Shown here: piece by piece, positions 1 through 64,000 of the stretch
How the letters are laid out: each line of letters opens with the position of its first letter
Position numbering within the stretch: position 1 is the stretch's first letter
From: an uncultured Alphaproteobacteria bacterium
Lineage (GTDB): Bacteria > Pseudomonadota > Alphaproteobacteria > Sphingomonadales > Sphingomonadaceae
Reading direction: 5' to 3'
NCBI GenBank assembly: GCA_963779195.1
Contig: CAVZWZ010000008.1
Span: forward strand, 431,289 to 495,288
Length of the DNA: 64,000 bases
Program-made: the position numbers and the translations under genes
The notes under the pieces: model-generated
Databases searched by the model: none
What the model saw: the letters and a program-made list of their open reading frames with translations, nothing else
Told to the model about the DNA's origin: nothing

Positions 1-2
1 CC

Positions 3-860
3 TTGGCAGGCGGCGCCGCTGCGCCGGGGCTCGCCGCGCCCGGCTGGGCGGCAGGCGCGGCAGCGGCAGGCGGCGCGCCCGCCGGCACCCGCGCCAGCAA
101 GGCCGCAGCGGTCACCGGCACATCCTTCAAGGTAATCTGCTTGTCCGCAAGCTTGGGCAGCACCTGTCCGCCGACCGAAACCTGCAACGCATCGGGCCGC
201 GCCGTCCAGATCATCGGCCCGGCAGCCTCGGCCGGGCACGGTGTAAGTCTCGCCCAGCGCCATTTCCTTCTGCATCAGCTGCGCGCCCGATGCATCGTAG
301 AACTTGACCCAGACGCCCTGCGCCAGCGCGGTGAACACCACCGGACCCTGCGCTGCAGGAGTTGCCTGACCCAGGGCTGTCGCGGCGGCTGCGGGCGCAG
401 CCGTCTGCTCCGCCGTCAGATCGGGCAGCGAACCGGCCGGCGAGACGAAACTGCGCCAGATGAAGAACAGCGCGACGGCCACCGCGAGCGCGCCCAGCGC
501 CGCGATCCATGCCAGTTTCGGACCGGGCACCCGGGCGGGATCGCCCGGTTCGAACGGCAGCGAGCTATGGCGATCGAGGACATCGTCGAGCCCGTCGAGT
601 TCGTTGCGCAGGGCGGCGCCGACCTCATGCTCGTCGAGCCCGACCGCGCGCGCATAGCTGCGGGTGAAGCCAACCGCATAGGCGCGGCTGGCCAGGGCGC
701 CGTAATTGCCGGCTTCGATCGAGGCGAGATGCCGCTCGGCGATCTTGGTCTGCGCCGAAATATCGGCCAGGCTCAGCCCTGCGGCTTCGCGGGCCCGGCG
801 CAGCCGCGTTCCCGCACTGTCGAGCGGCAACTCGGCAAACTCTTCGTCCCGTTCGGCCAT
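3..860 (-). CDS. RodZ-like helix-turn-helix membrane protein (HTH_25 + TM + DUF4115), 3' end beyond window
   Basis: Manual translation from ATG at 860 (not in the ORF track): MAERDEELAELPLDSAGTRLRRAREAAGLSLADISAQTKIAERHLASIEAGNYGALASRAYAVGFTRSYARAVGL, then a TM segment LAWIAALGALAVAVALFFIW and VVFTALAQGVWVKFYD; open to the window edge. Confidence 0.85.
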   Translation of the reverse strand, partial: MAERDEEFAELPLDSAGTRLRRAREAAGLSLADISAQTKIAERHLASIEAGNYGALASRAYAVGFTRSYARAVGLDEHEVGAALRNELDGLDDVLDRHSSLPFEPGDPARVPGPKLAWIAALGALAVAVALFFIWRSFVSPAGSLPDLTAEQTAAPAAAATALGQATPAAQGPVVFTALAQGVWVKFYDASGAQLMQKEMALGETYTVPGRGCRADDLDGAARCVAGFGRRTGAAQACGQADYLEGCAGDRCGLAGAGAGGRAACRCRACRPAGRGEPRRSGAACQ

Positions 861-1026
861 GCCTGTGTAAACTCGCGATCTGGATTGTCGGTTATGGGCG
901 TTCCCGCGCGGAACCAAAGCCTACCCGCCGGTATTGTCAACGCTTTGTTGCAATTTGACGGTTGGTTCCGCGCCAGGCGGTGGCCCGTGGGCGGGGAAAT
1001 TCTGGCGAATTGTGCAGATTGACCGG

Positions 1027-3297
1027 TCAATCGAACAATATGTCGCGATCGCTTGCCCACTCGACCAGCGCGGCGCGCAGATCGGGCGGCGGTTTGGCCA
1101 GCCACCCGGCCATCGCCGCGCCGATCTCGGCGCTATCGATCTTGCAGACCATTTCCTTGATCGGCCCGACCGCAGCGGGGGTGATCGACAGGCGGCGGAT
1201 GCCAAGGCCGATCAGCGCCAGCGCCTCCAGCTGCCGCCCGCCCATTTCGCCGCAGACGGTGACATCGACCGCATGGCCGTCGAGCGAGGTCAGCACCCGC
1301 CGCAGAAAACGCAGGATCGAGGGGCTGATCCAGTCGTAGCGCTCGGCCAGCTTGGGATTGGCGCGGTCGGCGGCGAACAGGAACTGGGTGAGATCGTTGG
1401 TGCCGATCGACAGGAACGAGAGGTTGGGCGCCAGCACGTCGAGCTGTTCCGCCAGCGACGGCACCTCCAGCATCGCGCCATAGCGGATCGCATCGGGCAG
1501 CTGCTTCTTCTGCGACTTGAGGAACTGCCGCTGGCTTTCGAACACCGCCTTCGCTGCATCGAACTCCCAGGGCTCGGACACCATCGGGAACATGACATTC
1601 AGCGTCTTGCCCGCCGCCGCTTCCAGCAGCGCGCGCGCCTGCACCTTGAGCAGGCCGTCGCGCTCCAGCGCCAGCCGCAGCGCCCGCCAGCCCATCGCCG
1701 GGTTCTCTTCGTCCTCGCCGCCGTCGTGGCGCAGATAGGGCAGCACCTTGTCGCCGCCGATATCGACCGTGCGGAACACCACCGGCTTGTCCCCGGCAAT
1801 ATCGAGCACGTCGCGGTAGAGCCGCGTCTGCCGCTCGCGCGAAGGCAGCGTCGCCGAAACCAGGAACTGGAACTCGGTGCGGAACAGCCCGACCCCGTCG
1901 GCCCCGGTGAGGCTGAGGTTGGGCATGTCGTCGCGCAGCCCGGCATTGATCATCACCGCGATGCGGGCGCCGTCGCGGGTGATCGGCTCGACCTCGCGCA
2001 GCGCCGCATAAGCCGCCTGGCGCTCGCGGCTCTTGGCGAATCGGGCCTCGAAGGCCTCGGCCATGGCCGGCGCGGGCCGCACCGTGGCGGTGCCCTGGGT
2101 GGCGTCGAGCAGCAGCGGATCGCCATCGCGCAGCAGTCCGCGCATGCCGCGCACCCGGCCCAGCACCGGCACGCCCATCGCCCGCGCGACGATGACGACA
2201 TGCGAGGTCAGCGAGCCTTCCTCCAGGATCACGCCCTTGAGCCGCCGCTTGTCGTATTCGAGCAGTTCGGCCGGGCCGAGATTGCGCGCGATCAGGATGG
2301 TGTCGCTGCGCAGCCCCTGCGAGGCGGCGGTGCCGAGCTGGCCCGATACGGTGCGCAGCAGCCGGTTGGACAGGTCCTCGAGATCGTGCATGCGGTCGGC
2401 CAGCAATGGATCGTCGATCTGGCGCATGCGCATGCGGGTGCGCTGCTGCACCCGCTCGATCGCCGCCTCGGCGGTGAGGCCCGAATCGATCGCCTCGTTG
2501 ATCCGCCGCGCCCAGCCTTCGTCGTAGGCGAACATCTTGTAGGTCTCGAGCACCTCTTCGTGTTCGCCGCCGACGCCGAATTCGGCCTGGCTGGCCATGC
2601 GGTCGATCTGTTCGCGCATCTTGTCGAAGGCCAGGAACACCCGCTGGCGCTCGGCCTCGGTGTCCTCGGCCATGACATGCTCGATGTTGATGCGGGGCTG
2701 GTGATAGACGGCATTGCCGCTGGCCAGCCCCTTGACCAGGGTCAGCCCGGTCAGCCGCTGCGGTCCGCTGAGCGCAGCGGGCAGTCCCAGCACCTGCTCG
2801 TCATCGACCAGCCCGGCATTGGCGATCAGTTCGGACAGGACCATGGCCACAGTCTGCAAGGTCTCGATCTCGACATCTTCGTAGCGGCGCGGATCGACAT
2901 GCTGGACGCAGAGCACGCCGACCGCCCGCTCGCGCCGCACGATCGGCACGCCGGCGAAGGAATGGAACTTGTCCTCGCCGGTTTCCGGCCGGTAGGAAAA
3001 GTCCGGATGCGCCGCCGCCTCGGCCAGGTTCAGCGTCTCGATATTGCCGGCGATGCTGCCGACCAGCCCCTCGCCGATGGCCATGCGGGTGATATGCACC
3101 GCGCTCTGCTCCAGCCCGCGGGTGGCGAACAGTTCCAGCATGCCTTCGCGCAGCAGATAGATCGAGCAGACCTCGCTATCGAGCCCTCGACCGATCACCT
3201 CCACCACCTGGTTGAGCTTGGCCTGCGCGGCAGTGCGCGACGCCATGACTTCGTGCAGGCGGGTCAGGATGGTGCGGGAGGCGGTAACGGCGCTCAT
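1027..3297 (-). CDS. ptsP: phosphoenolpyruvate-protein phosphotransferase EI-Ntr (GAF + EI)
   Basis: N-terminal GAF (VCSIYLLREGMLELFATRGL), TSHVVIVARA phospho-His motif, GVGLFRTEF, EENPAMGWRALR, SIGTNDLTQF, CGEMGG. Confidence 0.97.
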   Translation of the reverse strand: MSAVTASRTILTRLHEVMASRTAAQAKLNQVVEVIGRGLDSEVCSIYLLREGMLELFATRGLEQSAVHITRMAIGEGLVGSIAGNIETLNLAEAAAHPDFSYRPETGEDKFHSFAGVPIVRRERAVGVLCVQHVDPRRYEDVEIETLQTVAMVLSELIANAGLVDDEQVLGLPAALSGPQRLTGLTLVKGLASGNAVYHQPRINIEHVMAEDTEAERQRVFLAFDKMREQIDRMASQAEFGVGGEHEEVLETYKMFAYDEGWARRINEAIDSGLTAEAAIERVQQRTRMRMRQIDDPLLADRMHDLEDLSNRLLRTVSGQLGTAASQGLRSDTILIARNLGPAELLEYDKRRLKGVILEEGSLTSHVVIVARAMGVPVLGRVRGMRGLLRDGDPLLLDATQGTATVRPAPAMAEAFEARFAKSRERQAAYAALREVEPITRDGARIAVMINAGLRDDMPNLSLTGADGVGLFRTEFQFLVSATLPSRERQTRLYRDVLDIAGDKPVVFRTVDIGGDKVLPYLRHDGGEDEENPAMGWRALRLALERDGLLKVQARALLEAAAGKTLNVMFPMVSEPWEFDAAKAVFESQRQFLKSQKKQLPDAIRYGAMLEVPSLAEQLDVLAPNLSFLSIGTNDLTQFLFAADRANPKLAERYDWISPSILRFLRRVLTSLDGHAVDVTVCGEMGGRQLEALALIGLGIRRLSITPAAVGPIKEMVCKIDSAEIGAAMAGWLAKPPPDLRAALVEWASDRDILFD

Positions 3298-3372
3298 GCA
3301 AGCTGCCTAGCCCAAAGCGGATGCTTTGGGAACGCGCGCCGTGCCGCCAGCGGCAGGAAAGATTCTGGGCGC

Positions 3373-3528
3373 TCAGTTGAGTGCGAGCTGTTCCTTGATC
3401 CGCAGCTTTCGCTTCTTGAGTTCCTGGAGCATCGCGATGTCAGGCAGGGGGCGGCTCAGTTCTTCTTCGATCTTGCGTTCGAGTCCGGCATGCTTGAGCT
3501 GCAGGGAGCTGACGTGCGAAGTATCCAT
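3373..3528 (-). CDS. DUF465/YdcH family small coiled-coil protein
   Basis: 51 aa, below the ORF-track cutoff: MDTSHVSSLQLKHAGLERKIEEELSRPLPDIAMLQELKKRKLRIKEQLALN; GGAGG RBS upstream. Confidence 0.85.
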   Translation of the reverse strand: MDTSHVSSLQLKHAGLERKIEEELSRPLPDIAMLQELKKRKLRIKEQLALN

Positions 3529-3741
3529 TGGCGGTCCTCCTTCGAGAGACCGGACGATCTGACCGACTCAGCCAGATTGCGGTCCGGCACGATTGTCAGT
3601 TAAGCATAATCATCCTATGTTGCGAAGCGGCTAATGCGTGCATTCCGGTGGAATCTGTCTGGATGCGCCGGGCCGTCCGGCAACGGCGGATTTCCGCCCG
3701 GTGTCCGGCAAGCGCCGGGGCTGGCATTCGGGGATGACCGC

Positions 3742-3939
3742 GTGAACGAAGAGGAAATGCGCAAGCGCCTGGAGGTGCTCCGGATCGAGCACCGCGACCT
3801 CGACGCGGCGATCGATGCGCTGACGGCGGCCGGTTCGAGCGACCAGCTGCAGATCGCCCGGCTGAAGAAGCGCAAGCTGCGGCTCAAGGACCAGATCGCG
3901 CTGCTCGAGGACTATCTGATCCCCGATATCATCGCCTGA
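3742..3939 (+). CDS. DUF465/YdcH family small coiled-coil protein
   Basis: GTG start; EHRDLDAAIDAL...QIARLKKRKLRLKDQI...PDIIA is the family pattern; divergent from the paralog at 3373-3528. Confidence 0.88.
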   Translation: MNEEEMRKRLEVLRIEHRDLDAAIDALTAAGSSDQLQIARLKKRKLRLKDQIALLEDYLIPDIIA

Positions 3940-4086
3940 GCCGGCCCGGCAGCGCCCGCGATGGTCCCGTTGCGGGATGCTGGGCGATACCGGCGTACCG
4001 CTTTCGGACAGTGGCGCGATAATGTGCAAAACCGCCTGCCCGCCGATTGCCGAGTCGCCGCCGCATGGGCCTATCGGGGAGGGGCG

Positions 4087-4548
4087 ATGTCCACTCCCGC
4101 CACCATCAGTCCGCGCATCATCGAAGGGCTCTATTGCGAGGCGCTCGTGCTGTCGGACGAAGTGCGCGCAGCCTTTGCCCTGTCGGGACGGCTCAGCCGG
4201 GCAGGCAGCGAGGAAGACCTCGCGCGGGTGGCGCTTTCCTGCGAGGGGTTGCGCACCACCACCCGGATGATGCATGCGTTGGCCTGGCTGCTCAACTACC
4301 GCGCTTATTTTCTGGGCGAAATCTCCGAATTCCAGCTGCGCCGCTATGGCCGGTTGGCCAGCGATCACGGTGGGGCGGGGCCGGACCATCAGGACATGCT
4401 CGATATGCCCACCCGCCAGCTGATCGCCGCGACCGAGCGCTTCTATGCCCGTTTGCAGCGGCTCGACCTGGGCTGGCGCGAGCACATGCCGGTCGCCCCG
4501 GGCGCGATTGAGCGGATTCGCGACCGGGTGAGCGCGGCGACCAACTGA
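4087..4548 (+). CDS. DUF1465 family protein (RcdA-like regulator of CtrA degradation)
   Basis: IEGLYCEALVLSDEVRAAF...LSCEGLRTTTRMMHALAWLL...ERFYARLQRLD matches the DUF1465 pattern. Confidence 0.8.
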   Translation: MSTPATISPRIIEGLYCEALVLSDEVRAAFALSGRLSRAGSEEDLARVALSCEGLRTTTRMMHALAWLLNYRAYFLGEISEFQLRRYGRLASDHGGAGPDHQDMLDMPTRQLIAATERFYARLQRLDLGWREHMPVAPGAIERIRDRVSAATN

Positions 4549-4569
4549 ATTGCCGCGCAGCGGCCGGGT

Positions 4570-6049
4570 TCAGACGCCCGCCATCGCCTTGTCCCAAGCC
4601 TCCAGCCTCGCAGCCCGCTCTCCGGCGGCCATCGCCGGGGCAAACCGCCGCACGCTGCCGCGCATGGCTGCCGACGCCTCTTCCAGCGACGCAAACAACC
4701 CCGCGCCAAGCCCGGCCAGCATCGCCGCGCCCAGCGCCGTGGTCTCGACGAAGTCGGGCCGCTCGACCGGCAGCTCCAGCATGTCGGCCAGATCCTGCGC
4801 CATCCAGTCGTTGGCGCTCATCCCGCCGTCGATGCGCAGCGTCGTCCAGCCCGCGCCGTCGCCCGCGAAAGCCCGGGCGAGGTCGTGGGTCTGCAGCGCC
4901 ATCGCCTCCAGCGCGGCGCGGACGATATGGGCGCGGGTGGTGGCGAAGCTCATGCCGCGTGATTGCCGCGCGCGCCTCTGGCCGCCAATGCGGCGCCCCC
5001 AGACCGGATAGCGCGGGCACCACCACTACCCCGCCGCTGTCCGCCACCGAGCGGGCCAGCGCCTCGCTCTCATCCGCGCCGGCGATCAGCCCCAGCGAAT
5101 CGCGCAGCCACTGCATCAGACTGCCGGCAACGAAGACCGAGCCTTCCAGAGCGTACAACCGCGTCCCGCCCAGCTGGCACAGCACCGTGCCGAGCAGCCG
5201 GTGCCGCGATTGCGGTATCGCCGCGCCCCGGTTCGCCAGCACGAAAGCGCCGGTGCCATAGGTCGCTTTGGTGTCGCCGGGCGCAAGGCAGCCCTGGCCG
5301 ATCGTCGCCGATTGCTGGTCGCCCGCAAGCCCGGTTATGGCAATGGGCGAGCCGAACAGCTCGGGCAGGGTCGCGCCAAACGATCCGGCATTGTCGGTCA
5401 CTTCGCCCAGAGCGCCAGGCGGCACGCCGAACAGATCGCACAGGCCGGGATCGAACTGCGCGACCGCCAGCGGCAGCAGGCTGGTGCGGCTGGCGTTGCT
5501 GGCGTCGCTGATCTGCAGTCCGCCGGTCAGCTTCGCGACAAGCCAGCTCTCCACCGTGCCCAGCGCCAGCCGGCTACCTGCCGCCGCCTCGGCCACCGCA
5601 GGGGAATTGTCGATCAGCCAGCGCATCTTTGTCGCGGAGAAATAGGGATCGAGCAGCAGCCCGGTCTGCGCCTGCACCGCCGCCTCTTGCCCCGCCTCGC
5701 GCAGCGCGGCGCAGGCATCGGCGGTGCGCCGGTCCTGCCAGACCAGCGCGCGGTGCAGCGGTTCGAGCGTCTTCCGGTCCCAGGCGACCACGGTTTCGCG
5801 CTGGTTGGTGATGCCGATACCGGCGATCCGGTCCGCGCCGCCGGCTTGCGTGATGACATCCTGGGCGCAGGCGAGCGTCGATTGCCAGATTTCGTCCGCA
5901 TCGTGTTCGACCCAGCCCGGCTGGGGATAGTGCTGGGCAAGCTCCCTTTGCGCCAATGCGCGCAGGCCGCCTCGCCGGTCGAAAACCATGGCGCGGGTCG
6001 AGGTGGTGCCCGCGTCGAGCACGAGAATAAGTTCGCCTGGCGGGTTCAT
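4570..6049 (-). CDS. glpK: glycerol kinase, one frameshift near 4957 (probable sequencing error)
   Basis: LDAGTTSTRA, GITNQRETVVAWD, LLDPYFSATK, GDQQSA, KATYGTG; C-terminal part (IDGGMSANDW, ETTALGAA) continues in ORF 4570-4953 after one extra base. Confidence 0.92.
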
Positions 6050-6069
6050 GAAGTTCTCCCCCACCCCTT

Positions 6070-6101
6070 GTGCCGTTCGTGTCGAGCGAAGTCGAGACAC
6101 C
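6070..6101. repeat. short REP-like palindromic unit (GTTCGTGTCGAGCGAAGTCGAGACAC)
   Basis: Imperfect hairpin GTGTC-GAGCGAAGTCGA-GACAC between divergent glpK and MBL genes; GAGC-N3-GTCGA core shared with the repeats at 11776 and 20274. Confidence 0.5.
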
Positions 6102-6154
6102 TCGCGCAACAGTTGGGCTTGGCGGAAGCCTCGCACACGTCCATATCGCCCTCC

Positions 6155-7027
6155 ATGGAATTCCCGCCCAAGCCTTGGCCCGTCGCTCGTGCCGAACAAA
6201 CCGAGCCGCTGGTGCGCCGGGTGCTGGTCGACAATCCCTCGGCCTTCACCTTCACCGGCACCCAGACCTACCTCGTCGGCAGCGAGGGCGAGGTCGCGGT
6301 GATCGATCCCGGACCGGACGAGCCCGAACATATCGCCGCGCTGGTCCGGATTATCGGCGATGCCCGCCTCGTCGCCATCGCCTGCACCCATACCCACCGC
6401 GACCACTCCCCCGCCGCAGCCCCGCTCGCCGCCGCGACCGGTGCCCCGATCATCGGCTGCGCGCCCCTATCGCTGACCGACGACGGCCCCCGCGCCGACG
6501 CCGCATTCGATCCGAGCTATGCGCCCGAACGCGTCCTCGGCGATGGCGATGCGCTCTCCGGCAAGGGCTGGACCCTGACCGCCGTCGCCACTCCCGGCCA
6601 CACTTCGAACCACCTGTGCTATGCGCTGGAGGAATCCGGCGCGCTGTTCACCGGCGATCACGTGATGGGCTGGTCGACCACGGTGATCGCTCCGCCCGAT
6701 GGCGATATGGCCGACTACATGGCCAGCCTGCACAAGCTCCAGGACCGCGAGGACCGCGTCTATTACCCGGCCCACGGCCCGGCGGTGACCAAGCCGCGCC
6801 AGCTGGTGCGCGGCATGATCGGCCACCGCCGCCAGCGCGAAAGCCAGATCCTGCGGCTGATCGGCGAGGGCACCGGGGCGATCGAAGACATGGTGCCGCA
6901 GATGTACAAGGGCGTCGATGAGCGCATGTGGCCGGCGGCGGGCCGCTCGGTGCTCGCCCATCTGATCGACCTCGAGCGCAAGGGCCGCGTTGCCCGCGAT
7001 GGCGAGCTGTGGACAGCGGCGGCCTGA
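6155..7027 (+). CDS. MBL-fold metallo-hydrolase (LACTB2-like)
   Basis: NPSAFTFTGTQTY, THTHRDH, TPGHTSNH, GDHVMG, PAHG. Confidence 0.93.
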   Translation: MEFPPKPWPVARAEQTEPLVRRVLVDNPSAFTFTGTQTYLVGSEGEVAVIDPGPDEPEHIAALVRIIGDARLVAIACTHTHRDHSPAAAPLAAATGAPIIGCAPLSLTDDGPRADAAFDPSYAPERVLGDGDALSGKGWTLTAVATPGHTSNHLCYALEESGALFTGDHVMGWSTTVIAPPDGDMADYMASLHKLQDREDRVYYPAHGPAVTKPRQLVRGMIGHRRQRESQILRLIGEGTGAIEDMVPQMYKGVDERMWPAAGRSVLAHLIDLERKGRVARDGELWTAAA

Positions 7028-7644
7028 CTGTGCGGCGCGGGGCGGCGCTGGCGCCGGCGCTTCCTTGGGCGCTGTTCGCGGCGGCGCTGGCGCTTGCGGT
7101 CTGGGCGCTGTGGCCCGGGGCGAAAGGCGATCCGCTCGGCGCGACGCTGACCGCCTTCGAGAAGCAGAACCGGCTTACCGTGTTCAGCGCCCAGCTCTCG
7201 CCGGTGGTCGCTGCCGACGAGGAGGCGCTGTTCGGCATGCTGACGACCAAGCAGGTCGCGGTGATCCCGGCGCGGGTCGATTACATGCTCGATCTCAGCG
7301 CCGTCTCGCGCGAACGGCTGGGCTGGGACGCCAATGCGCAGCGGCTCGATGTCCGCCTGCCGCCGCTGGTGCTCAGCCGCCCCAACCTCGACGAGGGCCG
7401 CGCGCAATATCTGCGCGAAGGCGTGTGGATCAGCCGCACAACGCAAGACAAGCTGACCCGCGAGAACACGAAGCTCGCCGAGAAGCTGGCGGCGGACCAG
7501 GCCACCAATCCGGTGCTGCTGAACCTCGCCGCCAGCGCCGCCAAGGATGCGATCCGGCAGAACCTGTCGATCCCGCTGCAGGTCGCGGGCTTTGGCGATG
7601 TCGTGGTCGCGGTGCGGTTCGATGGCGAGCGGGCGGCGCCCTGA
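7009..7644 (+). CDS. DUF4230 domain membrane-anchored protein
   Basis: N-terminal TM helix, then VIPARVDYMLDLS...LDVRLPPL; start uncertain (GTG 7009). Confidence 0.7.
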   Translation: MDSGGLTVRRGAALAPALPWALFAAALALAVWALWPGAKGDPLGATLTAFEKQNRLTVFSAQLSPVVAADEEALFGMLTTKQVAVIPARVDYMLDLSAVSRERLGWDANAQRLDVRLPPLVLSRPNLDEGRAQYLREGVWISRTTQDKLTRENTKLAEKLAADQATNPVLLNLAASAAKDAIRQNLSIPLQVAGFGDVVVAVRFDGERAAP

Positions 7645-7663
7645 TTTGCCGGCGGGGGCGCGC

Positions 7664-9400
7664 TTGCTGAAACGGTCGGCGCTCGGGCCGCTGGCCGCCG
7701 CCGCGCTGGCGCTGGCCGTGGCGCTGGCGGTGTTCGGCCTGCGCATCGCCGATCCGCGCGATGCCAGCTGGATATCCGGCGACGCGGTCACCGCGCTGTT
7801 CGGCTGGCGGCAGTATCTGGCCGACCCGGCGCATCTGTTCCCCGTGGTCTCGGATCGCGCTTCCTGGCCGCTGCCGATGCCGGTGGCGGTGTTCGACGCG
7901 ATCCCGATCGCCGCGCTGATCGCCAAGGCCCTTGCGCCGCTGCTGCCTGCGCAGTTCCACTATTTCGGCCTGGCGTTCCTCACCGGCGTCTTCCTGCAGG
8001 CGCTGTTTGCCTGGGCGCTGCTGCGCGAGGCGACACGGGGGCGGGAAGGGGAGGGGTGGGCCTACCAAGCGGCGCTGCTGATCGGCGCGCTGTTCTTCGC
8101 CACCGCGCCAATCCTGCTGACCCGCTTCTACGTCACGCAAATGGCGCTGGCGATCCAGTGGCCGCTGATCGCTGCGCTGTGGCTTTACGTGCGCAGCGCC
8201 CGGGTTGGTTTCTGGCGCAGCATCCGCGATTTCTCGGCGCTCGGCTTCGTCGGGGCGGCGATCAATCCCTACACGATGGCGATGGTGCTGCTGATCTACG
8301 CGGCGTTCGTGCTCAAGGCGATTCTCGAAAGATCGCTGCGCCCGCTCGATCTGGTCGCCGTTCTGGCGCCGGGCCTCTGCGCGCTTGGGCGGTTTGATCC
8401 TGTTCGGTTTTGTCGATCCGGGCAGCGGCGGCTCGCTTGGCGACGCGGGCTTCGGCATCTTCTCGGCGAGTCCGCTCACCCTGTTCGAGCCGATGCCGAA
8501 AATCCTGGGCTCGCAGTTCATCCCCGCGCTCGGCATCGCCAGCCGGGCGCAGTTCGAGGGCTTCGGCTATTTGGGGCTCGGCGCGCTGCTGCTGATCATC
8601 GGCGGGTTGGGCCTGATCGCCAGGCGTCGGGACGGCGGCGGAGGCTTGACGAAGCCGCTGCTCATCGTCGCCGCGCTGGCCTATCTCTGGGCCTTGTCGA
8701 ACGTGGTGACGATCGGCACCTGGCGTTTCGAGGTGCCACTGCCTTCGGGACTGCGCAATCTGCTGGAGAACTTCCGCTCGTCCGGGCGTTTCATCTGGGT
8801 CGCCGTCTACGCCTTGCTGTTCGTCGCCATCTCCGGCCTGATTCGTCTCGCCGCTCCTCGCCGTGCCGCTGCGCTGCTGCTGGCGGCGGCGCTGGTCCAG
8901 ATCGCCGATCTCGCCGGGCCGCTGGCGCAGATGCACCAGCGCTTCGCCGAACGGCGCGGGGCGGCGCAGTTCAGCGATGCCGCCTATGCCGGGTTGGGCC
9001 AGGCGCACGATACGCTGCTGATCGCGCCGCCCTGGCAATGCCGCAGGGGCGACGGGGCCAAGGGAGAATATCCCGATTCGATGTTCGCGCAATTTTCCGT
9101 GCTGGCGATGGAAGGCGGCCTGCGGACCAACAGCTTCTACGGCGGGCGCACCCCGCGCAACCAGGCCGAAATACCACTGCAAGGCCTTCCCCGCTGCGCT
9201 TGGGGCCAGGCCGGCGGACAAGCGCACGGCCTATCTGCTGTCGCCGCGCGGCTTCCGCAGCTTCGGCGCGCATATCGCTGCGACGCATCGCTTGCGATTT
9301 CGCCGAGAATTTCTACATCTGCCGGGGTGACGGCGGCGCATCCGGGTTCACCCCGCGCGCGCGGCAGGCGCTTTTCGTGCCCGGCAATTCGGCGCTATAG
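7664..9400 (+). CDS. polytopic membrane protein, DUF6311/GT-C-like, with three single-base frameshifts (~8388, ~9170, ~9292)
   Basis: DAIP, YFG, QFEGFGYLGLG and FRSSGRFIW motifs; coding passes through frames 7547, 8385, a third frame (YHCKAFPAALG...) and back to 7547 (CDFAENFYIC). Confidence 0.7.
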   Translation: MLKRSALGPLAAAALALAVALAVFGLRIADPRDASWISGDAVTALFGWRQYLADPAHLFPVVSDRASWPLPMPVAVFDAIPIAALIAKALAPLLPAQFHYFGLAFLTGVFLQALFAWALLREATRGREGEGWAYQAALLIGALFFATAPILLTRFYVTQMALAIQWPLIAALWLYVRSARVGFWRSIRDFSALGFVGAAINPYTMAMVLLIYAAFVLKAILERSLRPLDLVAVLAPGLCALGRFDPVRFCRSGQRRLAWRRGLRHLLGESAHPVRADAENPGLAVHPRARHRQPGAVRGLRLFGARRAAADHRRVGPDRQASGRRRRLDEAAAHRRRAGLSLGLVERGDDRHLAFRGATAFGTAQSAGELPLVRAFHLGRRLRLAVRRHLRPDSSRRSSPCRCAAAGGGAGPDRRSRRAAGADAPALRRTARGGAVQRCRLCRVGPGARYAADRAALAMPQGRRGQGRISRFDVRAIFRAGDGRRPADQQLLRRAHPAQPGRNTTARPSPLRLGPGRRTSARPICCRRAASAASARISLRRIACDFAENFYICRGDGGASGFTPRARQALFVPGNSAL

Positions 9401-9408
9401 GAACAGCC

Positions 9409-10395
9409 ATGAACCAGCAAACACGCCTCGCAGGCACCGACCTGCTCGCCGAAATCGACCGCCTGCGCAAAGAGCGCAACGCGGTGATCCTCGCCCATTA
9501 TTACCAGAAGCCGGAGATCCAGGATCTCGCCGATTATGTCGGCGATTCGCTGGAACTGTCCAAAAAGGCGGCGGCGACCGATGCCGAGGTGATCGCTTTC
9601 TGCGGCGTGAAATTCATGGCCGACACCGCGAAAATCCTCAGCCCCGAAAAGATTGTCGTGCTGCCCGATCTCAACGCCGGATGCAGCCTCGAGGATTCCT
9701 GCCCGCCCGAGAAATTCAAGGCCTTCCGCGAAGCCCACCCCGATCACATCGCGCTGACTTATATCAATTGCTCGACCGAGGTGAAGGCGCTGAGCGACGT
9801 GATCGTCACCAGCTCCAGCGCCGAGATCATCCTCCAGCAAATTCCGCCGGAACAGAAGATCATATTCGGCCCCGACCGGCATCTGGGCGGCTATCTCAGC
9901 CGCAAGTTCAACCGGCCAATGCTGCTGTGGCCGGGCGTCTGCATCGTCCACGAGGCGTTTTCGGAAACCGAGCTGCTCAAACTCAAGGCCCAGCACCCCG
10001 GCGCGCCGATAGCGGCCCACCCCGAATGCCCCCCCGCAATCATCGACCACGCCGATTACGTCGGCTCGACCAGCGGCATCCTCAATTTCGCCAAGACCTT
10101 CCCCGGCGACACGCTGATCGTCGCCACCGAGCCGCACATCATCCACCAGATGGAAAAGGCCCTGCCGGATAAACGCTTCATCGGCGCACCCGGCGCCGAC
10201 GGCAACTGCAACTGCAACATCTGCCCCTACATGGCGCTGAATACGCTGGAGAAACTCTACGTCGCGCTGAGGGACTTGCAGCCGAGGATCGAGATCGAGG
10301 AAGGCCTGCGGCTGGCGGCGAAGAAGAGCCTGGACCGGATGCTGGAGATGGCGGCGGGGACGGTGGGCAAGGGGGATTTGGGGGTGAAGATTTAG
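9409..10395 (+). CDS. nadA: quinolinate synthase
   Basis: ILAHYYQ, GDSLELS, FCGVKFMA, AGCSL, YINCS, CIVH, AHPEC, GST, CPYM. Confidence 0.98.
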   Translation: MNQQTRLAGTDLLAEIDRLRKERNAVILAHYYQKPEIQDLADYVGDSLELSKKAAATDAEVIAFCGVKFMADTAKILSPEKIVVLPDLNAGCSLEDSCPPEKFKAFREAHPDHIALTYINCSTEVKALSDVIVTSSSAEIILQQIPPEQKIIFGPDRHLGGYLSRKFNRPMLLWPGVCIVHEAFSETELLKLKAQHPGAPIAAHPECPPAIIDHADYVGSTSGILNFAKTFPGDTLIVATEPHIIHQMEKALPDKRFIGAPGADGNCNCNICPYMALNTLEKLYVALRDLQPRIEIEEGLRLAAKKSLDRMLEMAAGTVGKGDLGVKI

Positions 10396-10398
10396 CCG

Positions 10399-10668
10399 AT
10401 GCCGATTATCTCGATTTTCTTCGGCATCGTGATCCGGATGTATCACGACGAGCATCCGCCGCCCCATTTCCATGCCACCTATCAGGGCCAATCGGCATTT
10501 GTCCGAATTTCCGATGGCAGGATTGTTGCCGGTTCGCTGCCGAAGAAGGCTGAAAGGCTGGTGCGGCAATGGGCGCTGGACCACGGGCAAGAACTTATGG
10601 CAAATTGGCAACGCGGCATCGATATGCTGCCGATGCAGCTGATTCCGGGAGCCGATAGCGATGATTAG
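10399..10668 (+). CDS. DUF4160 family protein (putative type II toxin)
   Basis: MPIISIFFGIVIRMYHDEHPPPHFHATY...LVRQWALDHGQELMANW. Confidence 0.9.
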   Translation: MPIISIFFGIVIRMYHDEHPPPHFHATYQGQSAFVRISDGRIVAGSLPKKAERLVRQWALDHGQELMANWQRGIDMLPMQLIPGADSDD

Positions 10669-10927
10669 TCTCGTCAGCCTGGCCGTCGAAGGGCCAAGCG
10701 AACTTCTGTTGACATTTTCCGACGAGAGCTTCGGTACCTGGTCTGCGGCGGAAGTCATTGCACGCGACACGATCTTGACCCGTCCGCTGGCCGAGCCGGA
10801 ATACTTTGCGCGCGCATTTATCGAGGGTGGTGAAGGCCTCGCCTGGCCCAACGGGCTGGAGTTTTCGGCTGCGGCGCTGCATCGCAAACTGGATGAAGCC
10901 GGTCGGCTGGTTCTGCGGGCGGCGTAA
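10661..10927 (+). CDS. DUF2442 family protein (putative antitoxin)
   Basis: LLLTFSD...PLAEPEYFARAFIEGGEGLAWPNGLEF; overlaps the DUF4160 gene. Confidence 0.85.
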   Translation: MISLVSLAVEGPSELLLTFSDESFGTWSAAEVIARDTILTRPLAEPEYFARAFIEGGEGLAWPNGLEFSAAALHRKLDEAGRLVLRAA

Positions 10928-10935
10928 CCAAGCGC

Positions 10936-10995
10936 GACCGCATGCTGGAGATGGCGGCGGGGACTGTCGGCAAGGGGGATTTGGGGGGGCGGTGA
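10936..10995 (+). repeat. diverged duplicate of the nadA 3' end
   Basis: Encodes DRMLEMAAGTVGKGDLGGR*; 48/51 nt identical to 10333-10383, with all 3 differences synonymous. Confidence 0.93.
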
Positions 10996-11008
10996 AAGGA
11001 GACGGTTG

Positions 11009-11650
11009 ATGTCATTCATGATCAACGCAGCAGATTTGGCCCGTGAACGTGGAATTGATCCGAAGCGGTTTCGCGCCAAATTACGGCAGAGCGGGTTGTC
11101 ATGGCATGATCACAATGATCGCTGGACTGTGGAGCACGGTAGTGATCGTCACCATGCAATCATGGCGGTTCTGGAAGGACTCACAAAAGGCGGCGCAATT
11201 TCTGTCAGAGAGACCGCAATTCCTGCACGCCAAGCCCAAGTAACAACTCGCGACACAAGTGACGAATGTTATATTATTGATTTATGTGATTCCTTGCTCG
11301 AGCAGTCCGCGCATCGACAACATCGCTTCGAATTCTTGAGAGGTGACTCTGGCAGAGAATTGCCGGTTGATGCCTGGTATCCGGAATTGGAAATTGTCAT
11401 CGAATATCGCGAACGACAACATTCAGAGACCGTTGCCTTTTTCGACAGGAGACAGACTGTATCGGGCGTTGGGCGCGGAGAGCAGCGGCGCATTTACGAC
11501 CAGCGCCGTCGCGAGATTCTGCCCAAGCATTCTATCACACTTGTGGAGCTCGATTTTTCTGAGTTTCCTCACAAGTCCAACCGACGTCTAATCCGAACGA
11601 CGGATGACAAAGAGATCATTGCCAAGCGATTGGCGGCGTTCCTTAAATAG
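11009..11650 (+). CDS. lower-GC hypothetical protein: N-terminal HTH-like region + PD-(D/E)XK/Vsr-like nuclease domain
   Basis: AADLARERGIDPKRFRAKLR; RQHRFEFLRG...LPVDAWYPELEIVIEYRERQH...YDQRRR; AAGGAG RBS. Confidence 0.6.
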   Translation: MSFMINAADLARERGIDPKRFRAKLRQSGLSWHDHNDRWTVEHGSDRHHAIMAVLEGLTKGGAISVRETAIPARQAQVTTRDTSDECYIIDLCDSLLEQSAHRQHRFEFLRGDSGRELPVDAWYPELEIVIEYRERQHSETVAFFDRRQTVSGVGRGEQRRIYDQRRREILPKHSITLVELDFSEFPHKSNRRLIRTTDDKEIIAKRLAAFLK

Positions 11651-12030
11651 CCTCAAAACTCACCCGCAACCTCGTCCCCGTCGCCTTCGCCAGCTTCGCC
11701 AGCGTCGTCGTCGAAGGCCGCGACTTGCCGCCTTCGAGCCGAGCGATCGCGCTCGGGGCGGTGCCCATACCTCACCCCTTCCCCGTCTACCCTGAGCTTG
11801 TCGAAGGGCTGTCCTTCTGCTTGACGCCGGGCGCGGCCGCACGAAGATAAAGTGCAGCCCTTCGACAAGCTCAGGGTAGACGGGGAAGGGCGTGGTTCCG
11901 GTCACTTGCAGGTGGCCCCGCACGCGCCTCGATCAGCGCGGTGGCGAGCGCGAATTCCTCCTCCAACGCCTCGTATTCGCGCACGAACGCCGGATTCTTG
12001 AACCACTCGTCGTTGAGCTTCGAAAGGCAG
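11643..12030 (-). pseudogene. XRE-family HTH antitoxin split by a palindromic element
   Basis: N-half LSKLNDEWFKNPAFVREYEALEEEFALATALIEARA (~12027-11920); C-half MGTAPSAIARLEGGKSRPSTTTLAKLAKATGTRLRVSFEAI* (11768-11643); helix 2 is missing where the repeat sits. Confidence 0.8.
11776..11890. repeat. palindromic REP/MITE-like element with a perfect 36-bp inverted repeat
   Basis: CCCTTCCCCGTCTACCCTGAGCTTGTCGAAGGGCTG (11776-11811) and its exact reverse complement (11855-11890). Confidence 0.95.
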
Positions 12031-12045
12031 ATGAATGAGTTCCTG

Positions 12046-12336
12046 TCACCCCGCCACCGCCCGCGCCGCCATCTCCGGTTCCGCAGCGATCACCTTGAGG
12101 TAAGCCCGCACCGCAGGCGGCGGCATGTGCCTGCCAATTTCGTATTGGCGGATATTCGCCGCCGGGATACCGAAAGCGCTGGCGAACTCCTGCTGGCTCA
12201 TTCCCAGCCGGTTGCGCAATTTGCGGATACGGCGGCCCATCAGGCCACGTTCGAGCGCGGCGACGGTTACGTCGCGGTCTTCGGAATCATTGGGGTCAGC
12301 CGGGATAGCGATCGTAGTCTCTTTGTTCACTTGCAT
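12046..12336 (-). CDS. XRE-type HTH antitoxin paired with BrnT
   Basis: IRKLRNRLGMSQQEFASAFGIPAANIRQYEIGRHMP; overlaps the toxin 3' end; start at 12336 or 12330. Confidence 0.85.
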   Translation of the reverse strand: MQVNKETTIAIPADPNDSEDRDVTVAALERGLMGRRIRKLRNRLGMSQQEFASAFGIPAANIRQYEIGRHMPPPAVRAYLKVIAAEPEMAARAVAG

Positions 12337-12571
12337 TGCTCCTACGGACGGAGATGAAACGGACAACATCGTCTCGCCAGACATGGATGGCGGTGTGAAG
12401 TTTGCCATCGACCATGCCGATTACCTTGAGCCGTTCCTCTTCATCGCCGAGGCGCACGGTCGGAACAATTACGTGATCCGGATCGTCAAAAACCCGCCTT
12501 CCGAAAGCCAGCCGCAGTCCGTGCTTGAAGCGGTTGGCCTCATCCTTGGCCGGATCCCATTCGAACTCCAT
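12296..12571 (-). CDS. BrnT family toxin (DUF497)
   Basis: MEFEWDPAKDEANRFKHGL...EERLKVIG...RFISVRRSN. Confidence 0.92.
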   Translation of the reverse strand: MEFEWDPAKDEANRFKHGLRLAFGRRVFDDPDHVIVPTVRLGDEEERLKVIGMVDGKLHTAIHVWRDDVVRFISVRRSNASEQRDYDRYPG

Positions 12572-12763
12572 GCCGTTTCATAAGTGATTCACACATAACA
12601 CGCAATTCGAGACAGGTCGAGAACGGATCGATTCGCCGCCAATCCCACCCCCCATTAGCCCGATCTTAAGCACCCTTTTTTCATACTCCCCCCGTAAAAT
12701 CCGCCCCATCGACCAAACGCGCTGCAAGGGGCGCAGGCGGACCAAGCACAGGGATCGCAGACA

Positions 12764-13693
12764 ATGACCTACCGCTCATGGCTGTTCGTGCCGGGCCACA
12801 GCGAGACCAAGCTGGCGAAAGCCAATGCCACTGGCGCGGATGTCGTGGTGGTCGATCTCGACGCCTCGGTGCCCTCCGACGCCAAGGCGCAGGCGCGGCA
12901 GATGGGGGCCGAGTGGCTCACGCTCCACCGCAGGCAGGTGACCGAACAGGCCGGCCGCGCGCGCTGGGTGCGGATCAACAGTCTCGACAGCCGCCAGTGG
13001 CGCGAGGATCTGGTCGCGGTGCTGCCGGGCGCGCCCGAGGGCATCGTCCTGCCTTGCTCGGCGGGACCGGAGGCAGTGCGGCAGCTGGGCGCGGAGCTTT
13101 ACGAGCTCGAAGGGGCGAGCCAGGTCCAGCCGGGTTCGACCAGAATTCTGGCGCTCGCCGGTGAAACCGCGCAGTCGGCCATGGCGATCGGGAGCTATAT
13201 CGACGCGTCGCTGCCGCGCCTTGCCGGGCTCGGCTGGGGGGCGGAGCGGCTGGCGCAGGCCTTGGGCGCAACCCGCATGCGCGATGCCAAAGGGGCGCGG
13301 GGCGACGCCTTCCGCTTCGTGCGGGCGCAGACCCTGATCACCGCGCATGCCTGCGGCGCGATGGCGCTGGAGACGCTCGATGCCGCGCACACCGACGCCA
13401 AGGCGATCAAGGCTGCGGCGAGAGATGCCTGCGCCGACGGCTTCACCGGCATGTTCGCGCATCATCCGGCGCAAATCGCCGAGATCAACGCCGCCTTCAC
13501 CCCCAGCGAGGCGGAGCTTGAAGAGGCGCGCCGGATCGTCGCCGCGTTCGAGGGCGGGGCGGATGCCGGCGAACCGGCGTTCGACCGCAGCCCGATCGAT
13601 CACCCGCAATTGAAGCTGGCGAAGCAGATGCTGGGCCTGGCCGGAACGCCCGGCCAGGCTTCCCGGCCCGCGCCTATTCTTCGCCCGGCCTAG
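12764..13693 (+). CDS. CitE/HpcH-like CoA ester lyase family protein (divergent)
   Basis: RSWLFVPG, ADVVVVDLDASV, WVRIN, ADGFTGMFAHHPAQIAEINAAFTPS. Confidence 0.85.
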   Translation: MTYRSWLFVPGHSETKLAKANATGADVVVVDLDASVPSDAKAQARQMGAEWLTLHRRQVTEQAGRARWVRINSLDSRQWREDLVAVLPGAPEGIVLPCSAGPEAVRQLGAELYELEGASQVQPGSTRILALAGETAQSAMAIGSYIDASLPRLAGLGWGAERLAQALGATRMRDAKGARGDAFRFVRAQTLITAHACGAMALETLDAAHTDAKAIKAAARDACADGFTGMFAHHPAQIAEINAAFTPSEAELEEARRIVAAFEGGADAGEPAFDRSPIDHPQLKLAKQMLGLAGTPGQASRPAPILRPA

Positions 13694-14027
13694 GCTCCGA
13701 AGGCGCTTCCGCCGGCGGCTTGGGCGGCACGGCCTTGGCGGCGGGCCTGCCAGACGAACCCGGCTTGTCCGCTGGCTTGCCACCGGCCTTGCCGCTGGGC
13801 TTGCCGCCGGAACCGCCCTCGCGGTTGGCATCACCGGAATCGGACATTGGCGCCAGCGGCGGCTGCGAGCGCACCGTATCGACCGGCAGCATCGCATCGC
13901 TGACCGAACCGGGCAGCACCTCGCCGCCCGCCGTGCCCGCTGCGGCGGGCGGCTTTTCGCTGTTGCAAGCAGAAATCGCCAGCGTCAGCGCCAGCAGGGC
14001 CATGCGGTAGTCAAGTTTCACAGACAT
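13674..14027 (-). CDS. low-complexity putative lipoprotein
   Basis: Lipobox ALTLAISAC followed by [14 protein letters not shown]; start at 14027 or 14021. Confidence 0.7.
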
Positions 14028-14685
14028 TCTCCGCTGCGCAGGGCCGGTCGAGCGCGGCGAGGAAATCGCCTGCGCGCGCCAGCAGTATGCGATCCCACTG
14101 CGATGAATCAACCTCCAGCCCCAGCCTGGCGAGGCTGGTGACGCCATATTCGCCGATCCCGCAGGGCACGATGCCGGAAAAATGAGAAAGGTCGGGCGAC
14201 AGATTGACCGCAAACCCATGCATCGTCACCCAGCGGCGGATGCGCACGCCGATCGCGCCGATCTTGGCCTCGCGCCCGTCCACGTCCTGGGTCCAGATGC
14301 CGATCCGCCCCTCGCGCCGGAAGCTCTCGACCCCGAGATCGCCCAGCGCGGCGATCACCCAGCCTTCCAGCGCGTGGACATAGCCGCGCACGTCGCGCGC
14401 GCGGTTTCTCAGGTCGATCAGCACATAGCCGACCCGCTGGCCCGGACCATGATAGGTATAGCGCCCGCCGCGCCCCGCCGCGACCACCTCGAAGCGCGGG
14501 TCGAGCAGCTCGGCAGCCGCTGCGCTGGTGCCGCCGGTATAGACGGGTTCGTGCTCCAGCAGCCAGATCAGCTCGCGTCCCGTGCCAGCGGCGATCGCGG
14601 CGTTGCGCCGGTCCATCTCGCCCAGCGCCTGGCGATAGGGCACCGGGGCGCTGTCGCTGCGCAATTCGATGTTGCTGGGTAGCAT
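14011..14685 (-). CDS. lipB: octanoyltransferase
   Basis: [48 protein letters not shown]. Confidence 0.97.
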
Positions 14686-14759
14686 ATCGGCCATGCAACA
14701 TTGCGTGGCGGCAATCGCTGTGGTTATCAAGCGGGATTGCCGGGCAGGAGAAGGTCGCC

Positions 14760-15599
14760 ATGAAATTCGACAGCAATCGCGCCTGGCAGGAAGCCCTGGC
14801 GTCCGTCTCCGCCAATCGCGTCGTGCTGATCCCGCTGGCCGGGGTCTTCTTCCTGCTGCCGGGTCTGGCCTCGGCGCTGTTCCTCTCCGATGTGCAGGAA
14901 AGCATGCTCGCCAATCTCGGCAATCAGGCCGCGACCGAGCAGCTGATGCAGGGCGCGCTGGGCAGGATCATGTCGATCGGGCTGATTTCCTTCGTTCTGC
15001 AGATTATCGGCTACATGGCGCTGCTGGCCCTGCTGACCGACCGGGGACGGCCGACTGTCGGCGAGGCGCTGATGATTGCGCTTAAGGCTTTGCCGACGCT
15101 GATTGGCACGGTGCTGCTGTTCTTCGTCGCCTATCTGCTGTCGATTGTCGTGTTCGGAATGTTTGCCGCAGCGCTCGGTGCGGTGTCGGGCCTCGGTGCA
15201 ATAGTGGTTGCGCTGTTCCTGCTGTTTTTTGCCGCCATAGTCTACTCGATGGTCAAGCTGTCGCTGACCCTGCCGGTGATCGTCATCGACAAGGAGCTCA
15301 ACCCGGTTGCCGCCCTGCTGCGTTCCTGGCGGCTGACCAAGGGCAACAGTCTGCGGCTGTTCGGCTTCTACCTGCTGCTGTTCGTGATCTATTTCGTGAT
15401 CATCTTGCTGGTCGGCGGACTCGTCATGACCGTGGCGACCCTGGCGGCGGGCAAGGGCGTGATTTCCCTGCTGATCGGCGGATTGGTTTCGGGAGCGATC
15501 GGCGCGGTCGCCAGCGTGCTGCTCACCGCGATCCTCGCCTCGGTCCACCGCCAGCTGGCCGGACCCTCCGCCGAAGCGCTGGGCGCTACTTTCGAATAG
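14760..15599 (+). CDS. integral membrane protein (YciC/GDPD membrane-domain-like)
   Basis: About 6 hydrophobic segments; [16 protein letters not shown] motif. Confidence 0.75.
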
Positions 15600-15605
15600 G
15601 CCGGT

Positions 15606-16247
15606 TCAGCCTTCCGCCGGCTCGTCCTTCCAGCCCCAATAGAGGTGGCAGGGCAGGACGTTCAGCCATTCGAAGCCCTTGTCGATGCGCTGGAAGTGCC
15701 GCGCCATGAAATCGCGGGCGCGGGCGGTGAACTGATAGACCAGGAAGGCGCCGCCGGGCCGCAGCACGCGGTGGGTCGCCTCTGCGATCGCCGGGCCGAC
15801 ACCCTCGGGCAGAGTGGTGAAGGGCAGGCCGGAGAGCACGTAATCGGCATGGTCATGGCCGTTGGCGCGGACGATCTCCCCGACATCGGCGGCCGAGCCG
15901 AGCACTGCGGTGAAGCGGCTGTCGCGGATCGTCGCGCGCAGATAATCGATGAACTGCGGATTGGTGTCGATGACGATCAGCTCGCCGTCGCGCCGCAGCC
16001 GGTCGAGCACCGGGCGGCAGAAGGTGCCGACGCCGGGGCCATATTCGACGAACAGCCGGCACTCGTCCCAGTTTACCGGGGCCAGCATCTTGGCGATGGT
16101 ATAGCGCGATGAGGGGATGATCGAGCCGACCATCACCGGGTGACGGACAAAGCCCTCGAAAAACACGCCCCAGGGGCCAAGCGCATGCTTGATCCGGCGC
16201 TTGATCTTTTGCGGCAACGCCTCGCGGGCAAGCTGGGTGCTGGTCAT
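15606..16247 (-). CDS. class I SAM methyltransferase, phospholipid N-methyltransferase (PmtA-like)
   Basis: VGSIIPSS, VEYGPGVG, VLSGLPF, LRPGGAFLVYQF. Confidence 0.85.
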   Translation of the reverse strand: MTSTQLAREALPQKIKRRIKHALGPWGVFFEGFVRHPVMVGSIIPSSRYTIAKMLAPVNWDECRLFVEYGPGVGTFCRPVLDRLRRDGELIVIDTNPQFIDYLRATIRDSRFTAVLGSAADVGEIVRANGHDHADYVLSGLPFTTLPEGVGPAIAEATHRVLRPGGAFLVYQFTARARDFMARHFQRIDKGFEWLNVLPCHLYWGWKDEPAEG

Positions 16248-16373
16248 GCTGGGAGGCGGCCTCGAATTTTCCGGGAGATGAAAGGTCGGGCGACCCGGTT
16301 TGCAAATTTGGCGCGGATTGGCAAGCACTGTTAGCCGCGCACGGCGATGCCGGCTCCGGATCGACCAGCCTTG

Positions 16374-16718
16374 CTAGAGAATCTCGAGCACTTTCTCCTG
16401 CGGCCGGCACAGCCGCACACCCTTGCCGGTCTCGACCAGAGGCCGCTCGATCAGCCGCGAATCCGCAGCCATCGCGGCGAGGACGGTGGCGGCATCGGCG
16501 GACGGCAAGCCGCGCTCCTCGGCATCGGTGCCGCGCAGGCGCAGTCCCTGCTGCGGAGTAATTCCGGCGTCGCGGTAAAGCTGCGCGAGCTTGCCGGCGG
16601 TTGGCGGGTGCTTGAGATACTCGATCGCGGTCACCTCGACGCCGGGGGTTTCCTCGAGGATCGCCAGGGTCTTGCGCGAGGTGCCACAGGCCGGATTGTG
16701 CCAGATCGTCGCTTTCAT
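16374..16718 (-). CDS. ArsC/Spx family reductase
   Basis: HNPACGTSRK, IEYLK, LIERPLV...LCRP. Confidence 0.92.
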   Translation of the reverse strand: MKATIWHNPACGTSRKTLAILEETPGVEVTAIEYLKHPPTAGKLAQLYRDAGITPQQGLRLRGTDAEERGLPSADAATVLAAMAADSRLIERPLVETGKGVRLCRPQEKVLEIL

Positions 16719-16797
16719 TGCCGGTTGCTCCTGTCGCCGCACTGCCAAGGGTGAGGCCATAGCGGCAGGCAGAAATTCCTGCAATTTGATCCTTGTC

Positions 16798-16850
16798 AAT
16801 GCGACCGATTCGCATTAGCGGCCTAATCGTTATTGCAAATCATTCGCATG
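16798..16850 (+). promoter_or_regulatory. two tandem alphaproteobacterial Fur-type boxes
   Basis: AATGCGACCGATTCGCATT (16798-16816, TGCGA-N5-TCGCA palindrome) and ATTGCAAATCATTCGCATG (16832-16850), directly upstream of a siderophore receptor. Confidence 0.75.
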
Positions 16851-16862
16851 AGGGGCGCCCCT

Positions 16863-18965
16863 ATGACCGTTCGTTCCGCATTTCCGCGCAGCCTCCTGCT
16901 CGCCTGTTCCTTGGCCGCACTGTCGCAGCCCGCCCTCGCCGACGAAGCGGCGCCGGGGGACATTCTGGTGGTCGGCCAGGCGCAGGGTTACAAGGCGGAT
17001 AATTCGGTCACCGCCACCAAGACCGACACCCCGCTTCTGGATATCCCGCAGTCGATCTCGGTGGTCACCCGCGAGCGGCTCGACGATCAGGCGCAGCGCA
17101 GTATGGCCGAGGTGCTGCGCTATGTCCCCGGCGTCACCGTCGGCCAGGGCGAGGGCAACCGCGACCAGATCACCCTGCGCGGGCAGAACACCACCGCCGA
17201 CTTCTTCCTCGACGGGGTGCGCGACGACGTCCAGTATTTCCGCAGCCTCTACAACATCGAGCGGGTCGAGATCCTCAAGGGTCCGTTTGCCCTGATCTTC
17301 GGGCGCGGCGGCAGCGGCGGCATCATCAACCGGGTGCAGAAAGTGCCCAACGCCGACCGGTTCGCGGCGCAAGGCTCGGCCAGCGTCAACAGCTTCGGCG
17401 CCTGGGACGTGGCGGCGGATATCAACGCGCCGCTCGGCGGCAATGCCGCCTTCCGGCTCAACGCCTTTTACGAAGAGCTGGACAACCACCGCACCTTCTT
17501 CGGCGGCAAGCGCTATGCGATCAATCCCTATGTCGCGGTCGATCTCGGCCAGTGGAAGCTCGGCCTGTCCTACGAATACGTCAATGACGACCGGGTCACC
17601 GATCGCGGCGTGCCCTCGATCGCCACGGCCGCCGGCGAGCCCAACACCCCGCTGACCGGCTACGAGCGCACCTTCTTCGGCACCCCCGGCGTCAACCGCA
17701 CCGGCACCGAAGCGCACATCGTCAAGGCGCGGCTCGACGGCAAGCTGGCGGATCGCCTCGACTGGTCGACCACGCTGCTTTATGGCGACTACGACAAATA
17801 TTACGCCAACGTCTATGCCAACGGCCCGGCCTCCAGCCAGACCGGCACGGTTGCCCTGGCGAGCTATACCGATCCGACCAAACGGCAGAATTTCATCGCC
17901 CAGACCAATCTGGTGTGGGATGTCGATCTCGGCCCGGTCGGCAACAAGCTGCTGTTCGGCCTTGAATACGGCACGCAGGATTCGATCAACCAGCGCCGCA
18001 ACGGCACGCTGTCGAACGGCACGCTGAGCCTTGCCAGCATCGTTTATCCCACCGTCACCTTCGGCGGCCTGGCCCGCGATACGGTGTCCGACGTCACGTT
18101 CCTCTCGGTCTATGCGCAGGACCAGCTCAGCTTCGGCGAGCATCTCGATCTGGTGGTCGGGCTGCGCTTCGACCGGTTCGATATCAAGGGCACCGATCTG
18201 ATCGGCACGCCGCGCCCGTTCGCGCGGATCGACGAGAAAGTCAGCCCGAGGGTCGGCCTGATCCTGAAACCGCGCGAGGAGATGTCGATCTATGCCAGCT
18301 ACAGCCAGTCGTTCCTGCCGCGCTCGGGCGACCAGTTTCTGACGCTGGCCCCCGCCGGGGGCGGCCTGCCGGCCCAGCAAGACCTGGCGCCCGAGAAGTT
18401 CACCAATTACGAGGTGGGGGCAAAGTGGGATATCCGGCCCGACCTAAATATCAGGCTGGCTTTGTTCCAGCTTGACCGGACCAATGCGACGACCCCCAGT
18501 CCGGCGAACCCAGCAGTCAACATTGTCGCGGGCGAAACCCGCACCAAAGGCCTCGAACTGGCGCTGACCGGGCGGTTCATGCCGCACTGGCAGATCAGCG
18601 GCGGCTATACATACCAGGACGCCAAACTGCGCGGCAATGCCTTCGTGCGGCTGGCGCAAGTGCCCGAACACCAGTTCGCGCTGTGGAACCGCTACGATTT
18701 CTCCCGCCAGCTCGGCGCAGGCCTCGGCATCATCCACCAGTCGAGCCAGTTCGCCGCCAACCGCACTGCCGCCAACACCACCCGTCTGCCCGGCTTCACC
18801 CGGATCGACGCGGCGCTGTTCTTCCGCGCCAGCGACCGGCTGTCATTCCAGGTCAATGTCGAGAACCTGCTGGATGCACGCTATTTTTCCGACGCGCACA
18901 ACGCCAACAACATCTCCCCGGGCGCACCGCTGAACGCCCGCTTCTCGGCCAGCGTGAAATTCTGA
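16863..18965 (+). CDS. TonB-dependent siderophore receptor
   Basis: Signal peptide, ATKTDTPLLDIPQSISVV, ERVEILKGP...GGIINRVQK, C-terminal Phe. Confidence 0.95.
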   Translation: MTVRSAFPRSLLLACSLAALSQPALADEAAPGDILVVGQAQGYKADNSVTATKTDTPLLDIPQSISVVTRERLDDQAQRSMAEVLRYVPGVTVGQGEGNRDQITLRGQNTTADFFLDGVRDDVQYFRSLYNIERVEILKGPFALIFGRGGSGGIINRVQKVPNADRFAAQGSASVNSFGAWDVAADINAPLGGNAAFRLNAFYEELDNHRTFFGGKRYAINPYVAVDLGQWKLGLSYEYVNDDRVTDRGVPSIATAAGEPNTPLTGYERTFFGTPGVNRTGTEAHIVKARLDGKLADRLDWSTTLLYGDYDKYYANVYANGPASSQTGTVALASYTDPTKRQNFIAQTNLVWDVDLGPVGNKLLFGLEYGTQDSINQRRNGTLSNGTLSLASIVYPTVTFGGLARDTVSDVTFLSVYAQDQLSFGEHLDLVVGLRFDRFDIKGTDLIGTPRPFARIDEKVSPRVGLILKPREEMSIYASYSQSFLPRSGDQFLTLAPAGGGLPAQQDLAPEKFTNYEVGAKWDIRPDLNIRLALFQLDRTNATTPSPANPAVNIVAGETRTKGLELALTGRFMPHWQISGGYTYQDAKLRGNAFVRLAQVPEHQFALWNRYDFSRQLGAGLGIIHQSSQFAANRTAANTTRLPGFTRIDAALFFRASDRLSFQVNVENLLDARYFSDAHNANNISPGAPLNARFSASVKF

Positions 18966-18969
18966 GGCC

Positions 18970-19458
18970 TTACGGGGTCGCTGGCGCGCCGCCGATTGTC
19001 TCCAGCCCGCGCGCCACCCGCCCCGCGCGCTGGATGGCGCGGACCAGCCTGGGGTAGACCCCGCAGCGGCACAGGTTGGGGATCGCCGCCTCGATGTCGG
19101 CCTCGCTCGGATCGGCGTTGCGCGCCAGCAGCGCGGCGGCGGCGATGGCGATGCCTGGGGTGCAGAAGCCGCACTGGATCGCCTGCTCGGCCACCAGCGC
19201 CTGCTGCACCGGATGCGAGCGGTCCTGCGACAGCGCCTCGATCGTCGTGACCAAGCGCCCTTCGGCCTCGGCCAGCGACAGCATGCAGCTGCGCATCGCC
19301 TCGCCATCGACCAGCACCATGCAGGCGCCGCAATCGCCGGTGCCGCAGCCATATTTGGTGCCGGTCAGATTGGCGGCGTCGCGCAACGCCCACAGCAGCG
19401 GGGTCTGCGGGTCCATGCGGAAGTCGAGCGGGTGGTCGTTGACGGTGAGGCTTGGCAT
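18970..19458 (-). CDS. (2Fe-2S)-binding protein, CoxS/IorA-type small subunit
   Basis: GTKYGCGTGDCGACMV, QCGFCTPG, NLCRCGVY. Confidence 0.95.
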   Translation of the reverse strand: MPSLTVNDHPLDFRMDPQTPLLWALRDAANLTGTKYGCGTGDCGACMVLVDGEAMRSCMLSLAEAEGRLVTTIEALSQDRSHPVQQALVAEQAIQCGFCTPGIAIAAAALLARNADPSEADIEAAIPNLCRCGVYPRLVRAIQRAGRVARGLETIGGAPATP

Positions 19459-19464
19459 CCGCGT

Positions 19465-20214
19465 CTAATCCCGCCAGCTGCGGTCGATGGTGTCGATCTT
19501 GCGCTTCCACGCCTCGAAGTCGGGCGCGCCCATGCCGCCGGGCGGGCGGGCTTGCGCCATGTCCCGCTGGTGCACCGCGATCACCTCATCGGGCACGACA
19601 ATCGGCTTGCCCATCGCCAGCGTCGCCATCTGCACCTCGCAGGCGCGTTGCAGCGTCCAGTGGGTCAGGAACATCTCGCCCAGCGTTGCGCCGAGCACCA
19701 CCGGTCCGTGGTTGCGCAGCATCAGCACGCGCTTGCCGCCAAGGTTCGCCAGCAGCCGCTCGCCTTCCTCCGGGCGGACGGTGACCCCTTCGAAATCGTG
19801 ATAGCCGACCTGTCCGGCGAATATCGAGGCGTAGAAGTTGACCGGCTGCAGCCCGCCCTCCAGGCTGCACACCGCCATCGCCGCAGTGGTGTGGGTGTGG
19901 CAGATGGCGTGCGCCCAATCGACATGGCGGTGGAAATAGCCGTGCTGGACGAACCCCGCTTTGTTGACCGGCGCATCGCTGCCATCGAGCACGGTGCCGT
20001 CGATGTCGATCTTGACCAGGTTGGAGGCGCAGATCTCGGAATAGAGCAAGCCGTAGCGGTTGATCAGAAAGGCCTGGTCCTCGCCGGGCACCCGCAGCGA
20101 GATGTGGTTGTAGATCGATTCCGACCAGCCCAGCAGGTCGAAGATGCGATAGGCGGCGGCAAGATCCTGCCGGGCCTGCCATTCGGCGTCGCTGCATTCG
20201 ATGTTGCGGTGCAT
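19465..20214 (-). CDS. class II aldolase/adducin family protein
   Basis: DLAAAYR, NHISLRVP, ICHTHT, LMLRNHG. Confidence 0.93.
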   Translation of the reverse strand: MHRNIECSDAEWQARQDLAAAYRIFDLLGWSESIYNHISLRVPGEDQAFLINRYGLLYSEICASNLVKIDIDGTVLDGSDAPVNKAGFVQHGYFHRHVDWAHAICHTHTTAAMAVCSLEGGLQPVNFYASIFAGQVGYHDFEGVTVRPEEGERLLANLGGKRVLMLRNHGPVVLGATLGEMFLTHWTLQRACEVQMATLAMGKPIVVPDEVIAVHQRDMAQARPPGGMGAPDFEAWKRKIDTIDRSWRD

Positions 20215-20276
20215 GAAACCCAGCCTTGTGCGAAGTCTTCAAATCAGAAACATCCCCCCAAACCCAAATCCGACTA

Positions 20277-20362
20277 TCCTGAGCTTGTCGAAGGAGAGGT
20301 TCTTCTTCGTGCAGCAGCGCGTGACACACGAAGAAAAGGACAGTGCTTCGACAAGCTCAGCA
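20277..20362. repeat. second copy of the GAGCTTGTCGAAG palindromic element
   Basis: CTGAGCTTGTCGAAG ... CTTCGACAAGCTCAG arms; spacer shares CACGAAGA-A with the 11776 copy. Confidence 0.88.
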
Positions 20363-20413
20363 TGGGCGGATTTGGGTCAGGTGATGCGACCGGCAGACTA
20401 GCGTCAATCGGGC

Positions 20414-22483
20414 CTATTGGCCAAGCCTTACCTTCACTCCCGCCCACAAAGTCCTCGGCGCGCCGAGGTCGATCGAACCAGCCTGGTTGCGGGTGACGAC
20501 ATCGGCATCGGTCAAATTCTCGCCGCGCAGCACCAGGCTGAACGGTCCCGCCAGCGGCACTTCCGCATAGGCGTCGAGCGTGGTCGCGGCGGGCAGCACG
20601 TCGGTCTGGAGATCGTCCTCGAACTGCGCGCCGGTGTGGCGCAAGGTGACGGCGAGCAGCCAGTTGGCGCGCGGCCGCCACGACAGCGTGCCGCTGGCGG
20701 CGAATTTGGGCGTCTGCGCCGGTCGCTTGCCGCCCAGCGCGGCAGAAATGCCGCTGGCCTCCACTTCGGCATCGGTCAGCGCCAGCGACCCGTCGAAGCC
20801 CACCTGCCCGAACCGCAGCGCCGCCGCCAGTTCGACGCCCCGCGAGCGCACCGCATCGACATTGCGCCGCTGTCGGCATGGAGGGCTAGTTCCGAGAATG
20901 CTGCATGCCGCAGCATCGAGAGTGACATTGGCGATGGCGCGCTTCACTTTGTTGTCGAATGCGGTGAGCGATATCATTACGGCGTCCGATGGCGCGAAGT
21001 CGATGCCGCCCTCGAAACCGAGCAGCTCCTCATTGGCCAGTGAGGCGTTGGCGACCGTGGTGACCGGGAAGACGACGAACGGCCGGTAAAGCTCGTTGAG
21101 CGTTGGCAGACGGAGGCCGCTGTAAGCCGCCGCCCGCAGCGAGAAGCCGCCGCCAGCTTGCCACACGGCCCCGCCACGAAGCGACGTGTCCCAGCCCGCG
21201 CGGTTCGGAAAGCTGTTGTTCCTCGTCACAACTCCGGCGGCATTCGTCTCATGGAAGAAGCCGTCGCGCACGGTCCAGCGGTCGGCGCGGAAACCGGCGG
21301 TCAGCACCAGCTGCCCCAGTGTCCAGTCGTCTTCCACAAACAGCCCGACATCGCTGTTTGCCCCGCCCGCTCGGCGGCGCGCGGTGACGAGGCCGGTGAC
21401 CGCGCTGTAGGCGTCCTCTTCCAGGATGGCGTCGGATATCCGCCAGTCCGCCCCAAGCCGCAGCACATGCGCATCCCCCAGCGGCGGGCGCAGTTCGAGC
21501 TTGCCGCCGATCCCGGTCGAGGGCGTGCGGCGCTGGTCGAGGGTCTTGCGGAAGCTGGTCGCGCTGATGACGATGTTCGAGAAATCGCGCTTCTGGACAT
21601 AGGCCAGCGCATCGAACTGCCAGGCGCCGCGCCCGACCAGCCGGATGCTCGCATCCCGCCCCTGCGAGCCGGTATCCGCCCCGGCGAAGCGCAAGGTGCG
21701 GCGGTCCTCGAAGGCGAGGCCGCGCACTTGCAATTCGAGGTCGCTCCCCAACGGCTGCACCAGCCTCGCGCTGGCCGACCAGCTGTCGTAGCGCGCCTTG
21801 ACGCTGGCGGGCACTCGCTGCGCCGCCGGGGTCATCCAGAAGCCCTGGCCCCGGTCCCAGCGGCCCGAAATCACCGCAAAGCCGCGCCCCAGCTGAGGCG
21901 CCAGCGTGGCGGACAGCTCGGTCTCGCCCCGGTCATCGATCAGCGCGGAACCAGAGAGCAGCCCCAGCACCCCGGCATCGGCGCTGGTCAGCTCGATGCT
22001 TCCAGCGACCGCCCCCGCGCCGAATGCGCCCGCGCCGCCGCCCCTGGTGATCCGCACCGAGGCCAGCCGTTCGGGCGCGATGGCGGAGAGCGGGATATAA
22101 CCGAACATCGGATCGGCCATCGGCACCCCGTCGAGCAGCACCAGGGTGCGGCTGGTGGCGTTGCCGCCAAGCGCCCGCAGGGTGACGCCCTGCGCCGAGG
22201 GGTTCGACGAGCGGCTGTCGGAACGGCGGAATTGCTGGAATCCGGCGGCGGTGGACAGCACATCCTCGATCCGGCCCGAAGCGGAAGACGTCAGGCGATC
22301 CCGCGCAATGTCCTGGACGCCATAGGCGGGCGTTGCGGGGGTTTCGGCCAGGCCCTTGCCGCTGACAACGATCTCGTCAGCCGCTTCTGCTTCGGCAGCC
22401 AATGCGACACCTGGCGGCCACCAGGCAGCCGCGAGCGCCACCACGCTGGCCCTTCCGGGGCGAAATCGATGTGCGAATAGCAT
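20414..22483 (-). CDS. TonB-dependent receptor
   Basis: Signal peptide, EIVVSG TonB box, plug RTLVLLDGVP...VRITRGGGAG, RLPTLNELYRPF. Confidence 0.93.
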   Translation of the reverse strand: MLFAHRFRPGRASVVALAAAWWPPGVALAAEAEAADEIVVSGKGLAETPATPAYGVQDIARDRLTSSASGRIEDVLSTAAGFQQFRRSDSRSSNPSAQGVTLRALGGNATSRTLVLLDGVPMADPMFGYIPLSAIAPERLASVRITRGGGAGAFGAGAVAGSIELTSADAGVLGLLSGSALIDDRGETELSATLAPQLGRGFAVISGRWDRGQGFWMTPAAQRVPASVKARYDSWSASARLVQPLGSDLELQVRGLAFEDRRTLRFAGADTGSQGRDASIRLVGRGAWQFDALAYVQKRDFSNIVISATSFRKTLDQRRTPSTGIGGKLELRPPLGDAHVLRLGADWRISDAILEEDAYSAVTGLVTARRRAGGANSDVGLFVEDDWTLGQLVLTAGFRADRWTVRDGFFHETNAAGVVTRNNSFPNRAGWDTSLRGGAVWQAGGGFSLRAAAYSGLRLPTLNELYRPFVVFPVTTVANASLANEELLGFEGGIDFAPSDAVMISLTAFDNKVKRAIANVTLDAAACSILGTSPPCRQRRNVDAVRSRGVELAAALRFGQVGFDGSLALTDAEVEASGISAALGGKRPAQTPKFAASGTLSWRPRANWLLAVTLRHTGAQFEDDLQTDVLPAATTLDAYAEVPLAGPFSLVLRGENLTDADVVTRNQAGSIDLGAPRTLWAGVKVRLGQ

Positions 22484-22597
22484 TGCGCCGCCATAGGGAC
22501 GATTGCTTGAATGGCAAATTGCCAAGCGGCGGCAAGATTGACAAAGTGTCCCCGCAGAATAATGATACACCATAGATCATAATCGAGTTGCCAGCCC

Positions 22598-23791
22598 ATG
22601 TCCGACACCGCCGCCTCAGCCTGCCCGATCTCGCCGTCTCGCGACGACCGCAAGAGCGCGGCCATCGCCGAGGCCCAGGCCAGACCCGATGCCGGCTTCG
22701 CCCCGGTCCGCAGCTTCGGTTTCGCCCGCGACATCATGCGCAGCTCAGCCGTGCGCCAGGGGATGGAAGTCGAATTTTTCAAGAACAAGGAACCGAGCAA
22801 GGTTCCGGTGATCTTCCTCGATGGCGAACTGCACAAGCAGCGCCGCGCCCAGCTCGCCCGCTATTTCACCCCCAAGGCGATTCGCGACCGGCACAGCAAG
22901 GTGATGGACGCCACTACCGCCGAGCTGATGGCCGCCCTGCGCCGCAGCGGACGCGGCCAGCTCGATGTGATGAGCCTGCGGCTCGCCTGCGATGTCGCCG
23001 CCGAGATTGTCGGGCTGACCAATACGGACGCCGATGCCATGTCGTCCCGGCTGCGCAAGAAGTTTTCCGCCAGCGGCAAGCGCAAGCGGCCCGGCCTGCT
23101 CGGCAAGCTCGGCGCGCTGGAGGACGTCGCGCGCACCCTGTGGTTCTTCCAGCGCGACGTGAAACCGGCGATCCGCCACCGCCAGAAGCATGACGAGGAC
23201 GACGTGATCTCTTATCTGGTGCGCGCGGGTTATTCGGACCAGGAAGTGCTGATCGAGTGCATGACCTATGCCACCGCCGGGATGATCACCACCCGCGAAT
23301 TCATCGTCATGGTCGCCTGGCATTTGCTCGAGAATGACGAGTTGCGGGCGCAGTTCCTCGAAGGCGGCGAAGACGTCCAGTTCGCCATCCTCGACGAGAT
23401 CCTGCGCATCGATCCGGTTGCCGCCTATGTCTACCGCCGCGCCGAGGCCGATCTGACCACCTCCGACGGCCGCGCGGTCAAGGCCGGCGAGAAATTCCTG
23501 ATCGACATCCGCAACATCAACCTTGACGAGACGGCGACCGGCGCATGCCCCCACGCCATCGATGCCGAGCGCTCGAAACGCCAGAAGATGCCCAGCAACT
23601 GGTTCAGCTTCGCCGACGGCCCGCACCGCTGCCCCGGCGCCCAGGTGGCGATGCACGAGACCCGCGTGTTCATCGACGCGCTGCTGCGCGTGCCCGGCAT
23701 CCGGCTTGCCAGAAAGCCGGCGGTGGGCTGGATCGAAGACATCAACGGCTACGAACTCCACGGCGCGATCGTGGAGTGCGACCGGGGCTAG
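22598..23791 (+). CDS. cytochrome P450
   Basis: DGELHKQRR, I-helix AGMITT, EILR (ExxR), heme motif FADGPHRCPG. Confidence 0.95.
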   Translation: MSDTAASACPISPSRDDRKSAAIAEAQARPDAGFAPVRSFGFARDIMRSSAVRQGMEVEFFKNKEPSKVPVIFLDGELHKQRRAQLARYFTPKAIRDRHSKVMDATTAELMAALRRSGRGQLDVMSLRLACDVAAEIVGLTNTDADAMSSRLRKKFSASGKRKRPGLLGKLGALEDVARTLWFFQRDVKPAIRHRQKHDEDDVISYLVRAGYSDQEVLIECMTYATAGMITTREFIVMVAWHLLENDELRAQFLEGGEDVQFAILDEILRIDPVAAYVYRRAEADLTTSDGRAVKAGEKFLIDIRNINLDETATGACPHAIDAERSKRQKMPSNWFSFADGPHRCPGAQVAMHETRVFIDALLRVPGIRLARKPAVGWIEDINGYELHGAIVECDRG

Positions 23792-23864
23792 GGGCAATTG
23801 GAACACGCGCTTCCATGCTGTATGGGTTAGTGTTAGAATGTACACACCCAAGCACGAGGCCGCT

Positions 23865-24128
23865 ATGTCCGCCAGCACAACCATGAGCATTCGCTTGAGC
23901 CGCGAGACCAAGGCTCAGTTGGGTCAACTTGCTGTTGCCACCCGCCGCAGCAAGAGCTTCCTCGCCGCCGAAGCGGTCGCCGCTTATGTTGCGCGCGAGC
24001 AGGCGATCATCGCGGGTATCGCGCGGGGGCATGCCGATATGGCGGCGGGCCGGACCCTGCCGCACGATGCGGCGATGGCTGAACTGGATGCGCTGATCGA
24101 CGGGATCGAGCAAACCAAAGAGACATGA
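23865..24128 (+). CDS. CopG/RHH antitoxin
   Basis: TTMSIRLSRETKAQLGQLAVATRRSKSFLAAEAVAAYV; ATGA overlap with the toxin. Confidence 0.9.
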   Translation: MSASTTMSIRLSRETKAQLGQLAVATRRSKSFLAAEAVAAYVAREQAIIAGIARGHADMAAGRTLPHDAAMAELDALIDGIEQTKET

Positions 24129-24454
24129 AGCGTCCTGTCAAATGGTCCCGCGCCGCACTGGACGACCTCAAGGCACAAGTCGCCTATATCGCTCACAACA
24201 ACCCAGTCGTCGCCCGCCGCGTTGCGGCAAGCATCCGTGCGGCAGGGAATGGGCTGGCCGATTTTGCAACCGGGCATCCGGGACGAGTGGCCGAGACCTA
24301 CGAAAAGTCGGTAGGGGGGCTACCCTATATCATCGCCTATGCCATTGACCGGAGCAGGGGCGGTGAGACGATCGTGGTGCTGCATGTGATCCATACTTCA
24401 CGGGATTGGCGTGAGGGAGAATGGCCGGGATCGGGGTCGGAGAAAGGCAGATAA
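24125..24454 (+). CDS. RelE/ParE family toxin
   Basis: VKWSRAALDDL..YIAHNNP...GHPGRVAETYE...LPYIIAY...VLHVIHTSRDW. Confidence 0.92.
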   Translation: MKRPVKWSRAALDDLKAQVAYIAHNNPVVARRVAASIRAAGNGLADFATGHPGRVAETYEKSVGGLPYIIAYAIDRSRGGETIVVLHVIHTSRDWREGEWPGSGSEKGR

Positions 24455-24978
24455 TGGGCTCAATTCTGCTTGAAACACGCAGGCTAATCCTGCGTCCGCC
24501 GGTCGAAGGCGATCTTGATGGCTGGGCCGCCCTCGATTGCGACGAGAGGGCATCTGAGTTCTTTGGCGGCCCAAAGAGCCGGGCGATATCCTGGGAATTC
24601 ATGGCTTCCAACGCAGGCATGTGGGCGCTGCGAGGATGCGGCCTCTTCAGCGTTTTCGAGAAGAGTTCGGGGCGTTGGATTGGGCGCATTGGTCCCTGGA
24701 AGCCAGAAGGCGCCACCGCGGAAATTGGATGGGCGATCCTGCCTACCGAGTGGAGAAAGGGGTATGCCACGGAGGGGGCAGAAGCCGCCATCGAATGGGC
24801 AACAGACTCGCTCGGGTGGACGGAAATCTGTCACTGCATCGATGCCGGGAACGCTGTTTCGATCACTTTGGCCAAGAAGTTGGGCGCGCAGTGGCTGCGA
24901 AGCGATTTCGATGGGCATGGTCAGGTTACTCAGGTCTATGGTCAAACCTCGCAGCAATGGCGGTCGCGCAGACATTAG
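24454..24978 (+). CDS. GNAT acetyltransferase (RimJ/RimL type)
   Basis: LETRRLILR, EIGWAI...WRKGYATEGA, NAVSITLAKKLG; TAATG coupling to parE. Confidence 0.9.
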   Translation: MGSILLETRRLILRPPVEGDLDGWAALDCDERASEFFGGPKSRAISWEFMASNAGMWALRGCGLFSVFEKSSGRWIGRIGPWKPEGATAEIGWAILPTEWRKGYATEGAEAAIEWATDSLGWTEICHCIDAGNAVSITLAKKLGAQWLRSDFDGHGQVTQVYGQTSQQWRSRRH

Positions 24979-25124
24979 CCGCGCTTGCTGCTGATGGTTG
25001 GTGCCGACCGTTGGGGGGCTGAACACCAGTTCAGCATAAGTCCGTTTTCCGATTGCAGCGCATGGCGAATCCCGGCAAAGGCCCGGCTAACGCAAGCATG
25101 CGCAGCATTGAGAGAGGCCGGACG

Positions 25125-26897
25125 ATGTACGACGACAATCCCCAAGCCAAGCCCGCCACCACCACCGGCGTCCCGGTATACGAACGCATCCTGCAATTGT
25201 TCGAAGCCGAGGGCATCAACACCCTGTTCGGCATCCCCGATCCCAATTTCGTCCACTTCTTCCTCGAAGCGGAATCGCGCGGCTGGGAAGTCGTCTCGCC
25301 GCATCACGAGGCCGCCGGCGGCTTCATGGCCGAGGCCGCCTCGCGCATCACCGGCAAGCCCGCAGTCGCCATCGGCACGCTCGGGCCGGGCCTCGCCAAT
25401 CTGATGCCGGCGATCCAGTGCTGCCTGGTCGAAAACTCGCCGGTGATCTTCCTCGGCGGCCAGCGCGCCCGCGTCACCGAGCGCCGCGTGCGTCGCGGGC
25501 GCATCCAGTTCGTCTGCCACGAACCGCTGATCCGCGATTCGGTGAAGTTCGCCAGCTCGATCGAATATGCCGACCAGACCGACGAAATCATTCACGAGGC
25601 GATCCGCAAGGCGATGTCGGGCACGCCCGGCCCGGTCTATGTCGAATTTCCCGCGCACGTCATTCAGGAAGAACTCGAAGTCGGCGATGCGCCGCCGCCG
25701 TCGAAATACCGTCTGGTCAACCAGGGCGCGGACATGGACATGATCGCCGAGGCCGCCAGGCTGATCAAGGCGGCGAAGAACCCGGTGCTGCTGGTCGGCC
25801 ACGCGGTGCACACCAGCGGCAGCCAGGCGAAGGTCAAGGAACTGGCCGATCTGATGAATTGCCCGGTGGTGCAGACCTCGGGCGGCACCTCGTTCATCCC
25901 GGGGCTAGAAGAGCGCACCTTCCCCTATGGCTTCTCCGACTGTTCGATCGACGCGGTGGTCGAAAGCGACCTGTGCGTCGCGCTCGGCACCGAGCTGGGC
26001 GAGCCTTCGCACTACGGCCGCTGGCGGCACTGGGTGGCGGGCGAGGCCAACCGCAAGTGGATCTATGTCCAGCAGGACCCGACCGCGATCGGCGTCAACC
26101 GCTCCTATGACGTGCCGCTGGTCGGCGACATTCGCGGCGTCGTGCCGCAGCTGGTGCGCGCGCTGGGCGGCGAGAAGCGCGCGGCTTCGCCCAACCTCGA
26201 GAAATACATCGCGCAGGACGCGCAGCAGATGATCGACCTCTATGCCGAGAGCTGCACCAAAAGCGACGGCACCGCCGGCGTGCCGATCCACACCTCGCGC
26301 TTCATTACCGAGGCGACCAGGGCGTTCCCCAAGGACGGCATCATGGGCCGCGACGGCGGCGCGACGGTGATCTTCGGCTGGACCTACAACATGTGCAAGC
26401 CGCGCGACGTGATCTGGAACCAGAACTACGGCCACATCGGCACCGGCCTGCCCTATATCATCGGCGCGATGATTGCCGACAAGGCGGCCACCGGCAAGCA
26501 GCGCCCGGGCATGCTGGTCACCAGCGACTCCTCTTTCATGTTCCACATCGCCGAGCTGGAAACCGCAGTGCGACGCGAGCTGCCGCTGGTCTGCGTGGTC
26601 GGGGTCGATAACCAGTGGGGCCTCGAAGTCGGCGTCTACAAGCGCACCTTCGGCAACCAGGTGCCGCGCCCCGGCGTGCACTGGAGCGACAAGGTGCGCT
26701 TCGACAAGATCTGCGAAGGCTTCGGCGGACACGGCGAATATGTCACCAAGGCCGAGGATATCCGCCCGGCGATCGAGCGGGCCTATGCCAGCGGCAAGCT
26801 CGGCGTGGTCCATGTGGTGATCGATCCCAGGGCCAATTCGGAAGAAATGCCGAAATACGACGAATTCCGCACCTGGTATGCCGAGGGCACGCAGTAA
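25125..26897 (+). CDS. thiamine pyrophosphate-dependent enzyme (acetolactate synthase-like)
   Basis: LFGIPD, HHEAAGGFMA, GPGLAN, PGPVYVEFP, variant TPP motif SDSSF...DNQWG. Confidence 0.9.
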   Translation: MYDDNPQAKPATTTGVPVYERILQLFEAEGINTLFGIPDPNFVHFFLEAESRGWEVVSPHHEAAGGFMAEAASRITGKPAVAIGTLGPGLANLMPAIQCCLVENSPVIFLGGQRARVTERRVRRGRIQFVCHEPLIRDSVKFASSIEYADQTDEIIHEAIRKAMSGTPGPVYVEFPAHVIQEELEVGDAPPPSKYRLVNQGADMDMIAEAARLIKAAKNPVLLVGHAVHTSGSQAKVKELADLMNCPVVQTSGGTSFIPGLEERTFPYGFSDCSIDAVVESDLCVALGTELGEPSHYGRWRHWVAGEANRKWIYVQQDPTAIGVNRSYDVPLVGDIRGVVPQLVRALGGEKRAASPNLEKYIAQDAQQMIDLYAESCTKSDGTAGVPIHTSRFITEATRAFPKDGIMGRDGGATVIFGWTYNMCKPRDVIWNQNYGHIGTGLPYIIGAMIADKAATGKQRPGMLVTSDSSFMFHIAELETAVRRELPLVCVVGVDNQWGLEVGVYKRTFGNQVPRPGVHWSDKVRFDKICEGFGGHGEYVTKAEDIRPAIERAYASGKLGVVHVVIDPRANSEEMPKYDEFRTWYAEGTQ

Positions 26898-26914
26898 CAG
26901 GCCAACGCGGCCAG

Positions 26915-26953
26915 CCCCCCTCCCGCTTGCAGGAGGGGGGGTAGGGGTGGGCC
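26915..26953. repeat. CCCTCCC...GGAGGG palindromic unit (half copy of the 48652 family) between convergent genes
   Basis: CCCCCCTCCCGCTTGCAGGAGGGGGGGTAGGGGTGGG. Confidence 0.65.
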
Positions 26954-27283
26954 CTACACCCCGACGAAGATGTCGTTGTCGAGCACCTTGACCGGATAGG
27001 TCTTCAGGTTCGTCTTCGCCTTCATCGTAATGAACAGCAGCTTGGGATCGCGCTCGATTGCGCCCGTCGCCAGATCGAACTTGGCCTTGTGCAGCGGGCA
27101 GACCACTGCCGCCCCGTCCAGCGAACCCCGGCACAGGTTGAAGCCGAGATGCGGGCATTTGCGCTGCGCCGCATAGAATGTCGCGCCGACCTGGGTCAGC
27201 AGCAGCTTCACCCCTTTGGCCTCGACCGGCAAGATCTGCCCCATGCCGACATCCGACACGCTCGCTACCCGCACATAGTCCAT
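26954..27283 (-). CDS. Rieske (2Fe-2S) ferredoxin
   Basis: CPH...CPLH, FDLATG, LKTYPV. Confidence 0.93.
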   Translation of the reverse strand: MDYVRVASVSDVGMGQILPVEAKGVKLLLTQVGATFYAAQRKCPHLGFNLCRGSLDGAAVVCPLHKAKFDLATGAIERDPKLLFITMKAKTNLKTYPVKVLDNDIFVGV

Positions 27284-27302
27284 CGCCCGCTCGCTCCTCG
27301 AT

Positions 27303-27605
27303 TCAGCGCATCAATCGCCTGCGGTTGGCCCGCACGCGCTTGAGGTAGTGCGTCACCACGCCGCCGGTCACTTCCGCCGCGCCGCGTCCCATCCGCCCTG
27401 CGGCGAGATCGCGCAGCAGCGCGCCATGCGCCTCGACCTTCTCGCTGACCATCAGCTGCACCTCGGCCCTGGCGGCGGGTCCGCCGCGCGCCAGCCGCGC
27501 CAGCCGCAGCGGCACCACCAGCGAGGCTTCCGCGCCCAGCAGCCAGCAATCCGCCGCCACACCCAGCCAGCCGCCACTCTCTCGTTTGCTGTCCTTGCGC
27601 CCCAT
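27303..27605 (-). CDS. hypothetical protein (conserved alphaproteobacterial type)
   Basis: LGAEASLVVPLRLARLARGG...EVQLMVSEKV...VRANRRRL. Confidence 0.7.
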   Translation of the reverse strand: MGRKDSKRESGGWLGVAADCWLLGAEASLVVPLRLARLARGGPAARAEVQLMVSEKVEAHGALLRDLAAGRMGRGAAEVTGGVVTHYLKRVRANRRRLMR

Positions 27606-27755
27606 TGCCCCGGGCTAGCCGCACCGCCGCGAACTGGCAAGCGTCGCGCCGGTGCATTCCCGATACATCGAATGTTCAGGTCCTGGAGCCAAACCTGCCC
27701 CCGCCGCCGCCCGCCAGGCCCTGGCGGCAGGGAACAGAACCCAAGGAGAAACCCG

Positions 27756-28073
27756 ATGAAGACACGCCTTACCATCGCCGCCCTCGCCTGCGTGCTGGGC
27801 ACATTGGCCGCCGCCATGCCCGCCCAAGCCGGGGTAGATCGCCGCCAGGCCCGCCAGCAGGCCCGCATCGATCAGGGCGTCGCCAGCGGCCAGCTCAACG
27901 CCCGCGAAACCAATCGCCTGCAAAAGCGCCAGACCCGCGTCGCCCGCTACGAGGCCAGGAGCCGCGCCGACGGCAAGGGCTACACCGCCCGCGAACGCGC
28001 CCGCACCCGCGCCATGCAGAACCGCAACAGCCGCGCGATCTATCGCCAGAAGCACGACGCCCAGCACCAGTAA
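27756..28073 (+). CDS. secreted Arg/Gln-rich repeat protein
   Basis: AAGGAG RBS, signal peptide ending AQA, RQARQQARIDQGVASGQL...SRAIYRQKHD. Confidence 0.85.
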   Translation: MKTRLTIAALACVLGTLAAAMPAQAGVDRRQARQQARIDQGVASGQLNARETNRLQKRQTRVARYEARSRADGKGYTARERARTRAMQNRNSRAIYRQKHDAQHQ

Positions 28074-28132
28074 CGCCCTTCGCGCCAATCGGGGGCTGGC
28101 GCGCCGGGCACGACTGGTGCACGGGCGGCGCC

Positions 28133-28591
28133 ATGTCCCCGATCCGCATTCTCGTCGATGCCGACGCCTGCCCGGTCAAGGAAGAGATCTACAAGGTCGC
28201 CTTCCGCCGGGGCCACGCCGTCCGCATCGTCAGCAACAGCCATTTGCGCGTCCCCGCCCATCCGCTGATCGAGCGCGTGGTGGTCTCCGACAGCTTCGAC
28301 GCCGCCGACGACTGGATCGCCGAAGCGGCGGACGAGCGCGCGGTGGTGATCACTGCCGACATCCTGCTCGCCGACCGCTGCCTCAAGGCCGGGGCCAGCG
28401 TGCTGGCGCACAATGGCAAGCCCTTCACCCCCGCGAGCATCGGCAGCGCCGTCGCCACCCGCGCGATCATGGCCGACTTGCGCGCCGGGGGCGATGTGGT
28501 CGGAGGACCGGCGCCTTTCGGGAAAGCGGACCGGTCGCGCTTCCTGCAGGCGCTCGACGAGGCGCTGGTTAGGTTGGAGCGGGCGGGGTGA
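28133..28591 (+). CDS. YaiI/YqxD family (DUF188) protein
   Basis: ILVDADACPVK, DAADDWI, VITADILLA, DRSRFLQALD. Confidence 0.93.
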   Translation: MSPIRILVDADACPVKEEIYKVAFRRGHAVRIVSNSHLRVPAHPLIERVVVSDSFDAADDWIAEAADERAVVITADILLADRCLKAGASVLAHNGKPFTPASIGSAVATRAIMADLRAGGDVVGGPAPFGKADRSRFLQALDEALVRLERAG

Positions 28592-28670
28592 AGCGGGAGC
28601 AGCGCAATGGCCGCCCCTCGCCAGACCCTGCGGGCTTTGGCATGGCGCGAATTCAACAGGAGTGCAGGCG

Positions 28671-28979
28671 ATGGCCGGTGACGACGAAGATTATGTCTAT
28701 GACGAAGACAGCGGCGAATGGCTGCCTGCGTCGCAATTGGCCGCAAAGCGTGTCGCCGAAGGGGCCGTGGAAGTGCGCGATGCGGTCGGCAATCTGCTGG
28801 CCGACGGCGATCAGGTGACGCTGATCAAGGACCTCGAAGTCAAAGGCGCGGGGCGGACCTTGAAGCAGGGCACCGTGATCAAGTCGATCCGGCTGACGGG
28901 GGATGCGCAGGAGATCGATTGCCGGTTCGACGGCATCAAGGGGCTGGTGCTGCGGGCGGAGTTTGTGCGGAAGCGGTGA
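28671..28979 (+). CDS. PhnA/YjdM domain protein lacking the N-terminal Zn-ribbon cysteines
   Basis: VRDAVGNLLADGDQVTLIKDLEVKG...LKQGTVIKSIRL. Confidence 0.9.
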   Translation: MAGDDEDYVYDEDSGEWLPASQLAAKRVAEGAVEVRDAVGNLLADGDQVTLIKDLEVKGAGRTLKQGTVIKSIRLTGDAQEIDCRFDGIKGLVLRAEFVRKR

Positions 28980-29211
28980 GGGGTTCTCACCTCGTTCCAG
29001 CTTTAAACGAAATGAGGTTTCCGTTGAAAGTGGCATGCGAGGGCCTACGCCCTCGCGCTCCCCGGAGTTTGGGGAATTTTGCACATTGCACCATAATCTC
29101 AGGATTGCCGCAAGGTTTGCTAGTCGTTCAAATGACACCTAACTTTGAATAAAGATTAAGGGACTTATATACATGCTTGACCCAATCCGGGGGGCGTGCT
29201 AATCAGACTGC

Positions 29212-30141
29212 ATGAGCAAGGAAACCGCCATGCAGCACTTCGACACCATCCTTCAGATGATGGCAGCCATCCCCGATGAGCAAGCCGCAATTGACCATTT
29301 CACGGCGATCCGCTGGAAGAATGGCGCGTTCTGCCCGCACTGCAAATCCACCCGCGTCTATCACTTCTCTGACAACCGCACCCACAAGTGCGGCGATTGC
29401 CGCAAGCGCTTCTCGATCAAGGTTGGCACCATTTTCGAGGACAGCAAAATCCCGATGCGTTCATGGATGCTGGCGATCTGGCTGATTACGTCGCACAAGA
29501 AGGGCATCGCCAGCACCCAGCTCGCCAAGGACATCGGCGTCACCCAGAAGACGGCGTGGTTCATGACCCACCGGCTGCGCTATGCGATCAAGACGCAGTC
29601 GTTCAATCGCCCGCTGGATGGCATTGTAGAAGCCGACGAAATGTTCGTGGGCGGTAAGGAAAAGAACAAGCACGCGTGGCAGCGCACAGGCGGCAAGCAG
29701 GGCGGCAAGGGTAAGGTCGCCGTCCTTGGGATGCTGGAACGCGAAGGTGAGCTTCGCACTGGCACCACGCCAAATTTGAGCGCCAAGGCTGTTCAGACCG
29801 TCATCCGCGACAACGTGAAAACCGGCGCTGCGGTGATGACCGACGAGCATGGTGCGTTCCTCGGCCTGCAAGGCGACTACAATCACCACCGCGTGAACCA
29901 CACCGCTGGCGAATATGTCCGCCATTATGTCCTGCACACGAATGGCATTGAGAGTGTTTGGGCGCTGTTCAAACGCCAGATCGTCGGCACCCACCACTTC
30001 CTTTCGCCCAAGCATTTGAACGCTTACCTTGGCGAAATGACATGGCGCTTCAATCTGCGCGAAATGGGCGAAGGCGACCGTGTGAACGCCCTTCTCGCGC
30101 AGACCGCCGGAAGGCTGACCCACAAGGCGCTCAAGGCATGA
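29212..30141 (+). CDS. IS1595 family transposase
   Basis: Zn ribbon CPHC...CGDC, GTIFEDS, VEADEMFVGG, MTDEH, HTNGIESVW, YLGEMTWRFN. Confidence 0.97.
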   Translation: MSKETAMQHFDTILQMMAAIPDEQAAIDHFTAIRWKNGAFCPHCKSTRVYHFSDNRTHKCGDCRKRFSIKVGTIFEDSKIPMRSWMLAIWLITSHKKGIASTQLAKDIGVTQKTAWFMTHRLRYAIKTQSFNRPLDGIVEADEMFVGGKEKNKHAWQRTGGKQGGKGKVAVLGMLEREGELRTGTTPNLSAKAVQTVIRDNVKTGAAVMTDEHGAFLGLQGDYNHHRVNHTAGEYVRHYVLHTNGIESVWALFKRQIVGTHHFLSPKHLNAYLGEMTWRFNLREMGEGDRVNALLAQTAGRLTHKALKA

Positions 30142-30311
30142 CCGAGAAGCGAGAGAAGCCCTTGGGGCTGGATATGCCATTTGCGGAAGCGCTCGAACGA
30201 TTCATCGGGGTTGACCCTGCGGAGTTGCCCGAGAACGTGAAACTGAAACGAAAAAAGCCCCCGCCGAAGCGAGGGCCAGGTGTTGCTGGGAAGGCTAGCC
30301 CGAAGGTCTAG
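30138..30311 (+). CDS. small IS passenger protein coupled to the transposase
   Basis: ATGA overlap; MTEKREKPLGLDMPFAEALERFIGVDPAEL...basic tail (57 aa). Confidence 0.7.
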   Translation: MTEKREKPLGLDMPFAEALERFIGVDPAELPENVKLKRKKPPPKRGPGVAGKASPKV

Positions 30312-30389
30312 CTACTTGTGGCGGAAGTGTGCCCGGACGTGTTCGACGCGTCCGAAGCGGATGCGATAATAAGCCTGGATATAGACCAT
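30312..30389 (-). CDS. 25-aa Arg/His/aromatic-rich small protein
   Basis: GGAGGG RBS 4 nt before ATG; MVYIQAYYRIRFGRVEHVRAHFRHK*; stop abuts the stop of the convergent passenger gene. Confidence 0.55.
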   Translation of the reverse strand: MVYIQAYYRIRFGRVEHVRAHFRHK

Positions 30390-30506
30390 CTGGCCCTCCA
30401 TCGTATGATGTGGGTTGCATCCGGTGGCCGATGGTGCGACAAAGTGGTTGCACAGATCGGTCGCTTCGGCACCGGTTCGGAGGCCGCCCCAACGGGCGGC
30501 CTTTTG
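30334..30506 (+). ncRNA. candidate structured RNA inside the IS, antisense to the 25-aa ORF
   Basis: Stems at 30334-30354, 30358-30423 and 30421-30475; G-U wobbles in three helices fit the + strand only; ends in an intrinsic terminator. Confidence 0.45.
30481..30506 (+). terminator. intrinsic terminator
   Basis: AGGCCGCCC-CAAC-GGGCGGCCT followed by TTT and GTTTC. Confidence 0.75.
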
Positions 30507-30641
30507 CGTTTCTGGCTAGATCATGGTCCCATGTGACGCTCCATCGGTTGCCCGGCGTTCCGGGTTGATGGAGAGATTCTGGCATGATTCGCGGTGCTTG
30601 TCAGACAGGATTGGGGACTGGTTCACTCTGGTGGGGGAAAT

Positions 30642-31319
30642 TTAATCCCCGCCCAAATTTCCCCTATTTTCGTTAAGGAATTTGAATAAGTTAGATGCCA
30701 TTGGCTTGAGGGTGGAATCGCCGTAATTTTCCCCCAGCGTGTTCCCGATGTAATCCTCTAGAATTGTCTGCAATTCCGCCTGATTTTTCGGGTTTAGCGT
30801 GCCAGCTTGAATACGGCGGATCATCTCGATCCACAGGTGATCCCACCAGTCCTTGCGCTTTGCGCCCCGGCGTTGGTTCTGGCCGTTGTCAGGGACTGGC
30901 TGGGATGCTGGATTTTGCGAAGCTTTGGCGGGCAGCATCGCGTGGATACCTTCTGGATCGAAGCGGACGCTAAACAGGGACAGCATTAGCCTGTCGTCAC
31001 CATACCCTGTCGTCCCGCCACCGCTGATCGCAACATCGCCTGTTTTCCAAAAATCACGGTTATAGCCGGGCGCCCAATACTTGGCCAAAAACTCGTGCTT
31101 TAGGACTACATACTCCATGCGCTCACCTTCCGGTGTGACAACATGACGCGCCATTGTTTCAACTAGTCCGCTATGCATCCGTGCGCCGATGGCCTTCACG
31201 GTGGTATCCCATTGCCATCCTTGCTCAAGGAAAAGCGCGACCGCTTCCGGAGGCGGAATCCACCCGGTATACTTGGCCGCCAGTGCAGCTGTTATTTCGC
31301 TCGAATCGTCCCCTGCCAT
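30642..31319 (-). CDS. hypothetical IS passenger protein, possible C-terminal DNA-binding domain
   Basis: 225-aa lower-GC ORF starting just inside the right TIR; C-terminal RRGAKRKDWWDHLWIEMIRRI helical region. Confidence 0.7.
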   Translation of the reverse strand: MAGDDSSEITAALAAKYTGWIPPPEAVALFLEQGWQWDTTVKAIGARMHSGLVETMARHVVTPEGERMEYVVLKHEFLAKYWAPGYNRDFWKTGDVAISGGGTTGYGDDRLMLSLFSVRFDPEGIHAMLPAKASQNPASQPVPDNGQNQRRGAKRKDWWDHLWIEMIRRIQAGTLNPKNQAELQTILEDYIGNTLGENYGDSTLKPMASNLFKFLNENRGNLGGD

Positions 31320-31389
31320 CGCCCCATTCTGCCGAATTTCGGCAATGGGTCAAACTGGTATATAGGCCCCAAGATTAAGGGGGCTCCCA

Positions 31390-33198
31390 ATGCGAATAAA
31401 GGGATTTTCGGTCACAGATTTTCCGCCAATTCAAAGTTTTTCTGTAATAGGTGTATCCGATCTTATCGTAATCGCCGGACCAAATGGCGTCGGAAAGTCG
31501 CGATTGGCGACTGCCCTTTTACAGAGCTTCCGATCTCAAACACCTAATACGTCGATCCAAGTTGAAGCAACCAATGACTCTGAAAGAGAGATTTTTCAGA
31601 ACAGGACAATTTCAACTTCTATCGAAAATGATTTTCAGATACTGGCGTCGCTCCTCCAACAGAATAAGCGGCGGAGAAATTTCGCAAGCAGCGTATTGTA
31701 TTATGAGAGTTCTCGATCAATTCAAAAAGTTCAGCCTCTAACGTTCTCGTTTGAATATGCAGATCCTTGGGATGAAATGGTTTCATGGGACCAGACGATG
31801 CAAGGCCTTTCAGGCAGGTGGATGGACACACAGCACGCAATCTTCAAAAAAATTCATACCCAGCGGACATCCCTCGGTAATCGAGCCCAACAACTCAGAG
31901 CCGAAGGCAAGAGCTCGATGAATCTCGAGTTCGATGATCCACTGACAATGTTTAAAGAAGCTTTCCACAAGCTGCTGGCACCAAAAGCTCTTGTGAAGGC
32001 CGATTTGCAATCTCAGCATTTGATCTATGAGGAAAATGGTCAGGAGCTGAACATTGACAATCTCAGCAGTGGCGAGAAAGAAGTTGTTCGCATTTGCTTT
32101 GATTTCATTCTCAGATGGCCATCAGATTGCATCGTCGTTTTCGACGAACCCGAAATCCACCTGCACCCTGAATTGCTTATCCGAATGATCAACACCCTGC
32201 GATCTGTGGGATCGAGGAACCAGTTTGTGCTTCTGTCGCATTCTCCAGACCTGATTAGCACATCACTTGACGATACCGTCGTTTTCCTAACGCCACGCAA
32301 GCCTGACGGTTCAAATCAGGCTGTAGTGGTTGATTCGAGCAGCGAAACTTCAGCGGCCCTTCATGCACTGGGTCAATCCATCGGCGTTCTTTCGTTGGGA
32401 CGTAAGATCGTCATCGTTGAGGGAAATGACGCAAGCCTTGACAAGAAAACCTACGGCGAGTTGCTTCAAAATCAATTTCCGGACCTTGTTCTCGTTCCTG
32501 CAGGTGGTCGAGGTCGGATTGAAGGCTTTCAGGCAACAATTAGCCACCTTCTGGACAAGTCTGTTTGGGGGGTGTCGTTCTTTCTGTATACGGACCTCGA
32601 CGCCAGCGTCGGGCCCAGTTCAAAATCTGCCAGCGAAGCGAATGTGCGCCGGCTCAATCGATATCATCTTGAAAATTACTTTCTCGATTCGGCACTCCTA
32701 GCAAGTTGTTTCGTAGATATGGAACCGCCAGAAAGTTGGCTGCGAGACGGTTTGCAGATTTAAAAGAAACTGCTTGCGATAGCGAGGGCGCAGCTAGGCT
32801 ATGTGACAGCTCTTACGATAAGCAGGACTCTTCGGCAGCGCTTCGGCAATATCGATGTCATGCCAAGGGGCGCGCACAATATGTCACTTGATGACTTGAA
32901 GCTCCAAATTGGTCTTGCTCGACACGCTGAGTTTGATCGGTTTCAGGAATTGATGGATGAAGCGTTATTGATGGCCCTCATCGAGGAAACCTATCAGCGC
33001 TACGATTCCATGACGACTTCGGGCGGCTCAGAGTGGGTTTCACATTTTCCAGGAAAGCCTATTTTTTCCGCATTCTGCGGCCAAGCCAACATTTCGCCGG
33101 GGAGACTCAAATCCCTTTACATCAAGAAAGGCTTGGACACGAACCCGAGTCCCTTCGAGGATATCATCGCCAATTTCAAATATTTTGCTGAATTATAG
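31390..33198 (+). pseudogene. ABC-type ATPase fused to a TOPRIM/DUF4435-like nuclease (OLD/PARIS-like), in-frame TAA at 32761-32763
   Basis: GPNGVGKS, LSSGEKE, VFDEPEIHLHP, LSHS; IVEGNDASLD, TDLD, RYHLENYF; ORF 32803-33198 is in the same frame with no other stop in between. Confidence 0.8.
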
Positions 33199-33210
33199 CC
33201 GCGCTCACCT

Positions 33211-33239
33211 CCAATCATGCTCCCTGTCCCCAGCCCCAC
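33211..33239 (-). repeat. degenerate duplicate of the thiC 3' end
   Basis: Minus strand gtg ggg -ct ggg gac agg gag cat gat tgg (VG[A]GDREHD) versus thiC gtc ggc gca ggc ggg cgg gag cac gat tga (VGAGGREHD*). Confidence 0.55.
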
Positions 33240-33273
33240 GAATTTCGGTGCGAATTTCGGTGACAGTGCACCG
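33240..33273. repeat. short tandem repeat / REP-like unit GAATTTCGGTG x2 + ACAGTGCACCG
   Basis: GAATTTCGGTGCGAATTTCGGTGACAGTGCACCG; contains the hairpin CGGTG-ACAGTG-CACCG. Confidence 0.55.
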
Positions 33274-33286
33274 ATTGATAAATCAG

Positions 33287-33550
33287 CTACCTAGGCGGAC
33301 TCTCCGGCCCCCAGTCGTAATCCGGCTCATCCGCCATAAGCTCATCGAAGTTCGCGTCGAGCCAGCGGTTGTATTCCGCCTCTTCCTTGCAGGCATTGAT
33401 TGCGGCGATGCCGCGCTCGATCTGCGCCAGCACCTTTGGATCGCGCAAATCGGGCACCCAGACTTGCTTCAGCCGCAGCCCCTGCGCGCGCTTGGCCGCG
33501 CGGTAGCGGGCGGCGCGCTGCGCTCCGGTGAGGTTTTCATGCACGCCCAT
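33287..33550 (-). CDS. DUF3018 (MazE-like) antitoxin, orphan
   Basis: RAARYRAAKRAQGLRLKQVWVPDLRDP; no PemK/MazF ORF downstream. Confidence 0.85.
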   Translation of the reverse strand: MGVHENLTGAQRAARYRAAKRAQGLRLKQVWVPDLRDPKVLAQIERGIAAINACKEEAEYNRWLDANFDELMADEPDYDWGPESPPR

Positions 33551-33621
33551 TGGCCGCCTCCGTTACCTGTAACGTAAACTTGGCGAGGCCGATTGGCAAT
33601 GCGGGACGCATCGGTTCCGGA

Positions 33622-35660
<2,039 letters not shown>

Positions 35661-35699
35661 GTGGGTGATACGAGGTGGGGGATGGAGTGTCTAGTTGTG

Positions 35700-35747
35700 C
35701 TGGCCAACCACTCAATTTATGACAGGATCGACGCGCGCACCGTGACA
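35700..35747 (+). pseudogene. C-terminal remnant of a HigB toxin
   Basis: LANHSIYDRIDARTV resembles the HigB C-terminus (GTHAEYDxIDAxTV) and lies right before higA. Confidence 0.6.
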
Positions 35748-35765
35748 CTGCTTCAGGAGGCCGCT

Positions 35766-36128
35766 GTGAATATCAAACCGATCAAGACCGATGCCGATCA
35801 CGAAGCGGCCTTGCGCGAGATCGAGGCGCTGTGGGGTGCCGCCGAAGGCACACCCGAGGGCGACCGGCTCGACGTGCTGGCAACGCTGGTCGAGGCCTAT
35901 GAGGAAAAGCGCTGGCCGCTCGACGAGATGGACCCGGTTCAGGCCATCGAGGCGGCAATGGCCCACGACGGCCACACCCGCGCCGACCTCGCCGCGCTGA
36001 TCGGCAACAGCCGCGCCACCGAAGTGCTGCGCCGCAAACGCGCGCTGACCCTGCCGATGATCCGGCGGATTTCGCAGGCGTGGCATGTGCCGGAACGGCT
36101 ACTGGTGCGGGAATATGCGGTGGGGTGA
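35766..36128 (+). CDS. HigA-type HTH antitoxin
   Basis: CAGGAGG RBS; IKPIKTDADHEAALREIEALW...GDRLDVLATLVEAYE...SRATEVLRRKRALTLPMIR. Confidence 0.92.
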   Translation: MNIKPIKTDADHEAALREIEALWGAAEGTPEGDRLDVLATLVEAYEEKRWPLDEMDPVQAIEAAMAHDGHTRADLAALIGNSRATEVLRRKRALTLPMIRRISQAWHVPERLLVREYAVG

Positions 36129-36226
36129 GGGGGCTGTATCAGCAAGACATCACGGAATTACCGAGTTCCATGATGAAGTGAGAATGGAATGCGTAATCTG
36201 ACTTGATTGTATCGTTGAAATCGATG

Positions 36227-37024
36227 TTATTTTTTCCGTTGACTTGAAAGTTTTGATCTCGTAATTCTGAGAATCCTATCCTCACTATCATCGGTTAGCT
36301 CCCAACCAAATACCATCGCAGTGCGGCAAGTCCATACACTTGCCTTGCTCGGAAATCCATCGAGGCCGTCATCCGGCCATGATTTTTCGGAAACATCGCA
36401 AACCATCCGCCTTCGTGAAAGACATGTTCGGAGGCATGCAGAATCGCATCTGTCTCTCTCCTCCATTCGCCCAGAATTGTCCAATTATATCTTCATCCGA
36501 GCCGACTAAAGAAGAAAACCGCGTCGCAAAGTGCTTTCGTGCTTTGTTTCCTCTGACATTCTGATGCCAGAATCGATTCACCTCCTCAGGTGACCTTGCT
36601 GAGATGTAACTCGCGGCAAATTGAACATCCAAGCAGCAACATCCGGCCACATCGGTGCGTTCACGCACCGAGCGAAGGATATTTCGAGCCTGCATGTCAT
36701 ATCCGCGGCTGCATAATAGCTGGACAGATTGTAAATCTGTTCTCAGCAGAGCGAAGACGGTGAAAGCGGCGCGATATCTGTCATCTGCTTTTTCGTTTGT
36801 GGCCAAAACAAGCGTCAGGTGTGAAATGACTGTCATGGTGAAATCAGAGCAGTAGCTCAACGCAAGCAAATGTCGCCTAAGCGAAAGCGGTCGGACGGGA
36901 TCAATTCAAGATTGTAGCGTCTCTTTTCGATATCCTTCTGGGACGGTTGAAGCCCAGATCGCTGTAAGATTGCCAGCAGGTCATTTCCGGATTTCAACGG
37001 GATCGGAAGAGGATCAATTTGCAT
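36227..37024 (-). pseudogene. lower-GC fragmented hypothetical gene
   Basis: Three overlapping minus-strand ORF pieces (36857-37078, 36369-36869, 36227-36484); helical core SVQLLCSRGYDMQARNILRSVRE. Confidence 0.45.
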
Positions 37025-37053
37025 TGTGAATATGGCCGACTGTCGCATCTTCC

Positions 37054-37527
37054 CTACTCGAACGCCATCAGATCGCAATGCTTAGCGCCTTGCGAAGCCG
37101 AACGATTCGCAAGCCGAATTAGCACCACCTCCCCCCTCACCTCCGCCAGCAAGTCCGGGTGCCGATCCAGCACCCTGAACAGCTTGACCAGCGCCAGCGG
37201 CGGCTTGGTCTTGCCGTTCTCATAGCGCGAAAACGCATTGGCGCCGCCGCCGAATAGCTCGGCGGCTTCCTGCTGGTCGAGGCGCAGTTTCTTGCGCACT
37301 GCGCTGATAAACGCCGGATCGACCTTGGCGGCGTTCACCTGTTTGCCGAACGCCTTCATCTCCGCGCTGACCCTGCGCGAGGTCGGTGCATCGAACACAC
37401 CTTCGCCGCAGGCGGGGCACCAGTCGCCCGCAATGCCGGCAATCGCGGTGGTTTCGCCCTTGTAGATATAGGGCATGTCGCGCGTGTCGCGGATCAGTTC
37501 AGCCTCGCCGCAATTGGGACACTTCAT
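37054..37527 (-). CDS. mqsA: MqsA antitoxin (Zn finger + HTH) with an extended C-terminus
   Basis: MKCPNCG...CPACGE...RKKLRLDQQEAAELFGGGANAFSRYENG. Confidence 0.93.
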   Translation of the reverse strand: MKCPNCGEAELIRDTRDMPYIYKGETTAIAGIAGDWCPACGEGVFDAPTSRRVSAEMKAFGKQVNAAKVDPAFISAVRKKLRLDQQEAAELFGGGANAFSRYENGKTKPPLALVKLFRVLDRHPDLLAEVRGEVVLIRLANRSASQGAKHCDLMAFE

Positions 37528-37529
37528 CG

Positions 37530-37826
37530 TCATAGCTCCTTGAACGAAACGATCAGCACATCGTCGATAACCGTCAGTTTGAGATAGACGTCTCCCGCCG
37601 CTGTCCTCGGCTGGTAAACATCTTGCCACACGCGGTGATCGGCATGGGTGGTCATGCTCTTGTAGAAGTCACCCACGGTCAGCGCGCGGATGACATCGAG
37701 CATGTCATCGAACGCTAAATCCATCGCCGCCGCACCGCCAAGCGCTGTCATCGTCGCGCGGACTTGCCCCTGTTCGACCAGCGCATGAACGCGTGGCAAG
37801 GGGCAATGCGGCTTGCGTTTTTCCAT
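37530..37826 (-). CDS. mqsR: MqsR mRNA interferase toxin
   Basis: MEKRKPHCPL...DFYKSMTTHADHRVWQDVY...YLKLTVIDDVLIVSFKEL. Confidence 0.95.
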   Translation of the reverse strand: MEKRKPHCPLPRVHALVEQGQVRATMTALGGAAAMDLAFDDMLDVIRALTVGDFYKSMTTHADHRVWQDVYQPRTAAGDVYLKLTVIDDVLIVSFKEL

Positions 37827-37923
37827 TGCGGCATTGCCTAGCCGAATTTGCACAATTTGGCAAGTAGGTTAATTTGAGCCGCCCATTTGCCCCCAACGGG
37901 GACAGCCAATAGGGTGTCCCCGC

Positions 37924-38569
37924 ATGACCATGCTCTACCGCCTCGACGTCAGCGCCGCCGCAGATCGCGCAGACCTTTGCCGCACGCCAAGGCGACGATC
38001 CCTGGCAGCCCGCCCATATCGCCCCCGGCAGCTTCGCCCCCATCGTCACCTCTGGCCGCGAATTCATCGCCGGTCCGCGCCCGACCGACGAACCGCCCCG
38101 CCGCATCATCCCGCGCCAATGGGGCGTGCCCCCTCCCCCCGCCGCCGGAGACAGTGGCCGCGCGGTGCTGAGCGTGCGCAACCTCGAAAGCCCGTTCTGG
38201 ATTGGGAACTTGCGCAACAGCGAGTTCCGCTGCCTGGTGCCCGCGACCTCGTTCATGGAATGGGGCCCAAAATCACGAGAAGGGGGCCGCGACCGGGAAG
38301 GCAAGCGCCGCCAGTGCTGGTTCGCCTGTTCCGACCAGCCGGTTTTCGCCTTCGCCGGGGTGTGGATCGACAGCGAAGTTCCCAGCTTCGCGCTGCTCAC
38401 CTGCGAGGCCAATGCCGCGCTGCGTTCCGAAGGCCGCGAGACCATGCCCGCGATCCTGCCGCCCGATCCCAGGGCGCACGACATCTGGCTGCGCGGCGAC
38501 TGGGCGCGGGCGAGGGACTTGCTGGCGCCCTATTCCTCGTCGCTGATGCTGATGCGCGAGGCGCGCTGA
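37924..38569 (+). CDS. SOS response-associated peptidase (SRAP/HMCES) family protein, frameshifted in the 5' part
   Basis: QWGVPPP, RNLESPFW, RCLVPATSFMEW, FAFAGVW, FALLTCEAN, MPAIL. Confidence 0.85.
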
Positions 38570-38800
38570 ACGGGCCAATCCCCCCGCCATGGTTAACAGC
38601 CATGGTTAACCTGTTTTCCCTTGTTTTTCATACTATTCGCTGTGACCCTCAATTGCCACGGCTGGGCCGAATCCGCCCCTCCGCCGTTTGGTCCGACTCG
38701 CATTGAGGCATAGCCATATGGCCAACCCGCCGGGGAGACGGGCGGGATTCCCGAGGGTCGCGGCTCGCGAGGGGGCACCTCAAACCTAGGGAAGCCTATC

Positions 38801-40768
38801 ATGACCGACAAAGACCAAGAGTTCGACGCCCTGCACGATCTGCAAGGCCAGGCCGGCGCCATCGAGGACCTGCTCGCGGCGCGCGGCGCCTTCGAGCAAG
38901 CCTATGCCGCCTTCCGCGCCGAAAGCCCCGAAAAGTTCCAGGCGGTGCTCGCCAAGGCCAAACTGCAAATCCATTGCGAGCGCATCTGCCACTGGATCCG
39001 CACCAAGGAATGCGTGTTCCTCTGCCTCGATCTCGCCGGGCCGCCGGTCGCCTTCGAACGCGCGCCCGATCCGCGCGTGCTGGCCAAGGCGATCGCCAAG
39101 CTGGGCGAGGACGACAGACTGCTCCAGCGGGTCGCCGAAATTCTGGTCAAGCGCGACAAGCGCGGCTTTGCCGAGGTGCTCGACAAATTGGGCCTGGTGC
39201 AGCACGCGCATCTGTTCTGCCACTGGCTGTGTGCGATCCGCTACCGGCTGGTGTGCCGCTGGATCTGCCAGGTAGAGCGCTTCGAGCCGCCGGTGCTGTG
39301 GCGCGAGATCAAATTCGCCGCGCAGGCGATCGGCGCGCTGGCGAAGGACGAGGCCGCGTTCAAGGCCGCAGCGGCGGCGTCGGCGGCAGGCGACAGCGTG
39401 AAACTGGCCGGCGCGGTGCGCCAGGCCGGGCTGCTGATCCGCTGCCACTGGGTCTGCGAATTCTTCTGCTCATGGCGCTGCGTGCTCGCCTGCCTGCATC
39501 TGTCCCGCCGCTTCCCCTTCCAGCCAATCGAGGGCGCGGCGCAGATCAAGGAGGCGCGCGAGTTCGCCGCCATCTCGGTCAGACTGGCGCAGGATCCGGG
39601 CTCGCTGATGCAGCTCAGCGCCGCAGTCGGCGCGGGCGATGCCGAGAAATGGGCGGTGCTGCTCAAGAAGTTCAAGCTCGAACGCTTCGCCTTCCAGCTG
39701 TGCCACTGGATCTGCGGCTGGCGCTGCTACCGCTTCTGCCACCGGGTCTGCATCGACATCGACTATCACCCGTGGTTCACCCATATCGGCCACTTCACCA
39801 TCACCGGCGACATCTCGCCGGCGACCGGGCTGACCAACGGGCCCAAGCTCGGCCACGGCGGGCCGAACTACGGCTTCCGGGGCGGGCTCAGCCTGCGCGG
39901 GTTCTGCCCGAAATACGACCCGGCGCATCCGGCCGAACGCATGGCCTACCGCTTTCTGTTCCATCCAGCGGGCGCACCCGCGCCGGTGCCGATCACCGGC
40001 GGCTTCGTCCACGAGGTCTCGGTCGGCACCCGCAAGGCGCTGTGGAACGGCAATTGGGAACAGCAGGATGTCATCATCCGCGGCGCCGGGGGAACCTCGC
40101 CGACCCCGCCGGTGCCCGGCCCCGGGCTGTTCCCGCCGCCACACTTCATCGAGCCCGACGCCAAGGGCTGGGTGACGGTTGACCTCGACGCGGCGGATGC
40201 GGCGTTCAACGGCTATCTGATGGGCTTCGCCTCGGCTGTCGCCATTCCCGGCGGCCCGGCAGCCACCACCGTCGCCGCCGGCACTGCGGTTCCCGCCGCC
40301 GAACAGAAGAACGGCGCGGACTGCGCCATCATCTACCAGGCGACGCGGACCGGCACGATCGCCGCAGTCAACGGCGGCGCGGCGCCCGACTACACCAACA
40401 TGGTCGGCAAGGTGCGGATCAACAACTGGAACGAGGTTGCCTTGCTCGATCTCCTGCAGTTCCACAGCGGCGGCGGCACCTCCTGCTCGCCGCTGTCGAG
40501 CGCGCTGGATATCGAATATACCGTCGATCACGAGCTGATCGCGGCGTGGAGCGTCGGCCTGTCCTCGGCCTCGGGCATGACCCTGACCAGCCCGCCGCCG
40601 CCGCCGCAAACCGCGCGAGGCGGGGCGGGGACGCACCATGAGAACATCTCGGCCTGGCCGACCTGTTCCTACACGGTGACGCTGTCCACCCGGATGCGGC
40701 TGACCGACGGGATCGTGGACGATTCCGGCAGGACCTTGCCGAAGACCTTCTGCATCGGCCGGCGTTAG
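38801..40768 (+). CDS. hypothetical 655-aa protein: four Cys-ladder repeats + beta-rich C-terminal region
   Basis: Long ORF with host-like codon usage, own terminator and four ~80-aa repeats each ending in C-x3-C ladders containing CHW. Confidence 0.85.
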   Translation: MTDKDQEFDALHDLQGQAGAIEDLLAARGAFEQAYAAFRAESPEKFQAVLAKAKLQIHCERICHWIRTKECVFLCLDLAGPPVAFERAPDPRVLAKAIAKLGEDDRLLQRVAEILVKRDKRGFAEVLDKLGLVQHAHLFCHWLCAIRYRLVCRWICQVERFEPPVLWREIKFAAQAIGALAKDEAAFKAAAAASAAGDSVKLAGAVRQAGLLIRCHWVCEFFCSWRCVLACLHLSRRFPFQPIEGAAQIKEAREFAAISVRLAQDPGSLMQLSAAVGAGDAEKWAVLLKKFKLERFAFQLCHWICGWRCYRFCHRVCIDIDYHPWFTHIGHFTITGDISPATGLTNGPKLGHGGPNYGFRGGLSLRGFCPKYDPAHPAERMAYRFLFHPAGAPAPVPITGGFVHEVSVGTRKALWNGNWEQQDVIIRGAGGTSPTPPVPGPGLFPPPHFIEPDAKGWVTVDLDAADAAFNGYLMGFASAVAIPGGPAATTVAAGTAVPAAEQKNGADCAIIYQATRTGTIAAVNGGAAPDYTNMVGKVRINNWNEVALLDLLQFHSGGGTSCSPLSSALDIEYTVDHELIAAWSVGLSSASGMTLTSPPPPPQTARGGAGTHHENISAWPTCSYTVTLSTRMRLTDGIVDDSGRTLPKTFCIGRR

Positions 40769-40799
40769 CCCGGGGAGGTCCCGGCAGGGAGAAGGCAAG

Positions 40800-40826
40800 G
40801 GCGGGAGCCGGAAAGCTCCCGCCTTT
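40800..40826. terminator. hairpin terminator between convergent genes
   Basis: GGCGGGAGC-CGGAAA-GCTCCCGCC followed by TTTG. Confidence 0.75.
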
Positions 40827-40842
40827 GCTGTTGGCCTGCCCC

Positions 40843-41760
40843 TCACAAAGTATAAGTCAGCCCCGCGCCGAACATCCATTGCCCCCGCTTGCCGCGCTGG
40901 ACGACGATCGGCGACTTCGCCGCGAAGCCCTTGAGCCTTGTATATTGCGCGCCGACTGCCAGCGCGAAGCCGCCGTCGAGGAAATTGTTGTTGAAGTCGA
41001 AAGCCGCGAGCCCGGCAACCCGCACCGCCTTGATCCCGCCCTTGGCGGTGTAGGCGGGCAGCCCGCTCGCCGCGCTCGCCGCCGCAGTCACGCCGAAGTG
41101 GTAATTGGCGTATTTCCGGTCGGCGAACTCCGCCCCGGCTTCCACGCCGATCGCCTTGCCCTTGCTCAGCGGGGTGAAATATCCCGCCGTGGGCGCGGCG
41201 ACCTTGCCCGCGCCCTTGCCCGAGATGTCCCAGCGGACACTGCCGCCCAGCGAGAGCGAATCGTGCTTGTTGAGCACCCGCTTGATGTCGATCCCGGCGT
41301 TCACCCCCGCCTCGAACACGCCCTTGAGTTTGGGCAGGGCGGCGATGACCGGATCGGGGTTCTGCTTGGTGCGGTTGCCGTTGTATTGCACCGTCGGGCC
41401 AAGGTGAAAGCCCAGCTTGGCGGCCTTCCCGTCCTTGACGAAATCGAAGGTGACGGCGGGCCCCTTGACGGTGAAGCCGACGCCCTTGACCGTGCCGATC
41501 GCGCCTGCGGCCGGCAGCGGATGGATGTCTTTCGAACCTTCGAAGCGCGGCAGGGCGACGACGCCCGCGCCGGCGATCGCATAGTCGCCCTCGAACACCG
41601 AATTCCACGGTTTGGGCAGCTCGCGGTCGGCCAGGCTGTTGGCGCTGCTGGTCAGCTGGTCGGGGTTGAAACCGGTGGCGTCGCTGGCGAGCGTGACCGG
41701 TCCCGGCGGCGATCCCGGGCTGGCGGACAGCATGGCTTGGGCGAGCAGGGTCAGTTGCAT
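40843..41760 (-). CDS. MipA/OmpV family outer membrane protein
   Basis: LPRFEGSKD, ADRKYANYHFGV, GLPAYTAKGG, AAKSPIV, C-terminal beta signal. Confidence 0.88.
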   Translation of the reverse strand: MQLTLLAQAMLSASPGSPPGPVTLASDATGFNPDQLTSSANSLADRELPKPWNSVFEGDYAIAGAGVVALPRFEGSKDIHPLPAAGAIGTVKGVGFTVKGPAVTFDFVKDGKAAKLGFHLGPTVQYNGNRTKQNPDPVIAALPKLKGVFEAGVNAGIDIKRVLNKHDSLSLGGSVRWDISGKGAGKVAAPTAGYFTPLSKGKAIGVEAGAEFADRKYANYHFGVTAAASAASGLPAYTAKGGIKAVRVAGLAAFDFNNNFLDGGFALAVGAQYTRLKGFAAKSPIVVQRGKRGQWMFGAGLTYTL

Positions 41761-41849
41761 GGCGGTTCCGCGACTTCGGCCAGTGCCGCCGGTTAGCTCA
41801 CCTCAGGCAGCAGGCCAAGTTTCCCACCCGTGCTAACTGTTGAAACCTT

Positions 41850-42686
41850 TCAGAAGATATATGCGAACCCGCCGCCGAACAGCCACTGGCTGTCCTTGCC
41901 CCGGATCCGCGTCACCGGACTGGCCGCAGCGCTGCCGTAAAGATGCGAATACATCGCGCCGACCGCTGCGGCGAGGCCGCCGTTGAGGAAATCGCCGTCG
42001 AGATCGCGCGCGGTGAAGACGCCGAGGTTCCAGTCCTTGAAGCCGCCCCGCGCGTCGTAGACCGGCAGCCCGCTGGCGGCCGCGCCGGCGGGGGTGACCG
42101 AAAAATTGTAGCGGGCATAGCGCGCATCGATGAAATTGGCGGTCGCGGCCAGGCCGATCACCTGCGCGCGGCTGACGGGGGTGAGGTAGCTCACTCCCGG
42201 CGAGACGATATAGCCGCTGCCGCGCCCCGAGATATCCCAGCGAACATCAACGCTGAGGCTCAGCGAATCGTGCGGATTGAGCACCCGCTTGATTGCCACG
42301 CCCGCAGTCGCCCCGCCTTCGACCACGCCCTTCAGCTTGCCGAGTTTGGCGACAACCTCGTCGCGGGTGTTTCCGCTGCGGTTGGTGCGGTAGCGCAGCA
42401 CCGGGCCGAGGGTGAGGCCGACGCGCTCGTCCGAATCGGGCACGATGTCGAGCGCAATGCCCGCCGCGCGCGGATTGATCGCGATCCCGCCGATCCGCCC
42501 GGCGACGCCCGCAGCGGGAATGACCGAGAGGCTGTCCGACCCTTCATAGCTTGGCACGGCCACAGGCCCCGCGCCGACAATCAGGAAATCGCCATCGAAC
42601 ACGCTTTTGTCGGGCGCGATGGCCGGCGCTTCCTGCGCAGCGGCGGGAACGGCGGCGAGGGAGAGCAGGAGGATCAGGCGGCGCAT
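41850..42686 (-). CDS. MipA/OmpV family outer membrane protein (tandem paralog)
   Basis: Signal peptide; PSYEGSD, YARYNFSV, GLPVYDARGG, AAASPV, YIF end. Confidence 0.9.
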   Translation of the reverse strand: MRRLILLLSLAAVPAAAQEAPAIAPDKSVFDGDFLIVGAGPVAVPSYEGSDSLSVIPAAGVAGRIGGIAINPRAAGIALDIVPDSDERVGLTLGPVLRYRTNRSGNTRDEVVAKLGKLKGVVEGGATAGVAIKRVLNPHDSLSLSVDVRWDISGRGSGYIVSPGVSYLTPVSRAQVIGLAATANFIDARYARYNFSVTPAGAAASGLPVYDARGGFKDWNLGVFTARDLDGDFLNGGLAAAVGAMYSHLYGSAAASPVTRIRGKDSQWLFGGGFAYIF

Positions 42687-42735
42687 GCTGCCCGGTATAG
42701 CGGTTTTGCATGGGTCTCCAAGCGGTTGCCGGAAC

Positions 42736-44199
42736 TCATGCGGCCGGCGGCGGCGGTGCGCCGGGAATGCGCAGCGTCATGCCGATGGCGATGTCGTCGG
42801 GATTGTCGATCCTGTCGCGGTTGGCGGCGAAGATCTCGCGCCAGCGCGCGGCGTCGCCGAAATGCTGCCGGGCGAGCTTGTGGAGCGTGTCGCCACGCTG
42901 CACGGTGTGCTCGGCCAGCGGGGCTGCGGCCAGCTGCCCCGGTGCAAACGGCCAGGCCGCGATCGCCTGCGCGGCATCGGCCAGCGTCCTGGGCCGATAG
43001 GGTCTGGCGCCAGGCAGCTCGCCGGGCGCGGCATACCAGCGGCGCAGGGCCGCCAGCGCGAGTTCGTCGAGCGAGGCCGGGCCCTTGCGCGGCCGCTGGA
43101 ACAGCCGCCGCAGCCAGATCAGCGGCGGCCGGTCGGCGATGCCCCGCGCCGATTCGTTGCGCAGCTCGTCCAAGGGGTTGCGGGTCAGGCTGTAGACCGG
43201 GCTGGTGTCGCTGGTGCGGATATCGAGCCCCGCCGCGCGCGCTCCCCACAGCACCCAGGCCAGCGCCTCGTCCGACAGCCCGCGCCGGCTGCCGCCGCCG
43301 CCGACCGCGCCGTGCACGCCGGGGAACCAGCGTTCCTGATAGGGCAGCTCCCAGTCGTCGAGCGGCGGCCGCCGTTCATTGCTCCGCTTCGTCTGTTCGA
43401 AACCATTGAGCTCGCGCACCTTGTCGCGGCCCAGCAGCGTCGGGCGGAAGGTCACGCGGGGCTCGTCGATGGCGACGGCATGGCGGGCGGATTTGACCTT
43501 GCTGGTCAGCACTGCGTCGTGGAAGGCATAGCGGCGGTTGAACCACGCCGAGCCGGGGATGAATTCGGGAATGCCCAGCGCCCGCACCGTGTCCCATACG
43601 CCGACGAAGCGGATGTCGAGGATCGGCAGGCTGGCCGGGTCGTAACCGGCGGGATGGCTGCCTTTGCCGTCGCCTGAGGCGAAAGTCGCGATGCGATAGG
43701 CGCGGTCGTCCTCGCTGACGCAGATGCCGGTGCAATGGGCCTCGCGGAACTTGAGCCCGTCGAGCGATTCCATCCCGCGCATCTTGGCGGGGGCCTTGCG
43801 GTAGATCTCGATCGCTTTTTCGATCTGCGAAGCGCTGACCGCATCGAGGATGCCGGCATGGCGGATGAAGCCGGCAAACGAGCGCGCGGTATAGGCCCCG
43901 CGCGAAAAGCCGAAGGCGAAGATTTCGTCGCCGGGCGCATAGTTGAAGATCAGGAAGCGATAGGCCTCGGCGATGATCTGCATCATCCCGTGGCCCAACG
44001 CGCCGCGCATCAGCTTGGTCAGCTTGTTTTCGGTGCCGATGCCTTCGTCGTAATAGACCAGCTGCGGCGTGCCGTCGCGCGCGGTCGGTTCGATCATCTG
44101 GGCGATGCGCACGACATTGGTCGGGCAATCGGCGGCGAGCCGGTTCCAGGTGCCGTCGAAGCAGAACACCAGCCGTTTGGGTTTGCGCGGCTCGGTCAT
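42736..44199 (-). CDS. DUF2235 (Tle1-like alpha/beta hydrolase) fused to a C-terminal LysM domain
   Basis: FCFDGTWN, YYDEGIGT, GFSRGAYTAR, GVWDTV, WFPGVHGAVGGG; LysM HTVQRGDTLHKLA...WREIFAANRDRIDNPDDIAIGMTLRIP. Confidence 0.92.
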   Translation of the reverse strand: MTEPRKPKRLVFCFDGTWNRLAADCPTNVVRIAQMIEPTARDGTPQLVYYDEGIGTENKLTKLMRGALGHGMMQIIAEAYRFLIFNYAPGDEIFAFGFSRGAYTARSFAGFIRHAGILDAVSASQIEKAIEIYRKAPAKMRGMESLDGLKFREAHCTGICVSEDDRAYRIATFASGDGKGSHPAGYDPASLPILDIRFVGVWDTVRALGIPEFIPGSAWFNRRYAFHDAVLTSKVKSARHAVAIDEPRVTFRPTLLGRDKVRELNGFEQTKRSNERRPPLDDWELPYQERWFPGVHGAVGGGGSRRGLSDEALAWVLWGARAAGLDIRTSDTSPVYSLTRNPLDELRNESARGIADRPPLIWLRRLFQRPRKGPASLDELALAALRRWYAAPGELPGARPYRPRTLADAAQAIAAWPFAPGQLAAAPLAEHTVQRGDTLHKLARQHFGDAARWREIFAANRDRIDNPDDIAIGMTLRIPGAPPPPAA

Positions 44200-44228
44200 C
44201 GGCGGGCTCCCTTCGGACATGGCGGGCG

Positions 44229-44816
44229 CTATCCGCCCGCCTGCCACAGCCTCACTGCATCCACCGGCCACACCAGCATCAGAATGTTTAACGAAAGGTT
44301 ATCGCGGATCATCGCCAGGGTGAACAGCTCGAACAGCACGGTCAGCCCCGCGCTGGCCCAGGCGGCGATGCGGCTGGCCAGCCAGAAGCCCAGCACCATC
44401 CAGCCGATGTCGGCCATCGAATTGAGGATCGAATCGCCCGAATAGCCGAAGCTGACGGTCACCGCGCGGTAGCGGTCGATGATCATCGGCGAGTTCTCCA
44501 GCAGTTCCCAGCTCGCCTCCAGCGCCACCGCGATCGGCAGCGCCCAGCGCGCCAGGATGCCGTCGAAGATGTTCCAGCGCCGCCACAGCAGATGCGCCGC
44601 GCCATAGAACAGCAGCCCGTGGATGATGTGGCTGAAGCTATACCAGTCGGCGATGTGCTGGCTGTTCTCCGACGATTCCACCGCGCCCCACCACAGCTTG
44701 ACCGTGCCGCACTCGCAGATCGGCGGGCGCTGCATGGCGAACAGGATGAAAGCGCAATAGGCCCAGATTAGCGCCGCGAGGATCGCCGCGCGGCGGGTGG
44801 GGAGCAGGCTGGTCAT
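44229..44816 (-). CDS. DUF2585 (UPF0314) membrane protein
   Basis: RPPICECG, NSQHIADWYSFSHIIHG, WELLENSP, YSGDSILNS, IRDNLSLN. Confidence 0.93.
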   Translation of the reverse strand: MTSLLPTRRAAILAALIWAYCAFILFAMQRPPICECGTVKLWWGAVESSENSQHIADWYSFSHIIHGLLFYGAAHLLWRRWNIFDGILARWALPIAVALEASWELLENSPMIIDRYRAVTVSFGYSGDSILNSMADIGWMVLGFWLASRIAAWASAGLTVLFELFTLAMIRDNLSLNILMLVWPVDAVRLWQAGG

Positions 44817-45023
44817 GGGTGTCCGGACCTCTCGAACGAAGTGCAATTGCGCGCAGCGGCATGGGCGGGGCGAGCGATGACAGCGGCAGACATTGACGGG
44901 ATTGATGAAGCAAATGCTAACGCCTGCCAAGCTCAGCCGTTGCGGCCTTGCGCCCAAGCGCCTAAGTCACGCCGCGATGCACGGGCGTGAAAGCGAATAT
45001 GCCGGAATGACGGAGCGCGGAGC

Positions 45024-46514
45024 ATGAGCCGCGTCTGTGTGATCGGCGCGGGGCTGGGCGGACTGTCGCTCGCCATCCGCCTGCAGAGCTCGGGAATCGA
45101 GACCGTGCTGGTCGAAGCGCGCGGCGAACCCGGCGGACATGCCGCTGCGGTGGTCCGCGAGGGCTTCACCTTCGATGCGGGTCCGTCCGATCCGGGCGAT
45201 CCCGCCGCCTTCGCCGAGCTGTGGCAGCTGGCCGGGCACGACATGGCCGGGGATGTCGAACTGCTGCCGGTCGAGCCGCTGTGGCGGCTCAAATGGACCG
45301 ATGGCGGCTCGCTCGACATTTCGCGGGACGAGGCTGCGATGCGCCGTGAGATCGCCCGCATCGCGCCGGACGACGCGGCGGGCTATGAAGAGTTCCTGCG
45401 CTGGGCCGGCCAGGCGATCAAGGATGGCGCAGATGGGCGGCTGTTGCCACCCGGCGCCGGTCTTGCCGCCATCGCCAAGGCCGCGCCGATGCTCGCCCGC
45501 TATCAGGCCTGGCGGCCGGTCTACAGCCTGGTGTCGGGCTACGTGAAGAGCGAGAAGCTGCGCGAGGCGTTTACCGTGCAGGCGCTGATGGCCGGGGCCA
45601 ATCCGATGAAGGCGAGCGGCCTGCAGGCGCTGGCCCACAAGCGCGAGATCGCCAGCGGCGTGTGGTGGCCCAAGGGCGGCATGCACCGGCTGCCCGCCGC
45701 GCTGGCAAAGCTTTACGAGCGGATCGGCGGCAGGCTGCTGCTGCACGATCCGGTGCTGCATATCCACACGCTGGGCGACCGCGCCAGCGAAGTCGAAACT
45801 GTCAGCGGCTGGCGCGAGCGCTTCGATGCCGTCGCCAGCAATGCCGATCTGGTCCACAGCTACCGCGACTTGCTGGCCGGCAGCGAGCGCGGGCCGGAGA
45901 TGGCGCGCCGGCTGATCCGCCAGCGCTTCTCGCCCGGACTGTTCACCGTCCACTTCGGCCTCGAAGGCAGCTGGCCGGGAATCCCGCACAACAGCGTGCT
46001 GTTCGGGCCGCGCTACAAGGGGCTGCTCGAGGACATCTTCGAACACGGCGTGCTGCCGCGCGACCAGATCATCTTCCTCCAGCACCCCACCGTTACCGAT
46101 CCAACCGTCGCGCCGCCGGGCAAGAGCACCTTCCGCGCGACGATCCCCGTCGCCAACCAGGCCAAGCTGCCGATCGACTGGGACCAGTCCGGACCCTTGA
46201 TCGAGCGGCGCATCCTCGAGGAAGTCGGACGCAGGCTGATCCCCGACATCGATGATCGCATCGCGGTCAAATTCCACACCGCCCCGCGCGATGCCGCGCT
46301 GGAGCTCAGCAGCTGGGCGGGCAGCGGCTTCGGGCTCGAGCCGGTGCTGGGGCAGAGCCTGTTGCTGCGCCTGCCGGTCCGCGACGCCAGGATCCGCAAC
46401 CTCTATTTCGCCGGCGCGGGCATCCAGCCGGGCGGCGGGGTGGCGGGCGCGCTGGCCAGCGCGAAGGCGGCGGCGAAGCAGATGCAGGACGATCTGCGCG
46501 AAGGGCGGGCATGA
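45024..46514 (+). CDS. crtI: CrtI-family phytoene desaturase-like protein (divergent)
   Basis: VIGAGLGGLSLAIRLQ, GFTFDAGP, GVWWPKGG, FDAVASNAD, LFGPRYKGLL, NLYFAGAG. Confidence 0.8.
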   Translation: MSRVCVIGAGLGGLSLAIRLQSSGIETVLVEARGEPGGHAAAVVREGFTFDAGPSDPGDPAAFAELWQLAGHDMAGDVELLPVEPLWRLKWTDGGSLDISRDEAAMRREIARIAPDDAAGYEEFLRWAGQAIKDGADGRLLPPGAGLAAIAKAAPMLARYQAWRPVYSLVSGYVKSEKLREAFTVQALMAGANPMKASGLQALAHKREIASGVWWPKGGMHRLPAALAKLYERIGGRLLLHDPVLHIHTLGDRASEVETVSGWRERFDAVASNADLVHSYRDLLAGSERGPEMARRLIRQRFSPGLFTVHFGLEGSWPGIPHNSVLFGPRYKGLLEDIFEHGVLPRDQIIFLQHPTVTDPTVAPPGKSTFRATIPVANQAKLPIDWDQSGPLIERRILEEVGRRLIPDIDDRIAVKFHTAPRDAALELSSWAGSGFGLEPVLGQSLLLRLPVRDARIRNLYFAGAGIQPGGGVAGALASAKAAAKQMQDDLREGRA

Positions 46515-46524
46515 GGGGGCAGGC

Positions 46525-47106
46525 ATGAAGCGCGTCGCGGTTTATTGCGGCTCCGCCACGCCCGCCGACCCGCGCTTTATCGCGCTGGCGCGCGGCGTCG
46601 GCGACACGCTGGCGCGGCGCGGCATCGGCGTGGTCTACGGCGGCGGCCGGCTGGGGCTGATGGGCGCGGTGGCGGGCGCGGCGCTGGCGGCGGGCGGCGA
46701 AGTGATCGGCGTGATCCCCGAGGCGCTGGCCGGGCTCGAAGTCGCCAACCACGATTGCACCGAGCTGCGCGTGGTCGCGGGCATGCATGAGCGCAAGCTG
46801 GCCTTCACCGAGCTGTCCGACGGGTTCCTCACCCTGCCCGGCGGCGTCGGCACGATGGACGAGCTGTGGGAAGCGGTCAGCTGGGCGCAGCTCGGCTATC
46901 ACGCCAAGCCGGTCGGGCTGCTCAACGCCTTCGGTTTCTTCGACCAGCTGCTCGCCTTCAACCGGCATATGGCCGAGGTGGGCTTCGTCCGCGAGGCGCA
47001 TCAGGGCATCATCATGGCCGAGCATGACCTCGATCTGCTGCTGGCGCGCATGGCGGCGCATGAGGCGGTGGTGCCGATTGTCGGGATGAAGGCGGCGGAG
47101 TTGTGA
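46525..47106 (+). CDS. LOG family protein (TIGR00730)
   Basis: VAVYCGS, VYGGGRLGLMG, MHERK, LPGGVGTMDELWE. Confidence 0.95.
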   Translation: MKRVAVYCGSATPADPRFIALARGVGDTLARRGIGVVYGGGRLGLMGAVAGAALAAGGEVIGVIPEALAGLEVANHDCTELRVVAGMHERKLAFTELSDGFLTLPGGVGTMDELWEAVSWAQLGYHAKPVGLLNAFGFFDQLLAFNRHMAEVGFVREAHQGIIMAEHDLDLLLARMAAHEAVVPIVGMKAAEL

Positions 47107-47252
47107 GTAAGCAGCGAGCTGGGTCGGCATGTGTTGAAGTGAGCACGCTGAGGCGAAGTCCAGAAAGAGGTGGTAACAAAACGTGCCCATACCGCAAACC
47201 GGCAAATGTATGCGATTAATAGAAGACGGCTGAATTCGGATGAGGACAGCCA

Positions 47253-47504
47253 ATGACCCAGATCGAAAAACTCTACGCCAAACTCGTCGCCAACCGCACC
47301 GCGATGCGATTTCGCGACTTTCAGCGCATCCTTGCAGCTTTCGGATTTGTGCTGGACCGGGTCAATGGCAGCCATCACCAATACAGGCATCCGCTTGCCA
47401 CGCGCCCGCTCAGCATTCAGCCCAAGGGCAATATGGCAAAGCCCTATCAAGTGGACCAATTTCTCGATATAGTGGAGGAATTCGGACTTAAGCTGGCAGA
47501 GTGA
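47253..47504 (+). CDS. HicA family toxin
   Basis: FRDFQRILAAFGF...NGSHHQYRHP...IQPKGNMAKPYQV. Confidence 0.9.
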   Translation: MTQIEKLYAKLVANRTAMRFRDFQRILAAFGFVLDRVNGSHHQYRHPLATRPLSIQPKGNMAKPYQVDQFLDIVEEFGLKLAE

Positions 47505-47725
47505 TGGAACAGCGCTACCACATCAATCTATTCTGGTCCCCGCGCGACGAGTGCTGGGTCGCGGACGTTCCCGATCTGAAATCCTGTGCCGCTTTTGGCG
47601 ATACGCCGGAAGAAGCGGTGGCCGAAGCGCGCATTGCCATCGAAGGCTGGGTGGAGACCGCGCGAGCCAATAATATGGTCGTTCCCGAAGCCCGCTACCG
47701 CCCGGCAATCTACGCGGCGGCGTAA
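47504..47725 (+). CDS. HicB family antitoxin (short)
   Basis: YHINLFWS..DECWVADVPDLKSCAAFGDTPEEAV...W. Confidence 0.9.
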   Translation: MEQRYHINLFWSPRDECWVADVPDLKSCAAFGDTPEEAVAEARIAIEGWVETARANNMVVPEARYRPAIYAAA

Positions 47726-47730
47726 CCGCT

Positions 47731-48645
47731 CTATCCGCCCCCGTGATCGCCGCGCCCGAAGTCGGGCCGGGCATCGTCCTGGCCTTCTGCGATGATCGAG
47801 CGGCGGATGGCGCGGGTGCGGCTGAAGTGGTCGAACAGCGCCTCGCCGTCGCCCACCCTTATCGCGCGTTGCAATGCGGTCATGTCCTCGGTGAAGCGCT
47901 GGAGCATTTCCAGCACCGCTTCCTTGTTGGCGAGGAACACGTCGCGCCACATCGTCGGGTCGGAGGCGGCGATGCGGGTGAAATCGCGGAAACCGCCGGC
48001 GGAATATTTGATCACTTCGCTCTGCGTCACCTGCTCCAGGTCCGAAGCAGTGCCGACGATGGTATAAGCGATGAGGTGCGGCAGATGGCTGGTCACCGCC
48101 AGCACCAGATCGTGGTGCTGGGCGTCCATGATTTCGACATTGGCGCCGAGCGCCTCCCAGAACTGCACCAGCCCGGCGAGCAGATCCGGATCGGCATCGG
48201 CCGGCGGCGTGACGATGCACCAGCGGTTGTGGAACAGCGCGGCGAAACCGGCATCGGGGCCGGAGTTCTCGGTTCCCGCCACCGGATGCGCGGGGATCAC
48301 CGCGTGGCCGGGCAAGGCCTCGCCCAGCGCCTGGGCGATCGACTGTTTGCACGAGCCGACATCGCTGACCAGCGCGCCCTTGGGCAGGGCATCGGCGATC
48401 TCCCGCGCCGCCTCGCCCATCGCGCCGGGGGGCACGCAGAAAATGACCAGATCGGCCTCGCGCACCGCTTCGGCGGCGGTTTCGCAAATTGTGTCGGCAA
48501 GCCCGCGCTCGCCCGCGCGCTGGCGGGTGGCGGGATCTCGATCATAGCCGGCGGTCGCGGCGCCGGGGATATGCTGGCGCACCGCCAGCCCGATCGAGCC
48601 GCCGAGCAGGCCAAGGCCGATGATGGCGATGCGCTGGAAGGTCAT
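47731..48645 (-). CDS. tyrA: prephenate/arogenate dehydrogenase
   Basis: [50 protein letters not shown]. Confidence 0.95.
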
Positions 48646-48651
48646 GGTAAG

Positions 48652-48737
48652 CCCCTCCCCTTCAGGGGAGGGGTTGGGGAGGGGCCTGTCAGACTCCCAC
48701 ACGCCCCACCCCCGGCCCCTCCCCTGAAGGGGAGGGG
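48652..48737. repeat. composite palindromic element (CCCCTCCCCTTCAGGGGAGGGG family)
   Basis: Arms 48652-48685 and 48703-48737 are inverted copies, each internally palindromic; fills the hisC-tyrA gap. Confidence 0.9.
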
Positions 48738-48754
48738 AGCAATCGCGCAAAAAG

Positions 48755-49869
48755 TCACTTCGCGCCCTCCGCCATCTCGCGCAAACCGGCGGCGATCGCG
48801 TCCATCTGCTGCGCCGTGCCGATGGTGATGCGCAGCCCATGCGGCAGGCCCTGTCCCGGCAGCCAGCGGGCGATGTAGCCGCGCTCGGCGAGGCCATGAT
48901 AGGCCGCCTCGGCGCTCAGCTTGCCCTCGAACAGGATCAGCACGAAATTGGCCTGGCTCGGCACCGCCCGCAACCCGTGGTTGCCCATCGCCTCCACCGC
49001 CGCGACGAAGCGCGCGCGTTCGGCGGCGTTGTGGCGGCGCGACATGCTCGACGAAGGCCTGGTCGCCGACGGCGGCCAGGCAGGCCGCCTGCGCGCTGTT
49101 GCTCAGGTTGAACGGCCCGCGGATGCGGTTGAGCACGTCGATCAGTTCAGCAGCCCCGGTCGCCCAGCCGACCCGTTCGCCGGCCAGGCCATAGGCTTTG
49201 GAGAAGGTCCGGGTCACCAGCACATTGGCGTGAGCTGGCGGCGAGCTCCAGCCCGCCGTCGTCGTCTTCGGGCGCGACATATTCGCCATAGGCCTGATCG
49301 AGCACCAGCAGCACATCGGCGGGCAGCGCGGCATGCAGCCGGGCGATCTCGCCGCGGGCCAGGAAGCTGCCGGTGGGGTTGTTGGGATTGGCGATGAACA
49401 CCACCCGGGTCTTGTCGTTCACCAGCGCCAGCAGCCCTTCGATATCGGTGCCGTAATCCGCGTCGGGCGCGACCACCGGCGTCGCGCCGCAGCGGCGGGC
49501 GACGATGTCGTAGAGCGAGAAGCCGTAACGCACATAGAGCACCTCGTCGCCCGGCCCGGCAAAGGCGCTGGCGGCGATGGCGAGCAGCTCGCCCGAGCCG
49601 GTGCCGCAGAGGATGCGCGCCGGATCGATGCCGTGCAGCGCACCCAGCGCCTCGCGCAGGGCCACGCTGTCGGGATCGGGGTAGAGCGAGGGCATCACCG
49701 CTTCGGCGCGCGCCGCCAGCGCCTTGGGGCTGGTGCCCAGCGGGTTCTCGTTGGCCGAGAGCTTGATCAGCGGCCGCCCGTCCGCGCCGCCAAAGTCACT
49801 GGCGCTCTTGCCGGGGACATAGGCGTGGATCGCGGCGATCCAGGGCTTGGGGATGGGGGCGAGTGGCAT
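48755..49869 (-). CDS. hisC: histidinol-phosphate aminotransferase, two frameshifts (~49235, ~49045)
   Basis: [59 protein letters not shown] across three frames. Confidence 0.93.
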
Positions 49870-49941
49870 GGCGGGGGCGCCCTTAGCCGAGCCCGCGAGG
49901 AATTGACAGAGCATCGGCGCTCGCCCAAGCCGCAGCGCACC

Positions 49942-51064
49942 ATGGCGACCGCCACGATCACCACCGCCAGCGAGGTTCTGACTCTCGCCCAGCCGCTGCC
50001 GCTCGACGGCGGGCAGAGCCTGGACGGCGTGCGCGTCGCCTATGAGGCCTATGGCGCGCTGTCCCCGGCCGCGACAACGCCATTCTGATCTGCCACGCCA
50101 CCAGCGGCGACCAATATGTCGCCAGCCCGCACCCGATCACCGGCAAGCCCGGCTGGTGGGACCGCATGGTCGGCCCGGGCAAGCCGATCGACACCGACCG
50201 GTTCTATGTGATCTGCGCCAATGTGCTGGGCGGCTGCATGGGCTCGACCGGGCCGGGCAGCGACGGCCCGCGACGGCAAGCCCTGGGCGATGCGCTTTCC
50301 GGTGATCACCATCCGCGACATGGTCCGCGCGCAGGTCGCGCTGCTCGAAGCGCTGGGGATCGAGCGGCTCTACGCCGTGGTCGGCGGCTCGATGGGCGGG
50401 ATGCAGGGGCTCAGCCTCGCCGCCAACTGGCCCAGGCATCGCCGAACGCGTGCTGTGCATCGCCGGCACCGCGACCATGCCGGCGCAGAACATCGCCTTT
50501 CAGGAGGTCGGGCGCCAGGCGATCATGGCCGATCCCAACTGGCAGGGCGGCAACTACTATGGCACGGCAAAGCGCCCGATGCCGGCCTGTCGGTGGCGCG
50601 GATGGCGGCGCATATCACCTATCTGTCGGAAGCCAGCCTGACCGAGAAGTTCGGGCGGCAGGCTGCAGGACCGCCCAGAGAACAAGGGCCAAGACCTTCG
50701 GCTTCGACGCCGATTTCCAGGTCGAAAGCTATCTGCGCCACCAGGGGCTGACGCTTCACCGAGCGCTTCGACGCCAATTCCTATCTCTATATCACCCGCG
50801 CAATGAGCTATTTCGACCTCGCCGAGGAACATGGCGGGCGGCTGGCGGATGCCTTCGCGGCGACCAAAGCGCGGTTCTGCGTGGTCAGCTTCGACAGCGA
50901 CTGGCTCTATCCCACCGAACTCTCGCGCGAACCTGGCGCATGCGCTCAACGCAGCGGGCGCGCCGGTGAGCTTTGTCGAGCTGTCCGCGCCGTTCGGGCA
51001 TGACAGCTTCCTGCTGGAAGTGCCCGAGCTCGACCGGGTGGTCGCGGGGTTTCTCGGGCAATGA
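49942..51064 (+). CDS. metX: homoserine O-acetyltransferase, multiple frameshifts
   Basis: [58 protein letters not shown] spread over alternating frames. Confidence 0.9.
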
Positions 51065-51661
51065 ACCAGCGCCGAACTCCCTGCGCCCCGATCTCGCGCT
51101 GATCGCCGCCCATGTCGCGCCCGGCGGCCGCGTGCTCGATGTCGGCTGCGGCGATGGGGCGCTGCTCGAGGCCCTGCGCGACGAGCGGCAGTGCGATGCG
51201 CGCGGCATGGAGATCGATGCCGGCAATGTCGCCGAATGCGTCGCCAAGGGGCTGTCGGTGATCCAGGGCGACGGCGATACCGATCTCGCCTTCTATCCCG
51301 ACCAGTCGTTCGACTACGCCATCCTCAGCGAGACCCTGCAAACCATGAAGCGTCCCGATCTGGTGCTGGAGGAACTGCTGCGGGTCGGCAAGCACGCCGT
51401 CGTCAGCTTTCCCAATTTCGCCCATTGGCGGGTGCGGCTGTCGCTGCTGTTCGGCGGCAAGATGCCGGTGACGCGGCTGCTGCCGGTCGCCTGGTATGCG
51501 ACGCCCAACATCCACCATCTGACGGTGGCGGATTTCGAGGAACTGGTGCGCGCGCGCGGGATCAGGGTGGAGCGGGCCTGGTTCCTCGCCGGCGACGCCA
51601 GATCGGCGCGGCGGCGGCGAATTTGCGCGCGGAGCATGCGATTTTCCTGCTTTCGCGCTGA
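51061..51661 (+). CDS. metW: methionine biosynthesis protein MetW, frameshift near 51597
   Basis: RVLDVGCGDG, FDYAILS, SFPNFAHW, WYATPNIH; follows metX. Confidence 0.92.
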
Positions 51662-52429
51662 AGCGTCGTTCACCAGCAGCACTGAATCATCCCGCGCCAG
51701 CGCCCACAGGCTCAGGCCTGCCGCCCTGGCCCGCGCCGCCGCCATGGTCGTCGGCAACGATACCGTCACCAGCGTCGTCGCCCCGGCCCGCACTGCTTTC
51801 TCGACAATCTCATAGCTGCACCGCGCGGTCGAGAGGACAAAGCCCCGGCGACAGCGCCAGCCCCTCCCGCGCCATCGCGCCGATCAGCTTGTCGAGCGCA
51901 TTATGCCGCCCGACATCCTCGCGCAGGCAGTGGATTTCGCCGACGGCATCGGCCCAGGCGGCGGCATGCGCCGCGCCGGTGGCCGCGGCTCAGCGGCTGG
52001 CGATCTTCAAGCGCGGCGAGTGCGGCGAATATCGCCTCCGGCGCTATCTCCGCGTGCGCCGCCACCGGCGGCAGCGGCCTTGCCACCGCCTCCAGATTTT
52101 CGATCCCGCACAGCCCGCAGCTCGATTCCGCCACCCGGGCGCGGACCCGCTCGCCAAGCTGCTGCGCGCCGAGGCCCGACAGCGGCGGCCCGGACGATCC
52201 AGCCGAGTTCGACCTCGGCCACGCCGAGGTCCGTCACCTCGCCAGCATGCGCCGCCAGCCCCTCGGTCAGCGCGAAGCCGGTGGCGAAATCGGCGAGGTC
52301 CGCCGGGGTCGCCATCATCACCGCATAGGCGAGGCCGTTGAACTCGAGCGCCACCGGGGCTTCGGGCACCCATTCGCGCGAGATGGCGAGGCGGCTGCCG
52401 TCCCGCTGGACTTCGACCGCCTCCGCCAT
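51660..52429 (-). CDS. fdhD: FdhD sulfurtransferase, several frameshifts, 3' end uncertain
   Basis: [66 protein letters not shown]. Confidence 0.85.
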
Positions 52430-52433
52430 CGCA

Positions 52434-52823
52434 TCAGCCGATGTTGAGGTTATAAAACGCCGCCAGCTTGTTGCCGTCCGGATCGCGCAGATAAGCCCCG
52501 AACGAGCCGGGGGCCTGCGGCTTGGGCTCGGGGATGCCTTCGCAAGAGCCGCCATTGGCCAGCCCCGCCGCATGCCAGGCGGCGACATCCGCTTCGCTGT
52601 CAGCCTGGAACAGGATGGTGCCGCCATTGGCGTGGGTCGCCGCCTTGCCGTCGCGCGCCGGACCGATCGCGAAGTTGGGTCCGCCCGGCAGCTTGTACAT
52701 GGCGATGGGATATTCGTCGGGCATCGGCGTCCGCTCGACCCCGAGCACGCCAAAGGTCGCGTCGTAAAAGGCGCGCGCCTTGGCGAGATCGTTGCAGCCG
52801 ATCCGCAGGTTCTGGAGTTTCAT
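52434..52823 (-). CDS. VOC/glyoxalase family protein
   Basis: IGCNDLAKARAFYDA...ANGG...AYLRDPDGNKL. Confidence 0.92.
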   Translation of the reverse strand: MKLQNLRIGCNDLAKARAFYDATFGVLGVERTPMPDEYPIAMYKLPGGPNFAIGPARDGKAATHANGGTILFQADSEADVAAWHAAGLANGGSCEGIPEPKPQAPGSFGAYLRDPDGNKLAAFYNLNIG

Positions 52824-52835
52824 CGGTTCCGCTCC

Positions 52836-53213
52836 TCAAGCCGCCGGCAGCATGGCGCAAAGCTTGTTGCCGTCGGGATCGCGCAGATAGGCGAGATAGA
52901 GCTTGGCGAAGCCGAGATCGCGCACCCCCGGCGGGTCCTCGCAAGAAGTGCCGCCCGCCGCGACGCCGGCATCGTGCCAGGCATTGGCCTGCTCGCTGCT
53001 GTCCATCGAAAAGCCGATGGTGCCGCCATTGGCGAAGCTGGCGGGTTCGCCGTTGATCGGCGTCGAGATCATGAAATTGCTGCCTTTGTGGGCATAGGCC
53101 AGCCGAGTGCCCATATCCATGCCCGGTTTGCCGCCGATGGCGGTGAAAACGGCGTCGTAGAATTTCTTCGATTTGGCGAGGTCGTTGCTGCCGACCACAA
53201 CATGCGTGAACAT
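52836..53213 (-). CDS. VOC/glyoxalase family protein (tandem paralog)
   Basis: MFTHVVVGSNDLAKSKKFYDA...ANGGTIGF...YLAYLRDPDGNKLCA. Confidence 0.93.
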   Translation of the reverse strand: MFTHVVVGSNDLAKSKKFYDAVFTAIGGKPGMDMGTRLAYAHKGSNFMISTPINGEPASFANGGTIGFSMDSSEQANAWHDAGVAAGGTSCEDPPGVRDLGFAKLYLAYLRDPDGNKLCAMLPAA

Positions 53214-53478
53214 GAAACACTCTCCGGTCTTGGGTTGAACCGCGAAGGTTCTTAGACCCGGTTGCCCCGATGGGAAAGCAGGATGATCGCGCATCGCGGC
53301 GTTTGCGCATCCGCGTTTTCACCTAACGGCGAAACGCGGCTCCGGCGCGGCGAGCGGAGTAAAAGAGTCAATAAAATCCGTTTCATCGCGCGCGAAGTGC
53401 AAGTCACCCCAATTCGATTGCGCCGGATTTGTTAATTCGCATCCCTGCGATTAACCAAATTAATAGGGGTCGGGGCGT

Positions 53479-54231
53479 TTGGCTGTAATCGCAGTCTACA
53501 GCGTCAAAGGGGGCGTAGGGAAAACGACCATTGCGGTCGATCTCGCATGGCGCTCAGCGACGCATTCGCGGTGCAACACACTGCTGTGGGATCTCGATCC
53601 GCAAGGCGGGGCGGCGTTTCTGCTTGGCCAGGCGGAGCGGCCCTGTCCGCGTTCGGCCTCGGTGTTCCAGCGCGAGGGCAAGCCCCGTCAGCTGATCGCC
53701 GATACCAGCTACCCGAAACTCTCGTTGCTGCAGGCCGACGAAAGTCTGCGCAGCCTGCCGGTGCAGCTCGCCCGGCTCGGCCAGAAGCGCCGCTTGCAGA
53801 CGCTGACTAACTATCTGCGGGCGGAATACGATCATATCGTGCTCGATTGCCCGGGCGGCCTCAACGAGGTCAGCGATCAGGTGCTCAACGCCGCCGATGT
53901 GCTGATCGTGCCGCTGCCGCCATCGCCGCTGTCTTTGCGTGCGCTCGATACGATCCGCTGCGAGCTGCTGCGCAACCACCAGCGCCATCCGCCGATCCTG
54001 CCGGTGCTGTCGATGTACGATCACCGCCGCAAGCTGCACCGCGACGCCCGCGATGCGACAGCCTCGGGCTGGCCGGTCGTGCCGCTGGCCAGCCAGCTCG
54101 AGCTGTCGGCGGTCAGGCGCGCGCCGATCGGCAGCTTCGCCGATGGCTGCGACGCCGACCGCTCGCTGAGCAAGCTGTGGACCGCGATCGAGGCCAAGAT
54201 CGGCCACCGCCAGCTGGCGATGGCCTGTTAA
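53479..54231 (+). CDS. orphan ParA/Soj family ATPase
   Basis: KGGVGKTT, LWDLDPQG, IVLDCPGG; no parB adjacent. Confidence 0.9.
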   Translation: MAVIAVYSVKGGVGKTTIAVDLAWRSATHSRCNTLLWDLDPQGGAAFLLGQAERPCPRSASVFQREGKPRQLIADTSYPKLSLLQADESLRSLPVQLARLGQKRRLQTLTNYLRAEYDHIVLDCPGGLNEVSDQVLNAADVLIVPLPPSPLSLRALDTIRCELLRNHQRHPPILPVLSMYDHRRKLHRDARDATASGWPVVPLASQLELSAVRRAPIGSFADGCDADRSLSKLWTAIEAKIGHRQLAMAC

Positions 54232-54328
54232 TCGAAGGCGACGGTTTGCTGAACGCGTTCAGCCGCGCGACAGCAATCCGCCCCTAGACCGGTCCTGCCC
54301 GAATCGCGGGCGCTGGAGGGTTGTAATC

Positions 54329-54775
54329 ATGTCGCTGCGTTCCGCTCTGTTCGCCGCCGGTCTCGCCGCCACGCTGCTGGCCCCGGTGCCCGCCCTGGCG
54401 CGCGACAAGAGCCTCAGCGAAGCGGCCGAGAAGCTGTCCGATCCGCGCCTGCAGGAAACCATCGCCACGGCGATGGCCTCGCTCAGCCAGGCGCTGATGG
54501 GCATGAAAATGGCCCCCTTCGCCCGCGCGATGGAAACCATGGGCAAGAGCATGGGCGACGCCACCGGCGAGCCCGCCGACATGCCCGCGATCGATCCCGA
54601 CGCCACCCTGGGCGAGATGATCGGCCCCGACGCCGAGCGCCTGCCGCAAGAGCTATCCGCAAGGGTTCCGGCGATGATGGGGGCGATGGCCGGCATGGCC
54701 GGCGCCGTCGAGGGCATGCTGCCTCAGCTCGAAGCCATGGGCAAGCAGCTCAAGCGCTCGCTGCCGCGCAACTGA
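54329..54775 (+). CDS. secreted Met-rich hypothetical protein
   Basis: GGAGG RBS, signal peptide ending ALA. Confidence 0.75.
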   Translation: MSLRSALFAAGLAATLLAPVPALARDKSLSEAAEKLSDPRLQETIATAMASLSQALMGMKMAPFARAMETMGKSMGDATGEPADMPAIDPDATLGEMIGPDAERLPQELSARVPAMMGAMAGMAGAVEGMLPQLEAMGKQLKRSLPRN

Positions 54776-54886
54776 ATCCGCTCAATGGCTTGCAAGCCGC
54801 GCGGCGGGGTTATCCACCTGATTTCGCGTTTCGTTCGCCGCGCCGCGGGTGGACGAAACGCGTCTGCTTGAGGCAAGGCCATACCC

Positions 54887-55558
54887 ATGTGGCAGCTCTA
54901 CCAATTCCCGCTATGCCCGTTCAGCCGCAAGCTGCGGCTGCTGATGAGCGAAAAGGGCATCGGCTATGAGCTGTGGCGCGAGAACCCGTGGGAAGGCCGC
55001 GACGAATTCCTCGGCCTCAACGCGGCGGGCCGCACCCCGGTGCTGCACGATCCCGAAAAGGGCATTACGCTCTGCGACAGCCGGGCGATCTGCGAATATC
55101 TCGAGGAAACCGTCGACAAGAACGCGATGATTTCCGGCACCGCTGCGGGCCGCGCGGAAATCCGCCGGCTGGTGGCGCTGTTCGACGAGAATTTCTTCGA
55201 CGACATCACCGCGCCGCTGATGCACGAGCGGATGAAGAAGCGGCTGATCCTGCGCCAGGCGCCCGATTCCAAAGTGCTGCGCGAGGCGATGAAGCTGGCG
55301 CATGAGCATCTCGAATATATCGACTATCTGATCGATAACCGCCCCTGGCTGGCCGGCGCAACCATGAGCCTCGCCGACCTCGCCGCCGCCGCGCAGATCT
55401 CGGTGGCGGATTACCTCGGCGGCATCGACTGGTCCGGCCACGAACAATCGCGCGGCTGGTATTCGGTGTTCAAGAGCCGCCCCAGCTTCCGCCCGCTGCT
55501 GTCGGAGCGGATGGATGTGATCCAGCCGCCGGAGCATTATGCGGATGTGGATGGGTGA
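54887..55558 (+). CDS. glutathione S-transferase family protein, FzlA-like
   Basis: CPFSRK, LNAAGRTPVL, DSRAICEYL, SLADLAAAAQIS, KSRPSFRPLL, PPEHYAD C-terminus. Confidence 0.88.
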   Translation: MWQLYQFPLCPFSRKLRLLMSEKGIGYELWRENPWEGRDEFLGLNAAGRTPVLHDPEKGITLCDSRAICEYLEETVDKNAMISGTAAGRAEIRRLVALFDENFFDDITAPLMHERMKKRLILRQAPDSKVLREAMKLAHEHLEYIDYLIDNRPWLAGATMSLADLAAAAQISVADYLGGIDWSGHEQSRGWYSVFKSRPSFRPLLSERMDVIQPPEHYADVDG

Positions 55559-55589
55559 AGGGGGGGCAACCGGGTCGGAATGCGCTGCG

Positions 55590-55810
55590 ATGCTAGACCT
55601 GGTGCAAATCTGCTGGAACCGCGGACTGCTCGCCGATGTGGCACGCCATGTGGATCGGATCGGCCTGGTCCCGCTTGGCAACCTCGATCGCGCGGCCTTG
55701 GCCGAGAAGCGGTGGCTGCGCGCGTCGCTTGCGGATGGCGAAATCGACCTGCGGCCATTTATCGAGGCGCTCGAAACTGCGGGATATTCCGGAGTTTATC
55801 AACTGGTGAA
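55590..55810 (+). pseudogene. C-terminal fragment of a sugar phosphate isomerase/epimerase (TIM barrel)
   Basis: HVDRIGLV...RASLADGEIDLRPFIEALETAGYSGVY resembles that family's GDGxIDL...GYxG; no N-terminal half. Confidence 0.5.
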
Positions 55811-55856
55811 CCCTCGCGCACTCTCGCCCGAGGAATGTATCGCTGCGAAACGTGCT

Positions 55857-56150
55857 CTAACTCCGCGCGAGTGTGTCGATAACCCTTGCCAGCGCGAGGT
55901 CCTTTTCGGACACGCCGCCTGCGTCATGGGTGGTCAGCCAGATATCCAGTTTGTTGTAAACATTGAACCACTCGGGGTGATGGTCGGCCTTCTCGGCCTC
56001 TATCCCGATGCGCACCATCAGGCCCAGGGCAGCCGAAAAATCCTTGAGCACCAGCCTGCGATGGAGGGCGTCCCGGTCTTCGACATAGGTCCATTCGGGA
56101 AGCGCCCAAAGTGCCTGGTCGCGCTCGCTCTTGCTCAAAGCCTGGGGCAT
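55857..56150 (-). CDS. pterin-4-alpha-carbinolamine dehydratase
   Basis: AEKADHHPEWFNVYNKL...LTTHDAGGVSEKDLALA. Confidence 0.95.
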   Translation of the reverse strand: MPQALSKSERDQALWALPEWTYVEDRDALHRRLVLKDFSAALGLMVRIGIEAEKADHHPEWFNVYNKLDIWLTTHDAGGVSEKDLALARVIDTLARS

Positions 56151-56496
56151 ATCTCGTCCTTCATGTGGGCCGGTGGCTTGCGGCGTTCACAGCCTCGCCA
56201 ATCGCGATCGGCCTGTCGCAATTGAGACCCCTGGCCGCGCATGCCGCCCGGTGGCCGCGCAGCGCGACATGGGCGTCGGCCACTGTCTCGATCTGGCCGT
56301 CGCCGCGCGAGACGAAGCCAGGTCGTCGATCCCGATGTGGATCGCATCCTGCATGGCTGGCGGAATGAGCGACTGGAAGGGCTGATACCAACCTGCAACG
56401 ATCCTGACAAGGAAGCGTGATGCAGACTGCTGGAAGCGGGAATTTCAGTGAGATAGGCGAAGGCATTCGCGTGCTGGCCGTCTGCGATCTTCTCGG

Positions 56497-57873
56497 TCAT
56501 GCGCTGCGGCAGGCCTCCCAGGCCGCCAAGGCCCGGGCGCGGGCGGCTTCGTGCGATACGATCGGCAAGGGATAGGCCGGCGGAGTGACGCCCTTTTCGT
56601 GCGGAGCGTGGATTTCGTCGTCGCGCAAATGGGCAAGCTCGGGCACGAAACGCCGGATATAGTCCGCCATTTCGAACTTCGGGCTCTGCACCAGCGGCGC
56701 CATCATCCGCGAGAACACCGGCGCATCGACCCCCGATCCCGCGACATATTGCCAGTTCATCGCATTCGCGCCGAGATTGGCATCGAGCAGCGTATCCCAG
56801 AACCAGCGCTCGCCGCGCCGCCAGTCGATCAGCAGATGCTTGACCAGGAACGAGGCCGCGATCATCCGCACCCTATTGTGCATCCAGCCGGTCTGCCACA
56901 GCTCGCGCATGCCGGCGTCGACCGCCGGAAAGCCGGTCAGGCCCCTGGACCAGGCGCGGAAGTCGGCATCGGCTTCGCTGCCGCTCCGCCAGGGAAAGCG
57001 GTCGAACAGGGCGCGGCCGTTGTTCAGCGCATAACCGGGAAACTGATCGACCAGATTGAGCCCATGCTCGCGCCAGGCGATCTCGCTGAGAAAGGATTTC
57101 GCCTGCGGGCCTGCCGCCTTGGCGGCATGATGCCACAGCGCGGCGGGCGAGATTTCGCCGAAGTGGATGTGCGGGGATAGCCGCGACGTGCCCGGGCGCG
57201 CGGGGAAATTGCGTTCCTCTTCATAGTCTTCCACTGCGGGCAGGAACGCGCGGAAGGCGGCGCGGGCGCCGCGTTCGCCGGGGGTCCACCCGGTGAAGCC
57301 GCCAGCCCAGTCGGGGTTGCGCGGGAGCAGGCCCCAGGCGTCGAGGCCGCCGGATGGCGGGATGGCAGCGGGGCAATCGATCCGTTCCGGGCGCGGCAGC
57401 GGCAGCGGCGGCGGCATCTGTTCGCGCAGCCGCGCGAACCACGGCGTGAACACGCGGTAGCGTTGGCCCGAGCCATTGCGGATGCCGCGCGGATTGGCCA
57501 GCTGGTTGCCTTCGTGCAGGATCAGCGGGAGATGTTTTGCGGTTTCGGCCTCCGCCACCTGCCACCAGGGTTCGTAGTGGCGATGGGCATGGACGGCTGC
57601 CGCGCCGGTTTCCCCGGCCAGCCGGGCGAGTTCGGCGCTGGACCGGCCGCGCCGCAGGATCAGCGGCGCGCCGAGCCGGGCCAGATCCTCGCGCAGCGCC
57701 GCCAGGCTATGGTGCAGCCACCAGCGCTGCGCCCCGCCGATGCGATGTTCGCCCGGGGTTTCGTCGTCGAGGATATAGACCGGCAGCACCGGCCCCGAGG
57801 CCGCCGCCGCCATCAGTGCCGCATGGTCGCGGAGCCGCAAATCCTGCCTGAACCAGATGAGCTGTGTCGCCAA
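56497..57873 (-). CDS. deoxyribodipyrimidine photolyase (class I/III CPD)
   Basis: TTG start after AGGGAGG; WFRQDLRLRDH, TSRLSPHIHFGEIS, TGFPAVDAGMREL, GWMHNRVRMI, WFWDTLLDA. Confidence 0.96.
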   Translation of the reverse strand: MATQLIWFRQDLRLRDHAALMAAAASGPVLPVYILDDETPGEHRIGGAQRWWLHHSLAALREDLARLGAPLILRRGRSSAELARLAGETGAAAVHAHRHYEPWWQVAEAETAKHLPLILHEGNQLANPRGIRNGSGQRYRVFTPWFARLREQMPPPLPLPRPERIDCPAAIPPSGGLDAWGLLPRNPDWAGGFTGWTPGERGARAAFRAFLPAVEDYEEERNFPARPGTSRLSPHIHFGEISPAALWHHAAKAAGPQAKSFLSEIAWREHGLNLVDQFPGYALNNGRALFDRFPWRSGSEADADFRAWSRGLTGFPAVDAGMRELWQTGWMHNRVRMIAASFLVKHLLIDWRRGERWFWDTLLDANLGANAMNWQYVAGSGVDAPVFSRMMAPLVQSPKFEMADYIRRFVPELAHLRDDEIHAPHEKGVTPPAYPLPIVSHEAARARALAAWEACRSA

Positions 57874-57890
57874 GCGCGCCTCCCTAGAAG

Positions 57891-57979
57891 TGCGGGTCCA
57901 GCCGGGGAGAGCGGCCGGACCCGCATTTCCACGATGCCACCTCGATGTCCGGAAGAGTGGGGGGAGGGAACCCTCCGGG
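57891..57979 (-). ncRNA. candidate leader/sRNA with two C-rich-loop hairpins
   Basis: Hairpin 57948-57979 (minus-strand loop UCCCUCCCCCC) and hairpin 57891-57925 (14-bp stem, loop CUCUCCC). Confidence 0.45.
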
Positions 57980-58021
57980 ATGGCCACCCGAACATTGCCT
58001 ATCGCGCATCCCGGCGAAACC

Positions 58022-58035
58022 TGTCCCTTGGGGCA
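58022..58035. promoter_or_regulatory. candidate LOV-HTH operator 1
   Basis: TGTCC-CTTG-GGGCA upstream of the photolyase leader. Confidence 0.5.
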
Positions 58036-58051
58036 GATCGCGGCGCATTGT

Positions 58052-58642
58052 TCAATAGCCGGCCTCGATCGCCAGGCGGATGGCGTCGGCGCTGGTGCGC
58101 ACGCCCAGCGATGCGAAAACCGCAGCGCGGTGCATCTTTACCGTGCGTTCGCCGATGCCCAGCTCATGGGCGATCTGCTTGTTGAGCTTGCCGGCGGCCA
58201 AATGCAGCAACACTTCGCGCTGACGGCGGCTGAGCGAGGCGATCAGGCCGTGCGCCGCCTCGCGCCGCGCGTCGTTGGCCCGGGCGACATCCTCGGCGAT
58301 CTCGACCTGAGAGCCGAGAAAATACTCAAGCTCGCCCGCCGCGTCGAAGATCGGCGCGACCATCACGGCGTTGCGGAACGGCGTGCCGTCTTTCTTGAAA
58401 TTGAGGATTTCGACCATCACCGGCTGGCGGCGGCGGATGCCGTTGCGCAGCATCTCGGTCAGCCAGGGCTCGGTGCCCGGGCCGGAGAGAAACCGGCAAT
58501 TGTGACCGATGATTTCCGCGCGGGCATAGCCGGTCAGCGCCACGAAGGCGTCGTTGCATTCAACGATCGGATTGTCCGGCAGCCGCGGGTTGCTGATCAC
58601 GGCGGCAATGGGGCTGGTCCCGATCATGGCTGTCAGTGACAT
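58052..58642 (-). CDS. blue-light-activated LOV-HTH transcription factor (EL222-like)
   Basis: DNPIVECNDAF..LTGY...IIGHNCRFL, ILNFKKDGTPFRN, YFLGSQ; LuxR HTH LSRRQREVL...NKQIAHELGIGERTVKMHR. Confidence 0.95.
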   Translation of the reverse strand: MSLTAMIGTSPIAAVISNPRLPDNPIVECNDAFVALTGYARAEIIGHNCRFLSGPGTEPWLTEMLRNGIRRRQPVMVEILNFKKDGTPFRNAVMVAPIFDAAGELEYFLGSQVEIAEDVARANDARREAAHGLIASLSRRQREVLLHLAAGKLNKQIAHELGIGERTVKMHRAAVFASLGVRTSADAIRLAIEAGY

Positions 58643-58682
58643 GGTTAACCTCCGTCTAGTCGATACCCGGTCGCGCGGGAAG

Positions 58683-58696
58683 TGCCCTTTTGGACA
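58683..58696. promoter_or_regulatory. candidate LOV-HTH operator 2
   Basis: TGCCC-TTTT-GGACA in the divergent LOV-HTH / HIG1-folE intergenic region. Confidence 0.5.
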
Positions 58697-58791
58697 TCTA
58701 GGCCGTCGCCCGCTTCGCGCTCAGACAGCGGGCGGCCCTGCTCATCCGGAAATGCCCGGTTCGTATGAGGGAGCCCTTCGGAAACCGCACC

Positions 58792-59025
58792 ATGACCTTT
58801 CTGCTCGTCTTGCTGATCGGCGGCTTTGCCATAGCCGCCGCCACTGCCCTGGTCCGGGGGCTGATGGCCTTCTTCCGCGACGCCGAACACATCCGCCTGA
58901 ATGGCGATGCGAAGTTGGAGGCGCATGGTGTGCAGCAGAACCGGATGATGGCGCAGCGCGTGCTTTTCCAGGGCATCGCGATCCTGCTGGTGGCGCTGGT
59001 CGGCGCGCTTGCAGGCCAGATTTGA
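58792..59025 (+). CDS. HIG1 domain (twin TM helix) small protein
   Basis: LVRGLMAF...QNRMMAQRVLFQGIAILLV. Confidence 0.85.
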   Translation: MTFLLVLLIGGFAIAAATALVRGLMAFFRDAEHIRLNGDAKLEAHGVQQNRMMAQRVLFQGIAILLVALVGALAGQI

Positions 59026-59051
59026 GACCAGTGCCGGGAAGGACCGATACG

Positions 59052-59666
59052 ATGAATTATGCAATGCACGCTTGTGAGTTCGACGGATTGGAACACAAGA
59101 TTCCGGTTCCCGAGGAAATCGAGGAATCGATCCGCAAGCTGATCCGCTGGGCGGGCGACGATCCCGGCCGCGAGGGGCTGGCCGATACCCCCAAACGCGT
59201 CGCCCGGGCCTGGCGCGAATATTGCCAGGGATACGCGGAAGACCCCGGCCAGCATCTCGCGCGGACCTTCGAGGAAGTCGGCGGCTATGACGAGATCGTG
59301 CTGCTGAAGAACATCCCCTTCCAGTCGCATTGCGAACATCACATGGCGCCCATCGTCGGCACCGCATCGATCGCCTATCTGCCCGCCGACCGGGTGGTCG
59401 GCATCTCGAAGCTCGCCCGGGTGCTGCACGGCTTTGCCGAGCGCCTGCAAGTGCAGGAGCGGCTGACCGCCCAGGTCGCGCAATCGATCTGGGACAACCT
59501 CAAGCCGCAGGGCGTTGCCGTGGTGATCGATGCGCAGCACGGCTGCATGACCGGGCGCGGGGTGAAGACCCACGGCGTCGGCATGGTCACCAGCCGCATG
59601 CTGGGCTGCTTTCTGACCGATCCCGACAGCCGCAAGGAAGTGCTGTCGCTGATGAACAATTGTTGA
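59052..59666 (+). CDS. folE: GTP cyclohydrolase I
   Basis: REGLADTPKRVA, SHCEHHM, GISKLAR, RLQVQERLT, HGCMTGRGV. Confidence 0.97.
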   Translation: MNYAMHACEFDGLEHKIPVPEEIEESIRKLIRWAGDDPGREGLADTPKRVARAWREYCQGYAEDPGQHLARTFEEVGGYDEIVLLKNIPFQSHCEHHMAPIVGTASIAYLPADRVVGISKLARVLHGFAERLQVQERLTAQVAQSIWDNLKPQGVAVVIDAQHGCMTGRGVKTHGVGMVTSRMLGCFLTDPDSRKEVLSLMNNC

Positions 59667-59672
59667 GCCGCG

Positions 59673-60668
59673 ATGGAGTTTGCCATCATCGGCGCCGGCA
59701 TGGCCGGATTGGCCTGCGCGGATGCCTTGAGCGCAGCGGGGCACAGGGTCGCTCTGTTCGACAAGGGACGCGGGCCGGGAGGGCGCATGTCGACCCGGCG
59801 GCTGCCGACGCCGCTGGGCCAAGCCGCCTTCGATCATGGCGCGCAATATTTCACCGCGCGCGATGCGGATTTTGCGCGTCTGGTGCGCGGGTGGGGCGAT
59901 CTCGGCATTGCCGCGCCCTGGCCTCCGGCGGGCGGCGATGCCTGGGTCGGAGTTCCCGCGATGAATGCCGTCATCCGGCACATGGCCGCCGCCCATGCGG
60001 TGACTTGGGGCAGGCTGGTCTCGGGCATGGCGCGCCGGAACAGGCAATGGTGGCTTGCCGACGGGCAAGGCGAACATGGCCCCTTCGATGCGGTCGTTGT
60101 CGCCGTTCCGGCCGAGCAGGCGGCGGCAATCCTGTCGCTGCACGATTTCCAGATGGCGCGGCGCGCTCTGGCCGCACGATTTCAGCCCTGCTGGACCGGC
60201 ATGTTCGCCTTCGACCGGCGGTTGGACGAACTGCCTCCCGTCATCCGCCATCGCGGCGGCATCGCCTGGGCGGCGCGCAACAGCGCCAAGCCGGGCCGTT
60301 CGGGTCCGGAAGCCTGGGTGGTGCAAGCCAGCGCCTGCTGGTCTGGCGCCCGCCTCGAAGCGCCGGCAAATGAGGTTTCGGCGCTGTTGCTCGCGGCTCT
60401 GGCCGATGCGGCAGGCCGCGCGCTTCCCGAACCGGTCGCCGCAGCGGCGCACCGCTGGCGCTATGCCCTTTCGTCCGGCACTGGCGAAGGCGCCATGTGG
60501 AATCGCGATGCCGGGCTGGGCGTCTGCGGCGACTGGTTGCTTGGCCCAAGGGTAGAATGCGCCTGGCTGTCGGGGCGGATGCTCGCCCGGCGCTTGCTGG
60601 AACAGCACCGCCTGGCCGCAGCGCCATGCCCGAAAGGCCATATGTTCCATCCCCAATCGCTCTGCTAA
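59673..60668 (+). CDS. renalase-like NAD(P)/FAD-dependent oxidoreductase
   Basis: IIGAGMAGL, DKGRGPGGRMSTRR, FDHGAQYFT, HRWRYA, CGDW, VECAWLSG. Confidence 0.92.
   Translation: MEFAIIGAGMAGLACADALSAAGHRVALFDKGRGPGGRMSTRRLPTPLGQAAFDHGAQYFTARDADFARLVRGWGDLGIAAPWPPAGGDAWVGVPAMNAVIRHMAAAHAVTWGRLVSGMARRNRQWWLADGQGEHGPFDAVVVAVPAEQAAAILSLHDFQMARRALAARFQPCWTGMFAFDRRLDELPPVIRHRGGIAWAARNSAKPGRSGPEAWVVQASACWSGARLEAPANEVSALLLAALADAAGRALPEPVAAAAHRWRYALSSGTGEGAMWNRDAGLGVCGDWLLGPRVECAWLSGRMLARRLLEQHRLAAAPCPKGHMFHPQSLC
60627..60640. promoter_or_regulatory. candidate LOV-HTH operator 3
   Basis: TGCCC-GAAA-GGCCA about 25 nt upstream of a GCTAAT -10-like element preceding the 60700 gene. Confidence 0.4.
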
Positions 60669-60699
60669 TTATCAATCAGAACGAAAAGAGGATTGCGAC

Positions 60700-60975
60700 A
60701 TGAAACAGCTTGTTACCTCGGCGTGGAACTTTATTTTCGATCACGAACAAAGTCCGCTTCGGCATATTCCCGATTTTGGCGTCCGGCATATGGTTTTCCA
60801 GATGCTCGGATGGATGTGGGCGCTGTCGTTTTCTCTTGCCATTGGCAGCTATACGTTCCTGGCGATCAGCATGGTCGGACATGTCGTGCTGATCGGGGCT
60901 ATGGCGATTACTGTTGCGACCTACACTGCGGCGGCCACGAAGCCACAAGTGTTCGTTGCACGAACCCGTCGCTAA
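60700..60975 (+). CDS. small hypothetical membrane protein
   Basis: AGAGGA RBS; WNFIFDHEQSPLRHIPD...HMVFQMLGWMW plus two hydrophobic helices. Confidence 0.75.
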   Translation: MKQLVTSAWNFIFDHEQSPLRHIPDFGVRHMVFQMLGWMWALSFSLAIGSYTFLAISMVGHVVLIGAMAITVATYTAAATKPQVFVARTRR

Positions 60976-61200
60976 CAGCGCGCGCAGGAACCTGTCCGGG
61001 CGTCGCCTCGTATAGCGGGTCCGGCGCGGTTCTGCTGACCAGCATTTGGAAATGGCTTTCAGACCAAATAAAAAAGGGATGCATTGCATGCAGCGCTTTT
61101 TCCAGACCAGGCAGCTTTCCCTTGCCGCCGTTGCCGCTATTCTGGCGCATCTCGGACTGTTGACGGCGGCGCTGGCGTGATCCCGCCCGCTGCGGCCTGC

Positions 61201-61626
61201 TCAGAACAGATAGCGTAGCGCAATCCGCTCGGTGGCCGGGGCTTGCAGCGTAATCGCCGTCTCGGAAAAGCGCGGCGCGCGCGGGCGGAACGGGGGGTTG
61301 CGCGAAAATCCGTAGCCCTCGCGCGGGATGCCCATGAAGGTATCGAGCTTGCCGTTGCCATTGGCGTCGTGAAACACGCTGACGGCATAGGCGCCGGGCG
61401 CGAGATTGGTCAGCGAAGCGGCGGCGACGCCTTTCTGGATCGGCAGATCGGCGGTGCGCACAGCCTTTGCCTTGCAATCGGGGAAACCGGCGTCGGGAGG
61501 GCACAGCGCCAGGCGGATGACTCCCTTGTCCGACCGGATGCCGGTGACCGAAACCTCGAGCGCCAGCGCGGCGGGCGCTGGTCCGGGTTCAGCCGCCCCG
61601 GCCGCCACTGTCAGCAAAACGGCCAA
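61201..61626 (-). CDS. DUF2141 family protein (start uncertain)
   Basis: GIRSDKGVIRLALC, PGAYAVSVFHDANGNGKLD, PREGYGFSRN. Confidence 0.9.
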   Translation of the reverse strand: MAVLLTVAAGAAEPGPAPAALALEVSVTGIRSDKGVIRLALCPPDAGFPDCKAKAVRTADLPIQKGVAAASLTNLAPGAYAVSVFHDANGNGKLDTFMGIPREGYGFSRNPPFRPRAPRFSETAITLQAPATERIALRYLF

Positions 61627-62338
61627 GCCCGCGATCGGTGCCGCAGACACGATCCCAGAAGCGGAAATAGAGGCCATAATTGCACCGGTACCTTTCATGG
61701 TGAAGCTGGTGGTGGGTTGCCGTTATCAGCCAATTGCCTGCCGGACCATGAACCAGCCGTGGCGAAAACAATTCCCAGCCCATGTGATTGGTCACCCCCA
61801 TCACCGTCATCGTCAGCAATACCGCCAGCACCGTGCCGGCATGCAGCGGCAGGATGAAGACCAGCGCGGGAATGACGAAAGCTCCGGTCAGCGCTTCCCA
61901 CGGGTGGAAACTCATCGCCGCCCAGGCGGTCGGCGGGCGGCTGTCATGATGGACGGCGTGGATGGTGCGAAACGGCCAGGGCGCGTGCATCAGCCGGTGC
62001 GTCCAGTAAAACCATGTGTCGTGGATCGCCAGGCAGAGCGCGAAGGATGCGGGCAGCCACCACAGCGGATAGTCCTGCACATCGGTGTAAATCCGCGTCC
62101 AGCCGTGCTCGCGCCAGCCCCAGGCGGCGATGCCTGCCGGCACGCCATAGACCAAGGCGCTCAGCAGCGACCAGCCGATCTCGCGGCGGATCTGAGGGCG
62201 CAGCCCCGCATGCAGACCGGGAAGCCGGTGTTCGCCCCACCAGGCGAATGCGCCGCTGGTCGCGAGATAGCGGATTGCGACAATCCCCGCCATCGCCGCT
62301 GCGGCCAGAGCGGCCGCGCCCAATTCCGTCGCATGCAT
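61589..62338 (-). CDS. crtG: sterol desaturase family, probable carotenoid 2,2'-hydroxylase
   Basis: HDTWFYWTHRLMH, HAVHHDSRPPTAWAAMSFHPWE, NHMGWE, HHQLHH, CNYGLYFRFWD; adjacent to crtY/crtB. Confidence 0.8.
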   Translation of the reverse strand: MHATELGAAALAAAAMAGIVAIRYLATSGAFAWWGEHRLPGLHAGLRPQIRREIGWSLLSALVYGVPAGIAAWGWREHGWTRIYTDVQDYPLWWLPASFALCLAIHDTWFYWTHRLMHAPWPFRTIHAVHHDSRPPTAWAAMSFHPWEALTGAFVIPALVFILPLHAGTVLAVLLTMTVMGVTNHMGWELFSPRLVHGPAGNWLITATHHQLHHERYRCNYGLYFRFWDRVCGTDRGLGRFADSGGRGG

Positions 62339-62379
62339 GTGCTTGGTCTAGCAGGCGATGCAGGCTAATGCGAGCCGGC

Positions 62380-63540
62380 ATGGCAAGCAGCGCACCCCTG
62401 GTCATCGTCGGCGGCGGGCTGGCCGGATCGCTGGCCGCGCTGTTGATCGCCGGGCGGCGGCCCGAAGTGCCGCTGCTGCTGCTCGAAGCGGGGAAGAGTT
62501 TCGGCGGCAATCATACCTGGTCGTTTTTCGACAGCGATATTCCCGAGGGCGCGCGCGATCTGATCACGGCGCTGCAGCCGGTGCGCTGGCCGCGCCACCG
62601 GGTGCGCTTTGCCAGCCGCGAGCGGGTGCTGCCGATGGCCTACAACGCCATCGGCGCGCCCGCGCTCGATGCCCTGGTGCGCGAGCGGCTGGCGCCGGGC
62701 AGCTGGCGGCTGGGTGCCGAGGTGATGGAGATCGGCGCGCAGCAGGTAACCCTGCGGTCCGGCGAGCGGATCGCGGCGCTGGGCGCAATCGATGCGCGCG
62801 GGCCGGATGGGCCATGCCCGGGGCTCGAGCTGGCCTGGCAGAAGTTCGTCGGAATCGAGTTCGCGGCGGCGGCAGCCGAGCCCGATTGCCCGGTGGTGAT
62901 GGATGCGACTGTGCCGCAAATCGACGGCTATCGCTTCGTCTATACCTTGCCGCTGGCCGCAGACCGCGTGCTGGTCGAGGACACCTATTACAGCGACACG
63001 CCGCAGCTCGATGTGCCTGCGATTGTCCAGCGGGTGCGCGATCTTGCCGCCGAACGCGCGATTGCCGGGCCAGAACTGCGGCAGGAAACCGGGGTTCTGC
63101 CGATTCTGATCGGCGGCGATCCGCAGCTGTTCTGGCCGCAGGGCGACCCGGTGGCGCGGCTTGGCCTGAAGGGCGGATTCTTCCACGCCACCACGGGCTA
63201 TTCGCTCGGGCTGGCGCTGCGGCTGGCGCTGGCGCTGTCCGAACGCAATGGTGACTTCGACGGCGCGGCGCTGGCGCGCTGGTCGCGCGCGCAGTTCTTG
63301 CAGCACTGGCAGGCGATGCGCTTCTTTCGCGTGCTCAACCGGATGCTGTTCGACGCCGCCCAGCCGGAGGAACGCCACCGCATCTTCGCGCATTTCTATC
63401 GCCTGCCGCCCGCAACGATCGCGCGGTTCTATGCGGGGACGCTGACCGGGGCCGACCGGATGCGCATCCTCTCGGGCCGCCCGCCGGTGCCGGTGGGCGC
63501 GGCGCTCAAGGCGATGCTGCGGCATCGGCGCGGCGGCTGA
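62380..63540 (+). CDS. crtY: lycopene beta-cyclase
   Basis: IVGGGLAG, GGNHTWSF, QKFVG, MDATVPQIDGYRFVYTLP, EDTYY, FHATTGYS, HFYRL, RILSGRPPVP. Confidence 0.96.
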   Translation: MASSAPLVIVGGGLAGSLAALLIAGRRPEVPLLLLEAGKSFGGNHTWSFFDSDIPEGARDLITALQPVRWPRHRVRFASRERVLPMAYNAIGAPALDALVRERLAPGSWRLGAEVMEIGAQQVTLRSGERIAALGAIDARGPDGPCPGLELAWQKFVGIEFAAAAAEPDCPVVMDATVPQIDGYRFVYTLPLAADRVLVEDTYYSDTPQLDVPAIVQRVRDLAAERAIAGPELRQETGVLPILIGGDPQLFWPQGDPVARLGLKGGFFHATTGYSLGLALRLALALSERNGDFDGAALARWSRAQFLQHWQAMRFFRVLNRMLFDAAQPEERHRIFAHFYRLPPATIARFYAGTLTGADRMRILSGRPPVPVGAALKAMLRHRRGG

Positions 63541-64000
63541 TGGGCGGCGGGCAGGCGAGCGGCCGCGCCGCGCTGGTCGCTGCCGCGCGCGATGCGATTG
63601 CGCTTGGCTCGCAAAGCTTTCACGGGGCCAGCCGCCTGTTCGACCGCGAAACCCGCGAGCGGGTCTGGCTGCTCTATGGCTGGTGCCGCGCCGCCGACGA
63701 TATGACCGACGGGCAGCAGCTCGGCCACGATGCGCGCGCCGTCGCCGATCCCGCCGCCACCCAGGCCGCGCTCGAAGCGATGACTTCCGCCGCCTTCACC
63801 GGCGACCATCCCTTGCCGCCGGCCTTCGCCGGGCTGCGCGTGGTGGCGCGCGAAACCGGCCTGCCGCGCGGGATGGCGGCGGATCATCTGGCGGGATTTG
63901 CGCTCGATGCGGAAGGCTGGCGGCCGCAAAGCGAAGACGATCTGCTGCGCTATTGCTATCATGTCGCCGGATCGGTCGGCTGCATGATGGCGGTGGTGAT
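63540..64000 (+). CDS. crtB: phytoene synthase, 3' end beyond window
   Basis: TGATG coupling; GSQSFHGASRLFD...LYGWCRAADDMTDGQ...HLAGFALD...LLRYCYHVAGSVGCMM (not in the ORF track). Confidence 0.95.
   Translation, partial: MGGGQASGRAALVAAARDAIALGSQSFHGASRLFDRETRERVWLLYGWCRAADDMTDGQQLGHDARAVADPAATQAALEAMTSAAFTGDHPLPPAFAGLRVVARETGLPRGMAADHLAGFALDAEGWRPQSEDDLLRYCYHVAGSVGCMMAVV

Follow-up and report, generated by a model that had tools for sequence, protein, structure and literature searches.

A predicted toxin-antitoxin cassette between two diverged copies of the nadA gene end, and other duplicated gene ends in a Sphingomonadaceae genome

A gene pair between two nadA tails

How does a small gene pair come to lie between two copies of the end of a housekeeping gene when no integrase is in view, and where did each copy come from? 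The locus that raises this question lies in the window, by which we mean the whole analysed stretch of 64,000 nucleotides (contig CAVZWZ010000008.1, positions 431,289 to 495,288, of an uncultured alphaproteobacterium of the Sphingomonadaceae, assembly GCA_963779195.1). The arrival and pile-up of chromosomal toxin-antitoxin (TA) islets without mobility genes are described as poorly characterised by Belot et al. 2026 (PMC13617665). The features of the locus, in window coordinates and with our own labels for genomes (G), contigs (C) and loci of relatives (L), are as follows.

9409..10395, + strand: nadA, quinolinate synthase, 328 aa (Pfam NadA, E 4e-115); its ending, DLGVKI and stop, was seen once among 146 tails
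10333..10384, + strand: tail copy 1, the one nadA uses, rich in G and poor in C (GC skew 0.62 vs genome gene-tail mean 0.09)
10399..10668, + strand: DUF4160 protein, 89 aa, DhiT-like predicted toxin (Pfam PF13711, 81.8 bits, above cut-off)
10661..10927, + strand: 88-aa DUF2442-like protein and predicted antitoxin whose gene overlaps the toxin stop (Pfam PF10387, below cut-off)
10928..10935, + strand: 8-nt junction from the antitoxin stop to tail copy 2, loosely resembling the nadA codons directly before the repeat
10936..10995, + strand: tail copy 2 with its own stop, read here as the displaced resident nadA end (60 nt, 98.3% identical to the nadA end that L037 uses)
11006..11650, + strand: low-GC gene, 213/214 aa, possible nuclease, read here as the older cargo unit (ATG 11009; homologues in L045 and L052)
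11651..12036, - strand: broken XRE-type antitoxin gene with a REP-like palindrome inside and no nadA tail (matches an intact Gp49-XRE pair behind polA, C8:772 kb)
11776..11890, no strand: REP-like palindrome, 41-nt arms, many genome copies (Rfam hairpin match below threshold only)
12046..12571, - strand: BrnT toxin with an XRE partner, the variable interval's third module (Pfam BrnT_toxin and HTH)
12764..13693, + strand: HpcH/HpaI aldolase / citrate lyase family gene that forms the conserved flank on the downstream side (L031 and L032, the empty alleles, have it 150-220 nt past nadA)

The two tails form a direct repeat of 52 nt (10333-10384 and 10936-10987) with an offset of 603 nt and 94% identity. 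Its alignment score of 90 is above chance, the maximum over 999 random 5-kb windows of the genome being 44, and the repeat is unique, with these two copies in the whole genome. The copies differ at 10338 (G/C), 10362 (G/T) and 10365 (G/C), each a third codon position, which gives three synonymous and no non-synonymous differences over 17 codons; the three synonymous mismatches of the original prediction are thus confirmed for the 52-nt repeat. Its geometry holds as well: the DUF4160 start codon (10399) follows the nadA stop after 3 nt, and the second tail begins 8 nt after the DUF2442 stop (10927). Copy 1 ends in DLGVKI (stop 10393-10395) and copy 2 in DLGGR (stop 10993-10995). The 551 nt between the copies hold only two ORFs, stay under 20 kb and carry no other mobile element.

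No inverted repeat was found at the 3- and 8-nt spacers among the 25 longest listed. Differences at template adenines, the TR/VR criterion of a diversity-generating retroelement, are absent, the three differences being G/C, G/T and G/C. A guide-RNA-bearing element was rejected because non-coding sequence in the unit amounts to just 3 and 8 nt, with no Rfam match there. The comparison with an integron cassette array (IntI, attC hairpins) also came out negative: the window holds no tyrosine recombinase, and the unit offers spacers of 3 and 8 nt plus a coding tail.

The DUF4160 protein scores 64.6 bits against NCBIfam toxin_DhiT (cut-off 100). Its DUF2442-like partner reaches 18.1 bits against Pfam PF10387 (E 0.003; cut-off 23.9), gives no match to the DhiA model in NCBIfam, and has a 93% identical counterpart at the equivalent place in L053. 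Judged from sequence, the pair is likely a DhiTA-like TA cassette. Its GC content is 58-62%, that of the following ORF about 50% and that of the genome about 65%. A Shine-Dalgarno motif, AAGGAG (10996-11001), precedes ATG 11009 of the low-GC ORF. The prediction of a lower-GC, nuclease-like gene with a ribosome binding site stands for composition and motif; 'nuclease-like' depends on weak labels (PHROG homing endonuclease, E 9e-6; Atlas neighbours at 0.86-0.89), with no convincing match in Pfam (only DUF3384, E 0.043) and none in NCBIfam, PADLOC or PDB. The modules at 11651-12571 lie on the opposite strand and have no nadA tail, leaving a nadA stack two units deep.

The truncated XRE antitoxin fragment of 11651-12036 recurs at the nadA spot of eight relatives (L013, L036, L037, L052, L053, L056, L058 and L065), often beside a REP. 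At the right edge of the variable interval (12590-12710) the top strand is C-rich, with a skew of -0.41 that mirrors the G-rich nadA tail; L037 and L053 look similar. Elsewhere in the window, a gene at 4292-6406, presumably glycerol-kinase-like, and a DUF6311 gene at 7547-9400 contain apparent frameshifts, as do many genes of this assembly, and these are likely sequencing indels. A 32-nt repeat at about 52465-52892 was discarded as tandem paralogous genes, which we take to be glyoxalase-like, with no displaced tail.

The nadA locus in related genomes

We searched the last 44 residues of nadA in 376 genomes of the genus and obtained matches in 362, a tally that includes one unpublished genome (G208), which enters nothing else reported here. 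A renewed search of the 78 other genomes with at least two matches revealed adjacent second copies in G212, G364, G233 and, weakly, G236, so that second nadA tails appear uncommon (four found by search of 375 other genus genomes). We examined 150 nadA loci: an initial set of 30, 40 chosen non-randomly for closeness or multiple matches, and 80 from metagenomes. At least 1.2 kb of downstream DNA was present in 127 loci besides this one.

Clear second tails occur in five other genus genomes. Three of them carry a Gp49/RelE-HTH pair as cargo (L044, L051, L052), one the same DUF4160 pair (L053) and one an Mrr gene with two partial tails (L065). The locus L151 repeats the L053 alignment and was left out of the count as a separate case. 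Shorter remnants are present in L190, again with the same DUF4160 pair, and, by eye, in L008 and L056; none of the 80 metagenome loci has a second tail.

The cargo behind second tails is found elsewhere in other positions. The nuclease-like gene, second-position cargo in L001/L052, has a homologue that directly follows nadA in L045. Likewise, MUG113 cargo stands behind the second tail in L044 and directly after an intact nadA in L037/L149, and a membrane-type ORF stands behind the second tail in L053 and directly after an intact nadA in L060/L069/L115. Empty sites with a single tail and no cargo exist in L031 and L032. A look for a same-species genome with an empty, single-copy site turned up only congeners at 84-89% nadA DNA identity, whose single tails have no cargo (L031, L032) or other cargo (L037, L045) behind them. 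L051 and L069, at 96.6% identity as far as the nadA stop, have no cargo in common beyond it. The original prediction had expected relatives in which nadA is followed by the nuclease gene, as in L045 (which ends in DLGAR rather than DLGGR), and relatives with other cargos each behind a nadA tail, as in L044, L051, L052, L053 and L065. Its integrase-free stacking of tail-plus-cargo units is borne out for the units and for the lack of a detected integrase, with a stack only two deep.

In a tree of the nadA body, neither the carriers of the DUF4160 pair nor those of RelE-type pairs form a clade (AU p 9e-6 and 7e-56, with groups defined by cargo label after an earlier tree had been viewed). Non-monophyly can also stem from repeated loss.

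The endings of the two tails point to their origins. Among 146 tails, the residues after GDLG are AR in 37, RA in 17, KR in 8 and GR in 8; VKI occurs only in this genome. Tail 2 has 1 difference in 51 nt from the nadA end at work in L037 (98.3% identity over 60 nt through the stop) and 3 in 51 nt, plus the terminal codons, from its own tail 1. In contigs of public runs, a nadA end in GGR and stop runs into three other sequences, one of them the start of Mrr. The GR ending, the match to L037 and the other cargo in public contigs together identify tail 2 as a recently working allele, and the last codons of tail 1 would have come with the pair. Behind the DUF4160 pair, tail 2 is of GKG type here and of GMG type in L053, each resembling its own subclade. 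Both copies were under coding constraint separately. This agrees with the earlier claim of two alleles and no fresh duplication. A reciprocal crossover inside the 52 nt was also considered and proved not demonstrable, there being 10 haplotypes among 12 alleles.

Duplicated and C-poor gene ends elsewhere

The original prediction called for a genome-wide scan for gene-tail copies downstream of their genes, and our scans returned eight more duplicated ends besides nadA. The nine repeats measure 25-122 nt with 0.4-2.5 kb between copies. Nine is a lower bound, given our own ad hoc gene calls and the frameshifts in the assembly, and the cases were chosen by eye from 37 + 4 candidates; tandem paralogues among the repeat matches (a VOC pair, C5:272918) were excluded by eye. 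The eight are:

G000 C9:30837-32340: parE
G000 C9:43656-44507: grpE
G000 C9:82526-83515: N-formylglutamate amidohydrolase
G000 C2:13673-16245: methylmalonyl-CoA mutase
G000 C4:152806-153545: gatB, Uma2 cargo
G000 C2:41101-41943: SDR
G000 C8:314071-314675: sufB, REP between copies
G000 C6:59644-60093: unnamed gene

TA genes lie inside six of the nine (nadA, parE, grpE, amidohydrolase, mutase, SDR); the others enclose Uma2, a REP and a small secreted-type ORF. No junction motif is visible by eye across the nine sites. The parE tails of this genome show five synonymous and no non-synonymous differences over 37 codons. Among 75 close genomes, second tails were found in 3 of 64 matched parE loci and 1 of 68 amidohydrolase loci, and the parE repeat of G228 brackets a non-TA gene. 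Across 31 amidohydrolase alleles a new C-terminus accompanies the AbrB-PIN pair in 8 of 8 cases and is seen in 0 of 23 without the pair; the second tail of this genome is of the pair-less type. DUF4160-DUF2442 pairs lie between repeats of 39-180 nt at nadA, parE, atpG and pnp, and most of the 38 loci with relatives of this pair have no gene-tail repeat.

Two candidate signals were dropped. What looked plausible as a decayed stretch 5' of the second tail at parE is not significant, being reached by 240 and 28 of 500 shuffles. The reduced identity seen across the 5' third in second tails was partly built into the slice starts, with the L207 slice misplaced.

Some neighbourhoods of DUF4160 genes have more elaborate layouts. 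In L194 (G364 C2:744963-748175), atpG is followed by two different DUF4160 modules, each behind a 39-nt atpG tail. A close DUF4160-DUF2442 pair in L154 (3273-4206) lies within a 180-nt duplicate of the pnp end that includes a REP-like hairpin and part of the terminator, and duplicated terminator-like hairpins occur near DUF4160-DUF2442-type genes in L152, L170 and L171.

First copies at eight of the nine duplicated ends have a GC skew of at least 0.26, compared with a background of 0.09 +/- 0.18. Genome-wide, the tail-minus-body shift in third-position C is -0.17 in 94 genes before low-GC DNA (p 1e-8), -0.10 in 200 genes before REPs (p 1e-4) and -0.06 in 1564 others. In the window (10260-10395) as in the whole genome, synonymous C at tails adjoining variable DNA is replaced mostly by G, and gene heads beside low-GC DNA or REPs show no codon shift. 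At nadA, third-position C is 0.35 in 39 cargo alleles compared with 0.54 in 94 others, and empty alleles of the same clade are also C-poor. Of 13 independent pairs on the tree, about five associate cargo with a C-poor tail and none or one opposes it, which is not significant (median p 0.06-0.125). C depletion at cargo-adjacent tails is strong within the genome and no more than suggestive across relatives.

C-poor tails with no duplicate found (L278, L281, L273, L280, L211, L285) have varied cargo behind them. Behind C-poor single tails we saw restriction-modification pairs (a C5 methylase with a XamI-like or NotI-like enzyme), AbrB-PIN between gatA and gatB, TacA-GNAT after dnaJ, Gp49-XRE after polA, and HNH plus HigBA.

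Routes of insertion and relation to known systems

We consider it probable that RecA-type recombination adds a tail-plus-cargo unit ahead of the resident unit, with a circular or a linear donor alike. The pair, joined to the final 60-75 nt of nadA from a relative, would undergo one recombination with the resident tail, the donor being a small circle or a linear piece whose right arm is the carried tail copy; a linear donor that already carries the second tail gives a product identical to that of a circle. The state seen at the locus is an intact nadA with donor-type last codons, the pair next, and the resident end and cargo kept behind. The pair-plus-tail unit would then own its homology arm, could be added ahead of any nadA allele, and could be lost by tail-tail recombination. 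Ordinary host recombination adding cassettes ahead of residents likely also left the scar at the eight or more other gene ends.

Putative addiction by the pair would slow loss of the unit and, if real, would explain why TA genes lie inside most surviving repeats. It is not required, since some repeats hold non-TA cargo (Uma2, Mrr, lipoprotein, REP). In Photorhabdus laumondii, TA systems did not preserve their neighbourhoods and were often lost, according to PMC13617665.

Experimental support for single-crossover duplication comes from E. coli, where a recircularised fragment gave duplications of 109-950 bp in a recA-dependent manner (PMC3240628). The same source describes homology-facilitated illegitimate recombination, the route originally proposed for this locus, as typically giving an insertion plus a deletion, and in that form the proposal is not supported. 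The genome has the genes for ComEC and DprA; the gene transfer agent marker GTA_TIM was not found in the 85% complete genome, and one IS110 and one Y1 transposase match are both distant from the nadA site. Several observations count against the recombination reading. An arm of 50-75 nt is short for RecA, the near-constant start of second tails behind one cargo is what a site-specific event would also give, second tails are uncommon, and many alleles that carry TA genes lack one (6 of 8 for the amidohydrolase, and L061 for nadA).

An improbable alternative is that the repeats are attL and attR of a site-specific integrative element whose integrase was lost or is supplied in trans. Replacement of a 3' end with synonymous differences is the classic footprint of integrative elements: those that enter the 3' ends of protein genes, such as e14 in E. 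coli icd, restore the target with a replacement end and displace the old end, which carries synonymous differences, and e14 and CIME-type accretion are precedents. The best argument for such an element is the tight fit of the unit, 3 nt past the host stop and 0-8 nt past the antitoxin stop, which may instead reflect repeated trimming; the junction position is also nearly constant for a given cargo. The genome contains eight tyrosine-recombinase matches, two of which, XerC/XerD-sized genes at G000 C9:37968-38474 and C2:3282-3794, are within 5-13 kb of the duplicated tails of parE, grpE and the mutase, possibly by coincidence. Against this, the contig has no tyrosine-recombinase match closer to the window than about 160 kb, and no resolvase matched in the 85% complete genome. 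A profile search found no integrase in the window or about 212 downstream flanks, including the nadA, parE and amidohydrolase sites examined; both controls were positive, and the profile was built from the genome's own eight matches, which distant integrases may escape. Furthermore, at least 11 unrelated target genes are involved with repeats of 25-180 nt, and one cargo family sits at nadA, parE, atpG and pnp with no fixed target and core. In these respects the present units are unlike e14-type elements, having no integrase, no fixed att core, cargo of 0.4-2.5 kb and many unrelated targets.

We think it very unlikely that a cargo nuclease cuts cargo-free nadA tails, so that repair copies the cargo in the manner of intronless homing and recoded tails are immune. 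Such a process would fit the nuclease-like cargos (the window ORF, MUG113/T5orf172 with an HNH repeat, Mrr, Uma2), the recoding of cargo-adjacent tails towards G, and the tie between long target duplications and double-strand breaks drawn in PMC2853133. However, the inserted unit is the TA pair and not the nuclease-like gene, many sites have no nuclease, and G-rich tails also occur in the empty alleles L031, L032 and L038.

We give as little credence to a long target-site duplication in which insertion itself copied the resident tail locally and the two copies then drifted apart. The 94% identity would suit it, and such duplications are a described class (PMC2853133); the three differences are nevertheless all synonymous, tail 2 is nearer another genome's working end than it is to tail 1, and the parE tails repeat the synonymous pattern.

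An assembly artefact fusing two strains has a minimal probability, for although the frameshifts are typical of long-read errors and no public-run contig crosses the second repeat with 31 nt of flank at each end, the nadA-pair-tail layout recurs in the assemblies L053 and L190, and contigs of two studies span the antitoxin stop and junction to 10935 (0 differences) and 10938. Among the public runs listed, none contains as many as half of the sequence words of the window, and no RNA run was among those that contain them. Public-run contigs, all of mixed strains, include joints in which the pair is skipped, and these may derive from other strains.

RecA-type addition of units thus remains our preferred reading. 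A bolder extension, rather unlikely in our view, would have a Novosphingobium-like clade use TA modules as enzyme-free mobile units with a host-tail copy as arm, forming RecA-only, integron-like stacks at dozens of genes, with C-poor, G-rich tails selected as recombination docks (for example as unstructured single strands or R-loop-prone DNA). The genus presents the intermediates, namely an empty site, one unit, two units and decayed tails, and an additive recombinase-free route is thereby directly testable. A duplicated or recoded gene tail could serve as a simple marker for spots that collect defence-type and TA genes, and C-poor tails as a compositional mark of such spots.

We class the nadA arrangement as a variant of two described processes: insertion with long target duplication, for which the original paper is reportedly that of Nobusato in 2000, and the 3'-end displacement known from rhs tips. 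Furuta, Abe and Kobayashi 2010 (PMC2853133) describe the former as restriction-modification genes within long variable direct repeats of more than 30 bp, a length that our 52-nt repeat exceeds. Shared with that class are a selfish gene pair, long variable repeats and the lack of another mobile element; some class repeats overlap a gene's 3' end, and many cases come from competent species. In contrast, the cargo here is mostly type II TA with no R and M genes, and the repeats are housekeeping coding tails with synonymous differences, representing two alleles, in units that stack and at nine or more genes.

At rhs tips, according to Jackson et al. 2009 (PMC2935791), the end already in place is pushed downstream by an incoming conserved 3' fragment with its variable part, and the model there proposes homologous recombination with a circular intermediate, fragments of variable length and exchange among kin. 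A displaced end that is in use elsewhere is found here too, in tail 2 (98.3% to L037) and in the amidohydrolase ends. Unlike rhs, the host gene is a conserved enzyme with a hardly changed end, the variation lies in a separate operon downstream of it, and the arms are 25-180 nt. Amarir-Bouhram et al. 2011 likewise describe foreign DNA with one homologous end that integrates and duplicates the target by a single crossover (PMC3240628), in an E. coli plasmid model and not in natural gene-end arrays as here.

The islets of Belot et al. 2026 resemble ours in being TA-only, free of mobility genes and clustered in small variable spots. Their model replaces an interval between two core genes, whereas the unit here carries the tail of the upstream gene and is added without removing resident cargo; the phrase 'direct repeat' has 0 occurrences in PMC13617665. 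Like the DhiTA system that Boss et al. 2021 (PMC8198452) describe in Dickeya dadantii, the pair combines DUF4160 and DUF2442, has the toxin gene first and overlaps; unlike it, the pair scores below the NCBIfam cut-offs, and at 88 aa the partner has roughly half the length of the DhiA model (160 positions). A literature search, with most subscription papers and supplements outside its range, found no account of Sphingomonadales TA modules that come with duplicated tails of housekeeping genes, and none of C-poor tails where cargo sits. Together the comparisons identify a known kind of event that is unusually frequent in this genome, to which the present locus and its relatives add scale, TA cargo, a visible exchange of units among congeners, and C-poor tails.

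Follow-up and report, generated by a model that had tools for sequence, protein, structure and literature searches.

What is encoded by positions 30312 to 30506 of the window (the whole stretch of 64,000 nucleotides analyzed here)? The segment lies inside an insertion sequence, and the initial annotation proposed that it hides a module in which one structured plus-strand RNA runs antisense to a minus-strand gene for a 25-residue basic peptide. We favor a related reading, to which we assign a probability of roughly 0.4: the segment would belong to a self-contained mobile cassette that combines a folded microprotein mRNA, an antisense RNA directed at its leader, and a growth-inhibiting, nucleic-acid-binding effector acting near replication. 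The two-RNA architecture by itself is probable, and, given that architecture, a toxin-like effect has about even odds. Such a cassette may represent a replication-directed switch that is widespread and undescribed, and the promoters, RNA ends, mini-ORF, and clamp tail predicted here allow every step to be tested directly by means of short constructs.

The microprotein gene and its carrier element

The gene and the element around it are laid out as follows.

29152-29159 and 31371-31378: 8-bp target duplication of the IS1595 element
29160-29184 and 31346-31370: 25-nt terminal inverted repeats of the element
29160..31370, no strand: intact IS1595 element carrying the cassette, bounded by the inverted repeats and target duplication
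29212..30141, plus: IS1595 transposase, 309 aa (NF033547, E 3e-61; PF12762, PF12760)
30138..30311, plus: 57-aa ORF that follows the transposase and converges on the peptide gene; of no family, kept in related elements
30312..30389, minus: ORF of the 25-aa basic microprotein, MVYIQAYYRIRFGRVEHVRAHFRHK (PHROG 21154 family; beta-hairpin predicted)
30642..31319, minus: 225-aa passenger gene, with no Pfam, NCBIfam, or PHROG family

The minus-strand ORF that the initial annotation had read is indeed present inside an intact element, its GGAGGG Shine-Dalgarno sequence (30399-30394) lying 4 nt 5' of the AUG. Its product is rich in Arg, His, and aromatic residues and ends in HFRHK. Nine close homologs (group A) give a pN/pS ratio of 0.19, and 18 distant homologs (group B) give 0.26; when only codons free of the search pattern are counted, the values are 0.19 and 0.49, respectively. 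His21 and Arg23, both outside the search pattern, are retained in 46 of 47 loci, although homologs are mutually related and counts across them are not independent. As judged from this conservation at the sequence level, the microprotein gene is real and under purifying selection.

The window peptide is matched by the profile of PHROG 21154 (E 2.5e-8, profile positions 20-42 of 47), a family of unknown function that includes H0092 of phage VT2-Sakai. The cassette peptide is thus the same protein family, for which neither function, RNA control, nor a clamp motif is recorded in the sources searched. No match to the window microprotein was found in Pfam, NCBIfam, or PADLOC, and PDB sequence and Foldseek searches returned nothing at an E of ≤0.001. 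AlphaFold2 predicts a beta-hairpin for a 38-aa homolog (mean pLDDT, 87). Profile searches gave 299 near-length proteins and 701 representatives of 50% identity clusters at an E of ≤0.001, and scans with a sequence pattern located the microprotein at 108 viral and 39 genome loci. Within the class, 10 of 401 genomes have relatives (three of them weak), and within the order, 12 of 401 do; relatives also lie on chromosomes and on enterobacterial plasmids, and the homologs of lambdoid phages are placed between cI and pL/N. Hundreds of microprotein sequence clusters lie below annotation cutoffs in mobile elements, lambdoid immunity regions included. Lambda orf28 was considered as a homolog and rejected, the motif being absent from the lambda stretch searched. 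No description of the family was found in the literature searched, which did not extend to papers behind subscription, supplements on bioRxiv, or catalogues of small proteins (e.g., the sORFdb tables); any of these may list the family unnamed.

Longer proteins with the motif are mostly N-terminal mis-extensions or frameshift fusions, together with three phage-type proteins ending in it. In P0018, P0020, P0021, and P0143, the hairpin motif stands at the end of larger phage-type proteins, and a protein of 1840 aa contains six repeats; this occurrence suggests a portable nucleic-acid-binding module. Two microprotein gene copies lie side by side in L102 (1468-1581 and 1758-1877) and in L225. In L050, a tailed homolog on the opposite strand sits between terminase-like and portal-like genes (judged by eye), possibly within a gene-transfer-agent cluster. 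Genes for ImmA/IrrE-type HTH-peptidases precede the homologs on the same strand in L044 (189-1292) and L104; the former matches RmrA in PADLOC (E 4e-65), and the latter was judged by eye.

An indirect hint of expression comes from E. coli Sakai, in which XECs114, an out-of-frame ORF on the same strand, shares the last 53 nt of the homolog (PMC5597208). Its RNA RPKM values are 452, 807, and 235 (S2 Table of the same source), and its translation ratios are 0.30, 0.09, and 0.01, against means of 1.55, 0.55, and 0.12 for short annotated genes (S2 Table and Table 1). The authors' classifier placed XECs114 in the class "pseudo," and these tables cannot assign reads to a frame. Among sequencing runs, no RNA dataset containing the sequence was listed, which counts neither for nor against expression.

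The initial annotation also took the module to be linked to IS1595. We surveyed 80 transposase relatives from metagenomes, 70 of which have at least 500 nt downstream. The microprotein is present in 5 of these 70, always behind the transposase and on the opposite strand, and in 0 of 54 upstream regions; the other relatives hold unrelated passengers. Conversely, among 40 distinct loci selected by the peptide, a close convergent transposase is found in 17, and many loci are not in IS elements at all. By this distribution, the cassette is a passenger and not an IS1595 trait, being neither IS1595-wide nor IS1595-confined, and the special link is not supported. The carrier has all features of its family (zinc-ribbon DDE transposase, inverted repeats, and 8-bp duplication) and is a single copy in the genome. 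Like other IS1595 elements with passengers, it has ~25-nt repeats and carries its passengers downstream of the transposase; the passenger here is distinct in being a microprotein cassette with predicted RNA regulation. Homologs of the 225-aa passenger gene precede the cassette in the nine closest elements, and the window microprotein gene lies downstream of it.

RNA structure and promoters on the two strands

The following RNA-level features were predicted on either strand.

30576..30604, minus: predicted promoter of the peptide mRNA, CTGACA-17-TG-CAGAAT, from a promoter scan, with a start at ~30569 and a similar site in homologs
30521..30532, minus: mini upstream ORF, Met-Gly-Pro-stop, with its own GGAG at 30542-30539
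30358..30423, minus: leader-to-ORF stem (30423-30417 pairs with 30364-30358) enclosing the Shine-Dalgarno sequence and AUG; ribosome site predicted to be occluded
30250..30277, minus: intrinsic terminator of the peptide mRNA with a UUCG loop and U run, from a terminator scan
30415..30443, plus: predicted antisense promoter, TTGCAT, 17 nt, TGC-GACAAA, with a weak -10 in the window copy
30450..30506, plus: putative cis-antisense RNA of ~57 nt, comprising a stem-loop and terminator and complementary to the mRNA leader
30479..30505, plus: terminator hairpin and U run, conserved in homologs

All plus-strand stems named by the initial annotation appear in the plus-strand minimum free energy fold (z -4.33, reached by 0 of 200 shuffles), the second and third overlapping at 30421-30423, but the minus strand also folds well (z -3.17, 0 of 200), as does the mRNA from ~30569 to 30250 (z -2.99). 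The claim that G-U wobbles work only on the plus strand is valid for this copy but not across group A, in which G-U cells number 5 on the minus strand versus 1 on the plus strand in the leader-to-ORF stem and 7 versus 5 in the ORF hairpin. In the terminator after the peptide, they number 14 versus 0, and three pairs are compensated. The long leader hairpin of group B emerges on the mRNA strand only, and, together with the terminator, it shows 44 double-change cells, a count inflated by relatedness, versus 14 after shuffling (0 of 500) and 2 to 10 in slid controls. Built from group B alone, a covariance model picks out the minus-strand leader of the window (30392-30530, E 8e-4) and recovers six of the eight other group A leaders. 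From the strand-wise wobble counts, the group B hairpin, and the covariance model, most of the structure ascribed to the plus strand is more convincingly that of the mRNA.

Across the genomes searched, the leader model gave 19 weak matches, only one of which lies beside a peptide gene and has the promoter pattern; a leader without a peptide is not established, since the other 18 resemble ordinary terminators. The mini upstream ORF is found in all nine members of group A (Met-Gly/Asp-Pro-stop) and all 18 of group B (two to four codons), where shuffling gives expectations of 0.2 and 1.3, in search windows picked after the alignments had been viewed. Ribosome sites of the peptide genes are more occluded than those of their neighbors (median, 12.3 versus 10.2 kcal/mol; 78 versus 78; p 2e-4), the peptide site being the more occluded in 32 of 54 paired loci; the difference is modest. 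The minus-strand terminator directly behind the peptide (30277-30250), the mini-ORF, and the promoter-like signal on the plus strand had no place in the initial annotation.

No Rfam family reached its gathering score in the window or in 29 homologous loci (tRNAs or weak matches only). The best Rfam candidate for the window, SorY, was rejected at 24 bits against a gathering score of 111. Between the peptide stop and the terminator (30278-30311), groups A and B share a small hairpin and a conserved CAACAC motif. A second class of structured leader, ~140 nt upstream of the peptide, occurs in mostly tail-bearing homologs (L200, L203, L204, L205, L050, L071, L077, L081, L085, L090, L039, and L080). 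It has a pyrimidine-rich stretch at the 5' side that, judged by eye, complements the ribosome site, and a GNRA-like hairpin, followed by a covarying small hairpin before the Shine-Dalgarno sequence; a scan of one member, L080, gave no match in Rfam.

In the core of the final hairpin (30481-30502), group A has 0 G-U cells on the minus strand and 6 on the plus strand, and in the 18 distant homologs, one-sided changes are kept as plus-strand G-U pairs. The hairpin has only four U residues and was not called by the terminator scan. It is retained also where no convergent gene exists. These substitution patterns indicate that it is a true plus-strand terminator, as the initial annotation had held. 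The RNA that ends there appears to be far shorter than the one proposed to span 30312-30506: its predicted start lies near 30450, which would make it antisense to the leader only and not to the ORF.

The promoter for this RNA is suggested by a TTG that precedes a -10 of the (TGC)GA type by exactly 17 nt in all 34 loci examined, drawn from the 40 distinct ones; 16 of the 34 have the TTG outside the Shine-Dalgarno context. Distant homologs have near-consensus TA..T -10 boxes at the same place. The window's own site is weak (p 0.49 versus shuffles, G at -12). Among 45 other non-redundant loci, 17 reach p ≤0.1 on the antisense strand versus 4 on the sense strand (Wilcoxon p, 0.005 versus 0.76); the set underlying this enrichment kept 78 of 145 records after short, weak-start, and redundant ones were dropped, and it includes five loci previously seen by eye. 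A notable antisense promoter is absent from the remaining 28 of the 45 and from 8 of 12 further loci tested with a narrow pattern, among tailed relatives, and antisense control is accordingly not family-wide. Many tailed relatives without the promoter have the second leader type.

In group B, the predicted antisense RNA would be about 70 to 76 nt long. Its sequence complements the leader hairpin's 5' arm. In 25 of 33 loci, the 5' portion of this RNA gives a better fold than the mRNA-strand reading of the identical DNA, with z falling below -1.5 in only 8 of the 33 (window z 0.2, not above shuffles). Blocking its target in silico closed the ribosome site beyond both controls in 12 of 16 group B loci, two loci being left out (mean, +2.3 kcal/mol versus +0.4 and 0.0 for the control blocks). 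The corresponding values for group A are +0.8 versus +0.6 kcal/mol, with -0.1 in the window. Taken together, a ~57-nt antisense RNA directed against the leader is a likely prediction from these signals.

By sequence comparison, the microprotein is under purifying selection, and conservation extends to the leader hairpin, the mini-ORF, and the terminators of both strands, several of them with compensatory changes; pairing and reading frame, which the initial annotation had singled out for comparison among homologs, are both kept (pN/pS, 0.19 to 0.26). We propose that the mRNA would run from ~30569 to 30250 and the antisense RNA from ~30450 to 30506, both promoters and ends being predicted. The ribosome site of the peptide would be buried in the leader-to-ORF stem, keeping the protein normally off, and the mini upstream ORF may serve as the ribosome entry point. 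Antisense pairing would take away the 5' arm of the leader hairpin and create a duplex of ~57 bp open to RNase III. Since the block in group A does not go beyond the control, one would have to assume there that the duplex is cleaved or that ribosome entry through the mini-ORF is lost. Once released, the microprotein would probably serve as an effector that binds nucleic acid close to DNA replication and inhibits growth.

The clamp-type tail and alternative readings

The proposed site of action is suggested by the C termini of relatives. We searched for the clamp-binding motif Q-aliphatic-x-[L/M]-[F/L] or its six-residue version, as defined in PMC11139829. A tail of this type is present in 29 of 95 distinct peptides (10 canonical and 19 with Phe at position 4) and in 41 of 144 representatives (15 canonical and 26 Phe-4 variants), and in none of the 37 alpha-type peptides, the window copy included. 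One tailed homolog modeled with the E. coli clamp scored 0.70, with a best control of 0.00, its tail sitting in the canonical pocket at His175/Met362. The mark used is reached by 116 of 157 solved pairs and 2 of 215 mismatched pairs, with runs agreeing in at least 68% of contacts and a partner pLDDT of at least 40; this outcome may stem from resemblance to clamp-peptide structures already solved. No confident contact involved the hairpin core. Relatives ending in QLxLF or QLxFxF are predicted to bind the sliding clamp. For a basic hairpin that would often be tethered to the clamp in this way, binding to DNA or a replisome surface seems most plausible, and tight RNA gating on mobile elements suggests that the freed microprotein would harm the host. 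A non-toxic regulatory role may apply instead.

Such a role can be accommodated in the same two-RNA layout. The microprotein would then be a non-toxic regulator, for example, an antirepressor or cofactor of neighboring DNA-binding genes, and the antisense promoter would be an attenuated promoter directed toward a divergent gene. The upstream neighbors at 40 distinct alphaproteobacterial-type loci fall into three recurring families (9, 20, and 3 members), two of them divergent and helix-turn-helix-like by eye, and the position of the lambdoid homologs in the immunity region points the same way. The three partner families are, however, unrelated to one another, none of seven independently found genes of the largest family lies near a microprotein gene, and such a partner accompanies only 6 of 52 viral loci, so that the link is loose; in the window, moreover, the partner lies upstream on the same strand, where read-through would be antisense to it. 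We consider this regulator rather unlikely. Another possibility dispenses with a functional short antisense RNA: mRNA structure would control the peptide by mini-ORF coupling, processing, or hairpin feedback on the leader, and the opposite-strand hairpin would merely insulate. This fits with the window group, where intrinsic occlusion is strong (mean, 13.8 kcal/mol) and the antisense block changes nothing, and with the weak -10 with its G at -12 and the existence of a second leader class with 5'-to-RBS pairing. In addition, in 18 homologs the TCGCA also builds the leader hairpin, and CAAGG is Shine-Dalgarno context. Control by the mRNA alone is nonetheless hard to reconcile with a 17-nt spacing that stays exact in 34 of 34 loci although stem lengths vary, with -10 boxes near consensus at the same place in distant homologs, and with a terminator conserved where no gene converges; we regard it as unlikely.

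Transcription of the transposase may also reach the peptide gene. The 3' tail of the transposase-ORF2 message would then extend through it to 30506 as the long plus-strand RNA of the initial annotation, and transposition gene expression would silence the peptide. No plus-strand terminator was called between the transposase and 30481, the plus-strand fold is strong (z -4.33), and a convergent transposase is close in 17 of the 40 loci, but wobble counts over the ORF and leader point to the minus strand, and other loci have the same leader and terminator without a convergent transposase. This is quite improbable; such a long RNA could coexist with the short antisense RNA. Finally, the microprotein would be an accessory transposition factor if it bridged the replication clamp and the IS1595 transposase. 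Clamp binding is reported for transposases of many IS families, and in IS1595 carriers, the gene always has the same position and strand. With the peptide in so few IS1595 relatives, unrelated passengers in the others, and no clamp tail on IS-borne alpha-type peptides, we hold this to be very improbable.

Relation to known systems and neighboring genes

The antisense-gated toxin-like cassette that we prefer is closest to type I toxin-antitoxin loci. Among these, a hydrophobic membrane-spanning toxin is usual but not universal, SymE being an exception. With hok/mok/sok, ldr/rdl, tisB/istR, and symE/symR, the cassette shares an ORF of <60 aa, a long folded mRNA with its own terminator, an upstream ORF, an antisense RNA opposite the 5' leader (here predicted), and carriage on mobile elements. 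Its protein differs in being soluble, basic, and predicted to be beta-hairpin-like, and it has no sequence relation to known toxins in Pfam, NCBIfam, or PADLOC. Type I toxins are typically described as hydrophobic (PMC2887945). We do not file the cassette as a type I member because this feature fails and because toxicity and the antisense RNA are predictions; the best reading is a type I-like system whose effector is soluble, binds nucleic acid, and acts near replication. Of the initial proposal of a type I-like unit, the layout, the real small basic protein, the covarying RNA structure, and a plus-strand transcript with its end at ~30506 are supported, while the single long RNA antisense to the ORF is not.

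P1 c4/icd/ant, P4 CI/kil, and Gifsy-1 isrK/orf45 are antisense-controlled phage antirepressor or kil loci. The cassette shares with them a small antisense RNA on a structured leader (here predicted), a small upstream ORF, and a location in prophage regulatory regions; it has no Rfam match (window and 29 homologous loci) and no downstream coupled antirepressor gene, its mRNA stopping right after the peptide. Caulobacter SocB, a clamp-targeting inhibitor, is controlled by a protein adaptor. Compared with clamp-targeting ligands, cassette relatives likewise have QLxLF or QLxFxF at their ends and fit the canonical pocket of the clamp in the model, but they are peptides of only 25 to 45 aa without a catalytic domain, have Phe-4 in two-thirds of tails, and lack the tail in the window copy. 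Phage Twort Gp168, by comparison, binds the DNA channel of the clamp (PMC11139829).

If the preferred reading is true, mobile DNA has a common, tightly RNA-gated route by which a tiny protein touches host replication, and the cassette adds, for alphaproteobacteria, a candidate type I-like system whose effector is not a membrane protein. It is a more doubtful proposal that soluble microproteins of 25 to 45 aa, with a basic beta-hairpin and an optional clamp tail, form an overlooked large family of RNA-controlled toxin or replication-arrest modules on IS elements, prophages, and plasmids, and that they would be the first class of antisense-controlled toxins to target the replication fork and not the membrane.

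Several observations concern adjoining genes. One neighbor family, of 240 to 330 aa and starting RSPxYP (L152:2893-3672 and 19 homologs), is divergent from the cassette in group B and helix-turn-helix-like by eye; it has no Pfam or PDB match and was found in 6 of 301 class genomes. A similar neighbor in L161 is DUF5343, a domain on which no paper was found. Outside the element, thiC (33622-35606, minus) is apparently split across two overlapping ORFs in different frames, which reflects either a frameshift or an assembly error. A gene for a 457-aa ATPase (31390-32763, plus), whose best PADLOC match is PARIS AriAB (E 7e-52), starts 19 nt past the IS end, and the insertion may alter the expression of this adjoining defense gene.

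Follow-up and report, generated by a model that had tools for sequence, protein, structure and literature searches.

The window analyzed here, a stretch of 64,000 nucleotides from an uncultured alphaproteobacterium, carries on its forward strand an open reading frame for a protein of 655 amino acids with 23 cysteines, 18 of which form four ladders of i+4 spacing (Table 1). With a GC3 of 0.89 and 197 homologs, mostly full length (43–69% identity among the 120 matches listed), this frame is a real gene, and it is the only one with a five-rung ladder among the 33,040 six-frame open reading frames of the genome. As a preliminary description of this DNA had proposed, the gene stands alone. The same description had given it a terminator of its own, and a strong hairpin does follow the stop codon, yet this hairpin faces the convergent mipA gene, with which it is likely shared as a terminator, and it was not called by the consensus scanner. 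Membership in a defense island was considered and rejected, as the 87%-identical relative lacks the toxin-antitoxin genes that neighbor the ladder gene here.

Table 1. Features of the cysteine-ladder locus, with positions in the window; protein domains and helices are predicted.
Feature	Position	Strand	Remarks
Terminator-like hairpin 3' of the upstream SRAP gene	38591..38611	+	Separates SRAP from the ladder gene
RBS-like purine-rich stretch	38788..38794	+	6 nt 5' of the ATG; read from sequence
Cysteine-ladder protein gene (P0001)	38801..40768	+	Single genome copy; homologs found
N-terminal domain, residues 1–320	38801..39760	+	AlphaFold pLDDT 92.8, pTM 0.90
Ladder helix 1, positions 59–79 (C59, C63, R67, C71, C75, A79)	38975..39037	+	Pairs with ladder 2
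Ladder helix 2, positions 136–156 (A136, C140, C144, Y148, C152, C156)	39206..39268	+	i+j = 215 with ladder 1
Ladder helix 3, positions 215–235 (C215, C219, C223, C227, C231, S235)	39443..39505	+	Pairs with ladder 4
Ladder helix 4, positions 297–317 (A297, C301, C305, C309, C313, C317)	39689..39751	+	i+j = 532 with ladder 3
First beta-sandwich, about residues 321–543	39761..40429	+	Contains C369 and C508
Second beta-sandwich (Ig/FnIII-like), residues 544–655	40430..40765	+
G+C-rich 15-bp hairpin between the stop codon and convergent mipA	40794..40829	.	z -3.96

The four repeats of about 80 residues with 18 ladder cysteines that had been noted before are borne out, since the repeats span 75–88 residues each, can be aligned to one another, and contain 12 CxxxC steps; 100,000 shuffles gave 0.77 on average and never more than 7. 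The i+4 register, described earlier as strict, is kept throughout, but the middle rung is missing from ladders 1 and 2, where R67 and Y148 take its place; across the family, a ladder comprises six positions per helix. The five further cysteines lie in the C-terminal region, as described (positions 369, 508, 562, 622 and 651). The motif CHW, reported for every repeat, is indeed found in all four repeats of the present protein, but is a family feature only of repeats 2 and 4 (244/287 and 243/287 domains); it occurs in 40/287 domains in repeat 1 and in 27/287 in repeat 3, there one rung off register, and we therefore rejected it as a fourfold family motif. Tryptophans 65, 142, 225 and 303 are conserved at 97–99% in the 287 domains, and His137, His141 and His302, which stand beside the ladders, at 85–93%.

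Family and predicted architecture

The ladder protein represents a rare, unannotated family scattered across bacterial phyla, with named carriers in the Alphaproteobacteria, Acidobacteriota, Limisphaerales, Anaerolineaceae and Actinomycetes. The earlier statement that it could not be assigned to a known family holds: there was no match in Pfam (E ≤ 1), NCBIfam, PADLOC or PHROGs, and none among PDB sequences searched with a single query and two profiles, where the best E value was 0.007, for de novo helical designs. The ESM Atlas gave three unnamed clusters under 0.9 and nothing usable beyond these, and the gene was found neither in 300 genomes of the same family nor in 300 of the phylum. Our scan of the genome collection used a single sequence and returned one locus, so that coverage by named genomes is thin. 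No paper on the family appeared in the literature searched, a body of text with subscription journals mostly outside its coverage.

In the AlphaFold model, each N-terminal repeat consists of three outer helices and one ladder helix, such that residues 1–320 are predicted to fold into one compact domain of 16 helices, in agreement with the earlier suggestion of helical ladders. In this model the twelve outer helices wrap the four ladder helices, each of them long, and about 55 residues of folded helices lie between the two helices of one pair. No match to the N-terminal model was found at E ≤ 0.001 with Foldseek in the PDB and viral libraries, and the best of 48,161 chains aligned with VIA-align reached Z 4.6, with none at 5 or above; no copper storage protein (Csp) was among the best 50 of these alignments, from which neither a new fold nor the exclusion of a Csp follows. 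None of the library families tested includes the domain, and a clear structural match is lacking as well, which does not by itself prove a new fold. Matches of the whole model to the S-layer protein SbsC (E about 1e-3, TM 0.1, rmsd about 30) were discarded as noise.

The strand pattern and structural matches of the C-terminal half suggest two Ig/FnIII-like beta-sandwiches: 410 chains aligned at Z of at least 5, and nearly all of those shown are beta-sandwich proteins aligned to residues 321–655. The predicted first sandwich has long conserved insertions rich in Gly and Pro, while C562, C622 and C651 of the second are nearly invariant. Outer helices and beta domains are conserved as strongly as the ladders. 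The family also includes two proteins, 37% identical to each other, that carry a single zipper (two repeats) ahead of the beta region, and relatives with different C-terminal modules and up to 47 cysteines.

Pairing of the ladder cysteines

We analyzed the gain and loss of cysteines in 287 homologous domains, using a tree from which the cysteine columns had been left out. The ladder cysteines are conserved in homologs, as the preliminary description had expected, and those that vary do so in a regular manner, in that the best covarying partner of every variable ladder cysteine lies at i+j = 215 or 532. Expressed as domains with both cysteines, the first only, the second only, or neither, the counts are 231/4/0/50 for the pair 235–297, 221/9/0/57 for 79–136, and 59/1/6/220 for 67–148. 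On the tree, 49 joint changes fell in the 13 register pairs against 1.2 expected, compared with only 4 across 20 i+4 pairs within one helix and an average of 0.21 for 338 other pairs, and the partner changed on the same branch in 98 of 154 cysteine changes. The present protein has itself lost three entire rungs with zero orphan ladder cysteines. A mean-field contact analysis of the 287 sequences, noisy beyond its top rows, recovered the zipper pairs. The same analysis gives a hint of contacts between repeats 1 and 4. The even and odd cysteine counts (200/275 even, with 22/119 for Csps) were left unused because they mostly reflect the base count.

On the strength of this covariation, the ladders are predicted to pair one-to-one as antiparallel zippers, 1 with 2 and 3 with 4, the 18 ladder cysteines making nine rungs here and up to twelve in relatives. 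The resulting map gives the identity of every predicted bridge: 59–156, 63–152, 71–144 and 75–140 in zipper 1, and 215–317, 219–313, 223–309, 227–305 and 231–301 in zipper 2.

This arrangement does not agree with the earlier proposal that all four ladder helices line a common thiolate core. Because the cysteines co-evolve one-to-one in two separate helix pairs, a shared Csp-like core is not supported, and the two-repeat members oppose it as well. Csp cysteine columns (32, 36, 39, 43 and so on) span 60–80 degrees of the helix, compared with 160–200 degrees for the ladders, and a ladder stripe facing one four-helix axis would need a supercoil or pitch angle of 45–55 degrees. The strict i+4 stripe fits a right-handed helix pair, as an idealized pair of this kind brings all six rungs to Cα distances of 4.5–5.5 Å; a straight pair cannot go under 8 Å.

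Disulfides, metals and other readings

Structural disulfides, the outcome that the preliminary description had set against its own metal proposal, are the most likely reading of these pairs. The rungs are probably disulfides rather than metal bridges, and a disulfide-stapled structural or adhesive protein is the best overall explanation, one that we hold with slightly more belief than doubt. In the mechanism we envisage, the four ladder helices would form two antiparallel zippers with each cysteine opposite one fixed partner, the helix pairs crossing right-handed at perhaps 50–65 degrees, and nine rungs would close as disulfides to give a rigid, degradation-resistant domain. The remaining steps are weaker than this one: the protein, which lacks a signal peptide, would be synthesized in the cytoplasm, its thiols pre-aligned on folding; oxidation would be cooperative, either in place or following release through lysis or a non-Sec route; and the oxidized protein might then fill a tough structural or adhesive accessory role, with the two Ig/FnIII-like domains likely contributing binding or self-assembly.

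The pattern of replacement is in line with disulfides. Lost end rungs become Ala–Ala in 42/57 and 23/50 cases, the middle rung of zipper 1 is Arg–Tyr in 181/287 domains, and among 314 replacements at 22 core positions there are two His and no Met, Asp or Glu. Pairs outside the ladders behave similarly: the lone pair 199–315 shows 6 joint changes, the optional pair 362–404 in the first beta domain of relatives shows 16 joint changes out of 20 and 18 (0.78 expected), and 561–590 and 547–575 are further lone cysteine pairs gained or lost in beta domains. There is also a precedent for disulfides in a Cys-rich structural protein assembled in the cytoplasm, as described for CsxA (PMC7333573).

Several observations stand against the disulfide reading. 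The present protein has no signal peptide, as noted before, and no membrane helix (best 19-residue hydropathy 1.25). Among 208 full-length members, a crude hydrophobicity test, with two MipA proteins as positive controls, flagged eight, of which seven reflect a stretch within the domain's own first helices and one a fusion to another protein, and a twin-arginine test found no Tat motif. The bacterial cytoplasm is reducing. Structural disulfides in this compartment are described as mainly a thermophile trait (PMC1188242). No conserved partner gene near homolog loci speaks for a structural role, and no conserved operon was found across them; neighboring genes were called with a home-made caller that gave the wrong strand at some loci. 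Two side observations also run counter to disulfides, namely that Anaerolineaceae, anaerobes by name, are among the carriers, and that C369, C508 and one of C562, C622 and C651 showed no partner. A broader version of the disulfide reading, doubtful but worth keeping in view, is a new fold of two right-handed helix pairs, each with up to six disulfides in a row, in a modular, horizontally spread, leaderless family whose zippers may be oxidized independently of Sec and Dsb, through cooperative self-oxidation in the cell or following export along an unrecognized route; the shared C-terminal beta module could then be an export signal or an assembly unit.

The alternative that survives best is a reduced, cytoplasmic soft-metal binder in which a single Cu(I), Ag(I) or Hg(II) is bound by the two thiolates of each rung, storing or detoxifying 9–20 ions, perhaps with extra ions at same-helix CxxxC steps. 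We consider this unlikely, though deserving of serious weight, because an export signal is absent and because Csps likewise show some paired loss of cysteines across helices. In a control of 120 Csp3 relatives, a small and less divergent set (61–93% identity), 19 of 35 cysteine changes coincided with a second one, among them cross-helix joint changes at 32–89 (twice), 43–93 and 100–113, and replacements were also small residues, which weakens the pairing argument. The 18–24 conserved helix cysteines with CxxxC steps and the conserved histidines beside the ladders would suit a metal binder too. Csps are described as binding 13–20 Cu(I) per monomer, with an apo form that resists disulfides, and in Csp3 eight sites use the CXXXC of one helix and the others cysteines of adjacent helices (PMC5171941). 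In the ladder family, by contrast, same-helix co-change is near background, unlike Csp pair 53–57, which changed jointly on four branches. The lone optional pairs of the beta domains lack a third ligand, as no His, Cys, Asp, Glu or Met column tracks them on the tree, and the Arg–Tyr middle rung of most members also speaks against metal. Among 94 neighbor proteins scanned, none belonged to the copper ATPase, chaperone, multicopper oxidase or Cus families, and metal-linked matches amounted to one Nramp, one chromate transporter and one CitMHS. Finally, the same genome encodes a separate, true Csp3 that matches the Csp profile; the ladder protein does not match this DUF326 profile, and its similarity to a profile of 28 Csp3 sequences is absent (probability 0.5%, E 0.13).

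A cytoplasmic redox buffer or switch, in which the rungs would alternate between the dithiol and the disulfide (or persulfide) form, take up oxidants and alter the shape or binding of the beta domains, would suit a leaderless protein, and one-to-one pairing fits dithiol/disulfide couples. We nevertheless consider it improbable, given that twelve outer helices are predicted to enclose the ladder helices, that optional pairs gained in beta-sandwiches are characteristic of stabilizing bonds, and that thioredoxin-type partners do not recur; one pyridine-nucleotide disulfide oxidoreductase family was found (3 loci), and its genes, like the GST gene next to some loci, seem to reflect local gene order. 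A small BTAD-type regulator lies divergently and immediately upstream in about 6 of the 33 clades with at least 1 kb of upstream sequence, and conditional expression is therefore likely.

Very improbable, in our judgment, is a precursor from which a co-encoded subtilase releases stapled helix pairs as active peptides, in the way that alpha-hairpinins are cut from plant vicilin precursors (PMC7191063). A leaderless S8 protease does lie downstream in 3 of the 23 clades with at least 2 kb of downstream sequence, in RiPP-like clusters with kinase, HopA1-like and LanC-like genes or a B12 radical SAM protein (TIGR03975), and YcaO-TfuA lies upstream in one clade. Such genes are absent, however, around the present gene, its 87%-identical relative and most clades; conservation is as strong in the outer helices and beta domains as in the ladders, unlike disposable pro-regions; and the paired helices are separated by those 55 or so residues of folded helices. 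Least credible of all is a role as cargo for contractile injection (eCIS or T6SS). Such a role would account for the export of a protein that lacks a signal peptide, and it has in its favor that one homolog sits immediately ahead of gp25 and baseplate-J genes (L061) and another after an eCIS-core-domain gene (L074). Baseplate genes adjoin only 1 of 81 homolog loci, however, the proteins closely related to that of L061 (L042, L043, L058) are encoded in different contexts, the source genome (85% complete) gave no phage-sheath or VipB match, and viral contigs, phages and plasmids contained nothing that matched the ladder protein.

Should the rungs be disulfides, this would be a case of a mesophilic bacterium producing a protein with 9–12 or more bridges and no signal peptide, which raises the question of where and how such a leaderless protein is oxidized. 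The domain could then also serve as a natural model for the design of highly stable stapled helix pairs. Should the rungs hold metal instead, thiolate metal storage would have a second architecture in addition to that of the Csps.

Comparison with known systems

Like Csp1 and Csp3 (DUF326, PF03860; PDB 5ARM, 5FIG), the ladder protein has about 18 helix-borne cysteines with CxxxC steps, and it shares with Csps, as these are described, four cysteine helices and the occurrence of cytosolic members without a signal (PMC5171941, PMC5519932). Csps are bundles of 110–145 residues with 4-3-4 spacing that places all thiols in one core, such that disulfides are prevented, whereas the ladder protein has strict i+4 spacing, one-to-one pairing in two zippers, three outer helices between successive ladders, and two beta domains after them.

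CsxA, ExsY and CotY are described as Cys-rich proteins that are assembled intracellularly and cross-linked by disulfides, CsxA forming sheets in the E. coli cytoplasm (PMC7333573). They are restricted to spore formers, with cross-links thought to join lattice subunits; the ladder protein showed no similarity or family match to them, its named carriers being those given above. Of the FnIII- and Ig-like adhesins and scaffolds, Vibrio RbmA gave the best match to the C-terminal half, in the second beta-sandwich (Z 8.3, rmsd 2.7, 97 residues aligned), with alpha-2-macroglobulin MG domains (Z 7.7) and the HPI S-layer protein (Z 6.2) as further matches, all middling scores at 7–13% identity in a common fold, from which no function is transferable.

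The small Tim chaperones (twin CX3C) and CHCH domains are helical hairpins stapled by i+4 cysteine pairs that are first reduced and then oxidized; both are mitochondrial, about 10 kDa in size, and have two rungs as well as an import oxidase dedicated to them. No similarity of the ladder protein to either was found. Alpha-hairpinins, or vicilin-buried peptides, are described as two antiparallel helices with CXXXC motifs and nested Cys1–Cys4 and Cys2–Cys3 bonds, short and secreted, with a short loop and two rungs, and cut from precursors with a signal peptide (PMC7191063). The ladder protein shares the nested cross-helix register, judged by co-evolution and with presumed disulfides, but has four to six rungs per pair and two pairs, in a signal-less bacterial domain of 320 residues. 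The disulfide domain of clusterin is described as having five antiparallel disulfides along one helix, with zigzag short helices as the partner, in a secreted vertebrate chaperone (PMC12527946). Against our model it scores a Foldseek E of 1.1 and TM of 0.12, and is thus an analogy rather than a relative. Since the principle of i+4-disulfide-stapled helices is known from two-rung peptides and clusterin, what is new here lies in the family itself, in how long the zippers are, and in the setting.

The ladder gene and its family

We refer to a cysteine pair facing across two ladder helices as a rung, and to ladder pairs 1+2 and 3+4 as zippers. The ladder gene encodes a protein of 655 residues with 23 cysteines, and much of what the preliminary description had read from the sequence was confirmed: the reading frame itself, four repeats that align with one another, 18 ladder cysteines (59, 63, 71, 75; 140, 144, 152, 156; and every fourth residue over 215–231 and 301–317), five further cysteines in the C-terminal half, and the absence of a signal peptide, the protein also being free of membrane helices. 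Two claims stood in part. The CHW motif does occur in all four repeats of this protein, but across 287 homologous domains it characterizes repeats 2 and 4 alone, and the terminator ascribed to the gene corresponds to a 15-bp hairpin after the stop codon that the terminator scanner did not report. The 12 CxxxC steps compare with 0.77 on average, and at most 7, in 100,000 shuffles, and a five-rung ladder is unique to this protein among the genome's 33,040 six-frame ORFs.

The protein had been called unassignable to a known family, and indeed no match was found in any family library searched (Pfam, NCBIfam, PADLOC, PHROGs) or among PDB sequences. Scoring 7,994 candidates gave 197 homologs, and a profile search gave 505 cluster representatives at E ≤ 0.001, of which 189 at 1e-30; named carriers are Sphingomonas, Kiloniellaceae, Limisphaerales, Vicinamibacteria, Acidobacteriaceae, Edaphobacter, Anaerolineaceae and Actinomycetes. 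The family is rare, with the gene in none of 300 further genomes of the same bacterial family, none of 300 of the phylum, and none found in viral contigs, plasmids or phages. It is also modular, as judged from its sequences: the ladder domain precedes other Cys-rich beta regions as well, in proteins with as many as 47 Cys, the C-terminal region is likewise found after tandem transthyretin-like domains, and two half-size protein sequences of 37% mutual identity (P0288, P0297) hold two repeats, equivalent to one zipper (6+6 Cys), and then a different beta region. The sister family with transthyretin-like domains (P0194, P0199–P0208, P0212, P0223, P0229, P0269, P0296, P0298) is Cys-rich and without obvious signal peptide, some members being very acidic. 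None of the papers listed by literature search concerns the ladder family.

Features in the window and at related loci
Feature	Location	Strand	Remarks
Low-GC island	window 29212–33198		IS1595 transposase; AAA ATPase protein
thiC	window 33622–35606	-	broken over three frames
Genes between thiC and ladder gene	window 35661–38569		HigA-like antitoxin, unknown 166-aa ORF, mqsR-mqsA (toxin-antitoxin pair), then SRAP
Ladder gene	window 38801–40768	+	
Lys69 region	window 38999–39007		
Glu251	window 39551–39553		
Gln299	window 39695–39697		
Two tandem mipA genes; Tle1-like (DUF2235) gene	window 40843–44271	-	Tle1-like protein with C-terminal LysM domain
hisC-like gene	near window 48642–49914		appears as two ORFs
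RiPP-like clusters with ladder homolog	L007, L069: about 2,500–14,200		
Injection-system-like cluster	L061:1–7034		homolog immediately precedes gp25 and two baseplate genes
Csp3 gene	G000:C2 about 530,800–531,250 = L085:1177–1611		

Pairing and geometry of the ladder cysteines

The family ladder has six positions per helix, and among 110 close homologs the variable cysteines are gained or lost pairwise at 79–136, 235–297 and 362–404. In a covariation set of 287 non-identical domains (from 368 profile matches, gaps <15%), the best partner of each variable ladder cysteine satisfies i+j=215 (ladders 1+2) or i+j=532 (ladders 3+4); Cys215 and Cys219 are nearly invariant, and Cys313 and Cys317 have no informative partner. 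Because related sequences are not independent, we also mapped the changes onto a tree computed from an alignment stripped of its cysteine columns. On it the 13 register pairs had 49 joint changes (1.2 expected) and the 20 same-helix i+4 pairs had 4, 338 other pairs averaging 0.21, and in 98 of 154 cysteine changes the partner changed on the same branch; pair 75–140 covaries in the table, yet has no joint branch on the tree. In the ladder protein the 18 ladder cysteines make nine complete rungs, and three rungs are missing on both sides (R67/Y148, A79/A136, S235/A297). Taken together, one-to-one co-change and complete rungs show, at the level of covariation, that the ladders form two antiparallel zippers, 1 with 2 and 3 with 4.

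The preliminary description had proposed that all four ladder helices share one metal-binding thiolate core, as in copper storage proteins (Csp). Given this pairing and the stripe geometry, such a core is unlikely: a strict four-residue stripe winds 160–200° on a straight helix (60–80° for the Csp 4-3-4 pattern), and an idealized four-helix bundle with all stripes toward one axis requires a pitch angle of 45–55° vs 15–17° in Csp. In idealized calculations a right-handed pair crossing at ~50–65° holds all six rungs at 4–5.5 Å, and a straight pair cannot get below 8 Å. The earlier observation stands, and its interpretation is supported in part.

AlphaFold gave a pLDDT of 93 for the whole protein and a pTM of 0.90 for residues 1–320 alone; the cysteine arrangement was deduced from evolutionary covariation and not from model coordinates. 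Each repeat is predicted as three outer helices and one ladder helix of 23–24 residues, and the C-terminal half as two Ig/FnIII-class beta-sandwiches with middling structure-search scores (best match RbmA, Z 8.3, rmsd 2.7, 97 aligned). The N-terminal model had no clear match in structure searches and may therefore represent a new fold. Conserved across the 287 domains are Trp65, 142, 225 and 303, Phe255, Lys69, Glu251 and Gln299; the last three, polar and 97–99% conserved in an otherwise hydrophobic core, could form a buried polar site or cross-link. Weak contact signals put repeat 1 next to repeat 4.

Disulfide or metal at the rungs

One-to-one pairing fits disulfides, but also metal, since a linear S–Cu–S bridge likewise takes two cysteines, and in the cytosolic type, Csp3, cross-helix sites stand alongside CXXXC sites (PMC5171941; PMC5519932). 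Our control for paired loss was the genome's own Csp3 (DUF326, 144 aa, cytosolic, E 2e-26 to PDB 5ARM, encoded apart from the ladder gene) with 120 relatives, a small set in which 19 of 35 cysteine changes were accompanied by another, with mixed partners. The same-helix pair 53–57 changed together on four branches, further joint changes being cross-helix 32–89 twice, 43–93, 100–113 and 36–60; paired loss alone therefore does not exclude metal.

In the ladder family, same-helix coupling is near background, and lone cysteine pairs appear and disappear outside the ladders (199–315, and 362–404, 561–590 and 547–575 in beta regions) with no third ligand found to track them; 362–404 has 16 joint changes of 20 and 18, vs 0.78 expected, in 233 beta regions. 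Lost end rungs become Ala–Ala, zipper 1 has Arg–Tyr as its middle rung in 181 of 287 domains, replacements at the 22 core positions are His in 2 of 314 cases and never Met, Asp or Glu, and the ladder protein has no similarity to Csp3. These observations favor disulfides, which the rungs probably are, and count against two-thiolate soft-metal sites, which we consider unlikely. In favor of metal, or of another reduced role, are 208 full-length members without a signal peptide as judged by a crude test, conserved His residues beside the ladders, Anaerolineaceae among the carriers, and the fact that, outside thermophiles, disulfides are rare in the cytoplasm (PMC1188242); a reversible redox buffer is, of such roles, quite doubtful.

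On balance, we lean toward a reading in which disulfides would form along both zippers and make the domain, whose fold is predicted, rigid; the two beta-sandwiches that it carries would serve in binding or assembly. Any structural role, and the place of oxidation, are weakly inferred by analogy with CsxA, described in PMC7333573 as assembling, and thought to cross-link, inside the cell.

Neighborhoods and comparison with known systems

No operon is conserved around the ladder gene across 81 loci (80 metagenome loci, of 231 found, plus one genome locus), which group into 43 clades at 80% identity. The two closest genes to either side gave 141 cluster representatives, of which 93 plus one further gene were scanned, representatives <90 aa and some others being left out; none of these neighbors belongs to a copper family of the ATPase, chaperone, oxidase or efflux type, and the metal-linked ones are an Nramp, a chromate transporter and a CitMHS, one of each. 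Homologs of a small BTAD regulator, transcribed divergently, recur in 8 clades, in about 6 of them directly upstream.

In the window, an SRAP gene lies upstream and two convergent mipA genes downstream. The same kinds of flanking genes surround a relative of 87% identity in an alphaproteobacterial genome (L002), where the toxin-antitoxin genes are missing at the equivalent place. There, thiC (93% identical) is a single 624-aa frame, and its split in the window is probably due to assembly indels. The island ATPase, possibly continuing into the next ORF, best matches PARIS-type AriAB in PADLOC (E 7e-52). The genome that encodes the Tle1-like protein shows no T6SS sheath match.

Leaderless S8 proteases in RiPP-like clusters adjoin the ladder gene in 3 clades, and YcaO-TfuA is near it in 1; that a protease releases stapled peptides from the ladder protein is highly improbable. 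In L007 and L069 the homolog is flanked on one side by TfuA, YcaO and a small protein of unknown type; its other side has a kinase, HopA1-like and LanC-like proteins, and an S8 protease whose repeated, Cys-rich tail looks like a fused precursor. Downstream of the homolog in L016, L023 and L024 is a leaderless S8 protease whose repeated tail is Pro-rich. After it come a small protein and a 2OG-Fe(II)-like protein in both L016 and L023, and L023 also has a RiPP radical SAM C-methyltransferase (TIGR03975) there. In L074 the homolog follows an eCIS-core-domain gene. Injection-system cargo, suggested by the one locus before baseplate genes (L061), is the remotest reading, as close relatives of the L061 and L074 homologs lie elsewhere, and neither a sheath nor a VipB match turned up in the window's genome, which is 85% complete.

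By the membership tests that could be applied to sequence and model, the ladder protein as a whole falls outside the known systems, and our verdict is an undescribed family, one that would be new at the domain-family level, with its function a proposal. It bears a likeness to the small Tim and CHCH proteins, and shows neither of the Csp features testable from sequence. It resembles an alpha-hairpinin staple (CXXXC pairs nested between antiparallel helices; PMC7191063) drawn out to much greater length, and the five antiparallel disulfides that PMC12527946 describes for clusterin, but belongs to neither group; a chemical principle already known would here be extended unusually far, in a bacterial protein that lacks a leader.
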